IMG/VR virus record: IMGVR_UViG_3300035698_018106
Coordinates: 38,717-102,716 of that record
Length of the DNA stretch: 64,000 bases
Reading direction: 5' to 3' (one strand)
DNA from: a virus
Under the pieces are notes generated by a model, which saw nothing but the letters and a program-made list of their open reading frames with translations, had not been told where the DNA came from and made no database searches. Of this stretch, positions 1 through 64,000 are shown piece after piece (the stretch's first letter is position 1; the number at the start of each line of letters is the position of its first letter). The position numbers and the translations under genes were made by a program.

Positions 1-5
1 CTTTT

Positions 6-2609
6 ATGGCTCAACATGGTAATGATATATTAGCCAAAATATTAGGTGTTTGTATTAAAATTAATAAAAAATTAGATGGAAAGCCATCTTCTGGGACAGA
101 AGATGAAGGTAAGAGCGATAAAGGCACGGGCATGCTTTCTGATATGTTTGGAAAATCTAAAATAAAAGAAGCTATAAAAGGTGAAAAAGTTATTAAAGGA
201 ATATTTAAATCATTATCCGGATTTGCTAAAATTGGTGTCAAACCAAAGAGAATTACTGCAACCGCCAAAGCATTAGATTTATTAATGGGGGTAATTATAA
301 AAACAGGTGAAAATTCAAAAACTATATATAGAGCTATTAATTTATTTGATTCTATGTCTAAAAGTTTAAAAGGAATAAATGAATTCATGTCTGGGTTTGC
401 TAAATTATTATTCTCATTTGGAGCTTCTATTTTATTAATTGCTGGGTCTATATGGTTGGCAGGAAAATTGCTAAAAACTGATTCACCTGGAGGGACTATT
501 ATGGTTATCGCCGGCGTGATTTTAGGATTTATCGCATTAGTATACCTTTTAGGAAAAGCTGGAAAAGCAACTAAAAGCGGAGTATATACAGCCAAAAATA
601 TGGGTAAAGCATTAATGTTTCTTTCTGGAGGATTATTAGCATTTGTTATTTCATTACAATTAATTTCTGGTATTATGGGGGCAGGACAAGGTCCTAAAGC
701 TATAGGATTAGGCATATTAACAATAGTAGGAGTTATAACTGCCTTTGCAGGGATATTTGCATTATTAGGATTTGTTGGCGCTGTTATTAAAAAAGGTACA
801 GGTGTTGCTGTTGGGATGGCTATAGGTATGATTGCATTATCTGCGGGAGTATATTCTATTGCATTAGCTTCTAAAGCTCTTACTGGTTTAGGAGATGATG
901 GTGTGGCAGTTAACAAAAAAGGAGAAAAGAAAGGTAGATTTGGTCAAATGATGTCTAATATTGGCCCTGGTTTAGGATTATTCGGTATTATTTTAGTTTC
1001 GTCTGCATTATTATTTGCGGCTTTAGGCGTATTTTCTCCACTTATTATTGCTGGGGCAGTTACAGCTATGGCCATTGGAGCATCATTAGTTATACTTGCA
1101 GCATCAGTTAAAAAAATGATGGAAATAACTAGTAAATTAGATAAAGATACTGTACAAGAATCCATAACAATATTAACTAGTTCTGTTCTTACTGGTATGA
1201 TTGATGGTATTATGATGGCATTAAATCCTAATGGGAAAAAAGGTCTAAGAGGATTAGGGGCTAGTATGAAAAATACAGCGATATTATATAATGGTATTGC
1301 GTTATTAATGGGTGTATCGGTCTCATTATCAATGTTTGCTAAAGCATTAACTGCATTTGCAAACCTTGGAAATATGAGAGTTATTGAAAGTTATGATGAA
1401 AAAACAGGAAAACCAAGATTTGGAGAAACTGTTGATATAAGAGGTGTAGGAGATACAATTAGAGATTCTATATCTAGTTTCTTAATTGGATTAATAGATG
1501 CTACATCTGGATTATCTAGAAGACAAGCTAAAGCTATTAAAAAAATGGGTAGAGCTCTTACTGGAAGAAGAGGAATATTAACAGCAGTTGTTCAATTTGC
1601 TGATGTACTTACTACCTTTGCAAAATTTGGAAAAAAAGGTGAAATTGGATATGTTGAATTAGTTCCTAATGGTACAGATGAAGATGGGAATGCTAAATTT
1701 AAACAAGTACCTAAAACTGTTAAAATTGAAACTGTAGTAGGACATATAGGTAAATCATTTACTATATTTGTAAAAGAATTAGCTGCATTATCTAAAGATT
1801 TTGAATTTGGTGGTAAAGAAAAAAGAAAATTAGGTAGATTATCAAAAGCTCTTACTGGTAGAAAAGGTATTCTCACTCCTATAATTGAATTCACTAAAGC
1901 TATTGATGCATATGCAAAATATGGAAAAGATGGAACTATACAAAATTATAAAAGAGGAGCAGATGGCGGATATATATTAGATGATAAAGGTGATCTAATA
2001 CCTGTGGGTGCTCCTGTAAGTATTAGCCAAATTGCTAAAAATACTGCCAGAATGATAACAGGATTTTCTACTGCCTTAGCAACAGAATTAGAAACTGCTG
2101 ATACAAAATCAGGTAAAAAAGCAGGTAAAATGTTGGGCAGTTTCTCGGATATGATTGAAGAAATATCTTTATTAGGAGAGCATACACAAGGCTTAGATAG
2201 AACTGCAGCATCTTTAAATAATTTAGCTACAAGTATAGGAAAACTAGTTCAACAATTAAATGGTTTAGATAGTGGTAAATTAAATGGTTTAGCAGAAGTA
2301 GCTAAAAATAATAAATCTATTGGAAGTAGAGCATTTGGTGTTCATAGTAAAACTATAGCTAAAGGAAATTCAGACCAATCTGAACCTAAAACTTCATTCT
2401 TTAATAGATCAGATAATAAACAAACAAACCCACAAACTTCTAGAAGTAATATAGGTGATAAAAAGCTATATGAATTAATGGATAGTATTAACAAGAAAAT
2501 GTCTATTATGCCTGAACAGGTAGGGGCAGCAACATCTAACGCTTTTAAAAATACACAATTTACTTTTGAATTTGCAACTGATAAATCTGGTGTATTAAGT
2601 ACTGAATAA
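6..2609 (+). CDS. Large membrane-spanning Gly/Ala-rich protein with C-terminal internal repeats; tape-measure-like or ejection protein. May be truncated at the window start.
   Basis: 867 aa. Many hydrophobic G/A-rich segments. Three copies of a KALTGR(R/K)GILT...F(A/T)K(F/Y)GK repeat. No catalytic motifs. Confidence 0.25.
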   Translation: MAQHGNDILAKILGVCIKINKKLDGKPSSGTEDEGKSDKGTGMLSDMFGKSKIKEAIKGEKVIKGIFKSLSGFAKIGVKPKRITATAKALDLLMGVIIKTGENSKTIYRAINLFDSMSKSLKGINEFMSGFAKLLFSFGASILLIAGSIWLAGKLLKTDSPGGTIMVIAGVILGFIALVYLLGKAGKATKSGVYTAKNMGKALMFLSGGLLAFVISLQLISGIMGAGQGPKAIGLGILTIVGVITAFAGIFALLGFVGAVIKKGTGVAVGMAIGMIALSAGVYSIALASKALTGLGDDGVAVNKKGEKKGRFGQMMSNIGPGLGLFGIILVSSALLFAALGVFSPLIIAGAVTAMAIGASLVILAASVKKMMEITSKLDKDTVQESITILTSSVLTGMIDGIMMALNPNGKKGLRGLGASMKNTAILYNGIALLMGVSVSLSMFAKALTAFANLGNMRVIESYDEKTGKPRFGETVDIRGVGDTIRDSISSFLIGLIDATSGLSRRQAKAIKKMGRALTGRRGILTAVVQFADVLTTFAKFGKKGEIGYVELVPNGTDEDGNAKFKQVPKTVKIETVVGHIGKSFTIFVKELAALSKDFEFGGKEKRKLGRLSKALTGRKGILTPIIEFTKAIDAYAKYGKDGTIQNYKRGADGGYILDDKGDLIPVGAPVSISQIAKNTARMITGFSTALATELETADTKSGKKAGKMLGSFSDMIEEISLLGEHTQGLDRTAASLNNLATSIGKLVQQLNGLDSGKLNGLAEVAKNNKSIGSRAFGVHSKTIAKGNSDQSEPKTSFFNRSDNKQTNPQTSRSNIGDKKLYELMDSINKKMSIMPEQVGAATSNAFKNTQFTFEFATDKSGVLSTE

Positions 2610-2703
2610 AACATCATAAATTAAATCTTTCACATCAATTTTACATATTAATATTAATAAGATTTGATATAGAATGCTATTATTCTTCAAATAATCCAAA
2701 CTT

Positions 2704-2937
2704 ATGAAAATTTTAAAATTTATTCTAATTTTTTGTTTAATTACTTTATCTTCATGTGCTACTGTTAGATACAGAAAAGAATATAATGAAAAAAGAGGAT
2801 TAATGATGTTAGAAGTACATGAATATCCAAGAAATCACAAGATGTATGAAAAAACAAAAAAGATAAGAAAAACTAAGAAAAAATTAAAAAAAGAAAATAA
2901 ACATCCAAAAAGAAACTATAAATCTTATAAAAGATAA
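2704..2937 (+). CDS. Small lipoprotein with a lysine-rich tail
   Basis: Signal peptide MKILKFILIFCLITLSSC with lipobox Cys, followed by an extremely basic K-rich C-terminus. Confidence 0.4.
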   Translation: MKILKFILIFCLITLSSCATVRYRKEYNEKRGLMMLEVHEYPRNHKMYEKTKKIRKTKKKLKKENKHPKRNYKSYKR

Positions 2938-2940
2938 AAA

Positions 2941-4017
2941 ATGATAAAAAATATACATACAGGAGAAGAATTTCCAGTAGAATGGACTTTAGATAAAACT
3001 GCAAATTTAAATCCAACCGATCTGACATACCATAATCTAATGGTAACTATATTAAAAGAAGGTTTATGGAAAGAAAATAGAACAGGTGTTAAAACACTTT
3101 CTATATTTGGCCCTCAAGTTAAATTTTCAAATGTAGGAGAAAGATTTCCATTACTTACAACTAAGAAAATATTTACTAAAGGGGTTATTGGGGAATTACT
3201 TTGGTTCTTAGAAGGATCTACTGATAAAAATAGATTAAGAGATCATTATGGTACTAAAATTTGGGAAGAATGGAATGGTCCAAATCCAAAATTTGATGGA
3301 GATATGGGACCTATTTATGGTAACCAATGGGTAAATTGGACGTATAATCATATTTATGATGAAGGAGAAGAAGTTGAATTGGAAGGTGAAGATGGTTTTA
3401 TTGTTTCAGAAAAGAGATCAATTAATCAATTACAAGGCATAATCGATACTCTTAAGACTAACCCAGATGATAGAAGAATGATTGTTTCCTGTTGGCATCC
3501 AGAGCAACTCAAAGATATGGCTTTACCTCCATGTCATTGGTCTTTCCAATTTTATACTAACGAATTATTAATAGATGAGAGATTTAGATTGTGGTTTGAT
3601 GAGAACAAACCTAATCGTGATGTTGTTGATTATTGGGATGGATTAAGTAAAGTAGAAAAACATATAATGTTAGATGAAGCAGGTATAAAGAAAAGAAGCC
3701 TAAGTCTTCTTTGGAATCAACGTAGTGTCGACACAGGTTTAGGACTACCTTTTAATATTACATCTTATGCTTTATTGTTAATGATGGTAGCTCAACAAAC
3801 CGATATGATAGCAGGTAATCTAATTGGTAATTTAGGAGACACTCATATATATGAGGATCATATGGATCAATTATGCAACCAGCTTACTAGAGAATCTACT
3901 ACTCTTCCCGTCATAAAAATCGATAAACAAAAAGATTTATGGAGCTATAAACCAGAACATTTCCATATAGAAAATTATAATCCACACCCTTCTATTAAAA
4001 TGAAAGTATCTGTTTAA
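2941..4017 (+). CDS. thyA: Thymidylate synthase (ThyA family) with a roughly 45-aa insertion
   Basis: Motifs RFPLLTTKK, GELLWFL, ALPPCH..FQFY, GLPFNITSYALL, HIYEDH and a C-terminal NYNPHP. Asn present in PFN(I)TSY, consistent with a dUMP substrate. Confidence 0.85.
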   Translation: MIKNIHTGEEFPVEWTLDKTANLNPTDLTYHNLMVTILKEGLWKENRTGVKTLSIFGPQVKFSNVGERFPLLTTKKIFTKGVIGELLWFLEGSTDKNRLRDHYGTKIWEEWNGPNPKFDGDMGPIYGNQWVNWTYNHIYDEGEEVELEGEDGFIVSEKRSINQLQGIIDTLKTNPDDRRMIVSCWHPEQLKDMALPPCHWSFQFYTNELLIDERFRLWFDENKPNRDVVDYWDGLSKVEKHIMLDEAGIKKRSLSLLWNQRSVDTGLGLPFNITSYALLLMMVAQQTDMIAGNLIGNLGDTHIYEDHMDQLCNQLTRESTTLPVIKIDKQKDLWSYKPEHFHIENYNPHPSIKMKVSV

Positions 4018-4061
4018 ATTAGTAAAAGTTAAAAGCACGTCCTAGAATATATAAAATAAAA

Positions 4062-4805
4062 ATGGATGTTATTTATTTAATAGAAGATGAAATTTCAGGA
4101 TTAAAATATTTGGGGTCTAAGAAAAATTGGCAAGGGGAAAATAGCTATTGGGGTTCGCCCTCTTGTAAAAACAAAAATAGAAAAAAATATAAATTACAAC
4201 AAGACTGGAAAAATCATTTTAAAGAGCATAAAGATAGCTTTAAATTTAATATATTAAAACATTTTGAAAAAATATCCATAAAAAAATTATTATTAGAAGA
4301 AAAAAAGCTACAACTAGAATATGATGTTTTAAATAGAAATGATTTCATCAATGCCGGATTAGCCGGAGGACATGGATTTATGGGAGAAGGTGAAGAAAAT
4401 CCGGTGTTTGGAAAAAAACATAGAAAAGATTCCATAAATAAAATGTCTATAAAGCAAAAAGAAAATGGTAAAAAATTATCTAAATTATATAAAGGGAAAA
4501 CATATGAAGAAAGATGGGGGGATGAAAAAGCTAAAATAGCAAGAAAAAAATTATCTGAGCATTCTAAAAACCGAACAGGAGATAAAAATTCTTTTTTTGG
4601 AAATAACCACAGTGAAAAAACTATACAACAAATAAAAAATAAGCAGAGGGGAAATAAACCTATTAATACTAAAAAGGTTTACATTGAAGGAAATATTTAT
4701 AACGGACTTAATGATGCATATATTGCAACTAATGTAAAGCCTACAACTATATGGTATAGGATTCATTCAAAAAATAAAAAATTCAAAGAATATAAATATA
4801 TTTGA
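4062..4805 (+). CDS. GIY-YIG homing endonuclease, I-TevI-like
   Basis: N-terminal VIYLIEDEISGLKYLGS (GIY...YIG). DWKNHFKEHKD resembles I-TevI RWKRHFKDLEKG. Two NUMOD3-like repeats (NPVFGKKHRKDSINKMS and NSFFGNNHSEKTIQQIKNK). C-terminal helix-turn-helix-like segment. Confidence 0.85.
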   Translation: MDVIYLIEDEISGLKYLGSKKNWQGENSYWGSPSCKNKNRKKYKLQQDWKNHFKEHKDSFKFNILKHFEKISIKKLLLEEKKLQLEYDVLNRNDFINAGLAGGHGFMGEGEENPVFGKKHRKDSINKMSIKQKENGKKLSKLYKGKTYEERWGDEKAKIARKKLSEHSKNRTGDKNSFFGNNHSEKTIQQIKNKQRGNKPINTKKVYIEGNIYNGLNDAYIATNVKPTTIWYRIHSKNKKFKEYKYI

Positions 4806-4809
4806 TATT

Positions 4810-5097
4810 TTTCTTGGCGGGCCATTCAATATAGCTTCTTATGCTTATTTGTTATTAATGATGGCTCAAGAAGTAGATATGATTCTCGGAGATTTGATTA
4901 TTTCTGCTGGAGATGTGCATATATATGAGAATCATTTAGAATATATTTATAAACAATTAGCTAGGGAATCTTCTTCTATAGAACCAACAGTTGTTTTAAA
5001 TAAAGATAAAGGTTTTTGGGATTTTACATCAGAAGATTTTGTAACAAATGGATATAATCCTCATCCAAATTGGAAAAATGTACCAATAGCTGTATAA
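4810..5097 (+). pseudogene. Duplicated 3' fragment of thyA (exon-2-like). It has no proper ATG; the track ORF starts at TTG 4849.
   Basis: Encodes FLGGPFNIASYAYLLLMMAQEV...GDVHIYENH...GYNPHPNWKNVPIAV, which aligns with the last ~95 aa of the upstream ThyA. Begins 5 bp after the endonuclease stop codon. Confidence 0.75.
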
Positions 5098-5111
5098 AAT
5101 AAACAATTTAA

Positions 5112-5297
5112 ATGTATAATATTGAATGGTTAAATACTTTTTTCATATATGGATCATATGTTATTGGATTAATAATAGTTGTATTAGTTTTCAAATTATC
5201 AATAAAATTAAATAAAGATATAAAAAAACTCGATAAATCATCTAAAGAAAATATGATTAAATATATGAGACAAACATCTAAATATAATAAAAAATGA
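5112..5297 (+). CDS. Small membrane protein
   Basis: 61 aa with one hydrophobic helix. Confidence 0.3.
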   Translation: MYNIEWLNTFFIYGSYVIGLIIVVLVFKLSIKLNKDIKKLDKSSKENMIKYMRQTSKYNKK

Positions 5298-5539
5298 AAG
5301 TAGAATTACATATACTTAATAATGAAAAGTCTAGTGGCGAAAAAGTAGAAGAATATAGTCCGTATTCAAGACGCAAAAGTTATAAAACTGATGATAATTT
5401 CTTAGATGATGATATTATATCATCTCCGATAAGTCATAAATTAGATAGATTATTACTAAATGATATACAAATCACATCTTTATATCAAATAGATAAAATA
5501 ATTAAACTATTAGAAAATGCAAAACCTTGTTTTAAATAA
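5294..5539 (+). CDS. Hypothetical protein
   Basis: ORF only. Confidence 0.3.
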   Translation: MKVELHILNNEKSSGEKVEEYSPYSRRKSYKTDDNFLDDDIISSPISHKLDRLLLNDIQITSLYQIDKIIKLLENAKPCFK

Positions 5540-6098
5540 AATGAATAAAATGAATAAAATAGAAGATTTAGTTAATATTATTACTATAGAAGGAGATCAT
5601 AAAACTATACAATATGTTGATTATGGAATAGATAAACAAGCAAATTCGCTAGGAGCATATGGAATTAGTTTGTTTGAAAAATATGTTGAAATTTCTAGAT
5701 TTAGTAAAGATATAAAAGATGAATCATATATTTCTGATTATATAGATAAAATTCAAGGTATCTTGAGTACTTATAACAATACTTTAGATATTAATGATAA
5801 GGTTAGACGTAATATATCTAAACTAATATCAAGTGCTTCAACAATAGCACATGAAGGTAGAATAGGTCCTGGCACCACAATACTAATAAATGAAAAGAAT
5901 TTTGAATCATATTCATTACACAATATAAAAAGAATTTTTAACGTGATATTCGTGGATGAATTAAATGATATAATAATTACTAGGAAAAATGGATTAGATC
6001 AACCAGGTATTATTTTAGTTAAAAATGATGAAAATTATATGTTTACCACATTAGGATTTTATCCAGATAAACAATTTATAAAAATTAATTTAAATTAA
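5517..6098 (+). CDS. Hypothetical protein
   Basis: 193 aa ORF. No recognised motifs. Confidence 0.4.
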   Translation: MQNLVLNKMNKMNKIEDLVNIITIEGDHKTIQYVDYGIDKQANSLGAYGISLFEKYVEISRFSKDIKDESYISDYIDKIQGILSTYNNTLDINDKVRRNISKLISSASTIAHEGRIGPGTTILINEKNFESYSLHNIKRIFNVIFVDELNDIIITRKNGLDQPGIILVKNDENYMFTTLGFYPDKQFIKINLN

Positions 6099-6100
6099 AT

Positions 6101-6925
6101 ATGGCAATAAAGAAGTTAAGTTTAACTATAAATGCATTTGATGCATCAGAGTTATTAGAACCTCTTATTACAGAGATTAGAGATCAAGTTGATCATGTGG
6201 CAGCAATTTACCAAAAACTTTCATATTGGCAAAATCCCATGGATCGAGTTGATATGGATGAACTTCATAGATTAAAAAAGATTGGTTTAATAGATGAACT
6301 TATTGAATTTAAACCTAATTTTGCTAAATATTCTAGAGAACAAGAATGTGAGAAGCGAAATATGGGTATTGATCTAATGAAACAAAACGGATCATCACAT
6401 ATACTAAATATTGATTCTGATGAATTTTATAATGCCGATCAATTTAGATATGCAAAAGATAAAATTAATAAAATGGGATATAACGTAACATATTGGTCAT
6501 ATGTTAACTATTATAGAGATTTTGATCATTATCTTGTATATCCATTTAGACCATTTGTTCAAGGTATTCATTCTACATTCTTTAAGTATACATATCAAGG
6601 TCCGGCTCCTGGTCCTACTGATCCAACAAGACGAATTAATAATCCTTCTGGTTTAGGACAATATATTTTTGAGGATAATGAAATTAGAATGGCTCATGGC
6701 GCTTGGATTAGAAAGGACATTAGGAAAAAACTAGTTAACTGGAGTGCTAAAGATCATTTCAAAAAAGAGCTAATTGATGCGGCTGTAGAAAGATGGGAAA
6801 ATTGGAAAGAAGGAGATAATGCAGTTATGTTATTTAATACTCCTGAAAATCAAGTAAGAGTTAACAAATTAGAAACTAGAATTCATGATTTTGAAGTACC
6901 ATGGAATAAAAAAGGAGAATCTTAA
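6101..6925 (+). CDS. Hypothetical protein, possibly a DxD glycosyltransferase-like enzyme
   Basis: 274 aa with an ILNIDSDEF (DxD-like) segment. The assignment is weak. Confidence 0.35.
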   Translation: MAIKKLSLTINAFDASELLEPLITEIRDQVDHVAAIYQKLSYWQNPMDRVDMDELHRLKKIGLIDELIEFKPNFAKYSREQECEKRNMGIDLMKQNGSSHILNIDSDEFYNADQFRYAKDKINKMGYNVTYWSYVNYYRDFDHYLVYPFRPFVQGIHSTFFKYTYQGPAPGPTDPTRRINNPSGLGQYIFEDNEIRMAHGAWIRKDIRKKLVNWSAKDHFKKELIDAAVERWENWKEGDNAVMLFNTPENQVRVNKLETRIHDFEVPWNKKGES

Positions 6926-6941
6926 GATTCTCCTTTTTTTA
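6911..6941. terminator. Bidirectional rho-independent terminator between convergent genes
   Basis: Perfect hairpin GGAGAATCTTAAGATTCTCC flanked by an A-run and T7. The plus-gene stop codon lies in the loop. Confidence 0.75.
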
Positions 6942-6946
6942 TATTA

Positions 6947-7861
6947 TTAAAATCTATGTCTATTCATTTCTTCTCGAGATTTTCTATATTCTGCTTCTTC
7001 ATCATCTTCATCATTTTCATCCTCATCAGCAATATTATAATTTAAATATCCTGTACTTTCTAAGTCTTCAGCATAAGATGCTGGATTATCATCCCATATA
7101 GCAAATCTTCCTAGTTCATATCCATTAATTATAGTTTCTGGTTTTCCAGGTGACCCATCTTCTCTCCAAGATTGTTTAATTACAACTTTATTACCATTTT
7201 CTAGACTAATTACTATTTCTCTATACTCACTATTTAAATTTACATCAAATGAAATTAATTTACCACCTAACGCTTCTGCTACGATATTCCAATACTCATC
7301 TGTATCTATTGATTCATCATATATGTTACTATGATCATAAACTTCTTCATTTAATGATTCTTTTACTAATTTTGCTCTCATATTATTATTATTTAATTTT
7401 TCATCCATTTGTTGTTCTTGACTAAATAATTCCGGATCATCATAAGCAATTCCACCTTCATCATCAGGATCTTCATAATAATTTTCACCACTAAGTAATA
7501 TAGCTGTAGTTGGATCAATCCTTAATTCTTGTGACGTCTGATTGTCTAATATAATGTAATATGATATCTTATTATTTGTTTTTTCTATTCTAATTATCGG
7601 TCCTCTGTGTGATTCTGTTGACCTCTTGTTAAGTTCTTTCCCTTCAATAACATTTCCTGCATGGATTGTTTCTGCATTTTCTGCATTTGATGGTTTTGGT
7701 TGTAATTCTCTATTTAGTGGTTTAATCTCATAAGTATACATCATATTTGGACCGCCTGTATTATTAGCTCCTCCAAAACCTTTACTTCCTCTTGATTGAT
7801 AGATAGATTGTCCATATGAAAAACCTGCTCCACCCCACTCTTTTATTAATTTAGCTCTCAT
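6947..7861 (-). CDS. Acidic protein carrying the MRAKLxKE leader twice (N-terminus and internal Met161). Possible fusion of two units or an internal start.
   Basis: Begins MRAKLIKEW. An internal NNNNMRAKLVKESLNEEVYD segment. Acidic C-terminus. Confidence 0.5.
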   Translation of the reverse strand: MRAKLIKEWGGAGFSYGQSIYQSRGSKGFGGANNTGGPNMMYTYEIKPLNRELQPKPSNAENAETIHAGNVIEGKELNKRSTESHRGPIIRIEKTNNKISYYIILDNQTSQELRIDPTTAILLSGENYYEDPDDEGGIAYDDPELFSQEQQMDEKLNNNNMRAKLVKESLNEEVYDHSNIYDESIDTDEYWNIVAEALGGKLISFDVNLNSEYREIVISLENGNKVVIKQSWREDGSPGKPETIINGYELGRFAIWDDNPASYAEDLESTGYLNYNIADEDENDEDDEEAEYRKSREEMNRHRF

Positions 7862-7862
7862 T

Positions 7863-9527
7863 TTATTCGTCGTAATTTAAACACATATATTCTACTTGTA
7901 CAGGAAATGTTTGAGGATTAAAGATATAAAAACCTCCAATAAGATTTTTTGTATAATAATCAGGATGATCAGATGCAGTAAATCTAGATGAAAATGGTCC
8001 TACTTTAAACCACATATTATGTGTATTAATATAATCTAAGTATTCTGAAGCGCTCATTGTTTTTTCATCTCCACAGCCATTTCTTCCTACATCAACTATT
8101 TTCATAAATCTTTCATAATATAATGAAGAATCTAATGTATATGAAAGTGATGCATCCATTGTACCATTTATATATATAGTGGTACAATTTTCAAGAGAAG
8201 TTTTATCATCTAAATCTGTATTATAAAGAGTACAATTAATTATAGATGAATCATATATTTCAGAAGTATAAATACTTGCATCTGAAATAGTTGTATTATT
8301 TAATGATGTATCATGTATTACTCCGCCTTCAATATAAATTCTTTCACATGAAACATCATTAGTCCATAATCCCGGAATTACTTCAAAAGCATTAACCCAT
8401 GAATTTTCTAAACTAGAATCTATCACAATAGAATCTTTATTAATATGACTACTTATAACAGAAACATTTTGTATTGATGAATCTTCAAATAAACTTTTAT
8501 TTGTATAAGACGTTCCTATTCCAGATTCATATATTGAACAATTAATAATTGAAGCATCATACATATATGAACCATATAATGAACAATCTACAATATTAAT
8601 GCCTATGGATGGTTCAGATATTATATCTACATTATAAAAAGCAGCATCGCTTGGATCTATTGCAATATCATCTACAATAACAGGATATACAATAGAAGGA
8701 TCAAATGAAATAGATTTATATTCGCTAACATCATCAATAAAATTATCAACTTGTATTGATTCATAAACTTCAAAAGGACTATCTACATGATTCATATAAA
8801 GCCATGACGAATATTTACATGTGTCGCGTGGATATAATGTTTTTAACATATATCCTAACATAGCTCCATTTGGGTATTTAGATGCCGGTAACATACCATC
8901 AACATTTTCTGTTAATGGATATATTTGTTGGATATTTACACCATCTATTATAATAGAAGGAAATGGTGAATTTATATCCATAGATGCATCAATTATTCTA
9001 AGTGACACATTTGATATATCATAGTCATAACCAACATTATTTGCTTTGAATGTAAATGAACTTGGATCATATGTAGCTGATATATCTAATGTTGTATTAG
9101 ATAGAACAATATTTAATGCATCATCAATATCGATATTTGCATCATTACTTGAACTAGCATCAATATTAATATCGAAATTCTTAAAATTATAATAATAATT
9201 AGCTGAAAGATCAATCATCATAAAAAACTCTTGTTTATCATATCCAAAATTAGGAATATCAAAAAGTTGAGTTCTATAAAGTAGTCCTCTAGATATTCCA
9301 GGAACATATGTTACTTCTCCACTTTGTAAAGTTTTTTTCTCTCCTGTCCAACTAGTAACAGGAATTGATATATCCGAAAGATCCATAAATTGTACTATAT
9401 CGCTCCCGACTACTACACCTGCTCCATCATCAATAAATTTAAATTCTGCATCATCTCCTGCGTTTGCACATGGTGCTAATCCAGGATTGACATAATCGTT
9501 AGAAGGATTATTAAATACATCTGACAT
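7863..9527 (-). CDS. Tail fibre or tailspike-like protein with parallel beta-helix repeats
   Basis: 554 aa. N/S/D/I-rich repeats (DSSI, DASI, NCS/T IY), typical of beta-helix fibres. Confidence 0.5.
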   Translation of the reverse strand: MSDVFNNPSNDYVNPGLAPCANAGDDAEFKFIDDGAGVVVGSDIVQFMDLSDISIPVTSWTGEKKTLQSGEVTYVPGISRGLLYRTQLFDIPNFGYDKQEFFMMIDLSANYYYNFKNFDINIDASSSNDANIDIDDALNIVLSNTTLDISATYDPSSFTFKANNVGYDYDISNVSLRIIDASMDINSPFPSIIIDGVNIQQIYPLTENVDGMLPASKYPNGAMLGYMLKTLYPRDTCKYSSWLYMNHVDSPFEVYESIQVDNFIDDVSEYKSISFDPSIVYPVIVDDIAIDPSDAAFYNVDIISEPSIGINIVDCSLYGSYMYDASIINCSIYESGIGTSYTNKSLFEDSSIQNVSVISSHINKDSIVIDSSLENSWVNAFEVIPGLWTNDVSCERIYIEGGVIHDTSLNNTTISDASIYTSEIYDSSIINCTLYNTDLDDKTSLENCTTIYINGTMDASLSYTLDSSLYYERFMKIVDVGRNGCGDEKTMSASEYLDYINTHNMWFKVGPFSSRFTASDHPDYYTKNLIGGFYIFNPQTFPVQVEYMCLNYDE

Positions 9528-9585
9528 ATATAAGACAATTATTTTATTTATTTATTCACTTGAAAAGATAATATAATGCTTTAAA

Positions 9586-9613
9586 CTAAAAAAGAGGCAC
9601 TTGCCTCTTTTTA
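9586..9613. terminator. Rho-independent terminator
   Basis: AAAAAAGAGGCACTTGCCTCTTTTT hairpin with A and T runs. Confidence 0.65.
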
Positions 9614-9928
9614 TATTTCATCAAAATTTCTATGTTCACCTTTATTAATAGGAATACCTAAATTATATCTATTTCCCAACCTAGATGGTTGATTATTTTT
9701 CTTTTTTAATCTTTCTATAGCTTTTACATCTACTACTTCCACTCCATCTTTAACCATACTATTATATTGGTCTTCTTTAGGTGCTGGGTGAATATCTACT
9801 ATAGTATCTTCCTTTAAGATAGATGGATCAATATTATCTACCTCTTTTACTTTTGGATCATTCTTGAGCCTCTGAAGCATTTCTGTACCCTTTGAAACTT
9901 TATTAATTTCATCTAAGTTTTTTATCAC
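9611..9928 (-). CDS. Hypothetical protein
   Basis: 105 aa ORF. Confidence 0.4.
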   Translation of the reverse strand: MIKNLDEINKVSKGTEMLQRLKNDPKVKEVDNIDPSILKEDTIVDIHPAPKEDQYNSMVKDGVEVVDVKAIERLKKKNNQPSRLGNRYNLGIPINKGEHRNFDEI

Positions 9929-10023
9929 CTTTGGTTTAGGCGCCTTTTTCTTAAGAGGATCAACCCGACGTTTTTTACGAGTTTTTTTAGGGATAGAGAA
10001 TTCCTCAGGATTATCTACTACCC

Positions 10024-11328
10024 CTAAGCTTTTTTTGGTTCTTTCTTTGCTTTCTTATCTTCTTTTATCAATTTACCAAAGCTATAGATATCTCCATTAG
10101 AATCAATATATTCTTTTTTAAGATGCCATCCTCTTGTACGAACTAATGGTTTCTTTGGAATTGAATTATCTAATATCTCCATCTTTACTTTAGTAGTTTT
10201 CGGTTTTATATTTATTTCCGGTACTATTGGTTTTAAAATTACCCCTGGAATATCTTTATTAATTTTTTCAGCTACTTCTTTTGGAATTACTATTTTTTTA
10301 GATTCTACTTTATGATTAATACCATCAATTACTAATTCAGTTTTTTGTTTTTGGTCTACATTTTCTAGAGCAACATCTAATAAATCACGGCCATCTTTAA
10401 TTGATTCTCCAATTACAGGTGCAACTGTTTCATTTACCCGGGGAATTTTTAAATCCGTTGATTTTTTAAGTTTATCTTGTAATTCTACTTCTTTTACATT
10501 ATCATCAACATATTCACCATATATTTTATTTACTTTTTCAGTAAAACCAGGTTGTTGTTTTATAGAAGTATCTACGTATTGTTTTTCTTCATTAATATAT
10601 GATAAATTTTGTGTAGGAAAATCAACTACTATTTGATCATGTAAAACATCTATACCTCCTTCTCCTTTTTTACTATGCTTTTCTGCTAATGAAGGAGGTC
10701 CTTCATTAGATAATATTTCTTCTGCTAAATTAGTAAGTCTTGATTCTTTTGATGGTATTTTCAATATTGGAGCAGATGGTTTATTATCTTCTATAACTTC
10801 TTTAATAGGTTCAGAATCTCCATCTTTTATTTTATTAAATGATTCTGTATTAGATTGTTCATCTTTAAGTTTTAAGTTATCTGCAACTAAAGCAGTCATT
10901 CCTAAAGCTACAACTGGTAATAATGCTCCAGAAATCCATGATATTATAACTTTAATCATTTCTGGTCCATCAGCTTCTACCCAAAATAATATTGATCTTT
11001 GCCAATATGTCCAATCCATTGAAGTACTAACATCCATAAATTTAAATGATGCATAAACATTTGCAGTTACTTGCAAGGCAGTTAATAAAATCATTAAAAA
11101 CCAGGGCAGAAAATTATTCTTATTATCCGACATTAATATCGAAAATAATACAGTTGCTTGTCCTACTTCATATGTTATACCAAGAAGTACAGCCAGCCAC
11201 ATTTTATTAGCTAATTCGAAAAATGTAATAGAATGTAATGTTGATACAAAACCAACACACACATATAACAAAAAGAATGCTATTATAAGTCCCCAATAGA
11301 GACTTTTACTATTTCTTAAACTATTCAT
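10024..11328 (-). CDS. Integral membrane protein
   Basis: About four N-terminal transmembrane helices, then a hydrophilic K/E-rich C-terminal region. Confidence 0.45.
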   Translation of the reverse strand: MNSLRNSKSLYWGLIIAFFLLYVCVGFVSTLHSITFFELANKMWLAVLLGITYEVGQATVLFSILMSDNKNNFLPWFLMILLTALQVTANVYASFKFMDVSTSMDWTYWQRSILFWVEADGPEMIKVIISWISGALLPVVALGMTALVADNLKLKDEQSNTESFNKIKDGDSEPIKEVIEDNKPSAPILKIPSKESRLTNLAEEILSNEGPPSLAEKHSKKGEGGIDVLHDQIVVDFPTQNLSYINEEKQYVDTSIKQQPGFTEKVNKIYGEYVDDNVKEVELQDKLKKSTDLKIPRVNETVAPVIGESIKDGRDLLDVALENVDQKQKTELVIDGINHKVESKKIVIPKEVAEKINKDIPGVILKPIVPEINIKPKTTKVKMEILDNSIPKKPLVRTRGWHLKKEYIDSNGDIYSFGKLIKEDKKAKKEPKKA

Positions 11329-11336
11329 ATTTTAAT

Positions 11337-11708
11337 TTATTTTACAGATATTGTATCTGTTGGAGAGTTATTTTCTATTTTAATAGTAGTATTTTTACGA
11401 ACTTTTTCGGCTGTTGATTGAACAGCAGCCGCCCGTTTATTAGCTCCATCTTTTTCGGATTTAGCTAATTTAACTTCATAAGATAATCTTTGATTATCAT
11501 CCTCACATTCTCCTAATCTTAATAAGAGAGTATCTGCTTCTGCACCATATATACGATCCAACGAATCTGATGTATAAATCAACTCTTTATTTATTCTTTT
11601 AATCTTCATGTTTCTATTACAACTCTGAAAACTTTTTAATACAAATAAAATTGCTAATGCAATTGCAACATATCGTAGATTTTTCTGAAAAAATTGTTTA
11701 ACTGCCAT
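11337..11708 (-). CDS. Secreted protein or lipoprotein with a coiled-coil
   Basis: N-terminal signal-like hydrophobic segment ending FQSC. Confidence 0.35.
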   Translation of the reverse strand: MAVKQFFQKNLRYVAIALAILFVLKSFQSCNRNMKIKRINKELIYTSDSLDRIYGAEADTLLLRLGECEDDNQRLSYEVKLAKSEKDGANKRAAAVQSTAEKVRKNTTIKIENNSPTDTISVK

Positions 11709-11752
11709 TTAATGTTTATTTTATATATTCACTATTTAAATATTATATCACT

Positions 11753-11781
11753 AAAAAGGACTCGCGATTCGAGTCCTTTTT
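11753..11781. terminator. Rho-independent terminator, followed on the minus strand by TTTTTAGTGATATAAT
   Basis: GGACTCG-CGATT-CGAGTCC hairpin flanked by A5 and T5. Confidence 0.7.
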
Positions 11782-11804
11782 AGTTATTTTATGAAATAAT
11801 ATGC

Positions 11805-12431
11805 TTATTTTTTACCAATTAAATCGTTTGCTGATGGAGCGGCAAATGTATCTGTTGCTTCTTTTTCTACACCATCTTCTTTCTCAAGATAAAAACCTTG
11901 AGACATTGCTGCAGCTTTATCTCCTAACCATTGTATATTTTTTAATTCCGCCCTGGCAATTTCTAATTCTTTACCTGACAATTCATACAAATTAATATAC
12001 ATTTCAGATACTTTTTCTAAAGCTTTAGCAGATTTTAATCCAAATCCTCCAGGATTAGATAATGCATAAAAAAGAAATTCCAATGCATGATAAGTAACAT
12101 TAAATGATTCCCCATCTTTATGTTTCTTTTTATTAGTTTTAAGTTCTTCACTCATTCGGATAACACCCATCCAACCGTTCTTTGTCCATTGAACATATTT
12201 ATCCATGAATTCTATAACAAAATCATATAATGCCATGGCTATATCAGGATTACCTAATTTAAATGATTTTATTTCAAACTCTCCTTTAGATGTTTCAAAA
12301 TCTTCCAATGCTGCTTTAACTTCTTCATCAGATGGTTTATTTAATGAAGCATCTTTATTAAGTTCAGCTATTTTAGCTTGAGCTTCTTTAATACTATTTA
12401 CTTCGATTTCTTTATTCTTACTTTTACTCAT
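11805..12431 (-). CDS. Hypothetical protein
   Basis: 208 aa. CATAAATA motif 9 nt upstream of the ATG. Confidence 0.45.
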   Translation of the reverse strand: MSKSKNKEIEVNSIKEAQAKIAELNKDASLNKPSDEEVKAALEDFETSKGEFEIKSFKLGNPDIAMALYDFVIEFMDKYVQWTKNGWMGVIRMSEELKTNKKKHKDGESFNVTYHALEFLFYALSNPGGFGLKSAKALEKVSEMYINLYELSGKELEIARAELKNIQWLGDKAAAMSQGFYLEKEDGVEKEATDTFAAPSANDLIGKK

Positions 12432-12654
12432 TATTATCTTTATTTATGTTTTTAAAATTTCCAGAGAATTTTTCCCAGTTTTTACTATAATTATTTTCTT
12501 CTATATTATATCGTCTCATCAAATAATTTACATCAGATGGATTTAAAGGATTTCTATCTATTTTATATTCGTTATAACATGATTTGCATCTAGCAAAATA
12601 CCAGAAAAACCAATAATTATAATTTCCACATTCACACTGTAATGATTCGTCCAT
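12424..12654 (-). CDS. Small Cys-rich protein
   Basis: CECGNYNYW...CKSC, possibly a zinc ribbon. Confidence 0.3.
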   Translation of the reverse strand: MDESLQCECGNYNYWFFWYFARCKSCYNEYKIDRNPLNPSDVNYLMRRYNIEENNYSKNWEKFSGNFKNINKDNNE

Positions 12655-12656
12655 TT

Positions 12657-13085
12657 TTAATAATTTAAAATAATATTTTTAAAATTAGAGTTGGAATTTA
12701 ACCTGTATATACATGTTTCTATTAATAATGGAACATTTTCTACTAATTTGAATTTTTTAATATCATTTAAAGGATATTTAAATATAACTTCATCTTCCAT
12801 TGTATTTAATGGTTTATCATATATTGCTGTAAAAACTTCAACTTTAAACTTATTATTGTCATTATTAATACCTTCCATATATCCAATATCAATTAAATTT
12901 GATATATCCACGCCAGCTTCTTCTTTGATTTCTCTTTCAGCTGCTTGTTTATATGTTTCGTTATATTCAACTTTTCCACCAATACCATTAAGACTTCCTT
13001 TTTGCCATTCAGGCTTGATCTTACTAATCAACCATACATTTTCTAAACAAGTTGTAAAAATAAAACAAACTACATATTCTTTCAT
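12657..13085 (-). CDS. Nudix hydrolase
   Basis: Nudix box GGKVEYNETYKQAAEREIKEEAGV (GX5EX7REUXEEXGU). Confidence 0.75.
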   Translation of the reverse strand: MKEYVVCFIFTTCLENVWLISKIKPEWQKGSLNGIGGKVEYNETYKQAAEREIKEEAGVDISNLIDIGYMEGINNDNNKFKVEVFTAIYDKPLNTMEDEVIFKYPLNDIKKFKLVENVPLLIETCIYRLNSNSNFKNIILNY

Positions 13086-13136
13086 ATATTTTAAATTTTA
13101 TATAACACTATAATAAAAAAGATTTATATAAATGAA

Positions 13137-13937
13137 TTAATTTTCTATTAAATATCCTTGTTCATGTTGGAAATGCCAATCTGATGCTAGTCCTTTAAAT
13201 AATCCTTTATATTCTTCTAACTCGGATCCAGATAATACAATTTCTTGTAAATTCTCTGTTTTAGTATTAATACATAATATAGATGATCTTTTAAATTTTT
13301 TCTTTGTATGAGCATACATTTCATCTAAAGCATTTGCATATCCACCTAGTTGATATTTATATTTAAGCTCTTTTACCGAACCTTTTTTAATGAATCCATT
13401 ACTAGTTTTATAATCTGTTACAGCTGGACCAAATATATTATCCATATAAACTACATCTGCTTTTCCTCTGTAAAAAAGTTTAGGAGACCAAATTCCTAAT
13501 TCGGACTTAACTAAACGAGTGAAATTATTAGCAAATTCAGAATAATAAAATTTATAAAATAATTCTCTACCTTCATTTATTTTATATTCTGGAATCTTTT
13601 CTTCATTTAGAAGAATAGTGGGTGTTATAGTTTGAGTTACTCTAAGTGCTTCAGATGGATCTTTTGATTTAGCTAAAGTATCAACAAAATTCTCTATAAA
13701 AAGATGCATTGCCGTTCCTCTATATCCTGCTTTTGTCATGATATCATCAGCCTTTTCTTTACCGATTTTTCTTACCCATTCTTCCATTTCTGGATCAGGT
13801 ATCATATCATTAATAATTGATGTAACACCCGGGGTTTTTATTTTAAAATCAACACCTTCTATATCAACATGACATTCAGGTAAATCTCTCCAACCTAAAG
13901 TCCATTTTACATCTTTTACATTAAAGTTTTTATCCAT
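13137..13937 (-). CDS. PD-(D/E)xK nuclease, RecB-family-like
   Basis: DYKTS motif plus a downstream YQLGGY (QxxxY) motif. Confidence 0.4.
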   Translation of the reverse strand: MDKNFNVKDVKWTLGWRDLPECHVDIEGVDFKIKTPGVTSIINDMIPDPEMEEWVRKIGKEKADDIMTKAGYRGTAMHLFIENFVDTLAKSKDPSEALRVTQTITPTILLNEEKIPEYKINEGRELFYKFYYSEFANNFTRLVKSELGIWSPKLFYRGKADVVYMDNIFGPAVTDYKTSNGFIKKGSVKELKYKYQLGGYANALDEMYAHTKKKFKRSSILCINTKTENLQEIVLSGSELEEYKGLFKGLASDWHFQHEQGYLIEN

Positions 13938-14407
13938 TCTATTATAAGATTAAACCATCCATATTTTAGTCCTGACCAAATCATTAATCCCCAAAATATT
14001 ATTTTTTTAAGTATCCATTTTATAGATAAATGATTAAAAGAGAACCTATACATAACTAAAAAAGATAATGTTAATTCGCCTTCTTCATTTTCAAATCTAC
14101 TAAATGATGGTTCAATACATTCAGCAAATCCTAATTCTTCATCTAGATATCTATGTAAAGGGGCTAATTGTTCCATTAGTCTAAGATGCATTACTTTATT
14201 AGGTAATTGAGATTCTGATTCTTCTATATCATGAGTAAAATAAACAGTATAAAAAGCATTAACTTTTAATTTCCATTTATTGAATTTAGAATTTAGATCT
14301 AATTCTTCACTTTTTAACATTCTTATCCAATCACGATAATTTATTACATCTCTATAAACTTTTGAAATACCCCAATTAGATGGTTTAAAAATTTTAAAAA
14401 TATTCAT
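13916..14407 (-). CDS. Hypothetical protein
   Basis: ORF. CATAAATA motif upstream. Confidence 0.4.
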   Translation of the reverse strand: MNIFKIFKPSNWGISKVYRDVINYRDWIRMLKSEELDLNSKFNKWKLKVNAFYTVYFTHDIEESESQLPNKVMHLRLMEQLAPLHRYLDEELGFAECIEPSFSRFENEEGELTLSFLVMYRFSFNHLSIKWILKKIIFWGLMIWSGLKYGWFNLIIEWIKTLM

Positions 14408-14454
14408 ATTGCTTTAATTGTTTTATGATGAAATATTATAATAGTTTCTATTAT

Positions 14455-15081
14455 TTATGATTCATTCTCTGTATAAGCTAACACTAAATCTGGATAATCC
14501 TTCTTTATGTTAATGGCAATATCTCTTTTAGCTTTTCTTAAGCGAGTTTTAACTGTTGCTGTTTTCATTCCTAAGTCATCAGCAATAGTTTGTAATTGTT
14601 TTTTGTTAACCATTCGTTCAATCATTACTGATTTATATGGTTCTTTTAAATTATTGATAGCTATTACTGACGCATCATATAATTCTTGGATAAGATCTTC
14701 ACCAGTTGGACCTATTACTTCTGTTTCAAATTCATATAATGGTGAATTTTTCTGGAGAGTTTTTGAATGGTTTTGAGATAATCTATCATGAGAAACAGAT
14801 TTATTCATCGCATGAATTTGTCCTAGAGCTTCGTTTTTTGCAATTGCATAAACCCATGTAGAAAAATTATATTTAGAATTATATTGTTCGATTTTTTCCC
14901 AAACTGAAATAAAAGTTTGAGATATTACTTCATTAATTATATCAATATCTTGAATATATTTATATGCAAATGTTAATAAACCAGGTTTCATCCTATCAAT
15001 TAATTCAGTAAATGAATGATTGTCTTTTCTTTCTATAAAATTTAATGCTATACTTTGTATTGATTGATTTCTTTTTTTCAT
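14455..15081 (-). CDS. RNA polymerase sigma factor, sigma-70 family (ECF-like)
   Basis: Region-2-like FSTWVYAIAKNEAL. Region 4.2 helix-turn-helix QLQTIADDLGMKTATVKTRLRKAKRDI. Confidence 0.7.
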   Translation of the reverse strand: MKKRNQSIQSIALNFIERKDNHSFTELIDRMKPGLLTFAYKYIQDIDIINEVISQTFISVWEKIEQYNSKYNFSTWVYAIAKNEALGQIHAMNKSVSHDRLSQNHSKTLQKNSPLYEFETEVIGPTGEDLIQELYDASVIAINNLKEPYKSVMIERMVNKKQLQTIADDLGMKTATVKTRLRKAKRDIAINIKKDYPDLVLAYTENES

Positions 15082-15231
15082 ACCTATGTATTTATGTTAT
15101 TTTAATTATCATTTGTATATAATAAGAAAAATAATCTAAGATTAATGCATATTATTCCTAGATACATTTTTCTTATGTATTAAAATATAGAATTTGGCCT
15201 AACGTTATTATACTCGAAAGTATTAAGGTTA

Positions 15232-15561
15232 TTAATCTTCAGGAACTACTTGCTCAACTAAAGTATTAATATTTTGTAATAGTTTTTCAACTCTTACATA
15301 AGGAAAATTTCCAATTACATTAATAACTTGTGTTAATGTATTGTGGTCCATTGTTGGAACATTAATTGCATTAATTAATCCTGCAATTTCATTAAAAGGT
15401 CTATCACCAATAGCTTTTAATACAGCCTGTTTAAGTTCTGGTTTTACTTTATATGTCGGAACATATGTATCAGTTTCAACTTCTTGACCTGGGTCAACTG
15501 CAGTAGTTACACCTTGTACTTCTTCAACTGTTTCAACTTTTTCAACTTTTTCTGTTGTCAT
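15232..15561 (-). CDS. Small acidic protein
   Basis: 109 aa with net negative charge. Confidence 0.35.
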   Translation of the reverse strand: MTTEKVEKVETVEEVQGVTTAVDPGQEVETDTYVPTYKVKPELKQAVLKAIGDRPFNEIAGLINAINVPTMDHNTLTQVINVIGNFPYVRVEKLLQNINTLVEQVVPED

Positions 15562-15656
15562 CTTTAAAATTTTAAATGTTTAATTATAATTACTTATTAT
15601 ATATGTTTGAATATTGTAAAAGTTTTAATTAATTACAATACTTAATTATTTTTAAC

Positions 15657-15917
15657 TCATTTGAATTCTTCTAAAATATCATGACCTGATATTTTACATA
15701 AATTCATATAATCCGGAATTTGTTTTCTTGTTATAATATAATTTTCGGATACAACGCCTGAAGATGGTTTATATTCAACTACATCTATCAACCATTCATC
15801 TGGTAAATCAATTGTACAAAATAATATCTTAAGAGGAGATCTGGTCTTAGATAATTCACAGATTTTTTTATATTTTATAAAATCTGATATGTGAGATAAA
15901 TTTTTACTAGTTCCCAT
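15657..15917 (-). CDS. Hypothetical protein
   Basis: 86 aa ORF. Confidence 0.3.
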   Translation of the reverse strand: MGTSKNLSHISDFIKYKKICELSKTRSPLKILFCTIDLPDEWLIDVVEYKPSSGVVSENYIITRKQIPDYMNLCKISGHDILEEFK

Positions 15918-16659
15918 TAATTGTGTTATTAATTAAATGTTTATATGTGCTAAATAATTCTCCTGGAGTTAATACATTAATAACGTCTTGAGTATCATAC
16001 ATTTTACCAGTTTCAGCATTTACAGTAATTGCCATTTTATCAATAGTAGCACATTTAACTATATGATAATCTTCTTCTTCTGATAATTCTAATATGAGAT
16101 AATTATCTCTAACTCTTGATTGAAATTCTAAATCGGCTTCATGTATATCTTCATTTCCTTCTAAATATTCTCTATCATCACCTTCCCTATTAGCTATTAG
16201 GCGGTTTTTTATTATATCCATAGGAAGATCTAAAAACAATGTTAAATCAGGATAAGGTAAATTTAAAAAGTTAAATTCAAGATGCATAATCCATTCACTA
16301 ATTTTATTAGCTTTATACGGGTCTAGATATTTTGCGGCTTGATATGCAACATTTGAAAACACATAACGGTCTAATATTACAACGTCATAATTCTCCATTT
16401 TTATTTTAAGTTCATCTAAATACTTAAATCTATCCATTGCATAGATATTTGCAACAAAATAAGGATCTACTTCGTCAACATTTCCAAATTCACCTCTAAG
16501 AAACTGGGCTATAATTTTACTAAAATCATTATGTCCATACATAGGAAAATGCAAGAAATCACAAGTTAATCCTTGATCTTCAATATGTTTTTTTACTATT
16601 TTTATTTGTGTAGATTTACCGGCTCCATCACAAGACTCGAGCACTATTAATTTACTCAT
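15907..16659 (-). CDS. tmk: Thymidylate or dNMP kinase
   Basis: P-loop LIVLESCDGAGKSTQ. Tmk-like overall layout. Confidence 0.55.
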   Translation of the reverse strand: MSKLIVLESCDGAGKSTQIKIVKKHIEDQGLTCDFLHFPMYGHNDFSKIIAQFLRGEFGNVDEVDPYFVANIYAMDRFKYLDELKIKMENYDVVILDRYVFSNVAYQAAKYLDPYKANKISEWIMHLEFNFLNLPYPDLTLFLDLPMDIIKNRLIANREGDDREYLEGNEDIHEADLEFQSRVRDNYLILELSEEEDYHIVKCATIDKMAITVNAETGKMYDTQDVINVLTPGELFSTYKHLINNTINGN

Positions 16660-16707
16660 ATTAAATATGTTTTTAATGTATTATTGAATTATTGAATTTA
16701 TAAATGA

Positions 16708-17079
16708 TTAGTCTTTTTTGAAAAATTCATAAATATTAGATATTAAATAAAAAGACGCTATACCTACAGTAGTAACTCCTAGGAAATTCCATGTAGTATC
16801 AAAAACTGTTTTTAATCCATATCCAAAACTTAAAGAATATATTGATAATCCAATAAGTGTTAATATTAATTCTACATTGTTTTTAAAATTAGTAACTTTA
16901 ATATCTATTGGATTTTCTTGTATATTCTGACCATCTAGTGCATCTAGTGGATGGTTAGTTATTTTATTTAAAACAGCTTCTCTTATTTCTCGTTCAGGAA
17001 TTGGAACTCCATCTTTAACAGCATTTAATCTATTAGCAAGCGCATCATTTTTTATCATCCTCATTCTTTTTAGTAGCAT
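16708..17079 (-). CDS. Membrane protein
   Basis: Two C-terminal transmembrane helices. Confidence 0.35.
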   Translation of the reverse strand: MLLKRMRMIKNDALANRLNAVKDGVPIPEREIREAVLNKITNHPLDALDGQNIQENPIDIKVTNFKNNVELILTLIGLSIYSLSFGYGLKTVFDTTWNFLGVTTVGIASFYLISNIYEFFKKD

Positions 17080-17524
17080 CTAGCTTCATAGATTGTCCTT
17101 TTGGAGATTTATCACTTTCTTTTTTTGTATCATTTTCTGATTCATTATCTCCTTTAGGTTCTTTGCTTTCAGCTGGTGTTTCTTCTTTATTATTTTTAGG
17201 AGATTTTGGGTCTGGGGATTCAGTTTCTGATGTTTTTATTTCACCAAACATTCCAGGTTTGAAGTCTTTAACTGATTTAACATCGGTTTGTAAATCATAT
17301 CCTGGTTTGAAAGAAGAACCTTCACCTTTAACTTCAATTTTAACTTCAGTTTTTCCTTTTTGATATTCCTTTTTTAACCAATCAAAACTTTTTCTGGTAG
17401 CGTCATCTGGTATAAGTATACCATCTTTTTCACTTCCACTAAGAAATCCTTTATCAGTATTTCCTTCCGCTTCTTCATGAAGTTTATTAATATAATCGTT
17501 CGCGTTAAAATTTCCTGCTTTCAT
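17045..17524 (-). CDS. Low-complexity K/E/S-rich protein
   Basis: 159 aa with a charged low-complexity C-terminus. Confidence 0.35.
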   Translation of the reverse strand: MKAGNFNANDYINKLHEEAEGNTDKGFLSGSEKDGILIPDDATRKSFDWLKKEYQKGKTEVKIEVKGEGSSFKPGYDLQTDVKSVKDFKPGMFGEIKTSETESPDPKSPKNNKEETPAESKEPKGDNESENDTKKESDKSPKGQSMKLDATKKNEDDKK

Positions 17525-17719
17525 AATATGATTTTATTTTATATATTTAAAAAATTGGCTCACACTAAGGCAGTGAGCCATTCTCCAGGAAATATTAACC
17601 TCTTAGGCTGCCATTTCCATTTCACTTAATTTGCCATTTAAAGCAGTTTTACAAAGTTAATCACTAATATATTCAATATCCGGTCAATACCAGGTCAGGC
17701 CCATATGTTGAAAAAATAA

Positions 17720-17760
17720 TGGTGGACCTGGGCGGAGTCGAACCGCCGTGTCGCATACTT
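17720..17760 (-). other. Truncated tRNA 3' end (T-arm, 3' acceptor strand, discriminator and CCA) with no matching 5' half
   Basis: The minus strand reads GGCGGTTCGACTCCGCCCAGGTCCACCA. No GGACCTG 5' acceptor strand within 100 nt. Lies in a GC-richer island. Confidence 0.55.
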
Positions 17761-17923
17761 ATTCTACAGCTATCTTGTCAACTTGTTAACAAGAATACTT
17801 TGTATTTTTATCTAATTATATATTCAATTATGTTTTTTATGTTTATGTATATAATATAATACATAATTGAAATTTGGTTATTAATAATGTGTTAAAATTA
17901 TATAACATGTTTGTTAAGAATGT

Positions 17924-19723
17924 TTAAAGGTCTACAGATGTATCTTCATCTCCTAATCCTAAATCTTCTCCACCATCATCTCCAAAGTCTCCACCACCAA
18001 CATCTCCAAAGTCTCCACCACCTCCTCCAAAATCTCCACCAGCTCCGCCGGCTCCATCACCAGCTGGGGCAGCACCACCTTTGGCTGCATTTAATCTGGC
18101 ATAAGCAGCCATTAATTTCTGTATTTCTATTTGTCGTGACTTGCGATATTTTTCATTAATTTTAATATCAATATCAGACATTTGCATATATTTCTCAACT
18201 AGAAATTTTGGATCAAAATAAGGTACATCTACTGGAGTTCCATCAGGACCTACACTAGGATGAGTAATGCCAGATAAGGTAGATACAAGTGCTGCCCCAG
18301 CAGAAGCAACTTCTCTTTCTTTTGCAACAGTAAATAAATTTTCTTCATTAAATAATAGTCCTATAGATCCTTTTAATTTTTTATCATTTTGAAATTCTGG
18401 ATGTTTAAGAACAAACTGATACCATAGAGGTTTTAAAAGTATATCTTTGTATATACTTCTAACTCTGTTAATAAAGTATGAGAATCTCATTTCTTCTCTA
18501 GCTATACCATCCCCACCGGAAGACCAATTCCCACCTTCGGCACCTCCACCACCTGAACCACCTGATTCAGCAAAAGAACTAAATCTACTTTCTGGGACTT
18601 TAGATTCAATTATAAATCGTAACCAAAAATATTTAAGAGATTCAGTATCTGACATATCATATCCTTCTGGTTTAAATGAATCAATCACTGTTTCCATTCC
18701 ATCTTTAGAAGGAATTATATAAGTTTTTCCAAAAGAAAAATTAGGTTGCCCATTAACAGTAACTTCTCCAGAATCATCAGTGATATTAATATCTTCTTTA
18801 TACATACCTCTTAATTCAGCAAGTCTAGTACGAGCCTTTGCTTCAGATTGAGATCCAATTGGAACTACAATTTTCATTCTATATTGAGCATTAATAACAT
18901 TCCATATAACTCTAGAATTTTCTAATGTTCTAAGCATATTAAATGATCTAACTAGTCTTTCTACATATGATAATCTGGATATAAAATTAGTTCTTGCCCA
19001 TGACATATAAATTAAATTAGCATCTAATAATTCTCTTTCTCTTTCAGAATCTCCTCTATATTGTACCCACACTTTATATTCATTACCTGCATCGTCTTTT
19101 TTAAGTTCAGGTTCTAATGAAATTGGATCTAATTCTTTAAAACCGATTACATTTTCTGCATCTCCTTTATCATTCTGATCATATATAATTTCAAATGATA
19201 AAAAACCATCAATTAATAATTTTTTAATATAATGCCATGCATCATGACTTCCATTAAATCCAAAAGCATAATAAATCTTTTTAAATGCTGAGTTTAGATC
19301 ATCAATTACTTCTTTTGCTTTATCTTCTTTTAAAACAGATTTAAGAATTCTAGTATTAGGATATGCAAAATATCCATTATCATCATTAATAATAGTTTCA
19401 TCAGCAATTACTTCTAAAACATGTTCAATTTCACCATTCATTGCAAATCGTCTAAGGAAATCTCTTCTTGTTGGATATTCTTTATCATAAAACGCGATAA
19501 ATTCCTTTTGACCTATATCTGATCCAGAGAAAATATGTGATTGACCATAAAGGTTATACATATTATCCTCAGTTGCTTCAGTAATACCAACAGCTCTAGA
19601 TTGTTTGATGAGTTTATCATCCCATTTCATTCCAATTGCTGATAAATATCTTATATTTTTTTGTATTTTAGAGATTATACCAGATGGTCTACCATCCATA
19701 GTTCTCAAAGTAAATCCTGCCAT
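17924..19723 (-). CDS. Portal protein, T4 gp20-like
   Basis: Stretches resembling gp20 (DFLRRFAMNGEIEHVLEVIADETIINDDNG, GSHDAWHYIKKLLIDGF, FKELDPISLEP). Gly/Asp-rich acidic C-terminal tail. Confidence 0.55.
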   Translation of the reverse strand: MAGFTLRTMDGRPSGIISKIQKNIRYLSAIGMKWDDKLIKQSRAVGITEATEDNMYNLYGQSHIFSGSDIGQKEFIAFYDKEYPTRRDFLRRFAMNGEIEHVLEVIADETIINDDNGYFAYPNTRILKSVLKEDKAKEVIDDLNSAFKKIYYAFGFNGSHDAWHYIKKLLIDGFLSFEIIYDQNDKGDAENVIGFKELDPISLEPELKKDDAGNEYKVWVQYRGDSERERELLDANLIYMSWARTNFISRLSYVERLVRSFNMLRTLENSRVIWNVINAQYRMKIVVPIGSQSEAKARTRLAELRGMYKEDINITDDSGEVTVNGQPNFSFGKTYIIPSKDGMETVIDSFKPEGYDMSDTESLKYFWLRFIIESKVPESRFSSFAESGGSGGGGAEGGNWSSGGDGIAREEMRFSYFINRVRSIYKDILLKPLWYQFVLKHPEFQNDKKLKGSIGLLFNEENLFTVAKEREVASAGAALVSTLSGITHPSVGPDGTPVDVPYFDPKFLVEKYMQMSDIDIKINEKYRKSRQIEIQKLMAAYARLNAAKGGAAPAGDGAGGAGGDFGGGGGDFGDVGGGDFGDDGGEDLGLGDEDTSVDL

Positions 19724-19760
19724 TATTTTTTAATTAAAATTTAATTGTTTTATTATATAT

Positions 19761-20432
19761 TTATCTAGATTTCCAATATGATTTGTAAATATCATTAAAG
19801 TTAATACCTTTTATAGCATTCTTTGGACTATAAAAAGGAATATAATCCCATTCACAATATTCAATCATACGAATATTAGCTATATTTCTTAAATTATATT
19901 TTCGGAATGCATAATTAAAGTTAGATCCAGATTTTTGGATAAATGCTTTTAATAACATTTGACCTAAAACAGAACTAGCTATTGTAATAAATTTTTTGTT
20001 TAATACTAATTCATCATTTTGAGTCTTTTTTTCTAAATCTCCAAAAAATGATTTATATGAGTTATAATATGTACTCAAAAAAGATAAACGTTCTATATCA
20101 GGTAATAAATTAAAATTTACTCCTGATAACATCCCATCTCTAATACCAGTGCAAAAAACCATTGGAACTACATCAATATATGATTTATTTTTAGGAAGTT
20201 CATTAATGCCTAATTGTGGCGGGTAAATAAAAGTATATACTGATCCAGGGAGCGGATATCCTCCATTTTTTGATAATATTAAACTCTCTTGATCTGTAGA
20301 TTCCCATTCCCATAATTTATCATCCCCTTTTTTATTTTCTAAAATATACTTAACGAATAATGTATCATAAGATAATTTTAATATCCCATTAATATCTCGT
20401 AATTCTTTAAACCTACTTATTGGATCTTTCAT
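19761..20432 (-). CDS. Hypothetical protein
   Basis: 223 aa ORF. Confidence 0.4.
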   Translation of the reverse strand: MKDPISRFKELRDINGILKLSYDTLFVKYILENKKGDDKLWEWESTDQESLILSKNGGYPLPGSVYTFIYPPQLGINELPKNKSYIDVVPMVFCTGIRDGMLSGVNFNLLPDIERLSFLSTYYNSYKSFFGDLEKKTQNDELVLNKKFITIASSVLGQMLLKAFIQKSGSNFNYAFRKYNLRNIANIRMIEYCEWDYIPFYSPKNAIKGINFNDIYKSYWKSR

Positions 20433-20691
20433 ACTCTTTTTTAAATTCTTTTAAACCATAAGAGAAATCTACAAATATATTTAAAACTCTATCAGCTTCT
20501 AAACGTTGTTGGTATTTAATCCATATTGGATGGTTTTCATCAAAATAAATCTCGGTGTATTCATAATCATCATGATCACAATGTAAACAAGCCATTCCAT
20601 TGAAATTTGTTTCTTCAGATCTTAACATTTCTCCTTTACAATTTGGGCAAATAGGTATACCTGGATTAATATCATAAATTCTTCCGCTCAT
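20413..20691 (-). CDS. Zinc-ribbon protein
   Basis: CPNCKGE...CLHCDHDD. Confidence 0.4.
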   Translation of the reverse strand: MSGRIYDINPGIPICPNCKGEMLRSEETNFNGMACLHCDHDDYEYTEIYFDENHPIWIKYQQRLEADRVLNIFVDFSYGLKEFKKEYERSNK

Positions 20692-20692
20692 A

Positions 20693-21319
20693 TTACATGT
20701 GTCTAGGTGGTTTTTCGTGCCAAAATCGGCCTGTTATTTTTTCTAATATATGTTCAGTAAACACAAAGAATTTAACTCCATTTTTTTCTGCCCAACCTTT
20801 AAGAGCAGCAAATTTTGCTTCATTAATAAGATATTCTTTTGCTGCATTATTGAAAGACCTTTGAATTTTTAAAGGTGCATCTCTATCAGGTGGTATAGGT
20901 TTAATTAATTTTTTAGCAGGTTTAATTTCAACAAACATTTTTTCAAATTCTCCTTCACCTCTATCTAATTCAAACCAAAAATCTGTGTTATAGTTTTTAA
21001 CTTCCCAATTGGCTGGATCATTTGGATTTAATCCAAGTTTTGAACATTCTTCTAATCTAGAAACTCTATCATAATAAGGGACTGTAACAGGTTCGGATGA
21101 CCATTTAGTTACAGATTTTGACATATCACAATATCTACAAAAGGAATATTCCCAAGCACTTCTGAATATAACTAATTCAGGATCGCCAATATATTTAGCT
21201 TTATTTTCTACTCTATAATAGCCTTGATGAGTAGTACCTTTTTTTAAACTTCCATTAGCATTATATTTATTTGCAGATGGTTTGTGCCAGTTTTTATAGC
21301 TAGAATTGTGATCAGACAT
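20693..21319 (-). CDS. Hypothetical protein
   Basis: 208 aa ORF. Confidence 0.4.
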   Translation of the reverse strand: MSDHNSSYKNWHKPSANKYNANGSLKKGTTHQGYYRVENKAKYIGDPELVIFRSAWEYSFCRYCDMSKSVTKWSSEPVTVPYYDRVSRLEECSKLGLNPNDPANWEVKNYNTDFWFELDRGEGEFEKMFVEIKPAKKLIKPIPPDRDAPLKIQRSFNNAAKEYLINEAKFAALKGWAEKNGVKFFVFTEHILEKITGRFWHEKPPRHM

Positions 21320-21352
21320 ACGTCAGTGATATTAAGTTATACATATTATATA

Positions 21353-21700
21353 TTATAAGTTATAGATAGCATGGTGACTAATAGATATCTTAGATGACTT
21401 TGGCATATGTCCATATAATTTTCTCCAACCTTTAGCAAAGCCATTTTTTATAACCTGTGTATAATAAGCGAATGCATTTTGTGATTTCGCTGGATCATAT
21501 CCTCTCCAATATTGAAAACAATCCATGATAGCTACTGAAATACAATCTTCTTTATCTTCAGAATATACATAAGTTAATTTATTAGCGAATTTTCTAGACA
21601 TTAATATTAACATATCTAGTGCTACCGGTGTCAATTCATCTAATTCTTTAGATTTAAGTATCTCTTCTCTTAAATCGCGATTTTTTACATGGTGTGCCAT
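21353..21700 (-). CDS. Late-transcription sigma factor, T4 gp55-like
   Basis: LDMLILMSRKFANKLTYVYS and QNAFAYYTQVIKNGFAKGWRK parallel gp55 [20 protein letters not shown] and [23 protein letters not shown]. Confidence 0.5.
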   Translation of the reverse strand: MAHHVKNRDLREEILKSKELDELTPVALDMLILMSRKFANKLTYVYSEDKEDCISVAIMDCFQYWRGYDPAKSQNAFAYYTQVIKNGFAKGWRKLYGHMPKSSKISISHHAIYNL

Positions 21701-21821
21701 ATTTTATTTTTTAATTTAATCTTAACAACTATTTGTTTTTTATTATGATTTTTTTGGTTAATTTTATATGTGAATAACATTTGCAACAACACTTATAAAA
21801 TTAGATATAATTATTATATCA

Positions 21822-21852
21822 CAAAAAGCGCCACAAGTTTTGAGGCGCTTTA
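21822..21852. terminator. GC-rich hairpin terminator, followed on the minus strand by TTTTTGTGATATAAT
   Basis: AGCGCCACAAG-TTT-TGAGGCGCT hairpin. Confidence 0.6.
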
Positions 21853-21874
21853 AATATTTAATTATTAATGAGAA

Positions 21875-22153
21875 TTATCTTATAAATCTAGCTACATTAT
21901 TAAGTTTTTGAAGTTGTTTGTTTTGTCTAAGCAACTCTTCAGTATGTCTACTTAATAGAGTATCCATTTCAGGTATTTTAACATCTAAATATGTTTTCAT
22001 TAAACTAAATTCAACTACAACATCATCAATCTTTTTACTATATTTAGGCTGTACTACAGTTACATCTATAATCATATATGAATATAATGAAAGTAAAATT
22101 AATATTGTTATAATTATTGACCATGTTCGTTTAGATATAGATAAATTTTTCAT
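21875..22153 (-). CDS. Small membrane protein
   Basis: One transmembrane helix. Confidence 0.35.
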   Translation of the reverse strand: MKNLSISKRTWSIIITILILLSLYSYMIIDVTVVQPKYSKKIDDVVVEFSLMKTYLDVKIPEMDTLLSRHTEELLRQNKQLQKLNNVARFIR

Positions 22154-22158
22154 TATTC

Positions 22159-22653
22159 TTATTTTTTTTGTTGAGAAACACTAATCTTATGTTTTAGTGA
22201 TATATCTTCATTTTCTTCTTTAAATTCTTCTAATTCTTTAGGTATATATGCCTTTTTAATTTTATCAAAAGATTCATTTAAAATTGTGATATATTCTAAT
22301 ATATCGCCTGTATTCTCTCCTCCTTTTCTAAGTAGAATATCAAATTTTTTGTTTGTATTTTCATTTAATTCTCCTACTAAAGTGTAAATATTATCTAAAT
22401 ACAATATTACACCATTATTATATTCTGTTTGGAAATCTTGGAATGTTTCAAAATTATTAATCAACTTATATGTTGATTCAATAGATCGTTCTATTTCAGC
22501 TAATTCAACTTTTTGACTTTTGGTCACTTTATTTGCAAATAACAAATAACTAAGCATTATTATAACAGAAACCACCAAAATATATTTTAGTGGTTTAGGC
22601 GTTTTTTCATAGAAATTATTTAAATTAAATTTGTCTAATGGTATTATTCCCAT
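22159..22653 (-). CDS. Membrane-anchored protein
   Basis: One N-terminal transmembrane helix. Confidence 0.35.
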   Translation of the reverse strand: MGIIPLDKFNLNNFYEKTPKPLKYILVVSVIIMLSYLLFANKVTKSQKVELAEIERSIESTYKLINNFETFQDFQTEYNNGVILYLDNIYTLVGELNENTNKKFDILLRKGGENTGDILEYITILNESFDKIKKAYIPKELEEFKEENEDISLKHKISVSQQKK

Positions 22654-22710
22654 ATTTTTAATGACATTTTATATATATACCTGTAATTAGGTCTTATTTT
22701 ATTTTTTTAA

Positions 22711-25551
22711 TTAAACACTTAATGTTTTAACTAAAGCTATAGGTGCAGCAGAGAATTCTTGTTCCTGTCCAGAACCTTTTATGATTCTAACTTCTGCCGA
22801 ATCTCCAATACCTGCTGTATAATCAATAATATTAACTAAAATATTTTCTATTGCTTCACCTGATTCTTCATCTATTAATACGCCTTCTGTATAATTGTCC
22901 GGATTTGCAAAATCATTAACATCTTCAAATATTCTAATACGTTCTTTAGGTAATATCGACGATCTTCCTTCTATTATAACTCTTATTGGACTATCATTTT
23001 TAGCTTCTTCCCATTCATTAAACATAACGAAACAATCATTAGTTTTAACAGGTGTCGAACCCATATATATTCCACATTTAACGTATTGTTCAAATAATGT
23101 CTTTGTAGTTAAATTTTGCAATGTTTTTTTATCAAATTCAAAAGGTGGTTTTACTAAAGGCTCTGGCTTTTCATGAGCACCTTTTATTTTTGAAGGATTT
23201 GCTTTTATAGTAGATCCTTGTACTTGAACAATAAAATCACCATCACTGGTTTGACTTATTATAGATCCTTTATTTTTATCTATAATTACATCATCTCCTA
23301 GTTGAAGATCTTCTTTTAATTGTTTAGTGTTTTTTTTTCCATTGACAGATTCTACAACTTTCTTTTTAAGGAATATTCTTGGAGCATTTGGAGCTTTTTC
23401 TTTGGCTTCAACATCTTCAACTTCAGCATCTCCACCATCAGATTTTTCTAAATCAGATTTTTCTAATTCTTCAGGTGCTATTGAATTTGGCTCGGCTTCT
23501 AATTCTTCACCTTCAACTTCTAAAGCTTCATCATCATTATCTCCTTCTTCAGATATATCTTTATTAGGATCATAACTTTCTCCTTCAGCTTCATCAGTGG
23601 CTTCTTCATCTTCATCTTCATCTTTTAAACCTAACTCATCATCTTCGGCTCCATCTTCGGCAGCTACATCTAGATTTTCTTCATCTGTATCTTCACTACC
23701 TTCGGTGCCTAAATCAGTTTCTTCGGAATCATCCCCTTCAGTTCCTTCAGTTCCTTCATCTTCAGTTCCTTCATCTTCCTCGGCATCTGAAGCAGCTTCG
23801 GCAGCATCAGCGGTTGCTTCAACATTATCAACTCCTAAATCTACTTCATCAGCTTGCATAGATGGAGAATCACCTAATAATTCAGATTGATCATCGTCAA
23901 ATGTAATTTGACTTGCTGGTTCTGTTTCCATATTCTCAGCACCTATAACAGTACCTGCTGTTTGATCGGTTGTTTCTCCTTTGGCAGTAGAACTTGGTTC
24001 TGGGATTGGAACAGTATATTTTTGCCCATCAACATCAATAGTTACAGTTGTACCTTCTGATACTTCAGTATATTTCTCAATATGATTAACATAATCTTTA
24101 TATTCAGTTTTAACATCAGCTAATTCTTCTTTTAATATAGAAATTACGTCAGTAGATGCAGAATTATCAATATTATTAAATTGATCAATCTTTTCATTTA
24201 ATGATCTTATGTAATCTAAATATCCTTTTTTAGTTTCATCAATTTGAGCTAATATTTTAGTTTTATTTGGTAAAATATCTGCAAATGTTTTTGAAACATC
24301 AAAATGCATATGTTCATTCATTATCTTTTCAGCCTGTATAGGATTGATATTTCTAAAGAATGTTGCTTTGTTATTATTTGGATCAAATGTTGAAATGAAT
24401 ATATTGTTGCGCAATTTAATAATATCTGCAGCATGAGATTCATCTAGTTTCATATAAACTCTTTTAGCAAAATCTATTTCAACTATTTCATCAAAATTAG
24501 TTTTTAATCTTTCGGCTAACATAAAGAAATTAGTATTTCCTGTCCATTGTGAAAGTTCAGTTGCATCCTTTAATTCGGTCTCATTCATTACATGTGTATT
24601 GATTTCAACAGAATTTTCATTAATAACTGCCTTATCATTCCCAATATATAATGTTATGTCATTTTTAGAAATTTCAACGTTTGGTAAGTTAACAGCTTCA
24701 CATAATGATTTAAAATTTTCATCTAATCCAGCAGCTTGATTTTTTTTGAGTTTATTAACATTATTACCTTTTTTAACATAAAAAGTACCTTTAACATTAA
24801 ATACTACTTCATTTTCTCCTAAATACATAAGTGGGGAAAATACTTTTTCAATAGCAACTTCAGTATTTGCATATTCTAATTGCAAATCCTTAGCATCTGT
24901 CATCACAATATTAATAATATCGTGAATAAAAGGATCATAACTAAATTTAACTAAAGTTTCTTTTAAAATACTTTTAGTTTGTTCAGATTTTTCGGCTAAA
25001 TATTTATTAACAACATCTTCAATAAGAGGTAAAAGATAACTACTCTTAGTTGATTTCATGGTTTCGATTATCTTAGTGATATCGATATCATTTTTATATT
25101 TTGTTGCTTTTTCTGAAAGAGTTTGTATTTGTTTTGAAACATCAGGCATCCAAGTATATTCAGATGATAACACATTAATAAATTCTTCATATATTAAAAC
25201 TTCTGGATACTGATTAACTTTTTCTTCAAAATGTTCTAATATACCTGAAAGAGTTTCATCATTCTTTGCATCACTTTCTTTAAGACTATTAATAGCCTTT
25301 CTTACACCTATGTTCTTAATTGAAAAAAGACGTTTTTCGTTATCTAACCACTCTGATATTAAATCATCAGTTGGATGTTTTTCTAATCCTTCAAAAAGAT
25401 TTTCTAAAGCTACTCTCTCTATTTCAAATCTTGCTTCTGGGGTTACGCTATTATAAATTGCAGAACTCATAGCTGCTATAGTAGTTTCACAAAGTGATTT
25501 TACTTGCCCTATAGTAGTTGTTCTTTTAAGTTTATTAATTTTTGCTATCAT
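22711..25551 (-). CDS. Large virion-associated protein with a ~170-aa poly-acidic low-complexity region
   Basis: 946 aa. The central D/E/G/T-rich tract (DEGTEDEGTEGTEGDDSEE...) is encoded by repetitive gaa/gat DNA. CATAAATATATAAT sits upstream. Confidence 0.45.
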   Translation of the reverse strand: MIAKINKLKRTTTIGQVKSLCETTIAAMSSAIYNSVTPEARFEIERVALENLFEGLEKHPTDDLISEWLDNEKRLFSIKNIGVRKAINSLKESDAKNDETLSGILEHFEEKVNQYPEVLIYEEFINVLSSEYTWMPDVSKQIQTLSEKATKYKNDIDITKIIETMKSTKSSYLLPLIEDVVNKYLAEKSEQTKSILKETLVKFSYDPFIHDIINIVMTDAKDLQLEYANTEVAIEKVFSPLMYLGENEVVFNVKGTFYVKKGNNVNKLKKNQAAGLDENFKSLCEAVNLPNVEISKNDITLYIGNDKAVINENSVEINTHVMNETELKDATELSQWTGNTNFFMLAERLKTNFDEIVEIDFAKRVYMKLDESHAADIIKLRNNIFISTFDPNNNKATFFRNINPIQAEKIMNEHMHFDVSKTFADILPNKTKILAQIDETKKGYLDYIRSLNEKIDQFNNIDNSASTDVISILKEELADVKTEYKDYVNHIEKYTEVSEGTTVTIDVDGQKYTVPIPEPSSTAKGETTDQTAGTVIGAENMETEPASQITFDDDQSELLGDSPSMQADEVDLGVDNVEATADAAEAASDAEEDEGTEDEGTEGTEGDDSEETDLGTEGSEDTDEENLDVAAEDGAEDDELGLKDEDEDEEATDEAEGESYDPNKDISEEGDNDDEALEVEGEELEAEPNSIAPEELEKSDLEKSDGGDAEVEDVEAKEKAPNAPRIFLKKKVVESVNGKKNTKQLKEDLQLGDDVIIDKNKGSIISQTSDGDFIVQVQGSTIKANPSKIKGAHEKPEPLVKPPFEFDKKTLQNLTTKTLFEQYVKCGIYMGSTPVKTNDCFVMFNEWEEAKNDSPIRVIIEGRSSILPKERIRIFEDVNDFANPDNYTEGVLIDEESGEAIENILVNIIDYTAGIGDSAEVRIIKGSGQEQEFSAAPIALVKTLSV

Positions 25552-25629
25552 GCTCTTTCAATTATTTTGTTGAAGATATTTTTATTATATATTTATGTCT
25601 TGTATCAAAAAGCTGTCTTTTTCAATACT

Positions 25630-27000
25630 TTAGACTATCTTTAAATTTTTTATTACACCAAACACATCATTATTCACACTATTTGCTATATGAAGATCAA
25701 TTTCCTTATAGTTAATACTTCCTGGAAATATTATACTAGCATCAGGTGTAACCCAGACAGGATTTGATGGATCTATCTTATAATGTTTTATGTTTATAAA
25801 TATTTCATTATCTTTTGTGTATATTTTTCTATTTTCATCATCTGTCATTTCTAATATTATTCCAATACTTGTATCTTCTAATGGACCTGCTGATGTAGTA
25901 AAATAGCCGGCGTCATTTAAACTAGTATCTGTTGTATCAAAATACCCTTCATTTAATATCATAAAGGATTCAGATGTAATTTTTTTGGTATTTAAATCTG
26001 GAATTATTGATATAGAAGGAGTTCTATATACTTTTACAGAACTAGTTTCTTCCCATGTTATAATTGGTTCTTTAAAATCTGTAAATGTATCAGGGATATC
26101 CCATATCCAATATTCATGATTTTCAATACCTTTTTCAATAATATTCCACTCATTTGTATTTGAATATAACCAATAAGCATCAACTTTAGCTAATACTCCG
26201 TTTTCTCTTGTGAAATTCCATTCAATCATCAATGGATACGATTTTGGGATAGTTAGTCCAGAACTTGGAGATTTAATTTCTATTTTGCCATCATTTTTCT
26301 CATCATGATCATAGATTCTATAACCTATACTTTTCATTGTATTATCTGCCGACATTTCTGTAGTTGGATCAAATACAGGTTGATATGTTTCTGCTTCTAT
26401 AGTAAAAGTGATCTTAATTCTATTATCAGTCTCAAATGAATATTCTATTAACTTATCTATTAAGATGTCCTCAGAGAAGCCTGCAGTGCACCCTAGCCGC
26501 ATCCCTTTATAATATACATAAAACGTTTTTGTCTTATAAAAAACCTCGCGGATGGCTTGTTCAATTTTTAATGCAGTTGTATGTGTATCAATCCACATTT
26601 CACAATCAAACTTAATAGTAAGAGGTATTGAATATAAAAATGATACAAATGAATTAAGGTGTCCATCTGTTTCTTTAACATAACGTCCTTGTACAAATCT
26701 GTTAGTTATCCGTGTAGCATCAATATTTGCACCAGTATAAGTTATAACACCCCTAGGTATTCTATCAAAATTACCATCAACAGGCTTAGGAAATTTACAA
26801 TCAGCATAATGAGTATAAAAATCTTGCATAAATCTTTCATCACCAGATTGATTATAATACCATGGCACTTCTACTTTTTCTACTTCTTTATTAGACCATA
26901 CTTGATTGTATTTAATCTGATTGTTGAGAATATCTAACATACCGGCAATTACAGCCCTAGATATTAAATCCTCATTATTATAAGTGTTATATAACGACAT
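25630..27000 (-). CDS. Putative structural protein
   Basis: 456 aa. An ATAGATATATAATAAAA motif lies upstream. Confidence 0.35.
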   Translation of the reverse strand: MSLYNTYNNEDLISRAVIAGMLDILNNQIKYNQVWSNKEVEKVEVPWYYNQSGDERFMQDFYTHYADCKFPKPVDGNFDRIPRGVITYTGANIDATRITNRFVQGRYVKETDGHLNSFVSFLYSIPLTIKFDCEMWIDTHTTALKIEQAIREVFYKTKTFYVYYKGMRLGCTAGFSEDILIDKLIEYSFETDNRIKITFTIEAETYQPVFDPTTEMSADNTMKSIGYRIYDHDEKNDGKIEIKSPSSGLTIPKSYPLMIEWNFTRENGVLAKVDAYWLYSNTNEWNIIEKGIENHEYWIWDIPDTFTDFKEPIITWEETSSVKVYRTPSISIIPDLNTKKITSESFMILNEGYFDTTDTSLNDAGYFTTSAGPLEDTSIGIILEMTDDENRKIYTKDNEIFINIKHYKIDPSNPVWVTPDASIIFPGSINYKEIDLHIANSVNNDVFGVIKNLKIV

Positions 27001-27054
27001 TGAAATGTTTCTTTTATTATATATCTATATAAAAACAGTATAACGCAGAAAATC

Positions 27055-27825
27055 TTATCTAATAAATTCTCGAATGCCTGAATAATGTATATCTTTATTA
27101 TTATCACGAATTATAAATCGCTTTTTTTCAATTACTATTAATTCTATAATGTCTTTTATTTCATAACTTAAATTTAATGAATCTAATATTTTTTGAATAT
27201 CAAAGTTAACATCATATAAAAATATTCTATCTACATCGATATACAATATATTAGAAGTATATTTATAAATCATTCTTTTAAATACATCTCCTGTATAATT
27301 AGCTATATCTTCTGGACTATCAGCATATATAAAAAAGTCAGATCCTTTATAATTTAAAGCTCCCCATGTATAATTTAATAAAACCTTAAGTAGAAAATAA
27401 GTTTCAGGATTACCATGTTTTTTTACTTCAACTCTTTTATAAAATAAATTTTGAAATAAATTACCGAATTCAAATATATTAAAATTTATTGCATTATTAT
27501 TGATAAGATTTACTAAACTATTTGGATAAAGAGAATTAAATTCAATAACTTTACAGTCTTTATGTATTCTCATCTTAGCTTTATTATTTAACATTACTGT
27601 ACCGCATCGATTAGAATCAATACGTTCTAAATTATTTTGAGTTTTATATCCAGGATAAAATATATCTAATAATTTTTTAATTATCTGATTATAATCAGAT
27701 AAACTGAAACTAGATCCATTTAATTTATTTAAAATAAAGCTAGATCCATTTAATTTATAATCTTTAGTAAAATGGTAAGAATCAAGAACAGAACATAGTT
27801 CTTTAGTGGAAATAATAGTTTTCAT
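27055..27825 (-). CDS. Family B DNA polymerase motif A-like fragment (EFNSLYPNSL) with an internal 30-bp tandem duplication
   Basis: KVIEFNSLYPNSLV matches Pol B motif A (DxxSLYPS), but Glu replaces Asp. KLNGSSF is repeated twice. Confidence 0.35.
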   Translation of the reverse strand: MKTIISTKELCSVLDSYHFTKDYKLNGSSFILNKLNGSSFSLSDYNQIIKKLLDIFYPGYKTQNNLERIDSNRCGTVMLNNKAKMRIHKDCKVIEFNSLYPNSLVNLINNNAINFNIFEFGNLFQNLFYKRVEVKKHGNPETYFLLKVLLNYTWGALNYKGSDFFIYADSPEDIANYTGDVFKRMIYKYTSNILYIDVDRIFLYDVNFDIQKILDSLNLSYEIKDIIELIVIEKKRFIIRDNNKDIHYSGIREFIR

Positions 27826-27904
27826 AAGAATTTATCTTTTAATTTTAGGGAAATTATCCCATTTAAAAATTATATGTATGAAATATAAATAAGTTTTATA
27901 TTCT

Positions 27905-29620
27905 TTAATCTTTTACAATTATGCGTTGTAAAAATTCTACAGGAAATGCCTTTCTGTGTTTATGTATTAAATCTGCTAAAGAACCATCTAATATATAAGT
28001 CTTTGCCCAATCATTTTCATTTCTTACACTTCTACCAACTCCTTGTAATATATTTTTGATTGCGACCCATGAATACCAAGCAGGATTAATTTGCATCTTC
28101 GCTTTTACAAACCTATCACCAAGTGAAAGATATGGAACTTTTGCAAATATAGCAAACCTACTATATTCATCTTTAAGATCTAAACCTTCTAATAAGCTAG
28201 GACCTATAAGTACTTTAGATTTGTCATTCATTAACATACTAAGCACTTTTCTTTTTTCTTCGGCGCCTTCATATACTAAAACTCTCCTTTTATTTTTTTC
28301 AGAAAGCCCATTATGAATTTTCATTGTTAACGCATATGAAGCAGTATGTATTATACCATTTTCAGTAGTATGATCATCTAAAATTTCATCTATTTTATCA
28401 CAAACCCATGGTAGATTAGCATCTAGATGTTTATACGACATTCTTCTTTTATTATAAAAATATATTGGAGATTTACTATAATCAAAAGTATTTGCAATTT
28501 TTATATATTTAGCTTTATTTAAAGCTATTCCTTTTAAATAAACGGCTGGATCTCCAAAAGTAGCACTCATCAATACTGTAAATCCAGTATGCTCATGAAA
28601 ATATTTATTCATCATATAACTCTCTTCTAAACAATTAAATACAATTGCTTTTTCTCCTTGAGGATTTTTTATAATATTGTTAGTAGAAGTTTGATCTATA
28701 ATTTCAACATAATCTTCTATTTTACAATGAACATCCTTTAACCAATCACATATTTTTAGTGCTTTTCTCCATTCTTTGGGAGGATCATCTTTAGGATATT
28801 CTTCTTTAATAGTATCTTTTAATGTTTCTATAGCTGGTTTATATTCTTCTAATAATAATTCCATCTCACTTAATGCTTTAAAAAGATCATCTTGGTCTTC
28901 AAATTTAAATAAAGATTTAGTAACAACTTTTATAGAATGTACAGTTTTACTTAAATCTTTAATTTTATATAAATTAAAGAAATCAGTTAATTCTTCTAAT
29001 TTATCTAAAAAATGATCATCAAATCTAGGTGAATAATGATTTTGAACAATATCTAATATTTTATGAGCTTCATCACAAATAGTAAAAGCTCTAGATGGAA
29101 ACAATTGATGTTCTTCATCCATATGTTGATTAGTATAATTCTGCATTATCAACCAATACGCATAATTTAATAATGAGGTTTGAGATCCAGATGCTTTATC
29201 TCTTGCCATAAAATATGGACATTCATCATAACAATGCATGGCTCTAGGTTTTTTATTTCGCATTCGGCAAGTTCCCAGCGAATTCTTTTCCATATTATCA
29301 ATACACTTATAATTATCAATACCTTTTATAGAACCCCAATTAAATCTTCCTTTTCTAAAATCAGATTCATATTGTTCCTGTAATGCGATGTCAGATGCTA
29401 ATATATAACCATCCTTACCTTTTTTATTAAGAATATATGATATTGCTAATCCTATAATGGATTTACCACTACCAACAGGGGCATCTAATATAACAGTGCC
29501 CACACCATTATCATAAGCTTCAATTATGTTTATAACTGCCTCTTTTTGTCCTATTCTCCATACAAAGCCTTTATCCATAAAAACTTCTACGAATTCTTCT
29601 AATTGTTTATTTACGTCCAT
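27905..29620 (-). CDS. DinG/XPD (Rad3)-like DEAH helicase with an Fe-S cysteine cluster
   Basis: Walker A DAPVGSGKS, CDEAHK (DEAH box) and a four-cysteine cluster (C..C..C..C) between them. Confidence 0.7.
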   Translation of the reverse strand: MDVNKQLEEFVEVFMDKGFVWRIGQKEAVINIIEAYDNGVGTVILDAPVGSGKSIIGLAISYILNKKGKDGYILASDIALQEQYESDFRKGRFNWGSIKGIDNYKCIDNMEKNSLGTCRMRNKKPRAMHCYDECPYFMARDKASGSQTSLLNYAYWLIMQNYTNQHMDEEHQLFPSRAFTICDEAHKILDIVQNHYSPRFDDHFLDKLEELTDFFNLYKIKDLSKTVHSIKVVTKSLFKFEDQDDLFKALSEMELLLEEYKPAIETLKDTIKEEYPKDDPPKEWRKALKICDWLKDVHCKIEDYVEIIDQTSTNNIIKNPQGEKAIVFNCLEESYMMNKYFHEHTGFTVLMSATFGDPAVYLKGIALNKAKYIKIANTFDYSKSPIYFYNKRRMSYKHLDANLPWVCDKIDEILDDHTTENGIIHTASYALTMKIHNGLSEKNKRRVLVYEGAEEKRKVLSMLMNDKSKVLIGPSLLEGLDLKDEYSRFAIFAKVPYLSLGDRFVKAKMQINPAWYSWVAIKNILQGVGRSVRNENDWAKTYILDGSLADLIHKHRKAFPVEFLQRIIVKD

Positions 29621-29639
29621 GTATTTATTATGACAAAAA

Positions 29640-29675
29640 AAGACTGAAGTTTCCTTCAGTCTTTTTATTAATTTT
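29640..29675. terminator. Terminator-plus-promoter-like cassette
   Basis: ATGACAAAAAAA-GACTGAAG-TTTCC-CTTCAGTC-TTTTT. The minus strand continues TTTTTTTGTCATAATAAATAC and then ATG. Confidence 0.65.
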
Positions 29676-29698
29676 TATATTTTAAACTTAAATTTTTA

Positions 29699-29857
29699 TT
29701 GTCTTGATCCTTTTTTAATTTGAAATACTATCCATTCAGGTTTTTGTAATGCTTCTTCTAAAGCTTGTTCATGAACACCATCCCATGTAGAAGTCTGAAA
29801 ATCATCTAAGATAATCTCAGCAAAAACTTCCCATTGGTCCAGGAGATCCTCCTCCAT
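29699..29857 (-). CDS. Possible small ORF (53 aa), absent from the ORF track
   Basis: MEEDLLDQWEVFAEIILDDF...KKGSRQ. Occupies an otherwise empty 190-bp gap. Confidence 0.2.
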
Positions 29858-29870
29858 ATTCTTTTAAAGA

Positions 29871-30395
29871 TTACTGTAGTATTCCATTAACATAGCTAGC
29901 AACTGTTTGATTAGAATCAAACCAATCTTCTACCCTATAACTATCACTTCCAATCTTATTAACATGTTGAATAATTCCTGGATCTTCTTTTGTTATAATT
30001 ATAGCTTCTTCTTTTGCTGCTTTTAATTCTTCAGATTCACCTTCAAATTCATTATATTCATTAAGAACATCACTAACTATTTTTGCTTCCATTACCATAT
30101 CTTTTTTTTCAATTGTATCATTAACATTATCCATTCCAACTTTATTCCAATAATTGGGATCATCTAATTCATCTCTTCTAATATTATAGAAAAAAGTTAA
30201 AGCTAATCTTGCTTTATTATCAGGAAGTTTTTTTATAACTAAATTATAAATTTCTTCTAACTCTCTTTCATCTGAAACATCTTCAAAATATTCATCGTAA
30301 TAATATGCATATAGTGCCCAAAATTCTGTATAATCTGGTACATTAGTAGGATCTATTCCATAATATTCAAATAATCTTTTTAAATTTCTTTTCAT
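29871..30395 (-). CDS. Hypothetical protein
   Basis: 174 aa ORF. Confidence 0.4.
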   Translation of the reverse strand: MKRNLKRLFEYYGIDPTNVPDYTEFWALYAYYYDEYFEDVSDERELEEIYNLVIKKLPDNKARLALTFFYNIRRDELDDPNYWNKVGMDNVNDTIEKKDMVMEAKIVSDVLNEYNEFEGESEELKAAKEEAIIITKEDPGIIQHVNKIGSDSYRVEDWFDSNQTVASYVNGILQ

Positions 30396-30748
30396 TATTT
30401 AGATGATTCTATTAGAATATTTTTAGTTAAAACTTTTTTAACTCCAGTTTGTGTTTTAAAAAGATAATAAGACCCTTCACCCATTTTAGCGATTGGTTTC
30501 CCTTCTACGGTTTCCCCTGATTCTTTATTCTTAAATATTAAAATATCTCTATTAAATTCAGGAGAAAGTAATTCATTATCAATTATAGTCGAAACTCTTT
30601 TTGACATTCCTAGATTTATTGCATTTGTTGGATCAACATCTTCTACATCATTAGAATCCGGATTATAATCATCTGGCATATCTCCAGCCATATAGTCTCT
30701 TTCATTAGATTCTTTTAGACTTTCTGCAACAAATTTTATTTTTTTCAT
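30395..30748 (-). CDS. Hypothetical protein
   Basis: 117 aa ORF. Confidence 0.4.
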   Translation of the reverse strand: MKKIKFVAESLKESNERDYMAGDMPDDYNPDSNDVEDVDPTNAINLGMSKRVSTIIDNELLSPEFNRDILIFKNKESGETVEGKPIAKMGEGSYYLFKTQTGVKKVLTKNILIESSK

Positions 30749-30757
30749 AACTTTATA

Positions 30758-31420
30758 TTATTTTATTTCTTCGACATTATAAATTATCCCTTTTTTTACA
30801 TACTGATGTAAAACATCATTAACCTTATCTACGGAAGCTTTAGGATCTTTTATAATTATTCTTCTTATTCCATTTGCGTTAACCCCTGGTAATAATTCAA
30901 CACCATCAAAAAATTGATCTAATAAAGAATCTACTGATGTACGAGATTTATATAACACTAGTATCTCTACTACATCTGTTTCAGAATTTTCATATTGTGC
31001 ATTAGCTAAAACATAATCTCCATTTCTTTGATTCATAAACATATTTTCATGTAATGATTCTGAAACTAAAGTGTCTGATGAATACACAAATGTATCAATA
31101 CCTGCTGTAACATCTTCTGAACTACAAAAAGCTGAAATTTTAATTTCATTTCCATCTTTAAGTGCAATATTTATAAAATCATTAACACCATCGAATTCTT
31201 CTTGTATAGTATGTATACGTTTACCTTGTAATTCTTCTTCAGACAATGATCCAAAGTCAACATCTAGTTGACCAACACCTTTATCTCCATTAGGATATGC
31301 AGTAATATTAAGTTTACCACCTTCCTTAAAGTTAATTATGATAAATGAGTTTTTACCATCTGAACTTTCTTTAATGTCCTTTATTGTTTTGCCTTCTAAT
31401 CTCTTTAAATCATTCATCAA
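30758..31420 (-). CDS. Hypothetical protein
   Basis: 220 aa ORF. Confidence 0.4.
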   Translation of the reverse strand: MMNDLKRLEGKTIKDIKESSDGKNSFIIINFKEGGKLNITAYPNGDKGVGQLDVDFGSLSEEELQGKRIHTIQEEFDGVNDFINIALKDGNEIKISAFCSSEDVTAGIDTFVYSSDTLVSESLHENMFMNQRNGDYVLANAQYENSETDVVEILVLYKSRTSVDSLLDQFFDGVELLPGVNANGIRRIIIKDPKASVDKVNDVLHQYVKKGIIYNVEEIK

Positions 31421-31451
31421 ATAGATATTTTTATTATATATTCTTTATAAT

Positions 31452-33152
31452 TTAATCTTCTTTATCTAAATCATTAACCTCTATATCACTAAACCCTGTA
31501 TTTTTAGAAATAGTTACTGCATAATCAAAATGTTCTATTGGTAAAGGTGAATGATTAATAATGAAAATATTAATATTCATTTCTTTAGAAATTTTCTGTA
31601 ATAACCCTATAATATCATAGATGCCATCACCATCAATTGATGATAATACTTCATCGAGCATAAATATATTCAATAAAGGATATTTTCTTTTTAACATTCT
31701 AATAATAGAAATTAATACAGCTAAATCAACTCGTTTCTTTTCTCCTGTACTTAGCGTATCAACACTAATTTCTAATCCTAATTGAAATAATTGGGGTTCA
31801 AAATCAGTATCAAAACTCAATGCATAAGGAAAATGTAATTCATTTAATGTATATTCAATTTCTTTATTTAAAGTCGGAAGATAACTCTCTAAGATTTTCT
31901 TTTTAACTCCTGTATCTGCATATATTTCTTCTAGTATTGCCAAATATTTATGGTCATCATCATATTTAACTTTATCTGTTTCTTTAGAAGCTAATTGTTT
32001 AGTGTTTTTATTTATAATATTTCTAATACTACTAAATTCCTTAGGTTTATTAACTTTTAGACGTGTTAATTCTGATTCTAATGTTTTGAAAGCAGATTCA
32101 TATTGGATTATAAATTCATTAATCTTGTTAATTCCTTTATCTAATTTATTAAAAGCAACGCTATAAGTTTTTTCGTTTCCATTAATAGTTTCTAAATTAT
32201 TATTTTTTGATATTATATCGCTTTTTAATTTCTCTTTAACTGAGTCAAATCTTGTATCAGAAAAAGTGGTTTCGCATGTTGGACATTTATCCTTATCATA
32301 TAAATTTATTTGTCTATTAATTTGTGCAATTTCTTGTATAATTTTAGTTTTTTGCTGAATGAAAATATTATAAGACTCTGTTATTTCTTGTTTTTTACTT
32401 ATATATGTATTCCGCTTATTATAACCATCTTGCAACTTAGGTTTATATTCAGTTAATTTTTTTGATATTTGAGATATTTTTTCTATATTATCATTTTTAA
32501 CTTGTTTTTCTAACTTAGCTAATTCTTTTACAGCTGAATTTATATTTCCTTTTAATGATATTATTTCTCTATCAAATAATGTCATATTAACTTTTATATC
32601 TCTTAAGTCGTGTTTAACAAGATTATTCATCTTATTAATTATTTCCATTGCAAATAATTTATTAATAATAATTCTTTTATCATGAGGAGTCATTGAAATA
32701 AAAGATTTAAAATCATTTACAGATAAAGATATAATATTAGAGAAAATATGATAAGGCAATCCTGTAACTTCTGAATCTATATAATTTTGATAATTAGCTA
32801 TACCACTTTTACCAATATTATTATCTTCTGATGGTTCTTCTCCTGGGGCGTATTTATAAACAGTTAAATCCATTGGAGATATCTTCCGTTCTATAGTAAC
32901 ATCGGTTGTAGGATTAACAGATATATCCATTTTAATATATCCGTGTTTATTCATTCTATTAGAAATTTCATCTTTTTTGAATCGATCTAATTTTCCATAA
33001 TAACCGATTTTTGGTAAATTAACAAAAAAGGATTTGCCATGTCCATTTTTACCGGATACCATCCATAATCCACCAGATGCCGGCAGGTCTATAGTTTGTA
33101 ATTTATTACCAAATGGACCTATATTCTTCCACTCTATTTTATTAATTCTCAT
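31452..33152 (-). CDS. Recombination endonuclease ATPase subunit, SbcC/Rad50-like (T4 gp46-like)
   Basis: Walker A GKNGHGKS, a central coiled coil, signature LSTGEKKR and Walker B/D-loop MLDEVLSSID. Confidence 0.8.
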   Translation of the reverse strand: MRINKIEWKNIGPFGNKLQTIDLPASGGLWMVSGKNGHGKSFFVNLPKIGYYGKLDRFKKDEISNRMNKHGYIKMDISVNPTTDVTIERKISPMDLTVYKYAPGEEPSEDNNIGKSGIANYQNYIDSEVTGLPYHIFSNIISLSVNDFKSFISMTPHDKRIIINKLFAMEIINKMNNLVKHDLRDIKVNMTLFDREIISLKGNINSAVKELAKLEKQVKNDNIEKISQISKKLTEYKPKLQDGYNKRNTYISKKQEITESYNIFIQQKTKIIQEIAQINRQINLYDKDKCPTCETTFSDTRFDSVKEKLKSDIISKNNNLETINGNEKTYSVAFNKLDKGINKINEFIIQYESAFKTLESELTRLKVNKPKEFSSIRNIINKNTKQLASKETDKVKYDDDHKYLAILEEIYADTGVKKKILESYLPTLNKEIEYTLNELHFPYALSFDTDFEPQLFQLGLEISVDTLSTGEKKRVDLAVLISIIRMLKRKYPLLNIFMLDEVLSSIDGDGIYDIIGLLQKISKEMNINIFIINHSPLPIEHFDYAVTISKNTGFSDIEVNDLDKED

Positions 33153-33676
33153 ATTTTACTTATGATAAGTTCTTTAATTTCATTAACAGATTCCCTTTCA
33201 GGTTTGATTCGATATATATTATAGCAATATGTATTAACGATTTTGTTTATTTTTTCATCTATTGTTATAGCCTCAACATGAGATTGCATTCTTCCATTCA
33301 CTGAATATCTATGAATTCTATCCAATACAATGTTTATAGAGTCAAATTTATTATGGAGATCTAGTACCATATCTTTATAAGGAGCCGATTCCTTTTGGCC
33401 ATAATATAATCCAAGTAAAAGAGGAGAATCTGTAACGATAACATCAACTTTGCCTGATAATCTAAATAATCTATGATACTGATTTGCCGTTACATATAAT
33501 TGGTTATCTAAAATTTTTGTAGAGCCTTCCCATATCTTATCTTTTACATATTCAGGAGCCATTTCACATTCTACACCGTACATCTTTAATTCATAAAATA
33601 AACCTGCCATGAATGTACTTTTTCCAACTCCTGGACCTGCAAAGATATTTACTAACAATGTGTTTTTATTTACCAT
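33149..33676 (-). CDS. P-loop NTPase, kinase-like
   Basis: NIFAGPGVGKSTF Walker A. Confidence 0.4.
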   Translation of the reverse strand: MVNKNTLLVNIFAGPGVGKSTFMAGLFYELKMYGVECEMAPEYVKDKIWEGSTKILDNQLYVTANQYHRLFRLSGKVDVIVTDSPLLLGLYYGQKESAPYKDMVLDLHNKFDSINIVLDRIHRYSVNGRMQSHVEAITIDEKINKIVNTYCYNIYRIKPERESVNEIKELIISKI

Positions 33677-33882
33677 TTATTTCCTAATATTACTTTATTT
33701 CCTAATATTACTCTATCGACAAATTGATAAATTATAGATGCTTCTTTTCCTTTTGTATTTCTACATAATTCTTTAACTCCCTCATTACCACCTTCTTTAT
33801 ATGATTCTTCAATCATATCTATAAAACTTTGTTTTTCTTCTTTTTGAAAAATAATCTTTTTAATTTTCTGTAATTTATTCAT
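33670..33882 (-). CDS. Hypothetical protein
   Basis: 70 aa ORF. Confidence 0.3.
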   Translation of the reverse strand: MNKLQKIKKIIFQKEEKQSFIDMIEESYKEGGNEGVKELCRNTKGKEASIIYQFVDRVILGNKVILGNKW

Positions 33883-34162
33883 TTCTATATTTTTTTGTTT
33901 CGTTTAACATAAGTCTTGCTAGTATAATTCCATCCATCATATTAGTTAGTGATGTATAATATAATGGTTTTCCAGAATCATCTAATCTAGATAATTCTTT
34001 AGATTCTTTATCCCATTCATTTATAGTTTTTCCTGAATACACATAAGTTTCTATATATCTAATATCTTCTTCTGAATATTCATTTTTATATAATTCTCTT
34101 ACTGCCGAAAATTGTTCAGAATATAATACTCTTTCACCTCTAATTGGCTTAATATTTTTCAT
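33875..34162 (-). CDS. Hypothetical protein
   Basis: 95 aa ORF. Confidence 0.3.
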   Translation of the reverse strand: MKNIKPIRGERVLYSEQFSAVRELYKNEYSEEDIRYIETYVYSGKTINEWDKESKELSRLDDSGKPLYYTSLTNMMDGIILARLMLNETKKYRNE

Positions 34163-34164
34163 AT

Positions 34165-34632
34165 TTAAATTTTCATAAGATCTATAATTTTTGAAGCGGC
34201 TTCATCTAATGTATTAACAAATGGTATTGCTGTTCTGGATAATGAAGTTTGAGTTATAACATCTACTTTTCGTTCATAATTTTTGTCTAATCCTATTATG
34301 ATTTGTTTTTCTCCTGAATTTCCCCATCTTCCTAATTCATATAAAACTATAGGGTTAATAGATCCTTCTGCAAACCAGAATAAAATCATATCAGATTCTG
34401 CTAATTTATTGTATTCCCATGTAATTTGTTCTTCTGCTGCGTTTGGATCATCTATTGGAAAATCTTTTCTTCTTGGATTATATATTGTAAGATTTGGAAC
34501 ATTTTTAATTTTTCCAAGTAACTCACTTTGCCAATCAGGACAATTAGAAATTCCTCCTGCTAAAAATAATCTAAAATTCCTATTATTTTTAACAGAATAT
34601 ACTTCATTAGGTGATTCTATAATTATTGCCAT
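34165..34632 (-). CDS. Nucleoside 2-deoxyribosyltransferase-like (DNPH1/Rcl-like) protein
   Basis: RLFLAGGISNCPDW...MILFWFAEGSINPIVLYELGRW pattern of this superfamily. Confidence 0.45.
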   Translation of the reverse strand: MAIIIESPNEVYSVKNNRNFRLFLAGGISNCPDWQSELLGKIKNVPNLTIYNPRRKDFPIDDPNAAEEQITWEYNKLAESDMILFWFAEGSINPIVLYELGRWGNSGEKQIIIGLDKNYERKVDVITQTSLSRTAIPFVNTLDEAASKIIDLMKI

Positions 34633-34743
34633 ATTTTTAATTTATTAGGGACAATCTAGTGAATAATTAAGTATTATTTAGATATCCTATTTATATTCGT
34701 TTTTATTTAATTAGAATGTATTAAAACTAACCCAGAATTAACA

Positions 34744-35847
34744 CTAATCCTCTTTACTAGCTAATTTATAATAATGATTATTAAGAACCTTTAATTTAAC
34801 TAAAACTTCTGTTTGATGTTGTAAATCATCTATACTGTTTTCTAATAATGTTAAAATATCTTTGATATCAATACCTTCGACAGCTTCAGACAATTCATCT
34901 CCAAGCATTTTTTTCTCTCCACCTGTTTCGATTTTTTTATAATTACAACCATCTAATACATCAATAAATTTAGTGAGATTAAATAGATGAATATGTTTAT
35001 CAGGTACTATAACATCAGAATAATTATTTTCGAATAATTTAATTGCATCTTCTACAGTTAATTCTAAAATTCCACTTAGCATAATTCGCTGAAATATAGG
35101 GGAATAAATGTTTGGGGTAAAGCTAACTTCATTGGTGGCAGGTGAGAATATATAAACTCCTTTTGTGTTTCCAATATCGGATCTTTTTGTAGAATAAGGA
35201 GATCCAATGTATGTAAATTGTTGATATTCTTGTCTTTTATGAATATGTCCCGAAAATAATCTCTTGATTCCGGGAATCGCAGTAAAATCTGCACCTTTAT
35301 GGATAGCTCTATCATTGTCATATCTAAATCCTGCTATATTTGTATGTGCGAACACATAATTATGATCATTTTCTTTTACATATTGTTCTTCTGCCTTTTG
35401 ATCCCCAACCCATGGTAAAACTAAAATTTTTGAATCATTATTAGTAACAATAACTGGTTTTTCGTAAACTATTACATTAGGAATTCCCCTGAAAGGACGT
35501 AATGAATTTACATCCGTATCATATTTTTTGTATATGTCATGATTTCCAGTGATAAAATAGATAGGAATTATTTCTGATAATTGAATAACTATATCAATAG
35601 CAGAATTCATTACATAAATATCTAAAAATTGTCTATTATCAAAGAAATCTCCAAGAAAAAATAATACATCTCCTTTTTTCATATTCTTTTTTAAGAAAGG
35701 TATATAAAATTCTTTAAAAAAATTAATGTGATTTTGTAACCATTCAAGAGAATTATTTCTAACCCCGAAATGTAAATCAGATAAAAGAAATATATTTTTG
35801 TATTTTATTTCTACTGTATCAACTTTAAATGATGTTGGGATACTCAT
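34744..35847 (-). CDS. Recombination nuclease, SbcD/Mre11-like (T4 gp47-like)
   Basis: Metallophosphoesterase motifs DLHFG, GDFFD, GNHD and GHIH. Confidence 0.8.
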   Translation of the reverse strand: MSIPTSFKVDTVEIKYKNIFLLSDLHFGVRNNSLEWLQNHINFFKEFYIPFLKKNMKKGDVLFFLGDFFDNRQFLDIYVMNSAIDIVIQLSEIIPIYFITGNHDIYKKYDTDVNSLRPFRGIPNVIVYEKPVIVTNNDSKILVLPWVGDQKAEEQYVKENDHNYVFAHTNIAGFRYDNDRAIHKGADFTAIPGIKRLFSGHIHKRQEYQQFTYIGSPYSTKRSDIGNTKGVYIFSPATNEVSFTPNIYSPIFQRIMLSGILELTVEDAIKLFENNYSDVIVPDKHIHLFNLTKFIDVLDGCNYKKIETGGEKKMLGDELSEAVEGIDIKDILTLLENSIDDLQHQTEVLVKLKVLNNHYYKLASKED

Positions 35848-35876
35848 ATAAATTGTTTATACATTATATAAAAAAA

Positions 35877-35908
35877 TGGCCGAAAGGTTTTAACCTTTGG
35901 GCCATTTT
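35877..35908. terminator. Terminator hairpin, followed on the minus strand by TTTTTTTATATAATG
   Basis: TGGCCGAAAGGTT-TTAA-CCTTTGGGCCA. Confidence 0.65.
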
Positions 35909-35927
35909 AAAGTATTCTTAATATTTT

Positions 35928-36317
35928 TTAATCTCCTTTATAAATAGAAGCTTTATCTTGATAAAATTTAGTAATTCCTTCTCCTGTTTCTTTTTCTTGT
36001 TTAGAATCAAATCTTATTTTTGGGGAGTTCAGTGAATCACCTTCATCCACAAACCAGGTAATATTATCCATTTGATCATTTACAACTTCTAATGCATTTA
36101 ATAATTTATCTAATTCACCTGACATATAATAGGCATATATTCCACCTGTTTTAATAACATATTCATCTGTACTTCCGGATTTTAGTGTAACAGAAGGTCC
36201 TAATATTTTTTTATAAGTCTTTCCTTCTATTTTTTGCATAAGTATGGTTGCAAATTCAACTGCTTCATCATATGAAACAGATTCTTCAACAGATTCATTA
36301 ACAAATTTAGCTCTCAT
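35928..36317 (-). CDS. Hypothetical protein with MRAKFVNES leader
   Basis: The N-terminus shares ATGAGAGCTAAATT with the 7861 start. Confidence 0.45.
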   Translation of the reverse strand: MRAKFVNESVEESVSYDEAVEFATILMQKIEGKTYKKILGPSVTLKSGSTDEYVIKTGGIYAYYMSGELDKLLNALEVVNDQMDNITWFVDEGDSLNSPKIRFDSKQEKETGEGITKFYQDKASIYKGD

Positions 36318-36338
36318 TATACTATTTTATTTTATATA

Positions 36339-36812
36339 TTAAAATAGTTTTTTTGTCTTTATTCTATTTTCCATTTTATTTTTTGCAACAAAATCTCTTA
36401 ATACTAATTCCTGATCTAATACACCTATACCCTTATATAATTGATCATAATTAAGTTGGAAACATTCAGCGAAACTTATAAATATTTCAACCGGACTATA
36501 TTCACCGGTTCCACAACGTTCCTTGAAATAATAATACATATTTATCATATCTGTTTTATCAACCCTTTTTGGATTCTTATACTTTTTATGATAAGGAGAA
36601 TTCTTAAATATTTCATAGATTTTTTCATTAAGAATATGTAAAGTTCTATGTTCTATTACATCTCCTAATTGATCATCATATAAACTAGATACTCTACTAT
36701 CTATTTTAATAGATTGAGTAAATTCTTGAAATTGCATTTCCCCTGAATTAAAGGAATTATTTATTATTTTATCTTCAGCCATATTATAATCTTCTTTATT
36801 GTTTAAATTCAT
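36339..36812 (-). CDS. Hypothetical protein
   Basis: 157 aa ORF. Confidence 0.4.
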   Translation of the reverse strand: MNLNNKEDYNMAEDKIINNSFNSGEMQFQEFTQSIKIDSRVSSLYDDQLGDVIEHRTLHILNEKIYEIFKNSPYHKKYKNPKRVDKTDMINMYYYFKERCGTGEYSPVEIFISFAECFQLNYDQLYKGIGVLDQELVLRDFVAKNKMENRIKTKKLF

Positions 36813-36852
36813 TTATTTATAATTATTTTAATTTAGATATTTATCATCTAAA

Positions 36853-38340
36853 TTAAAATAAATTTGATCCAGTGATTTCCATTTCATCTATTGCAGCAAG
36901 AGGGTTAGATGCATCTAGATCTTTAATTGTTGGAGAATTATTCTCAAATGCTTGGATTGAAGATCCTACAAAGGATTCTGGAGATACCGGTTTTCCTGGT
37001 ATTGGAGCAGCAACTACACTATTTATAATATAATCCATATCTTGTATAGGTGAATCTCTATCTTCTTCAATTTTTGCATATTTCCATTGAATGGTATATC
37101 TCTTTTTAGTATTTTCATAACCAGATACCCTATTAGCTAAACATTTAAGATAATATTCTCCTCTTGCTTTCATTTCTGCATTAGTAATTATACCAAATAA
37201 TACATCAACAGTATGTAACAATGCAGCCGATTCAGAAATATTAGTTGTGTTTAAATCAGTAGTTTCCCATCCACCTCTATTTGTTTGTGTAGCAGTAATC
37301 ACACACCATTTACCTTCAGATGCCATGGCTCTTAAATCCTCTGCAATCTGTTTAATTTTCATATAGGTATTTTCAGTATTAGGATTTCTCCAATTTTTCA
37401 TAATATTAATGTAATCAACAAAAATATTATCGAATTTAATACCTAAAATTTCTTCTGCTTTAATTAAATAAGCCTTTAAATCATTAACAGAACAAGATGA
37501 TGCTGGAAATTCTTTTACATGCAGAACACCTAAATCTTTAAGAGATCCACTTCTCATTTTATGGATATTATCCTTTAATAAAGATTGATCCTTTGCCCAT
37601 TCTTCATAATCATCCATAGGAATATTAAAAGCATTTGAACCAATTCTCATATTAACAATTTCTTCCTGCAGTTCAAATGTTATGTAGGCAGTATTATGTC
37701 CTAATTGAGATGATTTTAAAGCTAAATTACCTAACCACATTGATTTACCTGCTTTTGGACCACTAAGAAAGGTTATAAGAGATCCTTTCCAATATCCCCC
37801 TTTTAAACATAAATCAATATAATCATATCCTGTAGTTGTTCTAGCTAATCTAGATTGTAAGTGAGTTGCTGCATCATAAAAATCAGAACCCATATTAAAA
37901 CTAAAATCAATAGATGTTTCAGTAGTTAACATATGTCTGATTTTCTCAACAACTTCATTTGCGTTTTCTGCAGTTACTTTAGTTGTTTTCATGAAAGCTA
38001 TAGCTTTCCTCATTACATTATCTAAATTACGAACCTGAATCCATGGCCCAACATTTTGTTCAAGCCATTCACTATCATAATTTGCAAGTAATTGTTTTGT
38101 ATTATAAAGTCCTTCTACTTGTTCAATACTAAATCTTTCAGCGTAGCCTTTTATCCTTATAAGTTCCATCATCTGATCTTTAGAAGGTGGAGTTTTATAT
38201 TGCAATGCATGTATCTTTGCAATATCGAATAATTCCCTCATATCAACATTTTGAAAATATTCAGATTTTGAAGAATTTAAGAAAATCTGATTATCTAATA
38301 TATAATGGTAAAAAATTTGTTCCTGATAGGCTGACATCAT
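36853..38340 (-). CDS. Replicative DNA helicase, DnaB-like (T4 gp41-like)
   Basis: GYDYIDLCLKGGYWKGSLITFLSGPKAGKS Walker A context. RecA-like fold. Confidence 0.65.
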   Translation of the reverse strand: MMSAYQEQIFYHYILDNQIFLNSSKSEYFQNVDMRELFDIAKIHALQYKTPPSKDQMMELIRIKGYAERFSIEQVEGLYNTKQLLANYDSEWLEQNVGPWIQVRNLDNVMRKAIAFMKTTKVTAENANEVVEKIRHMLTTETSIDFSFNMGSDFYDAATHLQSRLARTTTGYDYIDLCLKGGYWKGSLITFLSGPKAGKSMWLGNLALKSSQLGHNTAYITFELQEEIVNMRIGSNAFNIPMDDYEEWAKDQSLLKDNIHKMRSGSLKDLGVLHVKEFPASSCSVNDLKAYLIKAEEILGIKFDNIFVDYINIMKNWRNPNTENTYMKIKQIAEDLRAMASEGKWCVITATQTNRGGWETTDLNTTNISESAALLHTVDVLFGIITNAEMKARGEYYLKCLANRVSGYENTKKRYTIQWKYAKIEEDRDSPIQDMDYIINSVVAAPIPGKPVSPESFVGSSIQAFENNSPTIKDLDASNPLAAIDEMEITGSNLF

Positions 38341-38408
38341 AACGATATATGTTTTATATGTTTTATATGTTTAAAGTTTATATGTGATATTAATATTAAG
38401 ATTTCAAT

Positions 38409-38681
38409 CTATTCCCATAAATGCTTAAGTATTTTAAAGTTAGAGTATTTTAATTTTTCAATATATCCTTTATTAATTAATGATTGTAGATCTTCATTTA
38501 TATCAGATGCTACTCTAACTCTTGTAAATAAAGAAACTTCTCTTAATTTAAACTCACCATCATATCTTTTTGAATTATCAAGAAATTGAACTATCTCAAA
38601 TAGTAAATCTTCTATCATTGGATATTCAATAATACCAATAAGATTTTTTATTTTAACACTATTCTTTTGTATTGACTTCAT
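38409..38681 (-). CDS. Hypothetical protein
   Basis: 90 aa ORF. Confidence 0.35.
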   Translation of the reverse strand: MKSIQKNSVKIKNLIGIIEYPMIEDLLFEIVQFLDNSKRYDGEFKLREVSLFTRVRVASDINEDLQSLINKGYIEKLKYSNFKILKHLWE

Positions 38682-38699
38682 ATATGTTTATTCTTTATA

Positions 38700-38738
38700 A
38701 TGACAAAAAAGGCTAGAGTTTTCTCTAGCCTTTTTAAA
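38700..38738. terminator. Terminator-plus-promoter-like cassette
   Basis: ATGACAAAAAA-GGCTAGAG-TTTTC-CTCTAGCC-TTTTT. Compensatory stem changes relative to the 29640 copy. Confidence 0.65.
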
Positions 38739-38781
38739 GTTTGTTAAATTTATTTATTTTATTTTATTTTTAACTTATTTT

Positions 38782-40179
38782 TTAATCGTCTGTTTCTTCA
38801 ACTTGATCATGATCACCAGCTTCTAATTCTCTATCATCCATTTCAGTTCCGGCTAAATCTTCTGTTACATCAACTAAATCTTCTAATGATTCAATAGAAG
38901 GTAGCATAAATGTAGGTTTGATTGTAGTTTCATCTAATTCTCTAAGTACTTCTTCAGAAAATACTTCTGGTGTATAAAGATTTCCTAATGGTACCTCTCC
39001 ACCTAAATGTTTACATACTAAAGTTCTCGCTGTATCTCTTGGTTGAGCATATTTCACAACATGTTCTTTTACAAAATTATCGCCATCAATTACAATCACT
39101 TTCTTTTTGTCTTTTTCATTTAATTTTTTGAAAGCTACACTTGAAAGTTTAACATTTTCATCTGTTTCAAATTTATGACAATTCGCTTGTTCTTTTTCAG
39201 ATAATTTTAAATATTCTTTTTCAGATAATGCTTTACCTCTAACAATTCCACAATTTTCCCAAGATACAAACTTTTCTAATCCAACATAAGGATTAGGTTT
39301 CTTATAAAAAGGAATATGAATTTGAGTTTTAATAGGTCTAGCAAATCGTTGCTTAGTTGGGGATACGGTTACCACAATTCCAACTTTAGTATGTTTATCT
39401 AAACCTTTCTTTTCAACCTGTTCTTCTGAATCTTTATCAGTTAACTTAGATTTAGTTAACATAAAAATCATAGATGAATTATATTTAAGTCCACCACCAC
39501 CAGAAACAGTATTACCACCGAAAAATGAACCAATTGACGCATATACGTGGTTACAAATAATAAAAGGGACAGCATTCTTAGCAAAATCAGTACCTACAAC
39601 TCTAAACGTTCTACGAATAGCTTGTTGTTTAGTCATATCTCTTTTATTAGAACCTTCTGTAGTATCTTCTTTTTCTTTTGTGGATGAAAGGTTTCCTAAT
39701 GAATCTAATACTACTATAACCTTTGGGGGGATGTCACCTTTTTCTCTTATAGCACTGAGCGTTTCATTTAACTTTGCTGTTAGATGAGCAAATTGTTCAA
39801 TCGTAGAAATATTTTCTATTCGTATTTTAGAAGTATCAATTCCTAATCGTTTTGCAAAATCAATATCAATACCGCCTTCGGAATCATAGTATACTACAAA
39901 ATATCCCATAGCCTGAGCATTTCTGCATATACTCATTGCTAAGTATGTTTTACCTGTTCCTTCTTCTCCTGCAAAAGTTAAAGATCTTCTATTTGGCATT
40001 CCACCAAATAAGGAACCACTTAATGCAGCATTTAAAATATAAGGACCGGTTGGGATAAATTCATCTATTCTAGCATATATACTTTTTTCTAGAATATCTC
40101 CATCAGGAGAAAAAACACTTAGTGCATCATTAAGTTCACTAAATGAAACAGTTTTTTTATTTGCATTCTTTTTAGCCAT
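38782..40179 (-). CDS. uvsX: RecA-like recombinase UvsX
   Basis: Walker A TFAGEEGTGKT and DSLGNLSSTKEKED (compare T4 DSLGNLASKKETED). Acidic C-terminal tail. Confidence 0.8.
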   Translation of the reverse strand: MAKKNANKKTVSFSELNDALSVFSPDGDILEKSIYARIDEFIPTGPYILNAALSGSLFGGMPNRRSLTFAGEEGTGKTYLAMSICRNAQAMGYFVVYYDSEGGIDIDFAKRLGIDTSKIRIENISTIEQFAHLTAKLNETLSAIREKGDIPPKVIVVLDSLGNLSSTKEKEDTTEGSNKRDMTKQQAIRRTFRVVGTDFAKNAVPFIICNHVYASIGSFFGGNTVSGGGGLKYNSSMIFMLTKSKLTDKDSEEQVEKKGLDKHTKVGIVVTVSPTKQRFARPIKTQIHIPFYKKPNPYVGLEKFVSWENCGIVRGKALSEKEYLKLSEKEQANCHKFETDENVKLSSVAFKKLNEKDKKKVIVIDGDNFVKEHVVKYAQPRDTARTLVCKHLGGEVPLGNLYTPEVFSEEVLRELDETTIKPTFMLPSIESLEDLVDVTEDLAGTEMDDRELEAGDHDQVEETDD

Positions 40180-40229
40180 ATTTTACATATTATTTTATAT
40201 CTTATATGTAAAATTACCTATAAAGATTT

Positions 40230-40679
40230 CTAATCTAATAAGTCTATTAATGATGCAAATCTTCCAAAAATTCGTTTTTTAGCATCTTCTTTATTAACAA
40301 AACCTACCCAATCTACTTCCTCGAATTGAGGTTTAAAATCTATTGAATTAATTTTTTTAGATGGATATACGACAAAATAATATACTCGTTTAAAGATTCT
40401 GCCAGAACTATTTGTATAATTTATGATACCATTATTCGTTAGAGAAATATCTTTTCTTTTTATCTTTATACCTGTTTCTTCTTTTGTTTCTCTAATAGCT
40501 GCATCTAATGGATCTTCTTTTTTATCTACTCCTCCTTTTGGAATAGAATAAGTTTTATACCAAGGAGAATTAGTAGGATGTACTAATAGAATTTTATTAT
40601 CTTGAATCACTACTAAACCAGCCGAAATCTTTATTCCTTTTTTGTTTTTCACTTCGTATAATTTTTCTAACTTTGACAT
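40230..40679 (-). CDS. Nudix hydrolase (second copy)
   Basis: PKGGVDKKEDPLDAAIRETKEETGI Nudix box. Confidence 0.75.
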   Translation of the reverse strand: MSKLEKLYEVKNKKGIKISAGLVVIQDNKILLVHPTNSPWYKTYSIPKGGVDKKEDPLDAAIRETKEETGIKIKRKDISLTNNGIINYTNSSGRIFKRVYYFVVYPSKKINSIDFKPQFEEVDWVGFVNKEDAKKRIFGRFASLIDLLD

Positions 40680-40680
40680 T

Positions 40681-41409
40681 TTATAAACTCCTTAAAATTT
40701 CTTCTTCAAGTATTCCCATAGATTTCTTGTACATTATCATACAGATTTCATACAAATTGTAAGGTCTCCATATACCTATTCTATCTATTCCAACGTCAAA
40801 TGATAATTTATCTTGTCCTTCTAATTGTCTACAGTGAACATGCCCAAATAATGACCAAGTCCCATGTACTCTTCTATTCCATGTCAACATAGGATAGTGA
40901 CAAAGTACTATATGGATTTTAATACCAGCAGTTTTGTTATTATAAGTAAAATCTTTAATTTTAGTAATTTCGCCAAATCTTGTAGACTTCCTAATATTTT
41001 GATCATGATTGCCTTCAATTAATCGCTTATCACCATTTAATCTATCAAGAAATTTATCGCTAGCTATTTTATTAGCCATTGTAACATCTCCTAAAATATA
41101 AAGAGTATCTTTTCTACCAACAGTATTATTAATAACATCTTTGATAATCCACTCATCATTTCGTGGATTTATAAAAGACTTATATTGTTTACTATTTAAG
41201 ATTTTATAATCAGGTGATTTGATTAATTCTTCCTTTTCTAAATTAGATAATATTATTTTTTCTTCTTGAGAAAGATAAACAGGCCTATTACATATGTCTA
41301 CTATCTTTGGATGTTGGGCATGTAAATCTGCTGTAAACCATATAGATTCCATTTCTTTTTTTACATCCGAAGTTATTTTATCTAAAATATCTACTTTTAT
41401 ATCTTTCAT
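40681..41409 (-). CDS. Calcineurin-like metallophosphoesterase
   Basis: DLHAQHP, GDVTM, GNHD and HVH motifs. Confidence 0.6.
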   Translation of the reverse strand: MKDIKVDILDKITSDVKKEMESIWFTADLHAQHPKIVDICNRPVYLSQEEKIILSNLEKEELIKSPDYKILNSKQYKSFINPRNDEWIIKDVINNTVGRKDTLYILGDVTMANKIASDKFLDRLNGDKRLIEGNHDQNIRKSTRFGEITKIKDFTYNNKTAGIKIHIVLCHYPMLTWNRRVHGTWSLFGHVHCRQLEGQDKLSFDVGIDRIGIWRPYNLYEICMIMYKKSMGILEEEILRSL

Positions 41410-41432
41410 TTGTTCTATTATATAAATGTATA

Positions 41433-41654
41433 TTACATTCTACTGCTTCCTTGACCGTTTGATCTCCAAGGGTGAGCAAATACATAATCAAGTTGTTCTT
41501 TAAAATCATCTACCTCTTGATCAGATAAATGTTGAGTTTTACTATTAATAAAACTGATTACATCAATAACTAATTCACTGTATTTTACTGAATTTTCATC
41601 AAAACCTTCTGAAATATTGTTAGGTTTTAAACCTGCTCGTACTAATTTTTTCAT
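41433..41654 (-). CDS. Hypothetical protein
   Basis: 73 aa ORF. Confidence 0.3.
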   Translation of the reverse strand: MKKLVRAGLKPNNISEGFDENSVKYSELVIDVISFINSKTQHLSDQEVDDFKEQLDYVFAHPWRSNGQGSSRM

Positions 41655-41815
41655 ATTTATTTTTATTTTATATATTTAAATGTTCCACTCATAATAATCC
41701 CAGACAGATGGATCATCTCTAAATATATCTTTCTGACGAGTGGTGCAATCTTCTAACAATATCCCTTTTTTATCTAGGAATTCTTTAATTAAATTTGATT
41801 TAAACATAATATCTA

Positions 41816-42991
41816 TTAAAATAATGAACGCGCATATATTAAATTTCCAGGAACTTTATTAAATCCAGCAGATGTCATAAATCTATTAAAAGGTTCAATT
41901 ATAATTTTTTCAAATTGTAAATCATAATCTACATCAGGGGCAATTTCAAATGGATAATTTCCAGGTAAGAAACCAAATGTCCCTTGATCATTTTTAGCAT
42001 AAAAATACTTTAATTTATCACCTGTTCTAATTAAATTATATTTAGTTTTCCATTTAGTATTTAATAACGAATTGTTATAAATAGCTGCAGATCTAACATT
42101 TATAGGACATTTTGGAGCTAATCTAATTTCTTTTCTATCTTCTAAAACATATTTTTCATAATCTCCTATTGATACAGTTTTTGCTATATCATTAGGATCT
42201 TGTAATAAAAATTGTTTTTTATATTCTTTGAGTTTTTTTACTATTTCTGAATATTCTAATTTATCATTTTTTTCAAAAATCTCATTAAGCATTGCTTTTA
42301 ATACCTTTCTAGAAAATGCCGGAGTAGATCCTTGTACAACTTCAACACCAACTGGAGTTATTTTTTGTTGTGGTTTAAAAGAAATTCCAGGATCTTTCCA
42401 TGCTAAATCTAAGATATATTTTTTCTTAGCAACCATAAGAGCAGAATATGAAATTTTCTCTAATTCTAAATCTTGTAAGTTTTTAGTATTAAATTGTGCC
42501 GCATATTCATCAAATTTTACTTTAATATATCCTTCTAATCTTAATTCTTTAATTTTTAATATAAGATCTTTTGGATCTCCTTTCCAGTCACAAGATTTCA
42601 CAATTGGATCTAATGTAACATATGTTGAATCTGTATCATTATAAATTACTATAGTTGATGCTTGTACTTTATTAGCATATGTTAAACCAAGTTTTTCATG
42701 TAATGATTTATCTAAATGCCATTTGTTTAAAAAATAATCATCTAGAAAATCATTAGCATATTTAATCATATTTTGACCTTGAAGCGTAACAGCTTCAGCT
42801 AATGCAACATTATAACATTCAAACCAAGGAGATCCAACACCACCATAAATTGAATTAATAAAGATTTTAATAGATTGCTCTAGATTAAAATATTCTTCTT
42901 TCAAAGATTTAAGTCTATTTATTTCTAGATCTAATTCTTCAATAGAACAATTATATGGATCTATTTTTACTAATTCAAATTCAAAACTCAT
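41816..42991 (-). CDS. Family B DNA polymerase C-terminal fragment (palm motifs B and C plus thumb)
   Basis: KIFINSIYG (motif B, Kx3NSxYG), YNDTDS (motif C, YGDTDS) and KKKY (KKRY). No motif A and no exonuclease domain. Confidence 0.75.
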   Translation of the reverse strand: MSFEFELVKIDPYNCSIEELDLEINRLKSLKEEYFNLEQSIKIFINSIYGGVGSPWFECYNVALAEAVTLQGQNMIKYANDFLDDYFLNKWHLDKSLHEKLGLTYANKVQASTIVIYNDTDSTYVTLDPIVKSCDWKGDPKDLILKIKELRLEGYIKVKFDEYAAQFNTKNLQDLELEKISYSALMVAKKKYILDLAWKDPGISFKPQQKITPVGVEVVQGSTPAFSRKVLKAMLNEIFEKNDKLEYSEIVKKLKEYKKQFLLQDPNDIAKTVSIGDYEKYVLEDRKEIRLAPKCPINVRSAAIYNNSLLNTKWKTKYNLIRTGDKLKYFYAKNDQGTFGFLPGNYPFEIAPDVDYDLQFEKIIIEPFNRFMTSAGFNKVPGNLIYARSLF

Positions 42992-43040
42992 AATCTATTT
43001 TTAATTTATTATTGAAAAATAGACTATAAGTTTCAAAAGA

Positions 43041-43220
43041 TTAATTAAGACTTATGTTAATTTTTGAACCATTACCTGGATTCCATACGATAAAAAGTCT
43101 ATGGCCACACCTTTTACTCTCAAATGCAGCAATAGCAGCCAACCTCATGTATTCATATGGGGTAATATGTCCATTTTTAAGATAGAGCTTAATATCACCA
43201 CTTAAATTATTTTTTTCCAT
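43041..43220 (-). CDS. Possible small ORF (59 aa), absent from the ORF track
   Basis: MEKNNLSGDIKLYLKNGHITPYEYMRLAAIAAFESKRCGHRLF... Confidence 0.2.
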   Translation of the reverse strand: MEKNNLSGDIKLYLKNGHITPYEYMRLAAIAAFESKRCGHRLFIVWNPGNGSKINISLN

Positions 43221-43286
43221 AATTGGTTTATTTATAATGGCAATATAACCAATTAATGTTAATTAAAAAATGTTAATTACAAATAT

Positions 43287-44066
43287 TTACTCTAATGTAT
43301 TTAATACTTCTAACACTTTTGGTATGATTTTATTTCTAACACATTCTTCGTTTACAAATTCAACTGTGCCAACAAAATCGTGTGGTTCAAATCCAGAGTG
43401 CACTTTCTGTAAACATGATGTATTCTTAGCTTTTCTATCGATTTGCTCAGTGTCACCAATAAATATCATTTTACTATTTCTACCTATGCGGGTAATTATA
43501 GTTTTAAATGTATGCATATCTATATTCTGAGTTTCATCAATTATAATAATTGAATTATCTAGAGTATTACCTCTAATAAAAGCAATAGGTTCAACACCAA
43601 TGGTTCCATCTGCTATAAGTGCCTTAGTAACACCTCTATCACCAAATATTTTATTTAAATTACCAGTATACGATGTCATATATGGTTCCATTTTTTCTTG
43701 TAAAGTTCCAGGAAGAAACCCTGTTTCTTCTCCTTGAATGGTTTGTAATGATTTAATTAGAATTATTCTTCTATATTGTGGACTTGTTTTTAAAATATGT
43801 AAAGCAGTTATTAAACTTAAATATGTCTTACCCGTTCCGGCAGGGCCTACACAAATTGTGATTTCATTATTCTCAATTGATTTTTTTAACTTCTTTTGTT
43901 TTTCATTTTCACATTTAATTTTTATGGGTATGTCGTTAATCTGAATTTTATTAGTACCTGTAGTTTTCTGTTTGCGATCAAGCCATTGGTTAACATCCTC
44001 GACGTCATCCTTGGATAAATTTTTCTTTTTTGCCATACAATACTTATTTTTAATTTTAGTTATCAC
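43287..44066 (-). CDS. phoH: PhoH-like ATPase
   Basis: VGPAGTGKTYL Walker A and DETQN Walker B. Classic PhoH layout. Confidence 0.85.
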   Translation of the reverse strand: MITKIKNKYCMAKKKNLSKDDVEDVNQWLDRKQKTTGTNKIQINDIPIKIKCENEKQKKLKKSIENNEITICVGPAGTGKTYLSLITALHILKTSPQYRRIILIKSLQTIQGEETGFLPGTLQEKMEPYMTSYTGNLNKIFGDRGVTKALIADGTIGVEPIAFIRGNTLDNSIIIIDETQNIDMHTFKTIITRIGRNSKMIFIGDTEQIDRKAKNTSCLQKVHSGFEPHDFVGTVEFVNEECVRNKIIPKVLEVLNTLE

Positions 44067-44130
44067 ATATGTGATATCCCATTTTAATATCTATTCAGGC
44101 TTAATAAACTTTAATATGAATGCAATGCGC

Positions 44131-45945
44131 TTATAATTCATCTAAATAACTATCATAAAAATTAGTTGTTTTATGTTCTTTCCATTTCTTAAATGTTTTA
44201 TCAACTGTTTGTTCATTCTTCCCTTCAGTGCGTCTATTTTTATTAACTATTTTTATAGCTTTTTGACTTATTGTATCAAATACATAATTTTCGAGCACAT
44301 CTATTTCTATGCGTTCGGGCTGAAACACCATAAAATAATCAACATTTGAGCTACTACTATATTCATTTCCTATATCATCCAAATCTAATTGTAATTGTAA
44401 AGGATCTTTAACATATTTAATAGACATTAATTCAGATATTTTTATTAAGTCTAGATTATTTCGCTTTATTTTAATTCTTCTAACTTTTTCTTTTCTAGAT
44501 TGTTTAATTTGTTGAATCTCTATAATTTCGGAATTAGCATTAGGACCTTTTAAAATAGCGTATGTAAAGTTAGTATTAGTAGAAATAATTTTTGAATATA
44601 AAAATTCATTAACTAAACAATAGAATACTTTTAGTATTGATATTTTACTAGAATTAACTTCACCTGCATCAATGGCTGAGCCAACTATTCTATTTTTTTG
44701 ATAAGGATTATCTGATGCAACTAATTCCCATACTTTAAATAAGTTATCATTAGCTTTTAAATTTTTAAGAGTTTTTTCTAGATTTTCTTTTCCATAATCA
44801 TTCATTATATCTCTAGCCATTTTTATAGTTCGCTCTATTTCTTTCCACCAGCTAAATCTAGTTAATGCCCCATGAGCTCCCAATCTTATAGATCCCCCTG
44901 CATCAGAATAATCCTTTAATTCATATGTTACATTATCAATGATAATATCGGCACCATCTTCTTCGTTTTTTATAGTAATATCATAAGATTCTGATCCTCC
45001 TGCAAATTTTGAATTTTGTACTAAATAAGCTATTAATACTTCACCCCTTCCCATTCCAGATGGTTCAGTTATCATAAGTACTTCTAAAAAACCTGCTCCT
45101 TTACTATTTTTATTAGTTTTACATACTATCTTGTCACTGTATGTGCCGTCTGTGTTAATATCTTTTAATGTATGAGAGTTATATTTACCAATGAATTCTA
45201 ACATGTCAGATAGCCAGATATCAATTTCTTCTGGACTATTTAATGCTAGTAATGTTAATCCTTTTTTTACTTTAAACTTTTCTCCAGGTTGTATAGTTTT
45301 AGCTATAACTTTTGATATTAAACTAAACAAAGTATTTAATTCTCCTACTATAGATTTGCCTCCAGATTCTGTAACATTTTTTATGAAACTATTCCACTCG
45401 TTGATTTTATTATTTTTTTTAAAAAAAGGAGAAATATTAGTTGGTATATAATATTCAGATTCAAAATTACCAGATTTAGTAGTAGATTTAGAAGAGGATT
45501 CTTCATTTTTAAGTTTTTCAACTTTTTCTGATATTTCTATTGAATTATTTAATAATTGATAATTCCAAAACTTTCCATATGTAGTAGAAATTGGAAATAA
45601 AGGTATTTTAAGTGGAACCCATCCAGAAGGAGTTTTTCTTTTTAATTCTCGCTTTGCTTTATCAGAATTAATTTTAATATTATCTAACACATCAGAAACA
45701 TTTAAATTAGTTTCGCTAGTTATAAAATTAGATATATGTTTCCTATGATTCCTAGGAAATGTTAAAATATCATCCCATATAGATATGATATCATTTTTGC
45801 GTTTATTATTTACATGCACAATATCTCTAGATATTGGATCTATTAATATATTAGAGTTTATGGCTCCAACATATGTGCCTAATAATTTTTCAAATTTACC
45901 TTTTGGTAATTCTTCGGTTCCTGTGTTATTAATACAAAATGACAT
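44131..45945 (-). CDS. Large protein with a possible PD-(D/E)xK nuclease core
   Basis: GEVLIAYL...DIIIDNVTYELKDY gives an E...D...ELK pattern. The N-terminal 300 aa is unassigned. Confidence 0.3.
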   Translation of the reverse strand: MSFCINNTGTEELPKGKFEKLLGTYVGAINSNILIDPISRDIVHVNNKRKNDIISIWDDILTFPRNHRKHISNFITSETNLNVSDVLDNIKINSDKAKRELKRKTPSGWVPLKIPLFPISTTYGKFWNYQLLNNSIEISEKVEKLKNEESSSKSTTKSGNFESEYYIPTNISPFFKKNNKINEWNSFIKNVTESGGKSIVGELNTLFSLISKVIAKTIQPGEKFKVKKGLTLLALNSPEEIDIWLSDMLEFIGKYNSHTLKDINTDGTYSDKIVCKTNKNSKGAGFLEVLMITEPSGMGRGEVLIAYLVQNSKFAGGSESYDITIKNEEDGADIIIDNVTYELKDYSDAGGSIRLGAHGALTRFSWWKEIERTIKMARDIMNDYGKENLEKTLKNLKANDNLFKVWELVASDNPYQKNRIVGSAIDAGEVNSSKISILKVFYCLVNEFLYSKIISTNTNFTYAILKGPNANSEIIEIQQIKQSRKEKVRRIKIKRNNLDLIKISELMSIKYVKDPLQLQLDLDDIGNEYSSSSNVDYFMVFQPERIEIDVLENYVFDTISQKAIKIVNKNRRTEGKNEQTVDKTFKKWKEHKTTNFYDSYLDEL

Positions 45946-46076
45946 AAGTATAAATTTTAATTTGTTTTAAATTACTTTCATATGTATTATGATCTAATAC
46001 TAAAAAGTTTTTAAAAACAAATTAAAATTTATACTTATGTCATTTATAACGTATTATAGATTAAAGGATTAAACCT

Positions 46077-46859
46077 TTAGTCATCTTTTTCAACTCTGGA
46101 AATAACAGTAATAGTAGAAGTTTCTTCAGAAGAAAAAACTAATTTATCATCACCCATTTGAACATTATATTTCTCAGAATCAATAGATCCAAATTGATCT
46201 TTAAAAATACTTATTGAACTTTCTATAGGTGTTGGGGTTGTGATTGAATTTTCTCTAATCTTTAAATCAAAAGTTTTACCAGATACATATAGATTGTCTG
46301 AATTTTTAAATTCCATAAATTTATACTCATTATCTAGATTACATAATGCGTTAACTTGATCAATTGTTTCTGTTGTTAATTCAAATTTCGCATTAACATC
46401 ATCTAATAAAGCAATTACTCCTGAGAATAAATCATCAGTTATATAATTAAAAATATTAAGTGATGTACAATCAATATTCATTTTAAGATTTTTATTCTTA
46501 AGAATCATTGATAATCCAGCCCATTCAGTTGTTTCGCCTGTAATTTCATCATAATTAATAGTAAAAGAGAATTCTTCTCCTTCGAATTGATCCATTATCT
46601 TCATCAATCTCGAAATATTATAAATTCCAACTTTAACTCTATGAGGATCTGTAGAAGTTTTTACAGTTAATCCGGCCTCATCAAATCTAATTTTTGATAA
46701 TTTAACAACGGATCTTTCTTCATTGTACGTTTTTGCTATAAACTCGGAAGTATTTTCATCAATTTCAAGAAGAAGAGATGTATCGATAGAAGCAAATTTC
46801 TTAAGCCATGTAGAAAAGGCTTTCACATTTTTTGCTGTAAATTCTATTTTTTTTGGCAT
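46077..46859 (-). CDS. Possible sliding clamp (gp45-like)
   Basis: Acidic 260-aa protein in the replication module. Weak resemblance to the gp45 N-terminus. Confidence 0.3.
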   Translation of the reverse strand: MPKKIEFTAKNVKAFSTWLKKFASIDTSLLLEIDENTSEFIAKTYNEERSVVKLSKIRFDEAGLTVKTSTDPHRVKVGIYNISRLMKIMDQFEGEEFSFTINYDEITGETTEWAGLSMILKNKNLKMNIDCTSLNIFNYITDDLFSGVIALLDDVNAKFELTTETIDQVNALCNLDNEYKFMEFKNSDNLYVSGKTFDLKIRENSITTPTPIESSISIFKDQFGSIDSEKYNVQMGDDKLVFSSEETSTITVISRVEKDD

Positions 46860-46926
46860 GTTGTAATAATTATTTATTGTTTAAATATTATATCAACAAC
46901 ATATTAAAAGGATTCATTTATAACAA

Positions 46927-46951
46927 AAAAAGTCCTAATTTAATAAATTAG
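46927..46951. terminator. Palindromic terminator hairpin, followed on the minus strand by TTTTTTTGTTATAAATG
   Basis: AGTCCTAATTTA-A-TAAATTAGGACT flanked by A7 and T5. Confidence 0.65.
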
Positions 46952-46978
46952 GACTTTTTAATTTTTATTGGATAATAT

Positions 46979-47272
46979 TTATATTCTGTTTGTATCTGAT
47001 AATGCATCAGCATCAGGATATTTTGCAAGAATTTCATAGCCGGTTTCTGCAGCATCTTTAAGATCTGATATAGGAATTCTTTTATCATACCATTCCTCTT
47101 CACCATCTTCCATTAAATAATCTTGTTCAACTTGATACCATTCTTCTTCAGCTTCTTCATCTCCACTAGATCCTATCTGATATGATATTGATTCTATCGA
47201 GGAAATATATTCAAATCTTTTTTGTGGTATAACATTTTCTATTAATGATTCTTTTACTAATTTTGCTTTCAT
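46979..47272 (-). CDS. Acidic protein with MKAKLVKESL leader
   Basis: The first 31 nt match 7351..7381 at 30 of 31 positions. Confidence 0.5.
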   Translation of the reverse strand: MKAKLVKESLIENVIPQKRFEYISSIESISYQIGSSGDEEAEEEWYQVEQDYLMEDGEEEWYDKRIPISDLKDAAETGYEILAKYPDADALSDTNRI

Positions 47273-47299
47273 AATTTTTACTTATATTATTTATGTTAT

Positions 47300-48730
47300 T
47301 TATTCTTCAGATTCATGAAGTTCTAGTTCTTTTTCATAAACATCATCTCCATTCCAAACCATCATACCATCTATTTCTTCTAGATCATTTGTATCAAATA
47401 AATCTACAACATTCTTTTTAGATCCAACTCCCCGTTCAATTGTTGGATCTTCAATTGATTCAAATAATTTTTTTGCAGCATTAAATTCTTTTAATTTATG
47501 TAATAATTCTGTTTCAAATCTCTTAATTTCAGATATTGTAAATTTTAATTCATCTTCTGTTAATTTTCTAGCAGTTAATCCCTCTAATTTAGGACGTACA
47601 TTCTTTGGATAATCGCTTAAAAAATCTGTTATTTCTTGATCAGATCGTTTCTTACCCATCATAAACATAATAAATAATTTCTTAGCTTTATTAAATTCTA
47701 GACTATCCTTTAAAGTTTCACGTTCCCATTCTTTATTTCGATAATCTAATCGAAGTAATTGCCATTTAAAATCAGTAAGATATTGTTCAATATTTTGGTA
47801 CACTAAAACTTGACCATCTTTTATAAAAACCGGATTTTCTGTTACAATAATAGAAAATGATTTGGTAATATATGCTTGTAATTCCTTAAATTGTTCTTTA
47901 GAATTTCCATTATATACAATACTAATATCAACTTTAGTATTAGAGTTATTAATAATTCTTACTTTGCCTTCAAATTTTAAAATAAGAGCATCTAATTTTT
48001 TAAGAACAGTTCCATATTTAAGTATTGGTGGTATTTCATCTATTTGAATTTTCTTATCTTCTATAGTAAATATTGATGATAATTTCCAAGTACTTTCTTT
48101 ACCATTATATCTAGCAATTTGTCCATTAAATCCTTCAAAATATGGTTTTACAGATTTTCTCTTACCTGCCATAAATTCTTTAATATGGTTCAAGTTCCTA
48201 GGAAGAATAGTGGTTTTATATCCAACAGCAATACCAACAATAGAATTTGTTAATCCTAATGGAACTTCCATCCAAAACGGGTCGTATGGTCCCTCAGGCT
48301 CCTTTGTGGTGAGGTATTTATATTGGTTAAGTATTCCTATGGTCTTACTACTAAGTTTCACTGAGGTGTATCTAGCAGCGGCGGGGTCTGGACTAGCTTC
48401 GGTTCCAAAGAATCCATATCCTTCAAGTATCTGAAGTGCATTACCGAAAGGTCTGGCTAATTTATTAAGGGCTCCAGTGAGACTTGAATCGCTGTGGTGA
48501 TATCCGTCTTGGATACATTTTCCGACAACGGTAAGGGATTTATTAAAGGTATTTGGACTGTTCTTAAGTATGAAACGTTGTACTGGGGTAAGGGCATCAT
48601 AGAAACTTGGTATTCCTCTGGCCTCCAAAACATAAACTGCATAATCTCTATATTTGGTATCTATAAATTTTGATATAGGTAACTTAATTATTTTCTCTTT
48701 CGGTTTCGTCAGATCTCTGTTCCTTGCCAT
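47300..48730 (-). CDS. DNA topoisomerase II DNA-cleavage subunit (GyrA-like, T4 gp52-like)
   Basis: RDYAVYVLEARGIPSFYDALTPVQRFIL matches the GyrA active-site region. Confidence 0.7.
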   Translation of the reverse strand: MARNRDLTKPKEKIIKLPISKFIDTKYRDYAVYVLEARGIPSFYDALTPVQRFILKNSPNTFNKSLTVVGKCIQDGYHHSDSSLTGALNKLARPFGNALQILEGYGFFGTEASPDPAAARYTSVKLSSKTIGILNQYKYLTTKEPEGPYDPFWMEVPLGLTNSIVGIAVGYKTTILPRNLNHIKEFMAGKRKSVKPYFEGFNGQIARYNGKESTWKLSSIFTIEDKKIQIDEIPPILKYGTVLKKLDALILKFEGKVRIINNSNTKVDISIVYNGNSKEQFKELQAYITKSFSIIVTENPVFIKDGQVLVYQNIEQYLTDFKWQLLRLDYRNKEWERETLKDSLEFNKAKKLFIMFMMGKKRSDQEITDFLSDYPKNVRPKLEGLTARKLTEDELKFTISEIKRFETELLHKLKEFNAAKKLFESIEDPTIERGVGSKKNVVDLFDTNDLEEIDGMMVWNGDDVYEKELELHESEE

Positions 48731-49214
48731 CTACTGTTATTTTTATTTTATTATGCCGATTTGATATTATAGTTTCAATAACATTATCTTTTAAATCATT
48801 TATAGATATTGAATCTAGTTCATCAGCTGTTAAATTTTTCAATAATGAAGGATCTTTAGAAAAATCCTTCATTATCTGAGGATATAAACCATAAATTTGA
48901 TAAGTTGATGGTATCATATGGTATTTTTCAGATTCATTATTTAATGCTATTAATCTAATTTCTTCAGGATCTGTAATTACACCTTTCTTATAGATATCTA
49001 AATCATGTTCCATTTGTTTTAGACAATCATACATTTTATAATAATCATATGTATCCCCATAAAGACCCATATTTTCAAATTTACCTCTTTCATAGAAAAA
49101 AGCATCATGATAATCACGTAAATTAAGTGTATGAATTTCTTTGATTAATTCATCTATAGAACCTTCTTTAATAACTATAGGTTCCATATTATTTCTAAGT
49201 CTTACTAAAATCAT
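48684..49214 (-). CDS. Hypothetical protein
   Basis: 176 aa. Overlaps the topoisomerase gene start. Confidence 0.35.
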   Translation of the reverse strand: MILVRLRNNMEPIVIKEGSIDELIKEIHTLNLRDYHDAFFYERGKFENMGLYGDTYDYYKMYDCLKQMEHDLDIYKKGVITDPEEIRLIALNNESEKYHMIPSTYQIYGLYPQIMKDFSKDPSLLKNLTADELDSISINDLKDNVIETIISNRHNKIKITVDGKEQRSDETERENN

Positions 49215-49217
49215 ATT

Positions 49218-49454
49218 TTAAAAAAATTTGAATATTTTAGAGAATTTAATATTATTAGTCTGTATATGTTCTCTTGTGAACATATATTCTTTATTATCTA
49301 ATATATCATAAACATATATAATATCATTTGCTTTTACTGTTACTTTACATAGATTATATTTCCATATAGTATCTAGATATAAGCCTTTTGCTGTTCCTGA
49401 CCATAAATACCATTTATTTTTAAGGACAGTATTATCTAATAAAATTGTCGACAT
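49218..49454 (-). CDS. Hypothetical protein
   Basis: 78 aa ORF. Confidence 0.3.
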   Translation of the reverse strand: MSTILLDNTVLKNKWYLWSGTAKGLYLDTIWKYNLCKVTVKANDIIYVYDILDNKEYMFTREHIQTNNIKFSKIFKFF

Positions 49455-49459
49455 ATTAA

Positions 49460-49687
49460 TTATTTATTTTTGAATATAAGTTTTTCATCGTTGTTAGCTA
49501 ATCTAACATAACTAATTCCTATACTATCTTTTCTTCCATTATCATTATACCAAACAACTCCCCATTCATAATCATATTTAATACATTTAAATATTTCAGG
49601 GGTTTCATCACCTACAGACCATCTTAGATATTTTATAATATCTCCAATTTTATAATTAGTATACGTTTTATTGATTTCTTCTATCAT
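49460..49687 (-). CDS. Hypothetical protein
   Basis: 75 aa ORF. Confidence 0.3.
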   Translation of the reverse strand: MIEEINKTYTNYKIGDIIKYLRWSVGDETPEIFKCIKYDYEWGVVWYNDNGRKDSIGISYVRLANNDEKLIFKNK

Positions 49688-50199
49688 AACAATCTTTTAT
49701 TCTTTATTTCTTTTAGAGTACCATTGTCTCTAAGTTTTGTTAGTCTTGAACAAAATTCCCTAATTGTTAAAACAGTTTCCGATTCTTTTGATCTACCTAT
49801 AGAGTGAGTGAGTTTAGATCCTTTACTAGATTCTAAAGCTTTTTTAAATTTAGTATTTTTATACATTTCAGTATAAGCTTTATCTAACAATTCTTGATAA
49901 CCTCTTGATTTTCTTGGTATTTCAATACCTCTCCAATATAATATTTGGTATTGTTGCCAATTTTTATTTCTGCCTTTTTTCTTAGCTGCAAATCCAACTA
50001 ATTTACACACCTCTACTTGCATCTCAGGAGATTTAAACTTTAAACTCTGTAAAAAGCCTTCCATAGAATTACAATCTACACCATCTATAATAAAAGGGTG
50101 AGGTGAAAAATTACTTAAAGCACTTGATGGGTATTTATTTCCTGATCCTATGTCCATGGGCTTATTTTTAAATATATTAATATTAAATCTGCAGCACAT
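49684..50199 (-). CDS. NADAR (YbiA/DUF1768) domain protein
   Basis: LSNFSPHPFIIDGVDCNSMEGFLQSLKF matches YbiA FSNFAAWPIKVDGKTWPTSEHYFQAQKF. Confidence 0.6.
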   Translation of the reverse strand: MCCRFNINIFKNKPMDIGSGNKYPSSALSNFSPHPFIIDGVDCNSMEGFLQSLKFKSPEMQVEVCKLVGFAAKKKGRNKNWQQYQILYWRGIEIPRKSRGYQELLDKAYTEMYKNTKFKKALESSKGSKLTHSIGRSKESETVLTIREFCSRLTKLRDNGTLKEIKNKRLL

Positions 50200-50308
50200 C
50201 CAGATGCGAAACCTTGTATGTGACCATCTTCTAAGTATTCTATTTCTAAAGGAGATTCACAAATAACGTGCCATCCAGCTTTTTCTAATATTTTGATATC
50301 TTTTTCCA

Positions 50309-50506
50309 TTAGCTATTTAATTTATTATTTGTTATTAATCTAGCGGCTTTTCCTAAATCACTATAATTTGGGTTATTCTTAATTAATTCCGATAATTCAG
50401 TAGAATTTAAAGAATTCATATATTTTTCATTTAAATATTCTCCTAAATCATAATCATTAGAGAATTTTGCAGCAGCTTGCCCTAAAAGTAAAGTTTGATT
50501 ATCCAT
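50309..50506 (-). CDS. Hypothetical protein
   Basis: 65 aa ORF. Confidence 0.3.
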   Translation of the reverse strand: MDNQTLLLGQAAAKFSNDYDLGEYLNEKYMNSLNSTELSELIKNNPNYSDLGKAARLITNNKLNS

Positions 50507-51063
50507 TATGCTAATTTTTTACCTTTTAATAAATATCGCAAAAACACATTTTTTGAACCACCTAAACTAGTTTCCCATTCTGTATAAACTTTAGGTAATT
50601 GATGTCTTAATTCACATAAATCAACATCTCTAGAATTTCTGAATATTTCAAACCATGTATTCTTATCTATTCGATCTTTAAAGAATTTACTAATATCTGG
50701 AAATAAATCATAATTAAAAACAGGTTCATCTGCTATAAAACATATTGCAGTTAATGTATCATTTAAATCTGGTTCATAAAATTCAGAATAATTGATTATC
50801 GTTCCGGGGTTTTCTTCATTATAATTACATAAACTATTTACAGTTTGTTGCATACTACCTAATCTTGATACATTATTGTTAGTAGTTCCACCATTTAAAA
50901 TTATCCAAGTTTTCCAATTGACAACAAAATCTTCATATAATGAAGAGTCAAAGAAATGCTGGGCATATTCTAAGGATGCATGTCCGGCTTGTATACCTTG
51001 TTGAATTGGTGATAAATTATAGGGTACAAAAAAGTACATTCTTTTTTCTAATAAGTTGTTCAT
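50506..51063 (-). CDS. Hypothetical protein, possibly peptidyl-tRNA hydrolase PTH2-like
   Basis: MYFFVPYNLSPIQQGIQAGHASLEY resembles the PTH2 R.DL.MG.GK.AAQ..HA pattern. Confidence 0.25.
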   Translation of the reverse strand: MNNLLEKRMYFFVPYNLSPIQQGIQAGHASLEYAQHFFDSSLYEDFVVNWKTWIILNGGTTNNNVSRLGSMQQTVNSLCNYNEENPGTIINYSEFYEPDLNDTLTAICFIADEPVFNYDLFPDISKFFKDRIDKNTWFEIFRNSRDVDLCELRHQLPKVYTEWETSLGGSKNVFLRYLLKGKKLA

Positions 51064-51281
51064 TTTTTATTTTTTAATTGATTTTTACTCTGGTAATTCT
51101 GCAACAGTTATTAAATATAGATCTTTATATTTTAGATATACTTTTGATGTTATAATATAACATGTTGATTCATCTAGCATTATAAACTCTCCTTAAGATA
51201 AAACAAGGTCTTGTTTAGTGATAAATAACGTTTTATCGTCTGGTAATAATTGTACTTGTGTCATAATTTTTGATTTAATTA

Positions 51282-51458
51282 TTAAATAGTATAAGGATAT
51301 CTAACACCATATGTAGCAGTTGCCCCACATGAATTACAAGAATGTTCATATGATGGTGGGTTTGTTTGATTAACTATTCCATTAGGCCTCATCCATCCAT
51401 TGTTACATGTTGGACATTTTTCATCTGCTTGTTTTGCTTGTACTTCTCTAATTTCCAT
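51282..51458 (-). CDS. Possible small zinc-ribbon ORF (58 aa), absent from the ORF track
   Basis: MEIREVQAKQADEKCPTCNNGW...CNSCGATATYG. Two CxxC pairs. Confidence 0.3.
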   Translation of the reverse strand: MEIREVQAKQADEKCPTCNNGWMRPNGIVNQTNPPSYEHSCNSCGATATYGVRYPYTI

Positions 51459-51478
51459 TATTTTATTTTTTATTAAAT

Positions 51479-52714
51479 TTATTTCCCAAATCCGACGTTT
51501 CGTTTAAAATCTTCAGATTTATTATTATTATCAGCTGAAACATATATATCTGCTAATGTCATAGGTTCTTTAACTTCTATATCATCGCGGCCTAATTTTT
51601 CAAGTAAAAATTTAGATTTATTAATTGCTAATTTTTCAAATTTATAACTAATAAGTAGTCTACCTTTTCTTAATAAAGCTTCATCTATATCTTTTTCTTT
51701 CGTATTTAATGTTACTACAATAGAAATATTTAAACAATCAGATAATAATCCATCAGTTAAATTAAGAATATTTGATACAGCTCCAGTTCTTCCCGAGAGT
51801 TCTCTTTTTCCTATAACCGGTTCTCCATCTTCAATAATAAGAATTGCATTAGCATTTTCCATTAAAAATGGAATAAATGCTGGTTCTGTTATATGGTTAA
51901 CCATATCCGGAGATATAAAAATAATATTTTTCTTTAATTTATGAGCAAGATGTCGCAAATAAGTAGTTTTTCCTGTTCCTGGATCTCCTCTAAGAATAAC
52001 AAGATTAGAAGTTTTTCTCTTATTAAGACCATCTATAATCTTATTTGATATATCACTAAATCCATTATTATAATTTTCATCTAGATTAATTTTACATGTT
52101 TTTACAGTGAATCCAGTTTTTTGAAAACCATGAGAATCTTGATATACAATATAAATTTTATTTTTTATATTATTTGGTACCACAACACCTTTTATTAAAC
52201 TTATCATAGTATGAAGAGGACTTCTACTATCTGTTTCTATATGTTTAGGATAAAAAATCATTGCTGTGTCATGATTAACATAAACATAAATAGAAAAAGA
52301 TTTATACTTAAGTGCAAAAGCAGAACTATAAAGTTTTATTAATCCATTAGAATCTCGTATAGATTTATAATAAGCTTCTTTAGGAACATTAGTATATTTA
52401 AATAATTCAGAAATAAATTTTTCACTTATAACATTTCGTAATGTATATACATCAGGTTCGATATTATATAGTTTATGATATCTATAAGCAAAATAAGATT
52501 CTTTATCATAGTCATTTAGGTATCCTTCTTGCCCATCTGCAGATTTCATAATATCATTAATATTTCCCCATATAATGTCTTTTAATATTTCTTTAGAAAA
52601 TTTTTGTTTTTTAATAGGTTTAAAAAAGGTATTTTTCATTCCGCTTATTTTTTTAGGTTTATCACTTCCATCCCAAAATTCATCTTCAGTAAGTACGGGC
52701 ATATGCTCAATCAT
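51479..52714 (-). CDS. AAA+ ATPase
   Basis: LVILRGDPGTGKTTYL Walker A and ILIIEDGE Walker B. Confidence 0.5.
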   Translation of the reverse strand: MIEHMPVLTEDEFWDGSDKPKKISGMKNTFFKPIKKQKFSKEILKDIIWGNINDIMKSADGQEGYLNDYDKESYFAYRYHKLYNIEPDVYTLRNVISEKFISELFKYTNVPKEAYYKSIRDSNGLIKLYSSAFALKYKSFSIYVYVNHDTAMIFYPKHIETDSRSPLHTMISLIKGVVVPNNIKNKIYIVYQDSHGFQKTGFTVKTCKINLDENYNNGFSDISNKIIDGLNKRKTSNLVILRGDPGTGKTTYLRHLAHKLKKNIIFISPDMVNHITEPAFIPFLMENANAILIIEDGEPVIGKRELSGRTGAVSNILNLTDGLLSDCLNISIVVTLNTKEKDIDEALLRKGRLLISYKFEKLAINKSKFLLEKLGRDDIEVKEPMTLADIYVSADNNNKSEDFKRNVGFGK

Positions 52715-52717
52715 TTT

Positions 52718-54526
52718 TTATCCTCCGTTTTCTAACCATTTTTTTCTTTTATGAGAACTAGTTCCAAATGCAATATCTAGAAACTTATTCGCGCCTCTAT
52801 CATATATTATTTGGAATAAAGCTTTATTATTCATTACATGAGTCCAATCTTCTATTGATAAAGATCCTAATCCTTTTAAGTAAGTTATATTTGAAACTTT
52901 TTTAGATTTAGAATATTCATGATATTCATCCATAGAATAAAAATATTTTCTTTCTTTTCCATAATTACACGCAACTAAAGGTGTAATTATTTTATATAGT
53001 CTTTTGTCTTTAATAATATGAGGAAACCATTTATAAAATAAATTAATAATCAAAGAACTAATATGTTGTCCATCTGGATCTTCATCAGCAGCGATTACAA
53101 TTCTATCAAAATCTGGCATTTTTTCATTATCAGGTTCTATATTTAAAATGCTCATAATTTCTAAAATTTCTGCATTATTGCTTAAATCTGATAGTTTCCG
53201 AGTATTTTTAACTTTTCCTTTTAATGCATATACTCCTTCTGATGCAGCTTCTCTTGCCTGTTTAACACTACCCGCCGCCGAAAGTCCTTCAGTTACATAA
53301 AGTGTCCCTTTCTTCCTAGAAGGTGGACTATATTTTTCAGATATCTTTCTTTTACTTTGTCGTTTTGCTTTCTTTATCTTAGAAATACTTTCAGAATGTA
53401 ATCTATCCTCAATACGTTGTTCAATACTATTAGATATATCTGATTTTTTTAAACTTCTAATTAATTTAGTTTTAAAATTCTTAACTAAATCTTCTTCCAA
53501 TTCTCCTCTACTCGTATCAAGTTTTGATTTATTTTGATCAGCCCATCTCATTAATTGTGATGGTAAATTAATAGATAACCAAGTTTCAAAGAAATGATGC
53601 GATAAATTATACTTAAAATAATCATTACCCCAATCATTTACTATCTTTTGATGGATTCCTGTACATTGTGATCCGTTAACAAATGATAAAGAACCAGAGT
53701 TTTCATACGATTCCCATAAATATAGTGTTCCGAAATCTGTATTGACCGATATAAAATCACCTTCTATGAATTCAGAAGTGACATTCATGGGCATTTCTTT
53801 ACCATCTTTAATAAACTTACATTCCAGATTTAAATCCTTTATAATAGGATCAGACTTAATCAGAAAGGATTTGAATGAAAAATATGTATTAATTAATTCT
53901 TCATCCCATTTATATCCAGGAAATTGAGGTTTAGAAGGAATAAATGATACAGATGTACCAATTAAATCTCCTTTTTTCTTTTTTCTAATATCTTCTTTTA
54001 CTACTTTAAAATCTACCCAATCATAAGATACAGAATGAGTTTTATTAACTGTAGATATTTTAAAAGATTCAGATAAAATATTAGTAACGGCAGCACCAAC
54101 ACCATGAGTACCTAAAATATTTGATTCTGTATCAGAAAAATTAGATCCTGCATGTAATTCTTCCATTGCAGTTCTAACTACATTTTTTTTAGTTTTAGAA
54201 TGTATAGAATTAGCTTTATAAAATCCATTACCTTCATCTGTAATAATAACTTCATTTGTATCTAAATCAACAGTAACATGTACATTTTTCATATTACCAT
54301 TACAACGTTTGGCTTCATCTAATGCATTTTCTAAAACCTCAACTATTAAATGCATATAACCGGGTGACCATGATTTTTCAATCATCTTGATTTTATTATC
54401 AACGATAATTGGTATTTTTTCTTCTACATAAGCAACTTGACCTATATACATTCCTGGACGAAGACGTACAGCTTCAAATGTATCTAATGCTATAATCTCA
54501 TTTGAATGTTTTTGTTTAATAGTCAT
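52718..54526 (-). CDS. DNA topoisomerase II ATPase and Toprim subunit (GyrB-like, T4 gp39 plus gp60 fused)
   Basis: EAVRLRPGMYIG, HLIVEVLENALDE and VTEGLSAAGS (Toprim). Confidence 0.8.
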   Translation of the reverse strand: MTIKQKHSNEIIALDTFEAVRLRPGMYIGQVAYVEEKIPIIVDNKIKMIEKSWSPGYMHLIVEVLENALDEAKRCNGNMKNVHVTVDLDTNEVIITDEGNGFYKANSIHSKTKKNVVRTAMEELHAGSNFSDTESNILGTHGVGAAVTNILSESFKISTVNKTHSVSYDWVDFKVVKEDIRKKKKGDLIGTSVSFIPSKPQFPGYKWDEELINTYFSFKSFLIKSDPIIKDLNLECKFIKDGKEMPMNVTSEFIEGDFISVNTDFGTLYLWESYENSGSLSFVNGSQCTGIHQKIVNDWGNDYFKYNLSHHFFETWLSINLPSQLMRWADQNKSKLDTSRGELEEDLVKNFKTKLIRSLKKSDISNSIEQRIEDRLHSESISKIKKAKRQSKRKISEKYSPPSRKKGTLYVTEGLSAAGSVKQAREAASEGVYALKGKVKNTRKLSDLSNNAEILEIMSILNIEPDNEKMPDFDRIVIAADEDPDGQHISSLIINLFYKWFPHIIKDKRLYKIITPLVACNYGKERKYFYSMDEYHEYSKSKKVSNITYLKGLGSLSIEDWTHVMNNKALFQIIYDRGANKFLDIAFGTSSHKRKKWLENGG

Positions 54527-54734
54527 AAAATGTTTAATTATTATATCTTTTTATATAATAAAGTTTTAAAAATTATTCATCTTCATTAAAATCTTCTTCT
54601 GGAGTATTTGCTTCTCTTATATTTTCTGCCGATAAATAAAAAATGGCATCACCAAAACTATCACATGATATTAAATAATTTTTAAATTCTATAATTGTAA
54701 ATGTATCTTCCATATTATTTAGTATTAAAATTAA

Positions 54735-54971
54735 TTACCATGTTATGACAGTAGCTAATTCATTATTTCCACTTGAACAAATCTCTACAGAAAATCCATT
54801 AGATTCTAAATGCTCTTGAACTTTTATACTCAGTGGGAAAAAAATCTTAGTAGAATAATGTCCATTTTTAGATACAGCCTCTTCAATTCGAGAGTTAACT
54901 TTATTAAGTTGTTCAGTATGTTGTGCACTATTATAATTATCAGCTTGTTCTCTTGCTTCTTTTGCGTTCAT
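54735..54971 (-). CDS. Hypothetical protein
   Basis: 78 aa ORF. Confidence 0.3.
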   Translation of the reverse strand: MNAKEAREQADNYNSAQHTEQLNKVNSRIEEAVSKNGHYSTKIFFPLSIKVQEHLESNGFSVEICSSGNNELATVITW

Positions 54972-54973
54972 AA

Positions 54974-55285
54974 TTAATTATTACATGGATAAATATAAAG
55001 GACTTCAATAATACCTTGGCCTTTATCATTATTCCAAGGTGATTCTCTCCAGCCCCAACATGTATCTGGTTTATTATTTTCTTCTTCGGAAATTATACGC
55101 TCTATTCTAATATCAAATTCCAGAGCGGCTTTTTGTCCAAGAAAATATCCTTTTTCAAAAGATTTAGCTTCATATTGGTTTTGTTTATCATATAAAGTAG
55201 AAGGGTTGGGAATTAGCACGCATAATGCTATTATACATAATATTTGTAGCCATGCTAATACTCTGGAATTGATTTTAAAATTCAT
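54974..55285 (-). CDS. Secreted or membrane protein
   Basis: N-terminal hydrophobic signal. Confidence 0.35.
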   Translation of the reverse strand: MNFKINSRVLAWLQILCIIALCVLIPNPSTLYDKQNQYEAKSFEKGYFLGQKAALEFDIRIERIISEEENNKPDTCWGWRESPWNNDKGQGIIEVLYIYPCNN

Positions 55286-55295
55286 AGTTTTTGGT

Positions 55296-55637
55296 TTATT
55301 TTTTGATTATTTCAACAGCAACTGATTTCCAATAATTTATACCATTTTTTTCTTTATCAAATCTACCATCCAATTCTCTGACAATATACAAATCCTCATT
55401 CAAAGTTTTTGCAATATTTTCAAGTGTCTTTCTAGATATAGTTATATCAATATCGCCATACCATATTTTACCTGATTTTTTTGTGGCTATATTTGCATTA
55501 AATAATACAACATTACCTCTGTGTTCTGATAAATAACCTATTTTAGAACCAGATATCATTCTACCTAAAGAAAATTTATTATCTCGAAACACCTGATTAT
55601 AATCAGGTGTTTCGATAGTTTTTGATCTTAATTTCAT
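55296..55637 (-). CDS. Hypothetical protein. Start taken at the internal Met to avoid overlap; the track ORF extends to 55763.
   Basis: ORF. Confidence 0.3.
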   Translation of the reverse strand: MKLRSKTIETPDYNQVFRDNKFSLGRMISGSKIGYLSEHRGNVVLFNANIATKKSGKIWYGDIDITISRKTLENIAKTLNEDLYIVRELDGRFDKEKNGINYWKSVAVEIIKK

Positions 55638-55638
55638 A

Positions 55639-56022
55639 TTAAAATGGATTACTTTTTTTAGTGGTTGGCATGCTTTCACCAGGTGACATACCATTCTTAC
55701 ATCTATATATCCAAACCTTAACAGGTCCTTCATACATATATTTTTGTTCATCAAAATTAGCATATCGATGAGCGGCTAAGTTTTCTAAAGCTTTTCTAGA
55801 ACCATCATCAGACTTTAACCACTCTTTGTAATCTTTGGCTGCTGATATTCTATTTGATTCAACAAAACTTTGTGTTTGTTCAAATACTTCCCGGTCAGCA
55901 TTTTTCTGAGCTTTTCCAACTGTCTTAGTTTTAAGTACACCTAAATACCCAGTACCTAAATCTAGTGCAGCTAATATAACAATTAATAGGATTACTAATC
56001 CAAAAATTTTTCCTTTTGACAT
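55639..56022 (-). CDS. Membrane-anchored protein
   Basis: N-terminal transmembrane helix (IFGLVILLIVILAAL). Confidence 0.4.
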   Translation of the reverse strand: MSKGKIFGLVILLIVILAALDLGTGYLGVLKTKTVGKAQKNADREVFEQTQSFVESNRISAAKDYKEWLKSDDGSRKALENLAAHRYANFDEQKYMYEGPVKVWIYRCKNGMSPGESMPTTKKSNPF

Positions 56023-56024
56023 TC

Positions 56025-56552
56025 TTATAGTTTATAAGGTGAAACAATAATTTGTGGTTCGACATATAATGGTCGAGGTTCTTTAGTTTTAGGGTCAATC
56101 ATAATTAACCAGGTAGCAGACATTCCTTCAGGTTTAAATAATCCATTAGGTTCGGCTTGTGGTAATAACAAATAATCATATACCCAATTTCTTCCTGAAA
56201 AATCTGCAACTTTATCAGTTGTAGCTCCTTGAAATTTTAATGGACTAGAAAATTGTGTAGAATAAGGTACTCCATATCCAATACATTCTCCTAAATATCG
56301 ACCAACATCTCCGGTCATAACATTAACTAAATAAGCATGACATACAAGATTTTCTTGATCACATAGTTCATATATCCATTTTAATGTTTTCTTTTCTTGG
56401 AAATTATTCAATGCTGGTAATCCAACTTGTCTATTTCCTTCTGTTAGAAGATTTTCTAACTCGTCATTTAACTTGGTATCTGAAGTTTCGCCTTTTCTAC
56501 AACTAAACGAAATTAAAGATAATAGCAAAATAAGTACAAATAATTTTTTCAT
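56025..56552 (-). CDS. Lipoprotein (paralog 1)
   Basis: Signal peptide plus lipobox LISFSC. Core NLVCHAY...GYG.PYSTQFS.P...PNGLF.P.G.SATWL..IDP..EPRP.Y.EP.I.VSP.KL. Confidence 0.55.
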   Translation of the reverse strand: MKKLFVLILLLSLISFSCRKGETSDTKLNDELENLLTEGNRQVGLPALNNFQEKKTLKWIYELCDQENLVCHAYLVNVMTGDVGRYLGECIGYGVPYSTQFSSPLKFQGATTDKVADFSGRNWVYDYLLLPQAEPNGLFKPEGMSATWLIMIDPKTKEPRPLYVEPQIIVSPYKL

Positions 56553-56586
56553 GATTTTATTTTTATTAAGTTTAAAATTTATTTAA

Positions 56587-57117
56587 TTATTTAAGTTTGA
56601 ATGGAGATACTACAATAGTAGGCTCTATATAAACGGGCCGGGGTTCGCCATCTTCTGGATCAATTAAAAGTAACCAAGTAGCTGAAAGTCCATCAGGCAT
56701 AAATAATCCATTAGGTTCAGGCTGTGGCATACCAATTCCCCAATAAGATCCACTGTAACCCCCTTTTTCTAATCTTTCTGGATTACTAAATTGTGTAGAA
56801 TAAGGTAATCCATATCCAATACATTTTCCAATATAAGCACCTAATTCGCCTTTTAATTCATTAAAGAAATATGCATGACATACTAAGTTTTCTTGGTCAC
56901 GAAGTTCATAAATATACTTCATAACTTTCTTTTCCTGAAAATTTATAATAGCTGGATAACCAACTTCTCTATTGGCTTCAGACATGGCTGTTTCAGTTTG
57001 TTTTTCTAATACCTGATCAGCAGTTGGAGCTGTTGGTGTACTAGTACAACTTGGTAATAATGTACTACCTAATGCAATTAGCACAACAATTAACGTTAAC
57101 AATGTAATTCTTTTCAT
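56587..57117 (-). CDS. Lipoprotein (paralog 2, tandem duplicate)
   Basis: Signal peptide plus lipobox LLPSC. About 50% identical to the 56025..56552 product. Confidence 0.55.
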   Translation of the reverse strand: MKRITLLTLIVVLIALGSTLLPSCTSTPTAPTADQVLEKQTETAMSEANREVGYPAIINFQEKKVMKYIYELRDQENLVCHAYFFNELKGELGAYIGKCIGYGLPYSTQFSNPERLEKGGYSGSYWGIGMPQPEPNGLFMPDGLSATWLLLIDPEDGEPRPVYIEPTIVVSPFKLK

Positions 57118-57159
57118 TTTTTATTATTTAAGTTTAACATTTATTTTATGATAATTATT

Positions 57160-58014
57160 TTATGATAATTGAAGTTCGGGCATAAATTCTTCGGCAATTC
57201 CCCAAAGTTGTTTATTTAAATCAATATTTCGGGTTGCATTTGTTAATTCTCTAACGGTTGATATTCTTCCTGAAGGGTTAGATCTTTGATATCCACCTTT
57301 AACCATTCGCTCCTGTATTACATTAAATACAGTCCAAAGATTATTTGCTTCATCTTCTCCTCTAATAGGGGTAATGATAGATTGTGGATTAGTAGATGTA
57401 GTAACAGCTTTAACATCAATAGTTCCATCATCTTTAATAAACATATGAGGTTCACGGGTGGCAATTGCTTTAATAGCAAATTGTTCTTTGTCATCATTAG
57501 ACATGGTAATATCTTGCATGTCTCCGATATGGTCACCAATAGTTTTATATTGTTCCCCTGCAGCATCGAGAACTCTTTTAAGTTCTTCTTGATCAACACC
57601 CATATGTCTGAATTTAACAGCATTATACATACCAGGAATTGAAACAACCAGGCCATTTGTGCAAACAAGTCTAAACAGACCCATATGTAATTGTGTAGAT
57701 GATCCTCTATTATGAGAATTATCAAGAATAATTTGGGGTTTTACGTTATCACCTTTGAGATTGAAATATCCCATTTTTGGATTAGTGAAACGAACAGAAT
57801 GGCGGGAAAAAGGATTAGGACCATTTTGTTTTGCAGAATGTAGTTCCCATCCAAGATTAATAATACGTTTAACATATTCATCAGTAGGAATAAATGAATA
57901 ATTTTTAGTTACACCACTAGCAGGGGCAGTAGCAAATACAGAAGGAGCTATATTTTTTAACTCATCTAAATTATGAACTCGATATCCAATTGAACTTAAA
58001 GTTGTATTTTCCAT
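57160..58014 (-). CDS. Hypothetical protein, possibly DUF932-like
   Basis: FRLVCTNG motif. The assignment is weak. Confidence 0.3.
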   Translation of the reverse strand: MENTTLSSIGYRVHNLDELKNIAPSVFATAPASGVTKNYSFIPTDEYVKRIINLGWELHSAKQNGPNPFSRHSVRFTNPKMGYFNLKGDNVKPQIILDNSHNRGSSTQLHMGLFRLVCTNGLVVSIPGMYNAVKFRHMGVDQEELKRVLDAAGEQYKTIGDHIGDMQDITMSNDDKEQFAIKAIATREPHMFIKDDGTIDVKAVTTSTNPQSIITPIRGEDEANNLWTVFNVIQERMVKGGYQRSNPSGRISTVRELTNATRNIDLNKQLWGIAEEFMPELQLS

Positions 58015-58133
58015 TTTTTAAATTTTGTTATGTATTTTTCTTATAATGTAAATATAACTATAATCTGTTAAAGAAAAAAACATTTGATGTAAAACTTTAA
58101 AAAAAATTAAAAACTTATATTTTTGTTTATAAC

Positions 58134-59231
58134 TTATTCATCATGTTTTAGAATAAATTTATTAGATATTACTTTAAATGATAATCTTCCTTGATAATCA
58201 TCTATTGGTCTTGTATCTGGAAATATTTCAGATTCAGCAACAAAAACAATACCTTCTCTTGCAGTATCTCGTAAAGCTGACCTCCCATCTGCTAATTTTA
58301 TTAATTCATCAATTGTATCAGGAAGGGTCATATCTTTTTCTATTACTGGAACAGTTTTTAATCCCATAGATACACAGGCATCATCAAATTGCTCCCACGG
58401 GAGAAATTGGTATTTAAGAGGATCAAACATTCTAAATAACCTAATAGTTTGTCCTTTAATTTTATATTTATTTGATTGGATACCTTCACCTATTAATTCT
58501 CCTTGTAAAGTTAATGCTTTCAATCCATGTTCTTTCATATAGATACGCATCTCTTTTTCAATATTTAAAACTCTAGCAACTTTCCAAAGTGAATTACCTT
58601 CACTTTCTAATAATTCTAGGTTTCTAGAGCTTACTCCAAAGATATCATCATATATAGCATATGAACAAGATGAACCATCTAATTTTTCAGTAGCTACCCA
58701 AGTATAATTATCATGATAATTTTTGTAGCTATCTATTAAATTTTGGATTCTGTTTTCATCTGTTTTAATAGAATGTGATGGGAAATTACCTTTAGCTATT
58801 CCATCTAAACAAGCAGGTATAGGTGGATCATATTTTATAATACCAAGAGTATCTGTAACATCTGCGCCAACTGGTTCTATAAAACCAATTTCTGGATTTA
58901 TTTCAACTGCTAGCCCTGATGGTGTATCTAAAAAGCTAACAGACATTGGTAAAATACTCAATGGGAATGTAATTCCTTGACTAATAACTCCTCTTAATTT
59001 AGTTGTTTTAATTCTATATTTTCTAGGAGCTAAAAATTCAAATTCTGGACGTTGCGGCATAAGTGAATCAATTTCACAATATATACCTAAATCTCCTTCT
59101 TTAAAATCTCCTTTTTTAATAACGACATTCCATCCTCTGATTGTACATTGCTCTATATTATCAGCACCTGTAATTGGTCTAATATTAGTAACTTTTTCAA
59201 TTGTCGCTAGTTTTCTTTTAATTTCTGACAT
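58134..59231 (-). CDS. ATP-dependent RNA ligase (KxDG nucleotidyltransferase) with an N-terminal OB, tRNA-binding-like domain
   Basis: ATEKLDGSS motif I. The N-terminal IRPITGADNIEQCTIRGWNVVIKKGDFKEGDLG fits a tRNA-binding OB-fold pattern. Confidence 0.5.
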   Translation of the reverse strand: MSEIKRKLATIEKVTNIRPITGADNIEQCTIRGWNVVIKKGDFKEGDLGIYCEIDSLMPQRPEFEFLAPRKYRIKTTKLRGVISQGITFPLSILPMSVSFLDTPSGLAVEINPEIGFIEPVGADVTDTLGIIKYDPPIPACLDGIAKGNFPSHSIKTDENRIQNLIDSYKNYHDNYTWVATEKLDGSSCSYAIYDDIFGVSSRNLELLESEGNSLWKVARVLNIEKEMRIYMKEHGLKALTLQGELIGEGIQSNKYKIKGQTIRLFRMFDPLKYQFLPWEQFDDACVSMGLKTVPVIEKDMTLPDTIDELIKLADGRSALRDTAREGIVFVAESEIFPDTRPIDDYQGRLSFKVISNKFILKHDE

Positions 59232-59430
59232 TTGTATTTTTATTAAATTTTAGTTGTTTCAAATCCAACAACATTATATTTGCTAATTTTCTTCGACATC
59301 AACCCTTCCAAATTTTCTAAATTTAGGTGGTCTGGTGTCGAATTTACTCTTCTTATTTCGTTATCCGGAATCCTATCCAAACTTTGATTATTATCTCTAC
59401 TATCCGCACTAAAAAATTTAATAGCTCCCT

Positions 59431-59874
59431 TTATCCAATAAAATCTTCTATTTTATAAACAGAATCACATTTAATACATTTTTCTATCATTCTACCTCTT
59501 GACCATCTAAGTAAATGATCCAAAGATATAATATCTTTTTCCATTTCTATTTCGGCTACCTTAATTAATGTTAAGAGAGGCTCACTCCCATCATCAAGTG
59601 TTTTGAATTTGTATTCAATTTGTCCAAATAATATATCCGAATCAATTGGATCAACTTTAGGTCCATATTTATCTCTACACCATCTATATAGCCATCTTTC
59701 ACCTTCACCATCTCCGTAATTAGGATCGTGAGTATCATAGTCAATTGTATAAATAATAGAGTTATGATTTATTTTCTCACCTGTAAAATCACATATTTCA
59801 TGATCATATACTTTAGTAGGACTTTCTTCTCCTGTTTTACTATCAAATTGTGTAACTAACTTATATACTATCAT
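59431..59874 (-). CDS. Hypothetical protein
   Basis: 147 aa ORF. Confidence 0.35.
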   Translation of the reverse strand: MIVYKLVTQFDSKTGEESPTKVYDHEICDFTGEKINHNSIIYTIDYDTHDPNYGDGEGERWLYRWCRDKYGPKVDPIDSDILFGQIEYKFKTLDDGSEPLLTLIKVAEIEMEKDIISLDHLLRWSRGRMIEKCIKCDSVYKIEDFIG

Positions 59875-60158
59875 AATTGTACTTTGTTTTCATATTCATT
59901 AGCAATTTTCTTTAGAATCTTTAAATATTTATCAATCTCTTTATTTTCTGGAGATAATATATATTCTGGTACTTTAATAATTTTTTCTTTTCTATTAAAA
60001 CTTATACTTTTAAGCCATGTAAAGATTAAATCTAATATATGATAAATAAATATACAAATTGTAATAATACATAGGAGTATAATAACTATAGTTCCACCAT
60101 ATCTTTCACCTGATATATCTCCTTGTTCGCTTAAAAATTGTAATATTTCTGTTAACAT
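59871..60158 (-). CDS. Small membrane protein
   Basis: One transmembrane helix. Confidence 0.35.
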   Translation of the reverse strand: MLTEILQFLSEQGDISGERYGGTIVIILLCIITICIFIYHILDLIFTWLKSISFNRKEKIIKVPEYILSPENKEIDKYLKILKKIANEYENKVQL

Positions 60159-60168
60159 GTTTTATTTT

Positions 60169-61389
60169 TTAAATATTAATATTTGAAACATAATTAAATG
60201 TATCTGTTTTAGATTTCCAATCAAATACATTTTCTAGTGCAGCTTTTCTAATTTTCTCTAATATTTGACCAATTTTTGGCAGATCTTTTTTAGATGAAAT
60301 ACCAAAAAGTTCCATTATTTCGTCTCCATTTATAAGAATATCAGAATTAGAAGATGGAATTTTACCTGCATTCATATCTAAAATAATATTTGCCATATCT
60401 GTTGGTAATAATACAACATTAGACATTATAGGGAGCTTAGACATTGTTTGAAGAGTTAAATACATTTGATCTGTTTCTCCTAAATTATCCCAATCTCTTA
60501 AAATATTATCTAATTTAAGAATTGCCGTTCCAACTTTTTGTTTATCAGATCCTTTAATTTTTTTCATGTAAAAAGTATAAGGATCAACACCTCCAACTAA
60601 GCCCATCATATAATAAAAAGATATTGGATCTAGATCATCAAAGCCTTTATCATAATGAAGCATTTTTTTATTAAATAATGCTTCATCAGCTCCTGTTTCA
60701 TGAAGAAGATTAATAGCCATTTGAGTACTACCACCTTTATTTAGAATTTTTTGAAATTCATCATAGATTCGTTCGCCGGCGATCTCTTTAATAAGATGAG
60801 AATTCTTTTTCATTAAATCCATAGTACCTTTTTCGATATTGAATCTAAATCTGGCGGCAAATTGGATGCCTCTTAAAATTCTTAAAGGATCCTCTATAAA
60901 TGCATTCTTATCTGTTGCTTTAAGTAATCTATTATGCAAATCTTTTAGTCCATTAAAAGGGTCTAGTAATTCATCTGACATTATATTAACAGCCATTGAG
61001 TTAAGAGTAAAATCTCTTCTTTTTAAATCTCCATGAACATCAACTCCATCTGTAACTACTTCAAAACCTTTATGTCCTGACCCTATTTTTCTATCTTCTC
61101 TAGGTACAGCTACATCATAATCTTCACCAACATGACCTTTAGGCTTAAATTTAATAACTGAGAATGATTCACCTTCTACATTAGCTCTTCCATATTCTCT
61201 GAGAATTTTAAGAATACCAGATACAGATAATCCATCTACGATAAGATCTATATCTTTCATAGGTTTTTCTAAATATGCATCACGAACACTACCTCCTACC
61301 ACATATATTTCTGCGTTAGAAGCCATTTTTTGAATCCATATATGTTTTCTTAGATTTTCTGTTATTTGTTTTAAACTTTCAGGTATCAT
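60169..61389 (-). CDS. cca: tRNA nucleotidyltransferase (CCA-adding enzyme or poly(A) polymerase family)
   Basis: GGSVRD...DIDL head motif, RRDFTLNSMA and EDPLRILRGIQFAARF. Confidence 0.8.
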   Translation of the reverse strand: MIPESLKQITENLRKHIWIQKMASNAEIYVVGGSVRDAYLEKPMKDIDLIVDGLSVSGILKILREYGRANVEGESFSVIKFKPKGHVGEDYDVAVPREDRKIGSGHKGFEVVTDGVDVHGDLKRRDFTLNSMAVNIMSDELLDPFNGLKDLHNRLLKATDKNAFIEDPLRILRGIQFAARFRFNIEKGTMDLMKKNSHLIKEIAGERIYDEFQKILNKGGSTQMAINLLHETGADEALFNKKMLHYDKGFDDLDPISFYYMMGLVGGVDPYTFYMKKIKGSDKQKVGTAILKLDNILRDWDNLGETDQMYLTLQTMSKLPIMSNVVLLPTDMANIILDMNAGKIPSSNSDILINGDEIMELFGISSKKDLPKIGQILEKIRKAALENVFDWKSKTDTFNYVSNINI

Positions 61390-61398
61390 ATCTTTTTA

Positions 61399-61611
61399 TT
61401 ATTTTTGAGGTAGCCTATTAATTACTCTATCTAATTTTATTTTAATATTTTCTAATTCTACTAAACTAGCTTTAATTGATTCATTTTGTATCATTATAGC
61501 CAATTGGTTTTCTAATAGCATTCTATCATGACTTGCTCTGTCATATGACATAATTCTATGTTTAGTATCACTTATTTGTTTATTAATATCCATAATTTTA
61601 TTTAATTTCAA
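61399..61611 (-). CDS. Hypothetical protein
   Basis: 70 aa ORF. Confidence 0.3.
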   Translation of the reverse strand: MKLNKIMDINKQISDTKHRIMSYDRASHDRMLLENQLAIMIQNESIKASLVELENIKIKLDRVINRLPQK

Positions 61612-61628
61612 ATTCTTTTCTTACAGTA

Positions 61629-62114
61629 TTAATTGGTACTATTAATATTATTAATTGGTACTATTAATATAATATCGCTATAAATATATTTAGTTTTCCA
61701 ATTTGATATATATTTTTTCCTATCTAGTAATAACCATTTAGAAGAATAACCTGGCTGTATAGTTCTAGTATAATATTGTTTAATCCTAGGAGATTCTTTA
61801 TCGGTCTCATTAACATAAACATTATTAGCATATAGTTCCATACGTTTTACACCTTGTGGATATATACCTCGAATGATATATTTAGATGTAGCTGATCCAG
61901 ATATCGTTCCACATCCTAATATAAACGAACCATGTAATTCCTGACTAGAAGAACTATACGCAGATTGAATTAATAAATCCTTTGTTTCTGAATATTCAGG
62001 GTGGAGATAATCTAATTTATCGCGGAAAAGAACAAAGCCTACTATAAAGATCGTAAAAATATTTTCGGAATATCCATATAACTTATATAAGTTATAGTTG
62101 CAATTAATACACAA
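61629..62114 (-). CDS. Hypothetical protein. The 3' end contains a perfect 22-bp tandem duplication.
   Basis: ORF. The C-terminus INNINSTN is encoded by the repeated unit. Confidence 0.35.
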   Translation of the reverse strand: MCINCNYNLYKLYGYSENIFTIFIVGFVLFRDKLDYLHPEYSETKDLLIQSAYSSSSQELHGSFILGCGTISGSATSKYIIRGIYPQGVKRMELYANNVYVNETDKESPRIKQYYTRTIQPGYSSKWLLLDRKKYISNWKTKYIYSDIILIVPINNINSTN

Positions 62115-62144
62115 ACTCCGAAAATTATATAAAAAGCCATATTT

Positions 62145-62612
62145 TTATTTTTTTATAGACCAACTAGGGTCCGGTAAATAATTATTATATTTGCAATGTC
62201 TCAAAAATGAAAATAATTCAAGCCATTCTAATTCTGGAGAAAATCCTGCTTTGTCATCAAAAAGAGTATTAAAATAAAATTTATTTTTATAATATCCAAA
62301 ATTCCCTTTAGCAGTATCTATTTCTGGATTTTCATTGACATATTTAAAATTAATATTATTTTCTTTAAATACTTTTTGATAATGTTCTATTTCTTCTGGA
62401 TATGATGATGTGTATAATATTAATATAATATCATCTCTTTTAGATAAAAGTTGTAATGTCTCTTTTGCCCATGGGTAAAAATCAGAATCAAAGCTATTTT
62501 TCCTATATGTAGGTATCAAAATAGTACCATGAATATCAAAAGCCCAATAAGTTTCATACCATTGTTTCTCAAAAGAATGTTTAAACATTTTTAGTATCCA
62601 ATGTTTCATCAT
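62145..62612 (-). CDS. Hypothetical protein, possibly a HAD-like phosphatase
   Basis: WAFDIHGTIL resembles HAD motif I (DxDGT), but the second Asp is His. Confidence 0.2.
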   Translation of the reverse strand: MMKHWILKMFKHSFEKQWYETYWAFDIHGTILIPTYRKNSFDSDFYPWAKETLQLLSKRDDIILILYTSSYPEEIEHYQKVFKENNINFKYVNENPEIDTAKGNFGYYKNKFYFNTLFDDKAGFSPELEWLELFSFLRHCKYNNYLPDPSWSIKK

Positions 62613-63121
62613 TTTATTCTGTATTTTTCTAATCCTGTCCTAATTGTTTCAATAGCAGATAATTCCATACTTAACAAAAACATATCTTCTAAATTCTTTA
62701 CAATATATACATTAGGATATTTTAGTTTTTTTAAATGAGCTTTAACTAATGCTCTTGCTCTTAAAGATTCTTTTTTAAGAAGCTCATGCTGAATCATTTC
62801 ATTCATACTCATGGGTATATCATCCAAAACATCTAGATTTTGATCAATCATAATGATGACATTTCTATTAGTGTCTGCTTTAATAGCCTGTAAAATAGAA
62901 AATCCAACTTCTGACAAAGATCCAGTACCATATGTTTCATTAGTAACGGGAAATAAAATTATTTCATCGTTAATTAAATGTTCTGCTTCAATTACTGCAT
63001 CTTCAGGTTTCCATTCATCTACCTGAGGATTATAATATTCTACATCATTTTCTTGATATCTTTTCATGAAGCTATCTCTCCATATACTACCACCACATGT
63101 ACCAAATAATCCTATTGTCAT
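62609..63121 (-). CDS. Nucleoside 2-deoxyribosyltransferase-like (DNPH1/Rcl-like) protein, second paralog
   Basis: GLFGTCGGSIWRD...IILFPVTNETYGTGSLSEVGF pattern. Confidence 0.45.
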   Translation of the reverse strand: MTIGLFGTCGGSIWRDSFMKRYQENDVEYYNPQVDEWKPEDAVIEAEHLINDEIILFPVTNETYGTGSLSEVGFSILQAIKADTNRNVIIMIDQNLDVLDDIPMSMNEMIQHELLKKESLRARALVKAHLKKLKYPNVYIVKNLEDMFLLSMELSAIETIRTGLEKYRIK

Positions 63122-63300
63122 TTTGTTTTTTCTTTTAAAATATACGAACTTAATTGTACTATTTGTTTAAGATTTAAAGAATTTACATCATCTGTTGAAT
63201 AGTAATCATTTGCATATTTTAATCTATCTTCATTTGATAAATTATTCCACCAGTCAAATGCAGAAGATGGGGTTTGTTTATGTTTCTTTATTTTCATCAT
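63118..63300 (-). CDS. Hypothetical protein
   Basis: 60 aa ORF. Confidence 0.3.
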   Translation of the reverse strand: MMKIKKHKQTPSSAFDWWNNLSNEDRLKYANDYYSTDDVNSLNLKQIVQLSSYILKEKTK

Positions 63301-63450
63301 AATTTTTTATGCATATCCCATTTAAATGGATTAAAATAAAACCAATAATATTCTTCCATAATATTACAGCAGTTTATCCATGTACATCCATATCTATGTT
63401 TAAATTTATTCTTAAGTTCTTTTTTAAGTTTTCTAGGTATTCTTTTAAAC

Positions 63451-63660
63451 TTATACATATTTATGAAATATTCTTAATCCAATATTTACCACATGTAAAA
63501 ACACGATAGGTGGTATAATATCAATAAAAATATCTTTAAATGTTGGTGCATCTGGAAGAATTACAATCATAAAAGTGAAAATTAACCAAATTAAATTTAT
63601 AATACCAAACATATACAAAAATCGTATATTTGCAGTTTTTATTTGTTTTTTGTTACTCAT
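63451..63660 (-). CDS. Small membrane protein
   Basis: Two transmembrane helices. Confidence 0.35.
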   Translation of the reverse strand: MSNKKQIKTANIRFLYMFGIINLIWLIFTFMIVILPDAPTFKDIFIDIIPPIVFLHVVNIGLRIFHKYV

Positions 63661-63662
63661 TT

Positions 63663-63974
63663 TTAAAAATCTCCATAAGTTTTAATTTCTATTCCTTTTT
63701 TAAGTGCTTCTGTCATTTTTTTAGAGATAGAAGATGGATTATCAGTAATAAGAAATTTACATGATGGATCATTTAATTTATTGACATCATATAAATTTGG
63801 ATATTTAGCTAAAAAATCTTTTTTTGTTTTAAATCCATATTCTTTAGGTGATCCGGTCATAACAACAGGAATGATATTTGGATCTTCTTTAATATCAATA
63901 GGTCTATCAATAATTACACCTAATGATTCCAATCTACAAATAGCAGTATCAATATAAGTTACTACATCAGGCAA
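63663..63974 (-). CDS. BRCT-domain protein. Possibly the C-terminus of an NAD-dependent DNA ligase whose gene may continue beyond the window end.
   Basis: VVMTGSPKEYGF...FLITDNPSSISKKMTEALKKGIEIKTYGDF resembles the LigA C-terminal BRCT domain. Confidence 0.35.
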   Translation of the reverse strand: MPDVVTYIDTAICRLESLGVIIDRPIDIKEDPNIIPVVMTGSPKEYGFKTKKDFLAKYPNLYDVNKLNDPSCKFLITDNPSSISKKMTEALKKGIEIKTYGDF

Positions 63975-64000
63975 ATGTAATTTAGCAACTAATGCTTTTT

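Follow-up and report, generated by a model that had tools for sequence, protein, structure and literature searches.

The T4-type family B DNA polymerase (PolB) is encoded by two cistrons in the Aeromonas salmonicida phages 44RR2.8t and 25. In 44RR, the products are 43A (498 aa) and 43B (391 aa), and alignment places the break between the two long helices of the fingers domain, in the variable segment that forms its tip. Only 49 nt separate the adjacent cistrons of 44RR, whereas those of phage 25 flank a homing endonuclease gene. Each cistron is reported to be translated separately, and the pieces of the split gp43 of phage 25 to co-purify and be active (Petrov, Ratnayaka & Karam 2010, as summarised in PMC2988022). 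A similar break, near the fingers tip and between two long helices, has been engineered into Pfu polymerase, and the two-chain enzyme is active (PMC3061061). Unlike the phage enzymes, the Pfu split is a laboratory artefact that relies on translational termination and re-initiation within one gene, without dispersed genes. The PolBs of Methanothermobacter thermautotrophicus and Nanoarchaeum equitans, both archaeal cellular enzymes, are each encoded by two genes that lie far apart in the genome, with split positions that differ from that of the phages, and the halves of the N. equitans enzyme are ligated through a split intein. Here, we describe a T4-type PolB of a virus in which the break lies at the fingers tip and the halves are most likely dispersed, a variant of the known 43A/43B arrangement. 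A literature search for a dispersed split PolB in huge phages found no description, although the search was limited and does not prove absence.

The window analysed is a stretch of 64,000 nucleotides (64 kb) of the IMG/VR virus record IMGVR_UViG_3300035698_018106. It has a G+C content of 25-32%, and its minus strand carries nearly all of the genes. The T4-like set comprises a UvsX-like RecA, a gp41-like DnaB, gp46/47-like Rad50/Mre11 and two topoisomerase II subunits, together with the virion genes for a gp20 portal, a gp4-like head closure protein and a gp2-like DNA end protector. The features discussed below are collected in Table 1.

Table 1. Positions of the principal features, counted from the first nucleotide of the window.
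Feature	Position	Strand	Basis or remark
PolB C piece (gp43B-like, 391 aa)	41816..42991	-	Pfam PF00136, phrog_1918, RB69 gp43 alignment
Conserved small ORF, 59 aa	43041..43220	-	49 nt upstream of C piece
PhoH-like ATPase	43287..44066	-	Pfam PhoH, 4.1e-56
UvsX-like recombinase	38782-40179	-	Pfam RecA
gp41-like DnaB helicase	36853-38340	-	Pfam DnaB_C
Topoisomerase II subunit, gp39-like	52718-54526	-	Pfam
Topoisomerase II subunit, gp52-like	47300-48730	-	Pfam
AAA protein	51479-52714	-	Pfam
Mini PolB-like protein, 256 aa	27055..27825	-	Huge-phage homologues; family profile vs PDB
NAD-dependent DNA ligase, 3' end, cut by window edge; synteny anchor	63663..64000	-	ENA contig L108

The 391-aa ORF at 41816-42991, hereafter the C piece, covers only the C-terminal ~45% of a T4-type PolB. 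It contains the second fingers helix with motif B (KIFINSIYG), the palm motif C (YNDTDS), KKKY, the thumb and a C-terminal tail ending in SLF. The match to Pfam DNA_pol_B (PF00136; 66.9 bits with a cut-off of 23, 2e-18) covers profile positions 153-236 of 453, which is past motif A. In a phmmer alignment, residues 35-310 correspond to residues 553-816 of RB69 gp43, with SIKIFINSIYG paired with the motif B region, YNDTDS with motif C, and KKKY with KKRY. All three gp43-type motifs (B, C and KKRY) are therefore present in the ORF, which begins past the first fingers helix and carries neither exonuclease motifs I-III nor motif A. It aligns to the C-terminal part alone in each of eight full-length polymerases (residues 456-806 only of S-SKS1 gp43 and 502-877 only of P0123, the closest full-length relative), and it matches phrog_1918, a stand-alone 'DNA polymerase' family of 382 positions, from end to end (1.2e-60). 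The residues K42, Y49, G50, D121, S122 and Y192 are invariant among 25 aligned sequences. An earlier, sequence-only reading of this DNA had described the ORF as only the C-terminal part of a PolB with motifs B, C and KKRY, and the 295 bp upstream of it (42992-43286) as containing only a 59-aa ORF. The Pfam and RB69 gp43 comparisons agree with the former description and the ORF map with the latter, the next gene being that of the PhoH-like ATPase.

The remainder of the polymerase was searched for inside the window. Pfam scanning of 59 ORFs, nearly all of those of at least 120 aa, gave no DNA_pol_B_exo match and no second DNA_pol_B match. When S-SKS1 gp43 and seven full-length relatives were compared with the window by tblastn, only 41819-42976 was matched at E<=1, the closest query (P0123) being 49% identical over the C part. 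No N piece, that is, the N-terminal half of the polymerase, is present within the 21 kb upstream or the 41 kb downstream of the C piece that the window covers. Since neither method gave another polymerase segment, the earlier observation that no ORF in the window has exonuclease I-III motifs is confirmed, as is the view that the missing part is neither adjacent to the C piece, where PhoH stands, nor elsewhere in the window. Two long ORFs were considered and rejected. The 604-aa ORF at 44131-45945, taken as a diverged N piece, has no Pfam or PHROG match and no tblastn match to full-length PolBs, and is a separate gene conserved in relatives. The 867-aa ORF at 6-2609, taken as a polymerase, is rich in glycine and alanine with hydrophobic stretches and matches no family.

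An artefact, either a misassembly or an alternative genetic code that breaks one long gene, can be given next to no probability. Lak phages, which recode a stop codon, are among the nearest database relatives, but the window is densely filled with long ORFs under the standard code (code 11). The sequence upstream of the C piece is that of PhoH, with no polymerase sequence in any frame, and the same gene order is found in independent JGI, ENA, Logan and IMG/VR assemblies.

The stand-alone C piece is widely conserved. Among 5.8 billion proteins searched, 681 homologues reach E<=1e-10. Of the 120 matches listed, 116 are 386-402 aa long and 64-83% identical, one is 387 aa, and an intein domain brings the remaining three to 553-563 aa. 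Stand-alone homologues of ~390 aa number in the hundreds, at 33-83% identity. An exhaustive HMMER search over 1.84 billion cluster representatives gave 1734 matches at E<=1e-10. The best 150 of these clusters, sorted with N-piece and C-piece HMMs, consist of 85 stand-alone C pieces, 36 C pieces with an insertion of intein size, 19 partial sequences and 10 full-length polymerases. The C piece is thus no decaying fragment, and in a large clade of phages a split polymerase is the norm.

These figures bear on whether the ORF is a pseudogene remnant or a spare copy, with replication carried out by a full-length polymerase elsewhere in the genome or by that of the host. Our view is limited to the window, and a minority of related lineages do have a full-length gene, as the 10 clusters above illustrate. 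However, length and catalytic residues are kept across hundreds of homologues, down to 33% identity. The ORF also occupies the canonical position, the order C piece-UvsX-gp41 being that of gp43-UvsX-gp41 in T4-like cyanophages (S-SKS1 gene order). In complete genomes of Lak and other huge phages, and in Chryseobacterium phage MA9V-1, the N and C matches always lie at separate loci and never in one full-length gene. A remnant is, on this evidence, very unlikely.

The partner family was found with the N-terminal 478 aa of P0123 as query, which gave 1645 matches. The best 120 of these are all stand-alone proteins of 455-496 aa with PF03104 (exonuclease) and the start of PF00136. Their alignment has the invariant motifs DIE (Exo I), GWN..FD..Y (Exo II), Y..D (Exo III) and DFxSLYP (motif A). 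In an N piece of ~460 aa, the three exonuclease motifs are thus followed by motif A (DFASLYPS) and the first fingers helix, shortly past which the protein terminates. Alignment of the fragments to full-length references shows that N pieces end in ...YYG.RK.AK....E.EI..LK.Y, that C pieces begin ~25 residues ahead of the motif B helix, and that both broken ends fall within the variable fingers-tip segment. The end of the N piece coincides exactly with the start of the C piece, which leaves no room for a third piece.

The locus can now be set beside that of 44RR. The C piece has the same length as 43B, and the break likewise lies between the two long fingers helices. The 44RR type of adjacency, a short spacer with or without a homing endonuclease gene, is not found here: unlike in 44RR, the N-terminal partner lies at least 21 kb away, outside the window, and PhoH and other genes precede the C piece. 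In view of the low sequence identity to 43B, the split may be independent.

Joining of the halves after translation by a split intein, as in N. equitans PolB, or by RNA trans-splicing, is very unlikely. Inteins are frequent in the C-piece family, but they lie at motif C (PF14890 in P0031, P0058 and P0066, and also in Lak-A2). A stretch of the C piece, DPYN/CS at residues 11-16, superficially resembles the C-terminal junction of an intein. However, only 14 residues lie ahead of it, far short of an intein C fragment, and DPYNCSI also occurs inside P0159, an uninterrupted, intein-free full-length polymerase. The N pieces end a few residues past the first fingers helix with no C-terminal extension, which leaves no space for an intein N fragment of ~100 aa, and Pfam finds no intein domain in the C piece. 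Each piece also starts and stops independently, at positions that are conserved. Unlike those of N. equitans PolB, then, the ends of the phage pieces are without an intein signature, and the intein or split-intein motifs that the sequence-only reading had suggested looking for at the fragment ends are absent.

N and C pieces co-occur one to one on single contigs and genomes, at distances that vary widely. In more than 20 of 80 IMG/VR loci centred on N pieces, the C piece lies 2.7-8 kb downstream on the same strand; in one of them (L071), the N piece is at 10001-11374 and the C piece at 14047-15177. Larger gaps were obtained by intersecting the contig names of the N-piece, ligase and C-piece scans. 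Three contigs that are syntenic with the window have N-C gaps of 23 kb (UViG_3300037067_008064, C piece 61% identical), 40 kb (UViG_3300044580_000214, 69%) and 58 kb (UViG_3300037104_000796, 66%). On the first of these, the loci L113 and L130 are ~240 bp apart and together give the order N piece, 8 kb, NAD ligase, topoisomerase gp39, AAA protein, topoisomerase gp52, a 260-aa ORF, ~3 kb and C piece, which is the gene order of the window. The N-C intervals in relatives are filled by unrelated genes such as RNR, ligase, topoisomerase and PhoH.

In several Lak and other huge phages, the halves are hundreds of kb apart and on opposite strands. The N piece of Lak-A2 is at 123052-124464 (-) and its C piece, which has the same split-point start plus an intein at motif C, is at 345487-347614 (+). 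In LR756504, the N piece is at 255869 (+) and the C piece at 537995 (-). LR756501, LR745206 and LR756502 resemble Lak-A2, with one N and one C match at separate loci, and LR756500 has one N match, with its best N and C matches ~13 kb apart and a second C match also present. Among isolates, MA9V-1 has a split polymerase as well, with ORFs of 495 aa and 425 aa (ORF135 and ORF138) and two genes between them. Its genome paper lists both ORFs and does not comment on the split (PMC10537231).

The location of this phage's N piece can be predicted from the right end of the window, where the final ORF fragment (63663-63974) is the 3' end of a NAD-dependent DNA ligase gene. An ENA contig (L108) that is 100% identical to window positions 61743-64000 runs 1.9 kb beyond them and contains the complete 636-aa ligase. 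Fragments with 100% identity occur in the samples ENA ERZ27315796, JGI 3300023501 and SRR7529087. Two relatives share the right-end genes with the window, namely those for the ligase, a 155-aa ORF, a CCA-adding enzyme and an RNA ligase. The N piece lies upstream of the ligase in syntenic relatives, by 8 kb in L114 and by ~14 kb in L046/L119, and therefore that of this phage would be expected roughly 30 kb upstream of the C piece, past the right end of the window. This distance is rough, since the relatives that are syntenic at the ligase are only 44-58% identical in that gene and the ORF directly upstream of it differs between this phage and its relatives in most loci. IMG/VR and JGI contigs were scanned with DNA patterns from immediately past the window, without a match. 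The exact C-piece protein is not on record, and the 170-aa ORF at 62609-63121 was matched only on contigs of <=4.2 kb.

The surroundings of the C piece are also conserved. An ORF of 59-77 aa lies immediately upstream of it in six loci (L003, L006, L007, L009, L128 and L159), with a shared pattern that begins with ME, contains A.IE...K.F and terminates in LN or KN. The small ORF of the window has no match in Pfam or PHROG and is possibly co-transcribed with the C piece. Relatives likewise have PhoH, the small ORF and the C piece in this order. The PhoH-like ATPase stands where the N-terminal half of an unsplit gene 43 would be. The topoisomerase II subunits and the AAA protein lie between the N and C pieces in relatives, with homologues in the N-piece loci. 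The T4 late-promoter consensus TATAAATA occurs 23 times in comparison with 32 expected, which is chance level. Scans for sigma-70 promoters and terminators were likewise at chance level and gave no informative signal that separates or joins transcription units.

We consider it highly likely that this phage has a naturally split, two-gene T4-type PolB with an N piece outside the window and a heterodimeric active site. In the mechanism proposed here, the ORF at 41816-42991 would encode one of two subunits of a gp43-like replicative polymerase whose gene is broken at the fingers tip. From the N piece would come the first long fingers helix, the catalytic Asp of palm motif A and the 3'-5' exonuclease with Exo I-III, in addition to the N-terminal domain. 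The thumb, palm motif C and the primer-binding KKKY would come from the C piece, as would motif B on the second fingers helix. Each piece has its own start and stop codon and would be translated separately, so that the active site would exist only in a non-covalent heterodimer. Two fingers helices packed against each other in antiparallel fashion, together with a palm completed by the second piece, would probably hold this heterodimer together. Its formation and polymerase activity, and the exact place of the N piece in this genome, are what we infer; the domain content of each piece, the split site, the conservation of the pieces and their one-to-one presence on single contigs and genomes were observed directly. 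By analogy with T4 and RB69 gp43, the C-terminal tail of the C piece may bind the sliding clamp too.

The 256-aa mini PolB-like ORF had been proposed in the sequence-only reading as the segment with motif A and the fingers that precedes motif B. Its EFNSLYPNSL does match motif A with Glu in place of Asp, as that reading stated, and profile comparisons with the PDB support true PolB homology. Motif B (KVLLNYTWG), motif C (YIDVD) and KKRF follow within the same ORF, whose layout is a ~65-aa N-terminal domain and then a ~180-aa palm with short fingers; exonuclease and thumb domains are missing. As a self-contained mini palm and fingers module, it therefore cannot be the replicase piece before motif B, and it is a separate PolB paralogue that is not part of the split replicase.

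Homologues of the 256-aa ORF came only from tblastn against phage genomes, which found LR745206 (32% identity, E 9e-10) and LR756501 (E 4e-7) and, through these two, the weaker LR756504 and LR756502. The single sequence has no Pfam match and finds no PolB. A word-index search of 5.8 billion proteins gave nothing, as did an IMG/VR pattern search with a three-member alignment. The five aligned sequences share the order pre-motif A glycine, [EDS]FNSLYP, R/K-rich helix, K...N..[YW]G, YIDxD and KK[RK][YF]. The motif C residues D197 and D199 are invariant in all five, and the acid position of motif A is Glu in the window and LR756504, Asp in LR745206, and Ser in LR756501 and LR756502. Far from being unrelated to polymerases, the five-member profile matches family B polymerases in 50 of its 50 PDB hits, the best being Deep Vent (1.4e-8, polymerase residues 386-612). 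A profile of the three firmly related members still matches Deep Vent (4e-5) and Pol alpha (1.8e-4). The matches of the five-member profile are to archaeal and eukaryotic-type PolBs, and RB69 gp43 is absent from them, so the ORF is no recent copy of the phage's gene 43. A single-sequence structure prediction was unusable (pLDDT 37).

In motif order and spacing, the 256-aa ORF resembles the palm-fingers core of Deep Vent and Pfu (residues ~386-612, PDB 5h12). It differs from these enzymes in that its core is only ~180 residues, without their N-terminal, exonuclease and thumb domains, in its very short fingers (~50 aa from motif A to B), and in the additional ~65-aa N-terminal domain, and the ORF as a whole is matched by no Pfam model. 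T4 gp51 (baseplate hub assembly catalyst, PF12322) was considered as an identity for the ORF and rejected. Comparison of the five family members with seven gp51 sequences by hhalign gave a probability of 5% (P 0.0075), PF12322 itself has no match to the ORF, and the likeness is confined to a 21-column N-terminal stretch (...ILD..YPGY) with a tblastn E of 6-7.

The sequence-only reading held that the polymerase is in at least three non-adjacent pieces. The split and the non-adjacency stand, and the number of pieces does not, as the N piece abuts the C piece. A three-piece enzyme, with motif A and fingers from the 256-aa ORF, motifs B and C from the 391-aa ORF and an unseen exonuclease piece, draws on the real homology of EFNSLYPNSL and its surroundings to a PolB palm. 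It is nevertheless extremely unlikely, given that the N-piece family already includes motif A and the first fingers helix with no gap to the C piece, and that the 256-aa ORF has a full set of later motifs of its own. Its likeness to gp43-type N pieces does not extend beyond 12-19 columns around motif A (hhalign probability 0.5-9%, for the ORF or its family), an alignment that is this short because the long T4-type fingers break local alignment. The ORF sits between an XPD-like helicase and the next conserved ORF, and what occupies this position varies among relatives: a GIY-YIG endonuclease in one, small unrelated ORFs in another. The 256-aa ORF is missing from that position in relatives whose polymerase C piece and helicase are 58-66% identical. 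The C piece has hundreds of homologues among the 5.8 billion proteins searched, whereas the search with the 256-aa ORF gave no close one.

The same reading had offered a decaying paralogue as an alternative. Paralogue is the closer description, but decay does not agree with an intact ORF whose family is present in at least four other huge-phage genomes. The ORF keeps the Asp pair of motif C, the Lys and Asn of motif B and the Lys of KKRY and, on a speculative reading that we regard as rather unlikely, may therefore still be a working nucleotidyltransferase. Its catalytic competence is uncertain, since the acid position of motif A has Glu in the window and Ser in two of the homologues. On that reading, the protein might for example act in repair, synthesise a signal, or be a polymerase that is minimal or needs no template, rather than an inert relic.

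A replicative active site made by two proteins has been known from a few Aeromonas phages, in which the cistrons are adjacent. Across a large and mostly uncultured clade, the Lak megaphages among them, a polymerase broken at the fingers tip prevails, with the halves scattered over the genome. Gene callers and PolB marker surveys will score such split genes as truncated, duplicated or pseudogenes, phylogenies built on one piece use about half of the polymerase sequence, and completeness checks can mislead on contigs with one half only. With the mini PolB-like ORF comes a family that had not been modelled before and that Pfam does not recognise, and the ORF illustrates that a motif match can reflect true homology and yet be given the wrong role. 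The arrangement raises the question of how matched amounts of the two halves are made from different transcription units and how the halves meet. A further question is whether the fingers tip, where the break recurs, is a structural hot spot at which insertions are tolerated or attracted. A broader and speculative proposal, which we regard as rather unlikely, is that the 256-aa ORF and its homologues are the smallest stand-alone PolB module yet seen, which may still work as a nucleotidyltransferase, and that the dispersed two-gene replicase may be ancestral or dominant in a very large clade of T4-related and huge phages. If that were true of the replicase, the two halves of its active site would be under separate transcriptional control.

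The mini PolB-like family is represented in the window phage and in four huge-phage genomes by proteins of 210-456 aa, and essentially the whole of each protein consists of a PolB palm with very short fingers that includes motifs A, B, C, and KKRY. The family has no match to any Pfam model, and the motif A Asp varies among its members. The coordinates of these and of the other features are collected in the table.

Coordinates of features in the window and of mini PolB-like genes in four huge-phage genomes (L100, L101, L104, and L105)
Feature	Position	Strand	Remarks
Thymidylate synthase gene	2941-4017	+	358 aa
GIY-YIG-type homing endonuclease relative	4062-4805	+	247 aa; NUMOD3 and I-TevI DNA-binding domains
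Sigma-70-family protein	14455-15081	-	regions 2 and 4; phrog_1740 RNA polymerase sigma factor
Thymidylate kinase	15907-16659		among the smaller ORFs
Mini PolB-like family member	27055-27825	-	palm and very short fingers
UvsX-like recombinase	38782-40179	-	one intact 465-aa ORF
59-aa ORF	43041-43220	-	PolB C piece 49 nt downstream
604-aa ORF	44131-45945	-	between topoisomerase genes and PhoH in relatives
RNA ligase	58134-59231	-	within the extra block 54.5-63.2 kb
CCA-adding or poly(A) polymerase-like enzyme	60169-61389	-	within the extra block 54.5-63.2 kb
NAD-dependent DNA ligase gene	63663-64000	-	cut by the window's right end
Mini PolB-like family member	L100:3986-4636		huge-phage genome
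Mini PolB-like family member	L101:3908-5278		huge-phage genome
Mini PolB-like family member	L104:3968-4840		huge-phage genome
Mini PolB-like family member	L105:2890-3519		huge-phage genome

Counterparts of the 59-aa ORF (59-77 aa) occupy the same position in at least six relatives with weak sequence likeness, and this ORF possibly encodes a small protein that serves as a companion to the PolB C piece, the C-terminal part of the split polymerase. The 604-aa ORF is kept in relatives at 26-43% identity and is matched by neither a Pfam nor a PHROG family; a GxGE...D...ELK-like pattern seen in it by eye may mark a putative PD-(D/E)xK nuclease. Compared with syntenic relatives, the window phage carries about 9 kb of extra genes on the minus strand (54.5-63.2 kb) between the ligase and topoisomerase gp39, and part of this block is common to some relatives. 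The smaller ORFs of the window also include a TnsA-like endonuclease N-terminal domain, a DUF932 protein, a gp30.3 homologue, and two nucleoside 2-deoxyribosyltransferase-like ORFs (Pfam, batch scan).

The thymidylate synthase is unusually long, with 358 aa against a 266-position profile, and its gene has the homing endonuclease relative as its immediate downstream neighbor, a pairing reminiscent of I-TevI and the td intron of T4. The complete NAD-dependent DNA ligase has 636 aa in an ENA contig that is 100% identical to the right end of the window. In three related IMG/VR loci (L116, L117, and L119), the ligase match falls into two blocks approximately 0.8 kb apart, and this broken alignment suggests an intein or intron there.

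In many C pieces of the polymerase, including the database homologs P0121, P0124, and P0127 and that of Lak-A2 (345487-347614), an insertion of intein size is present at motif C (YxDTDS). Of the best 150 cluster representatives in the HMMER search set, 36 are such C pieces, and their polymerases thus have two interruptions, the split of the gene and an intein. Unlike the intact recombinase of the window, that of a 79%-related phage (region L003:13275-16202) is a 306-aa ORF with an intein domain match. The next gene downstream of this ORF is a DUF7487 gene (385 aa), and the PolB C piece of the same phage is also flanked by DUF7487 gene copies. The intein and the DUF7487 genes in this phage look like mobile-element traffic around replication genes.
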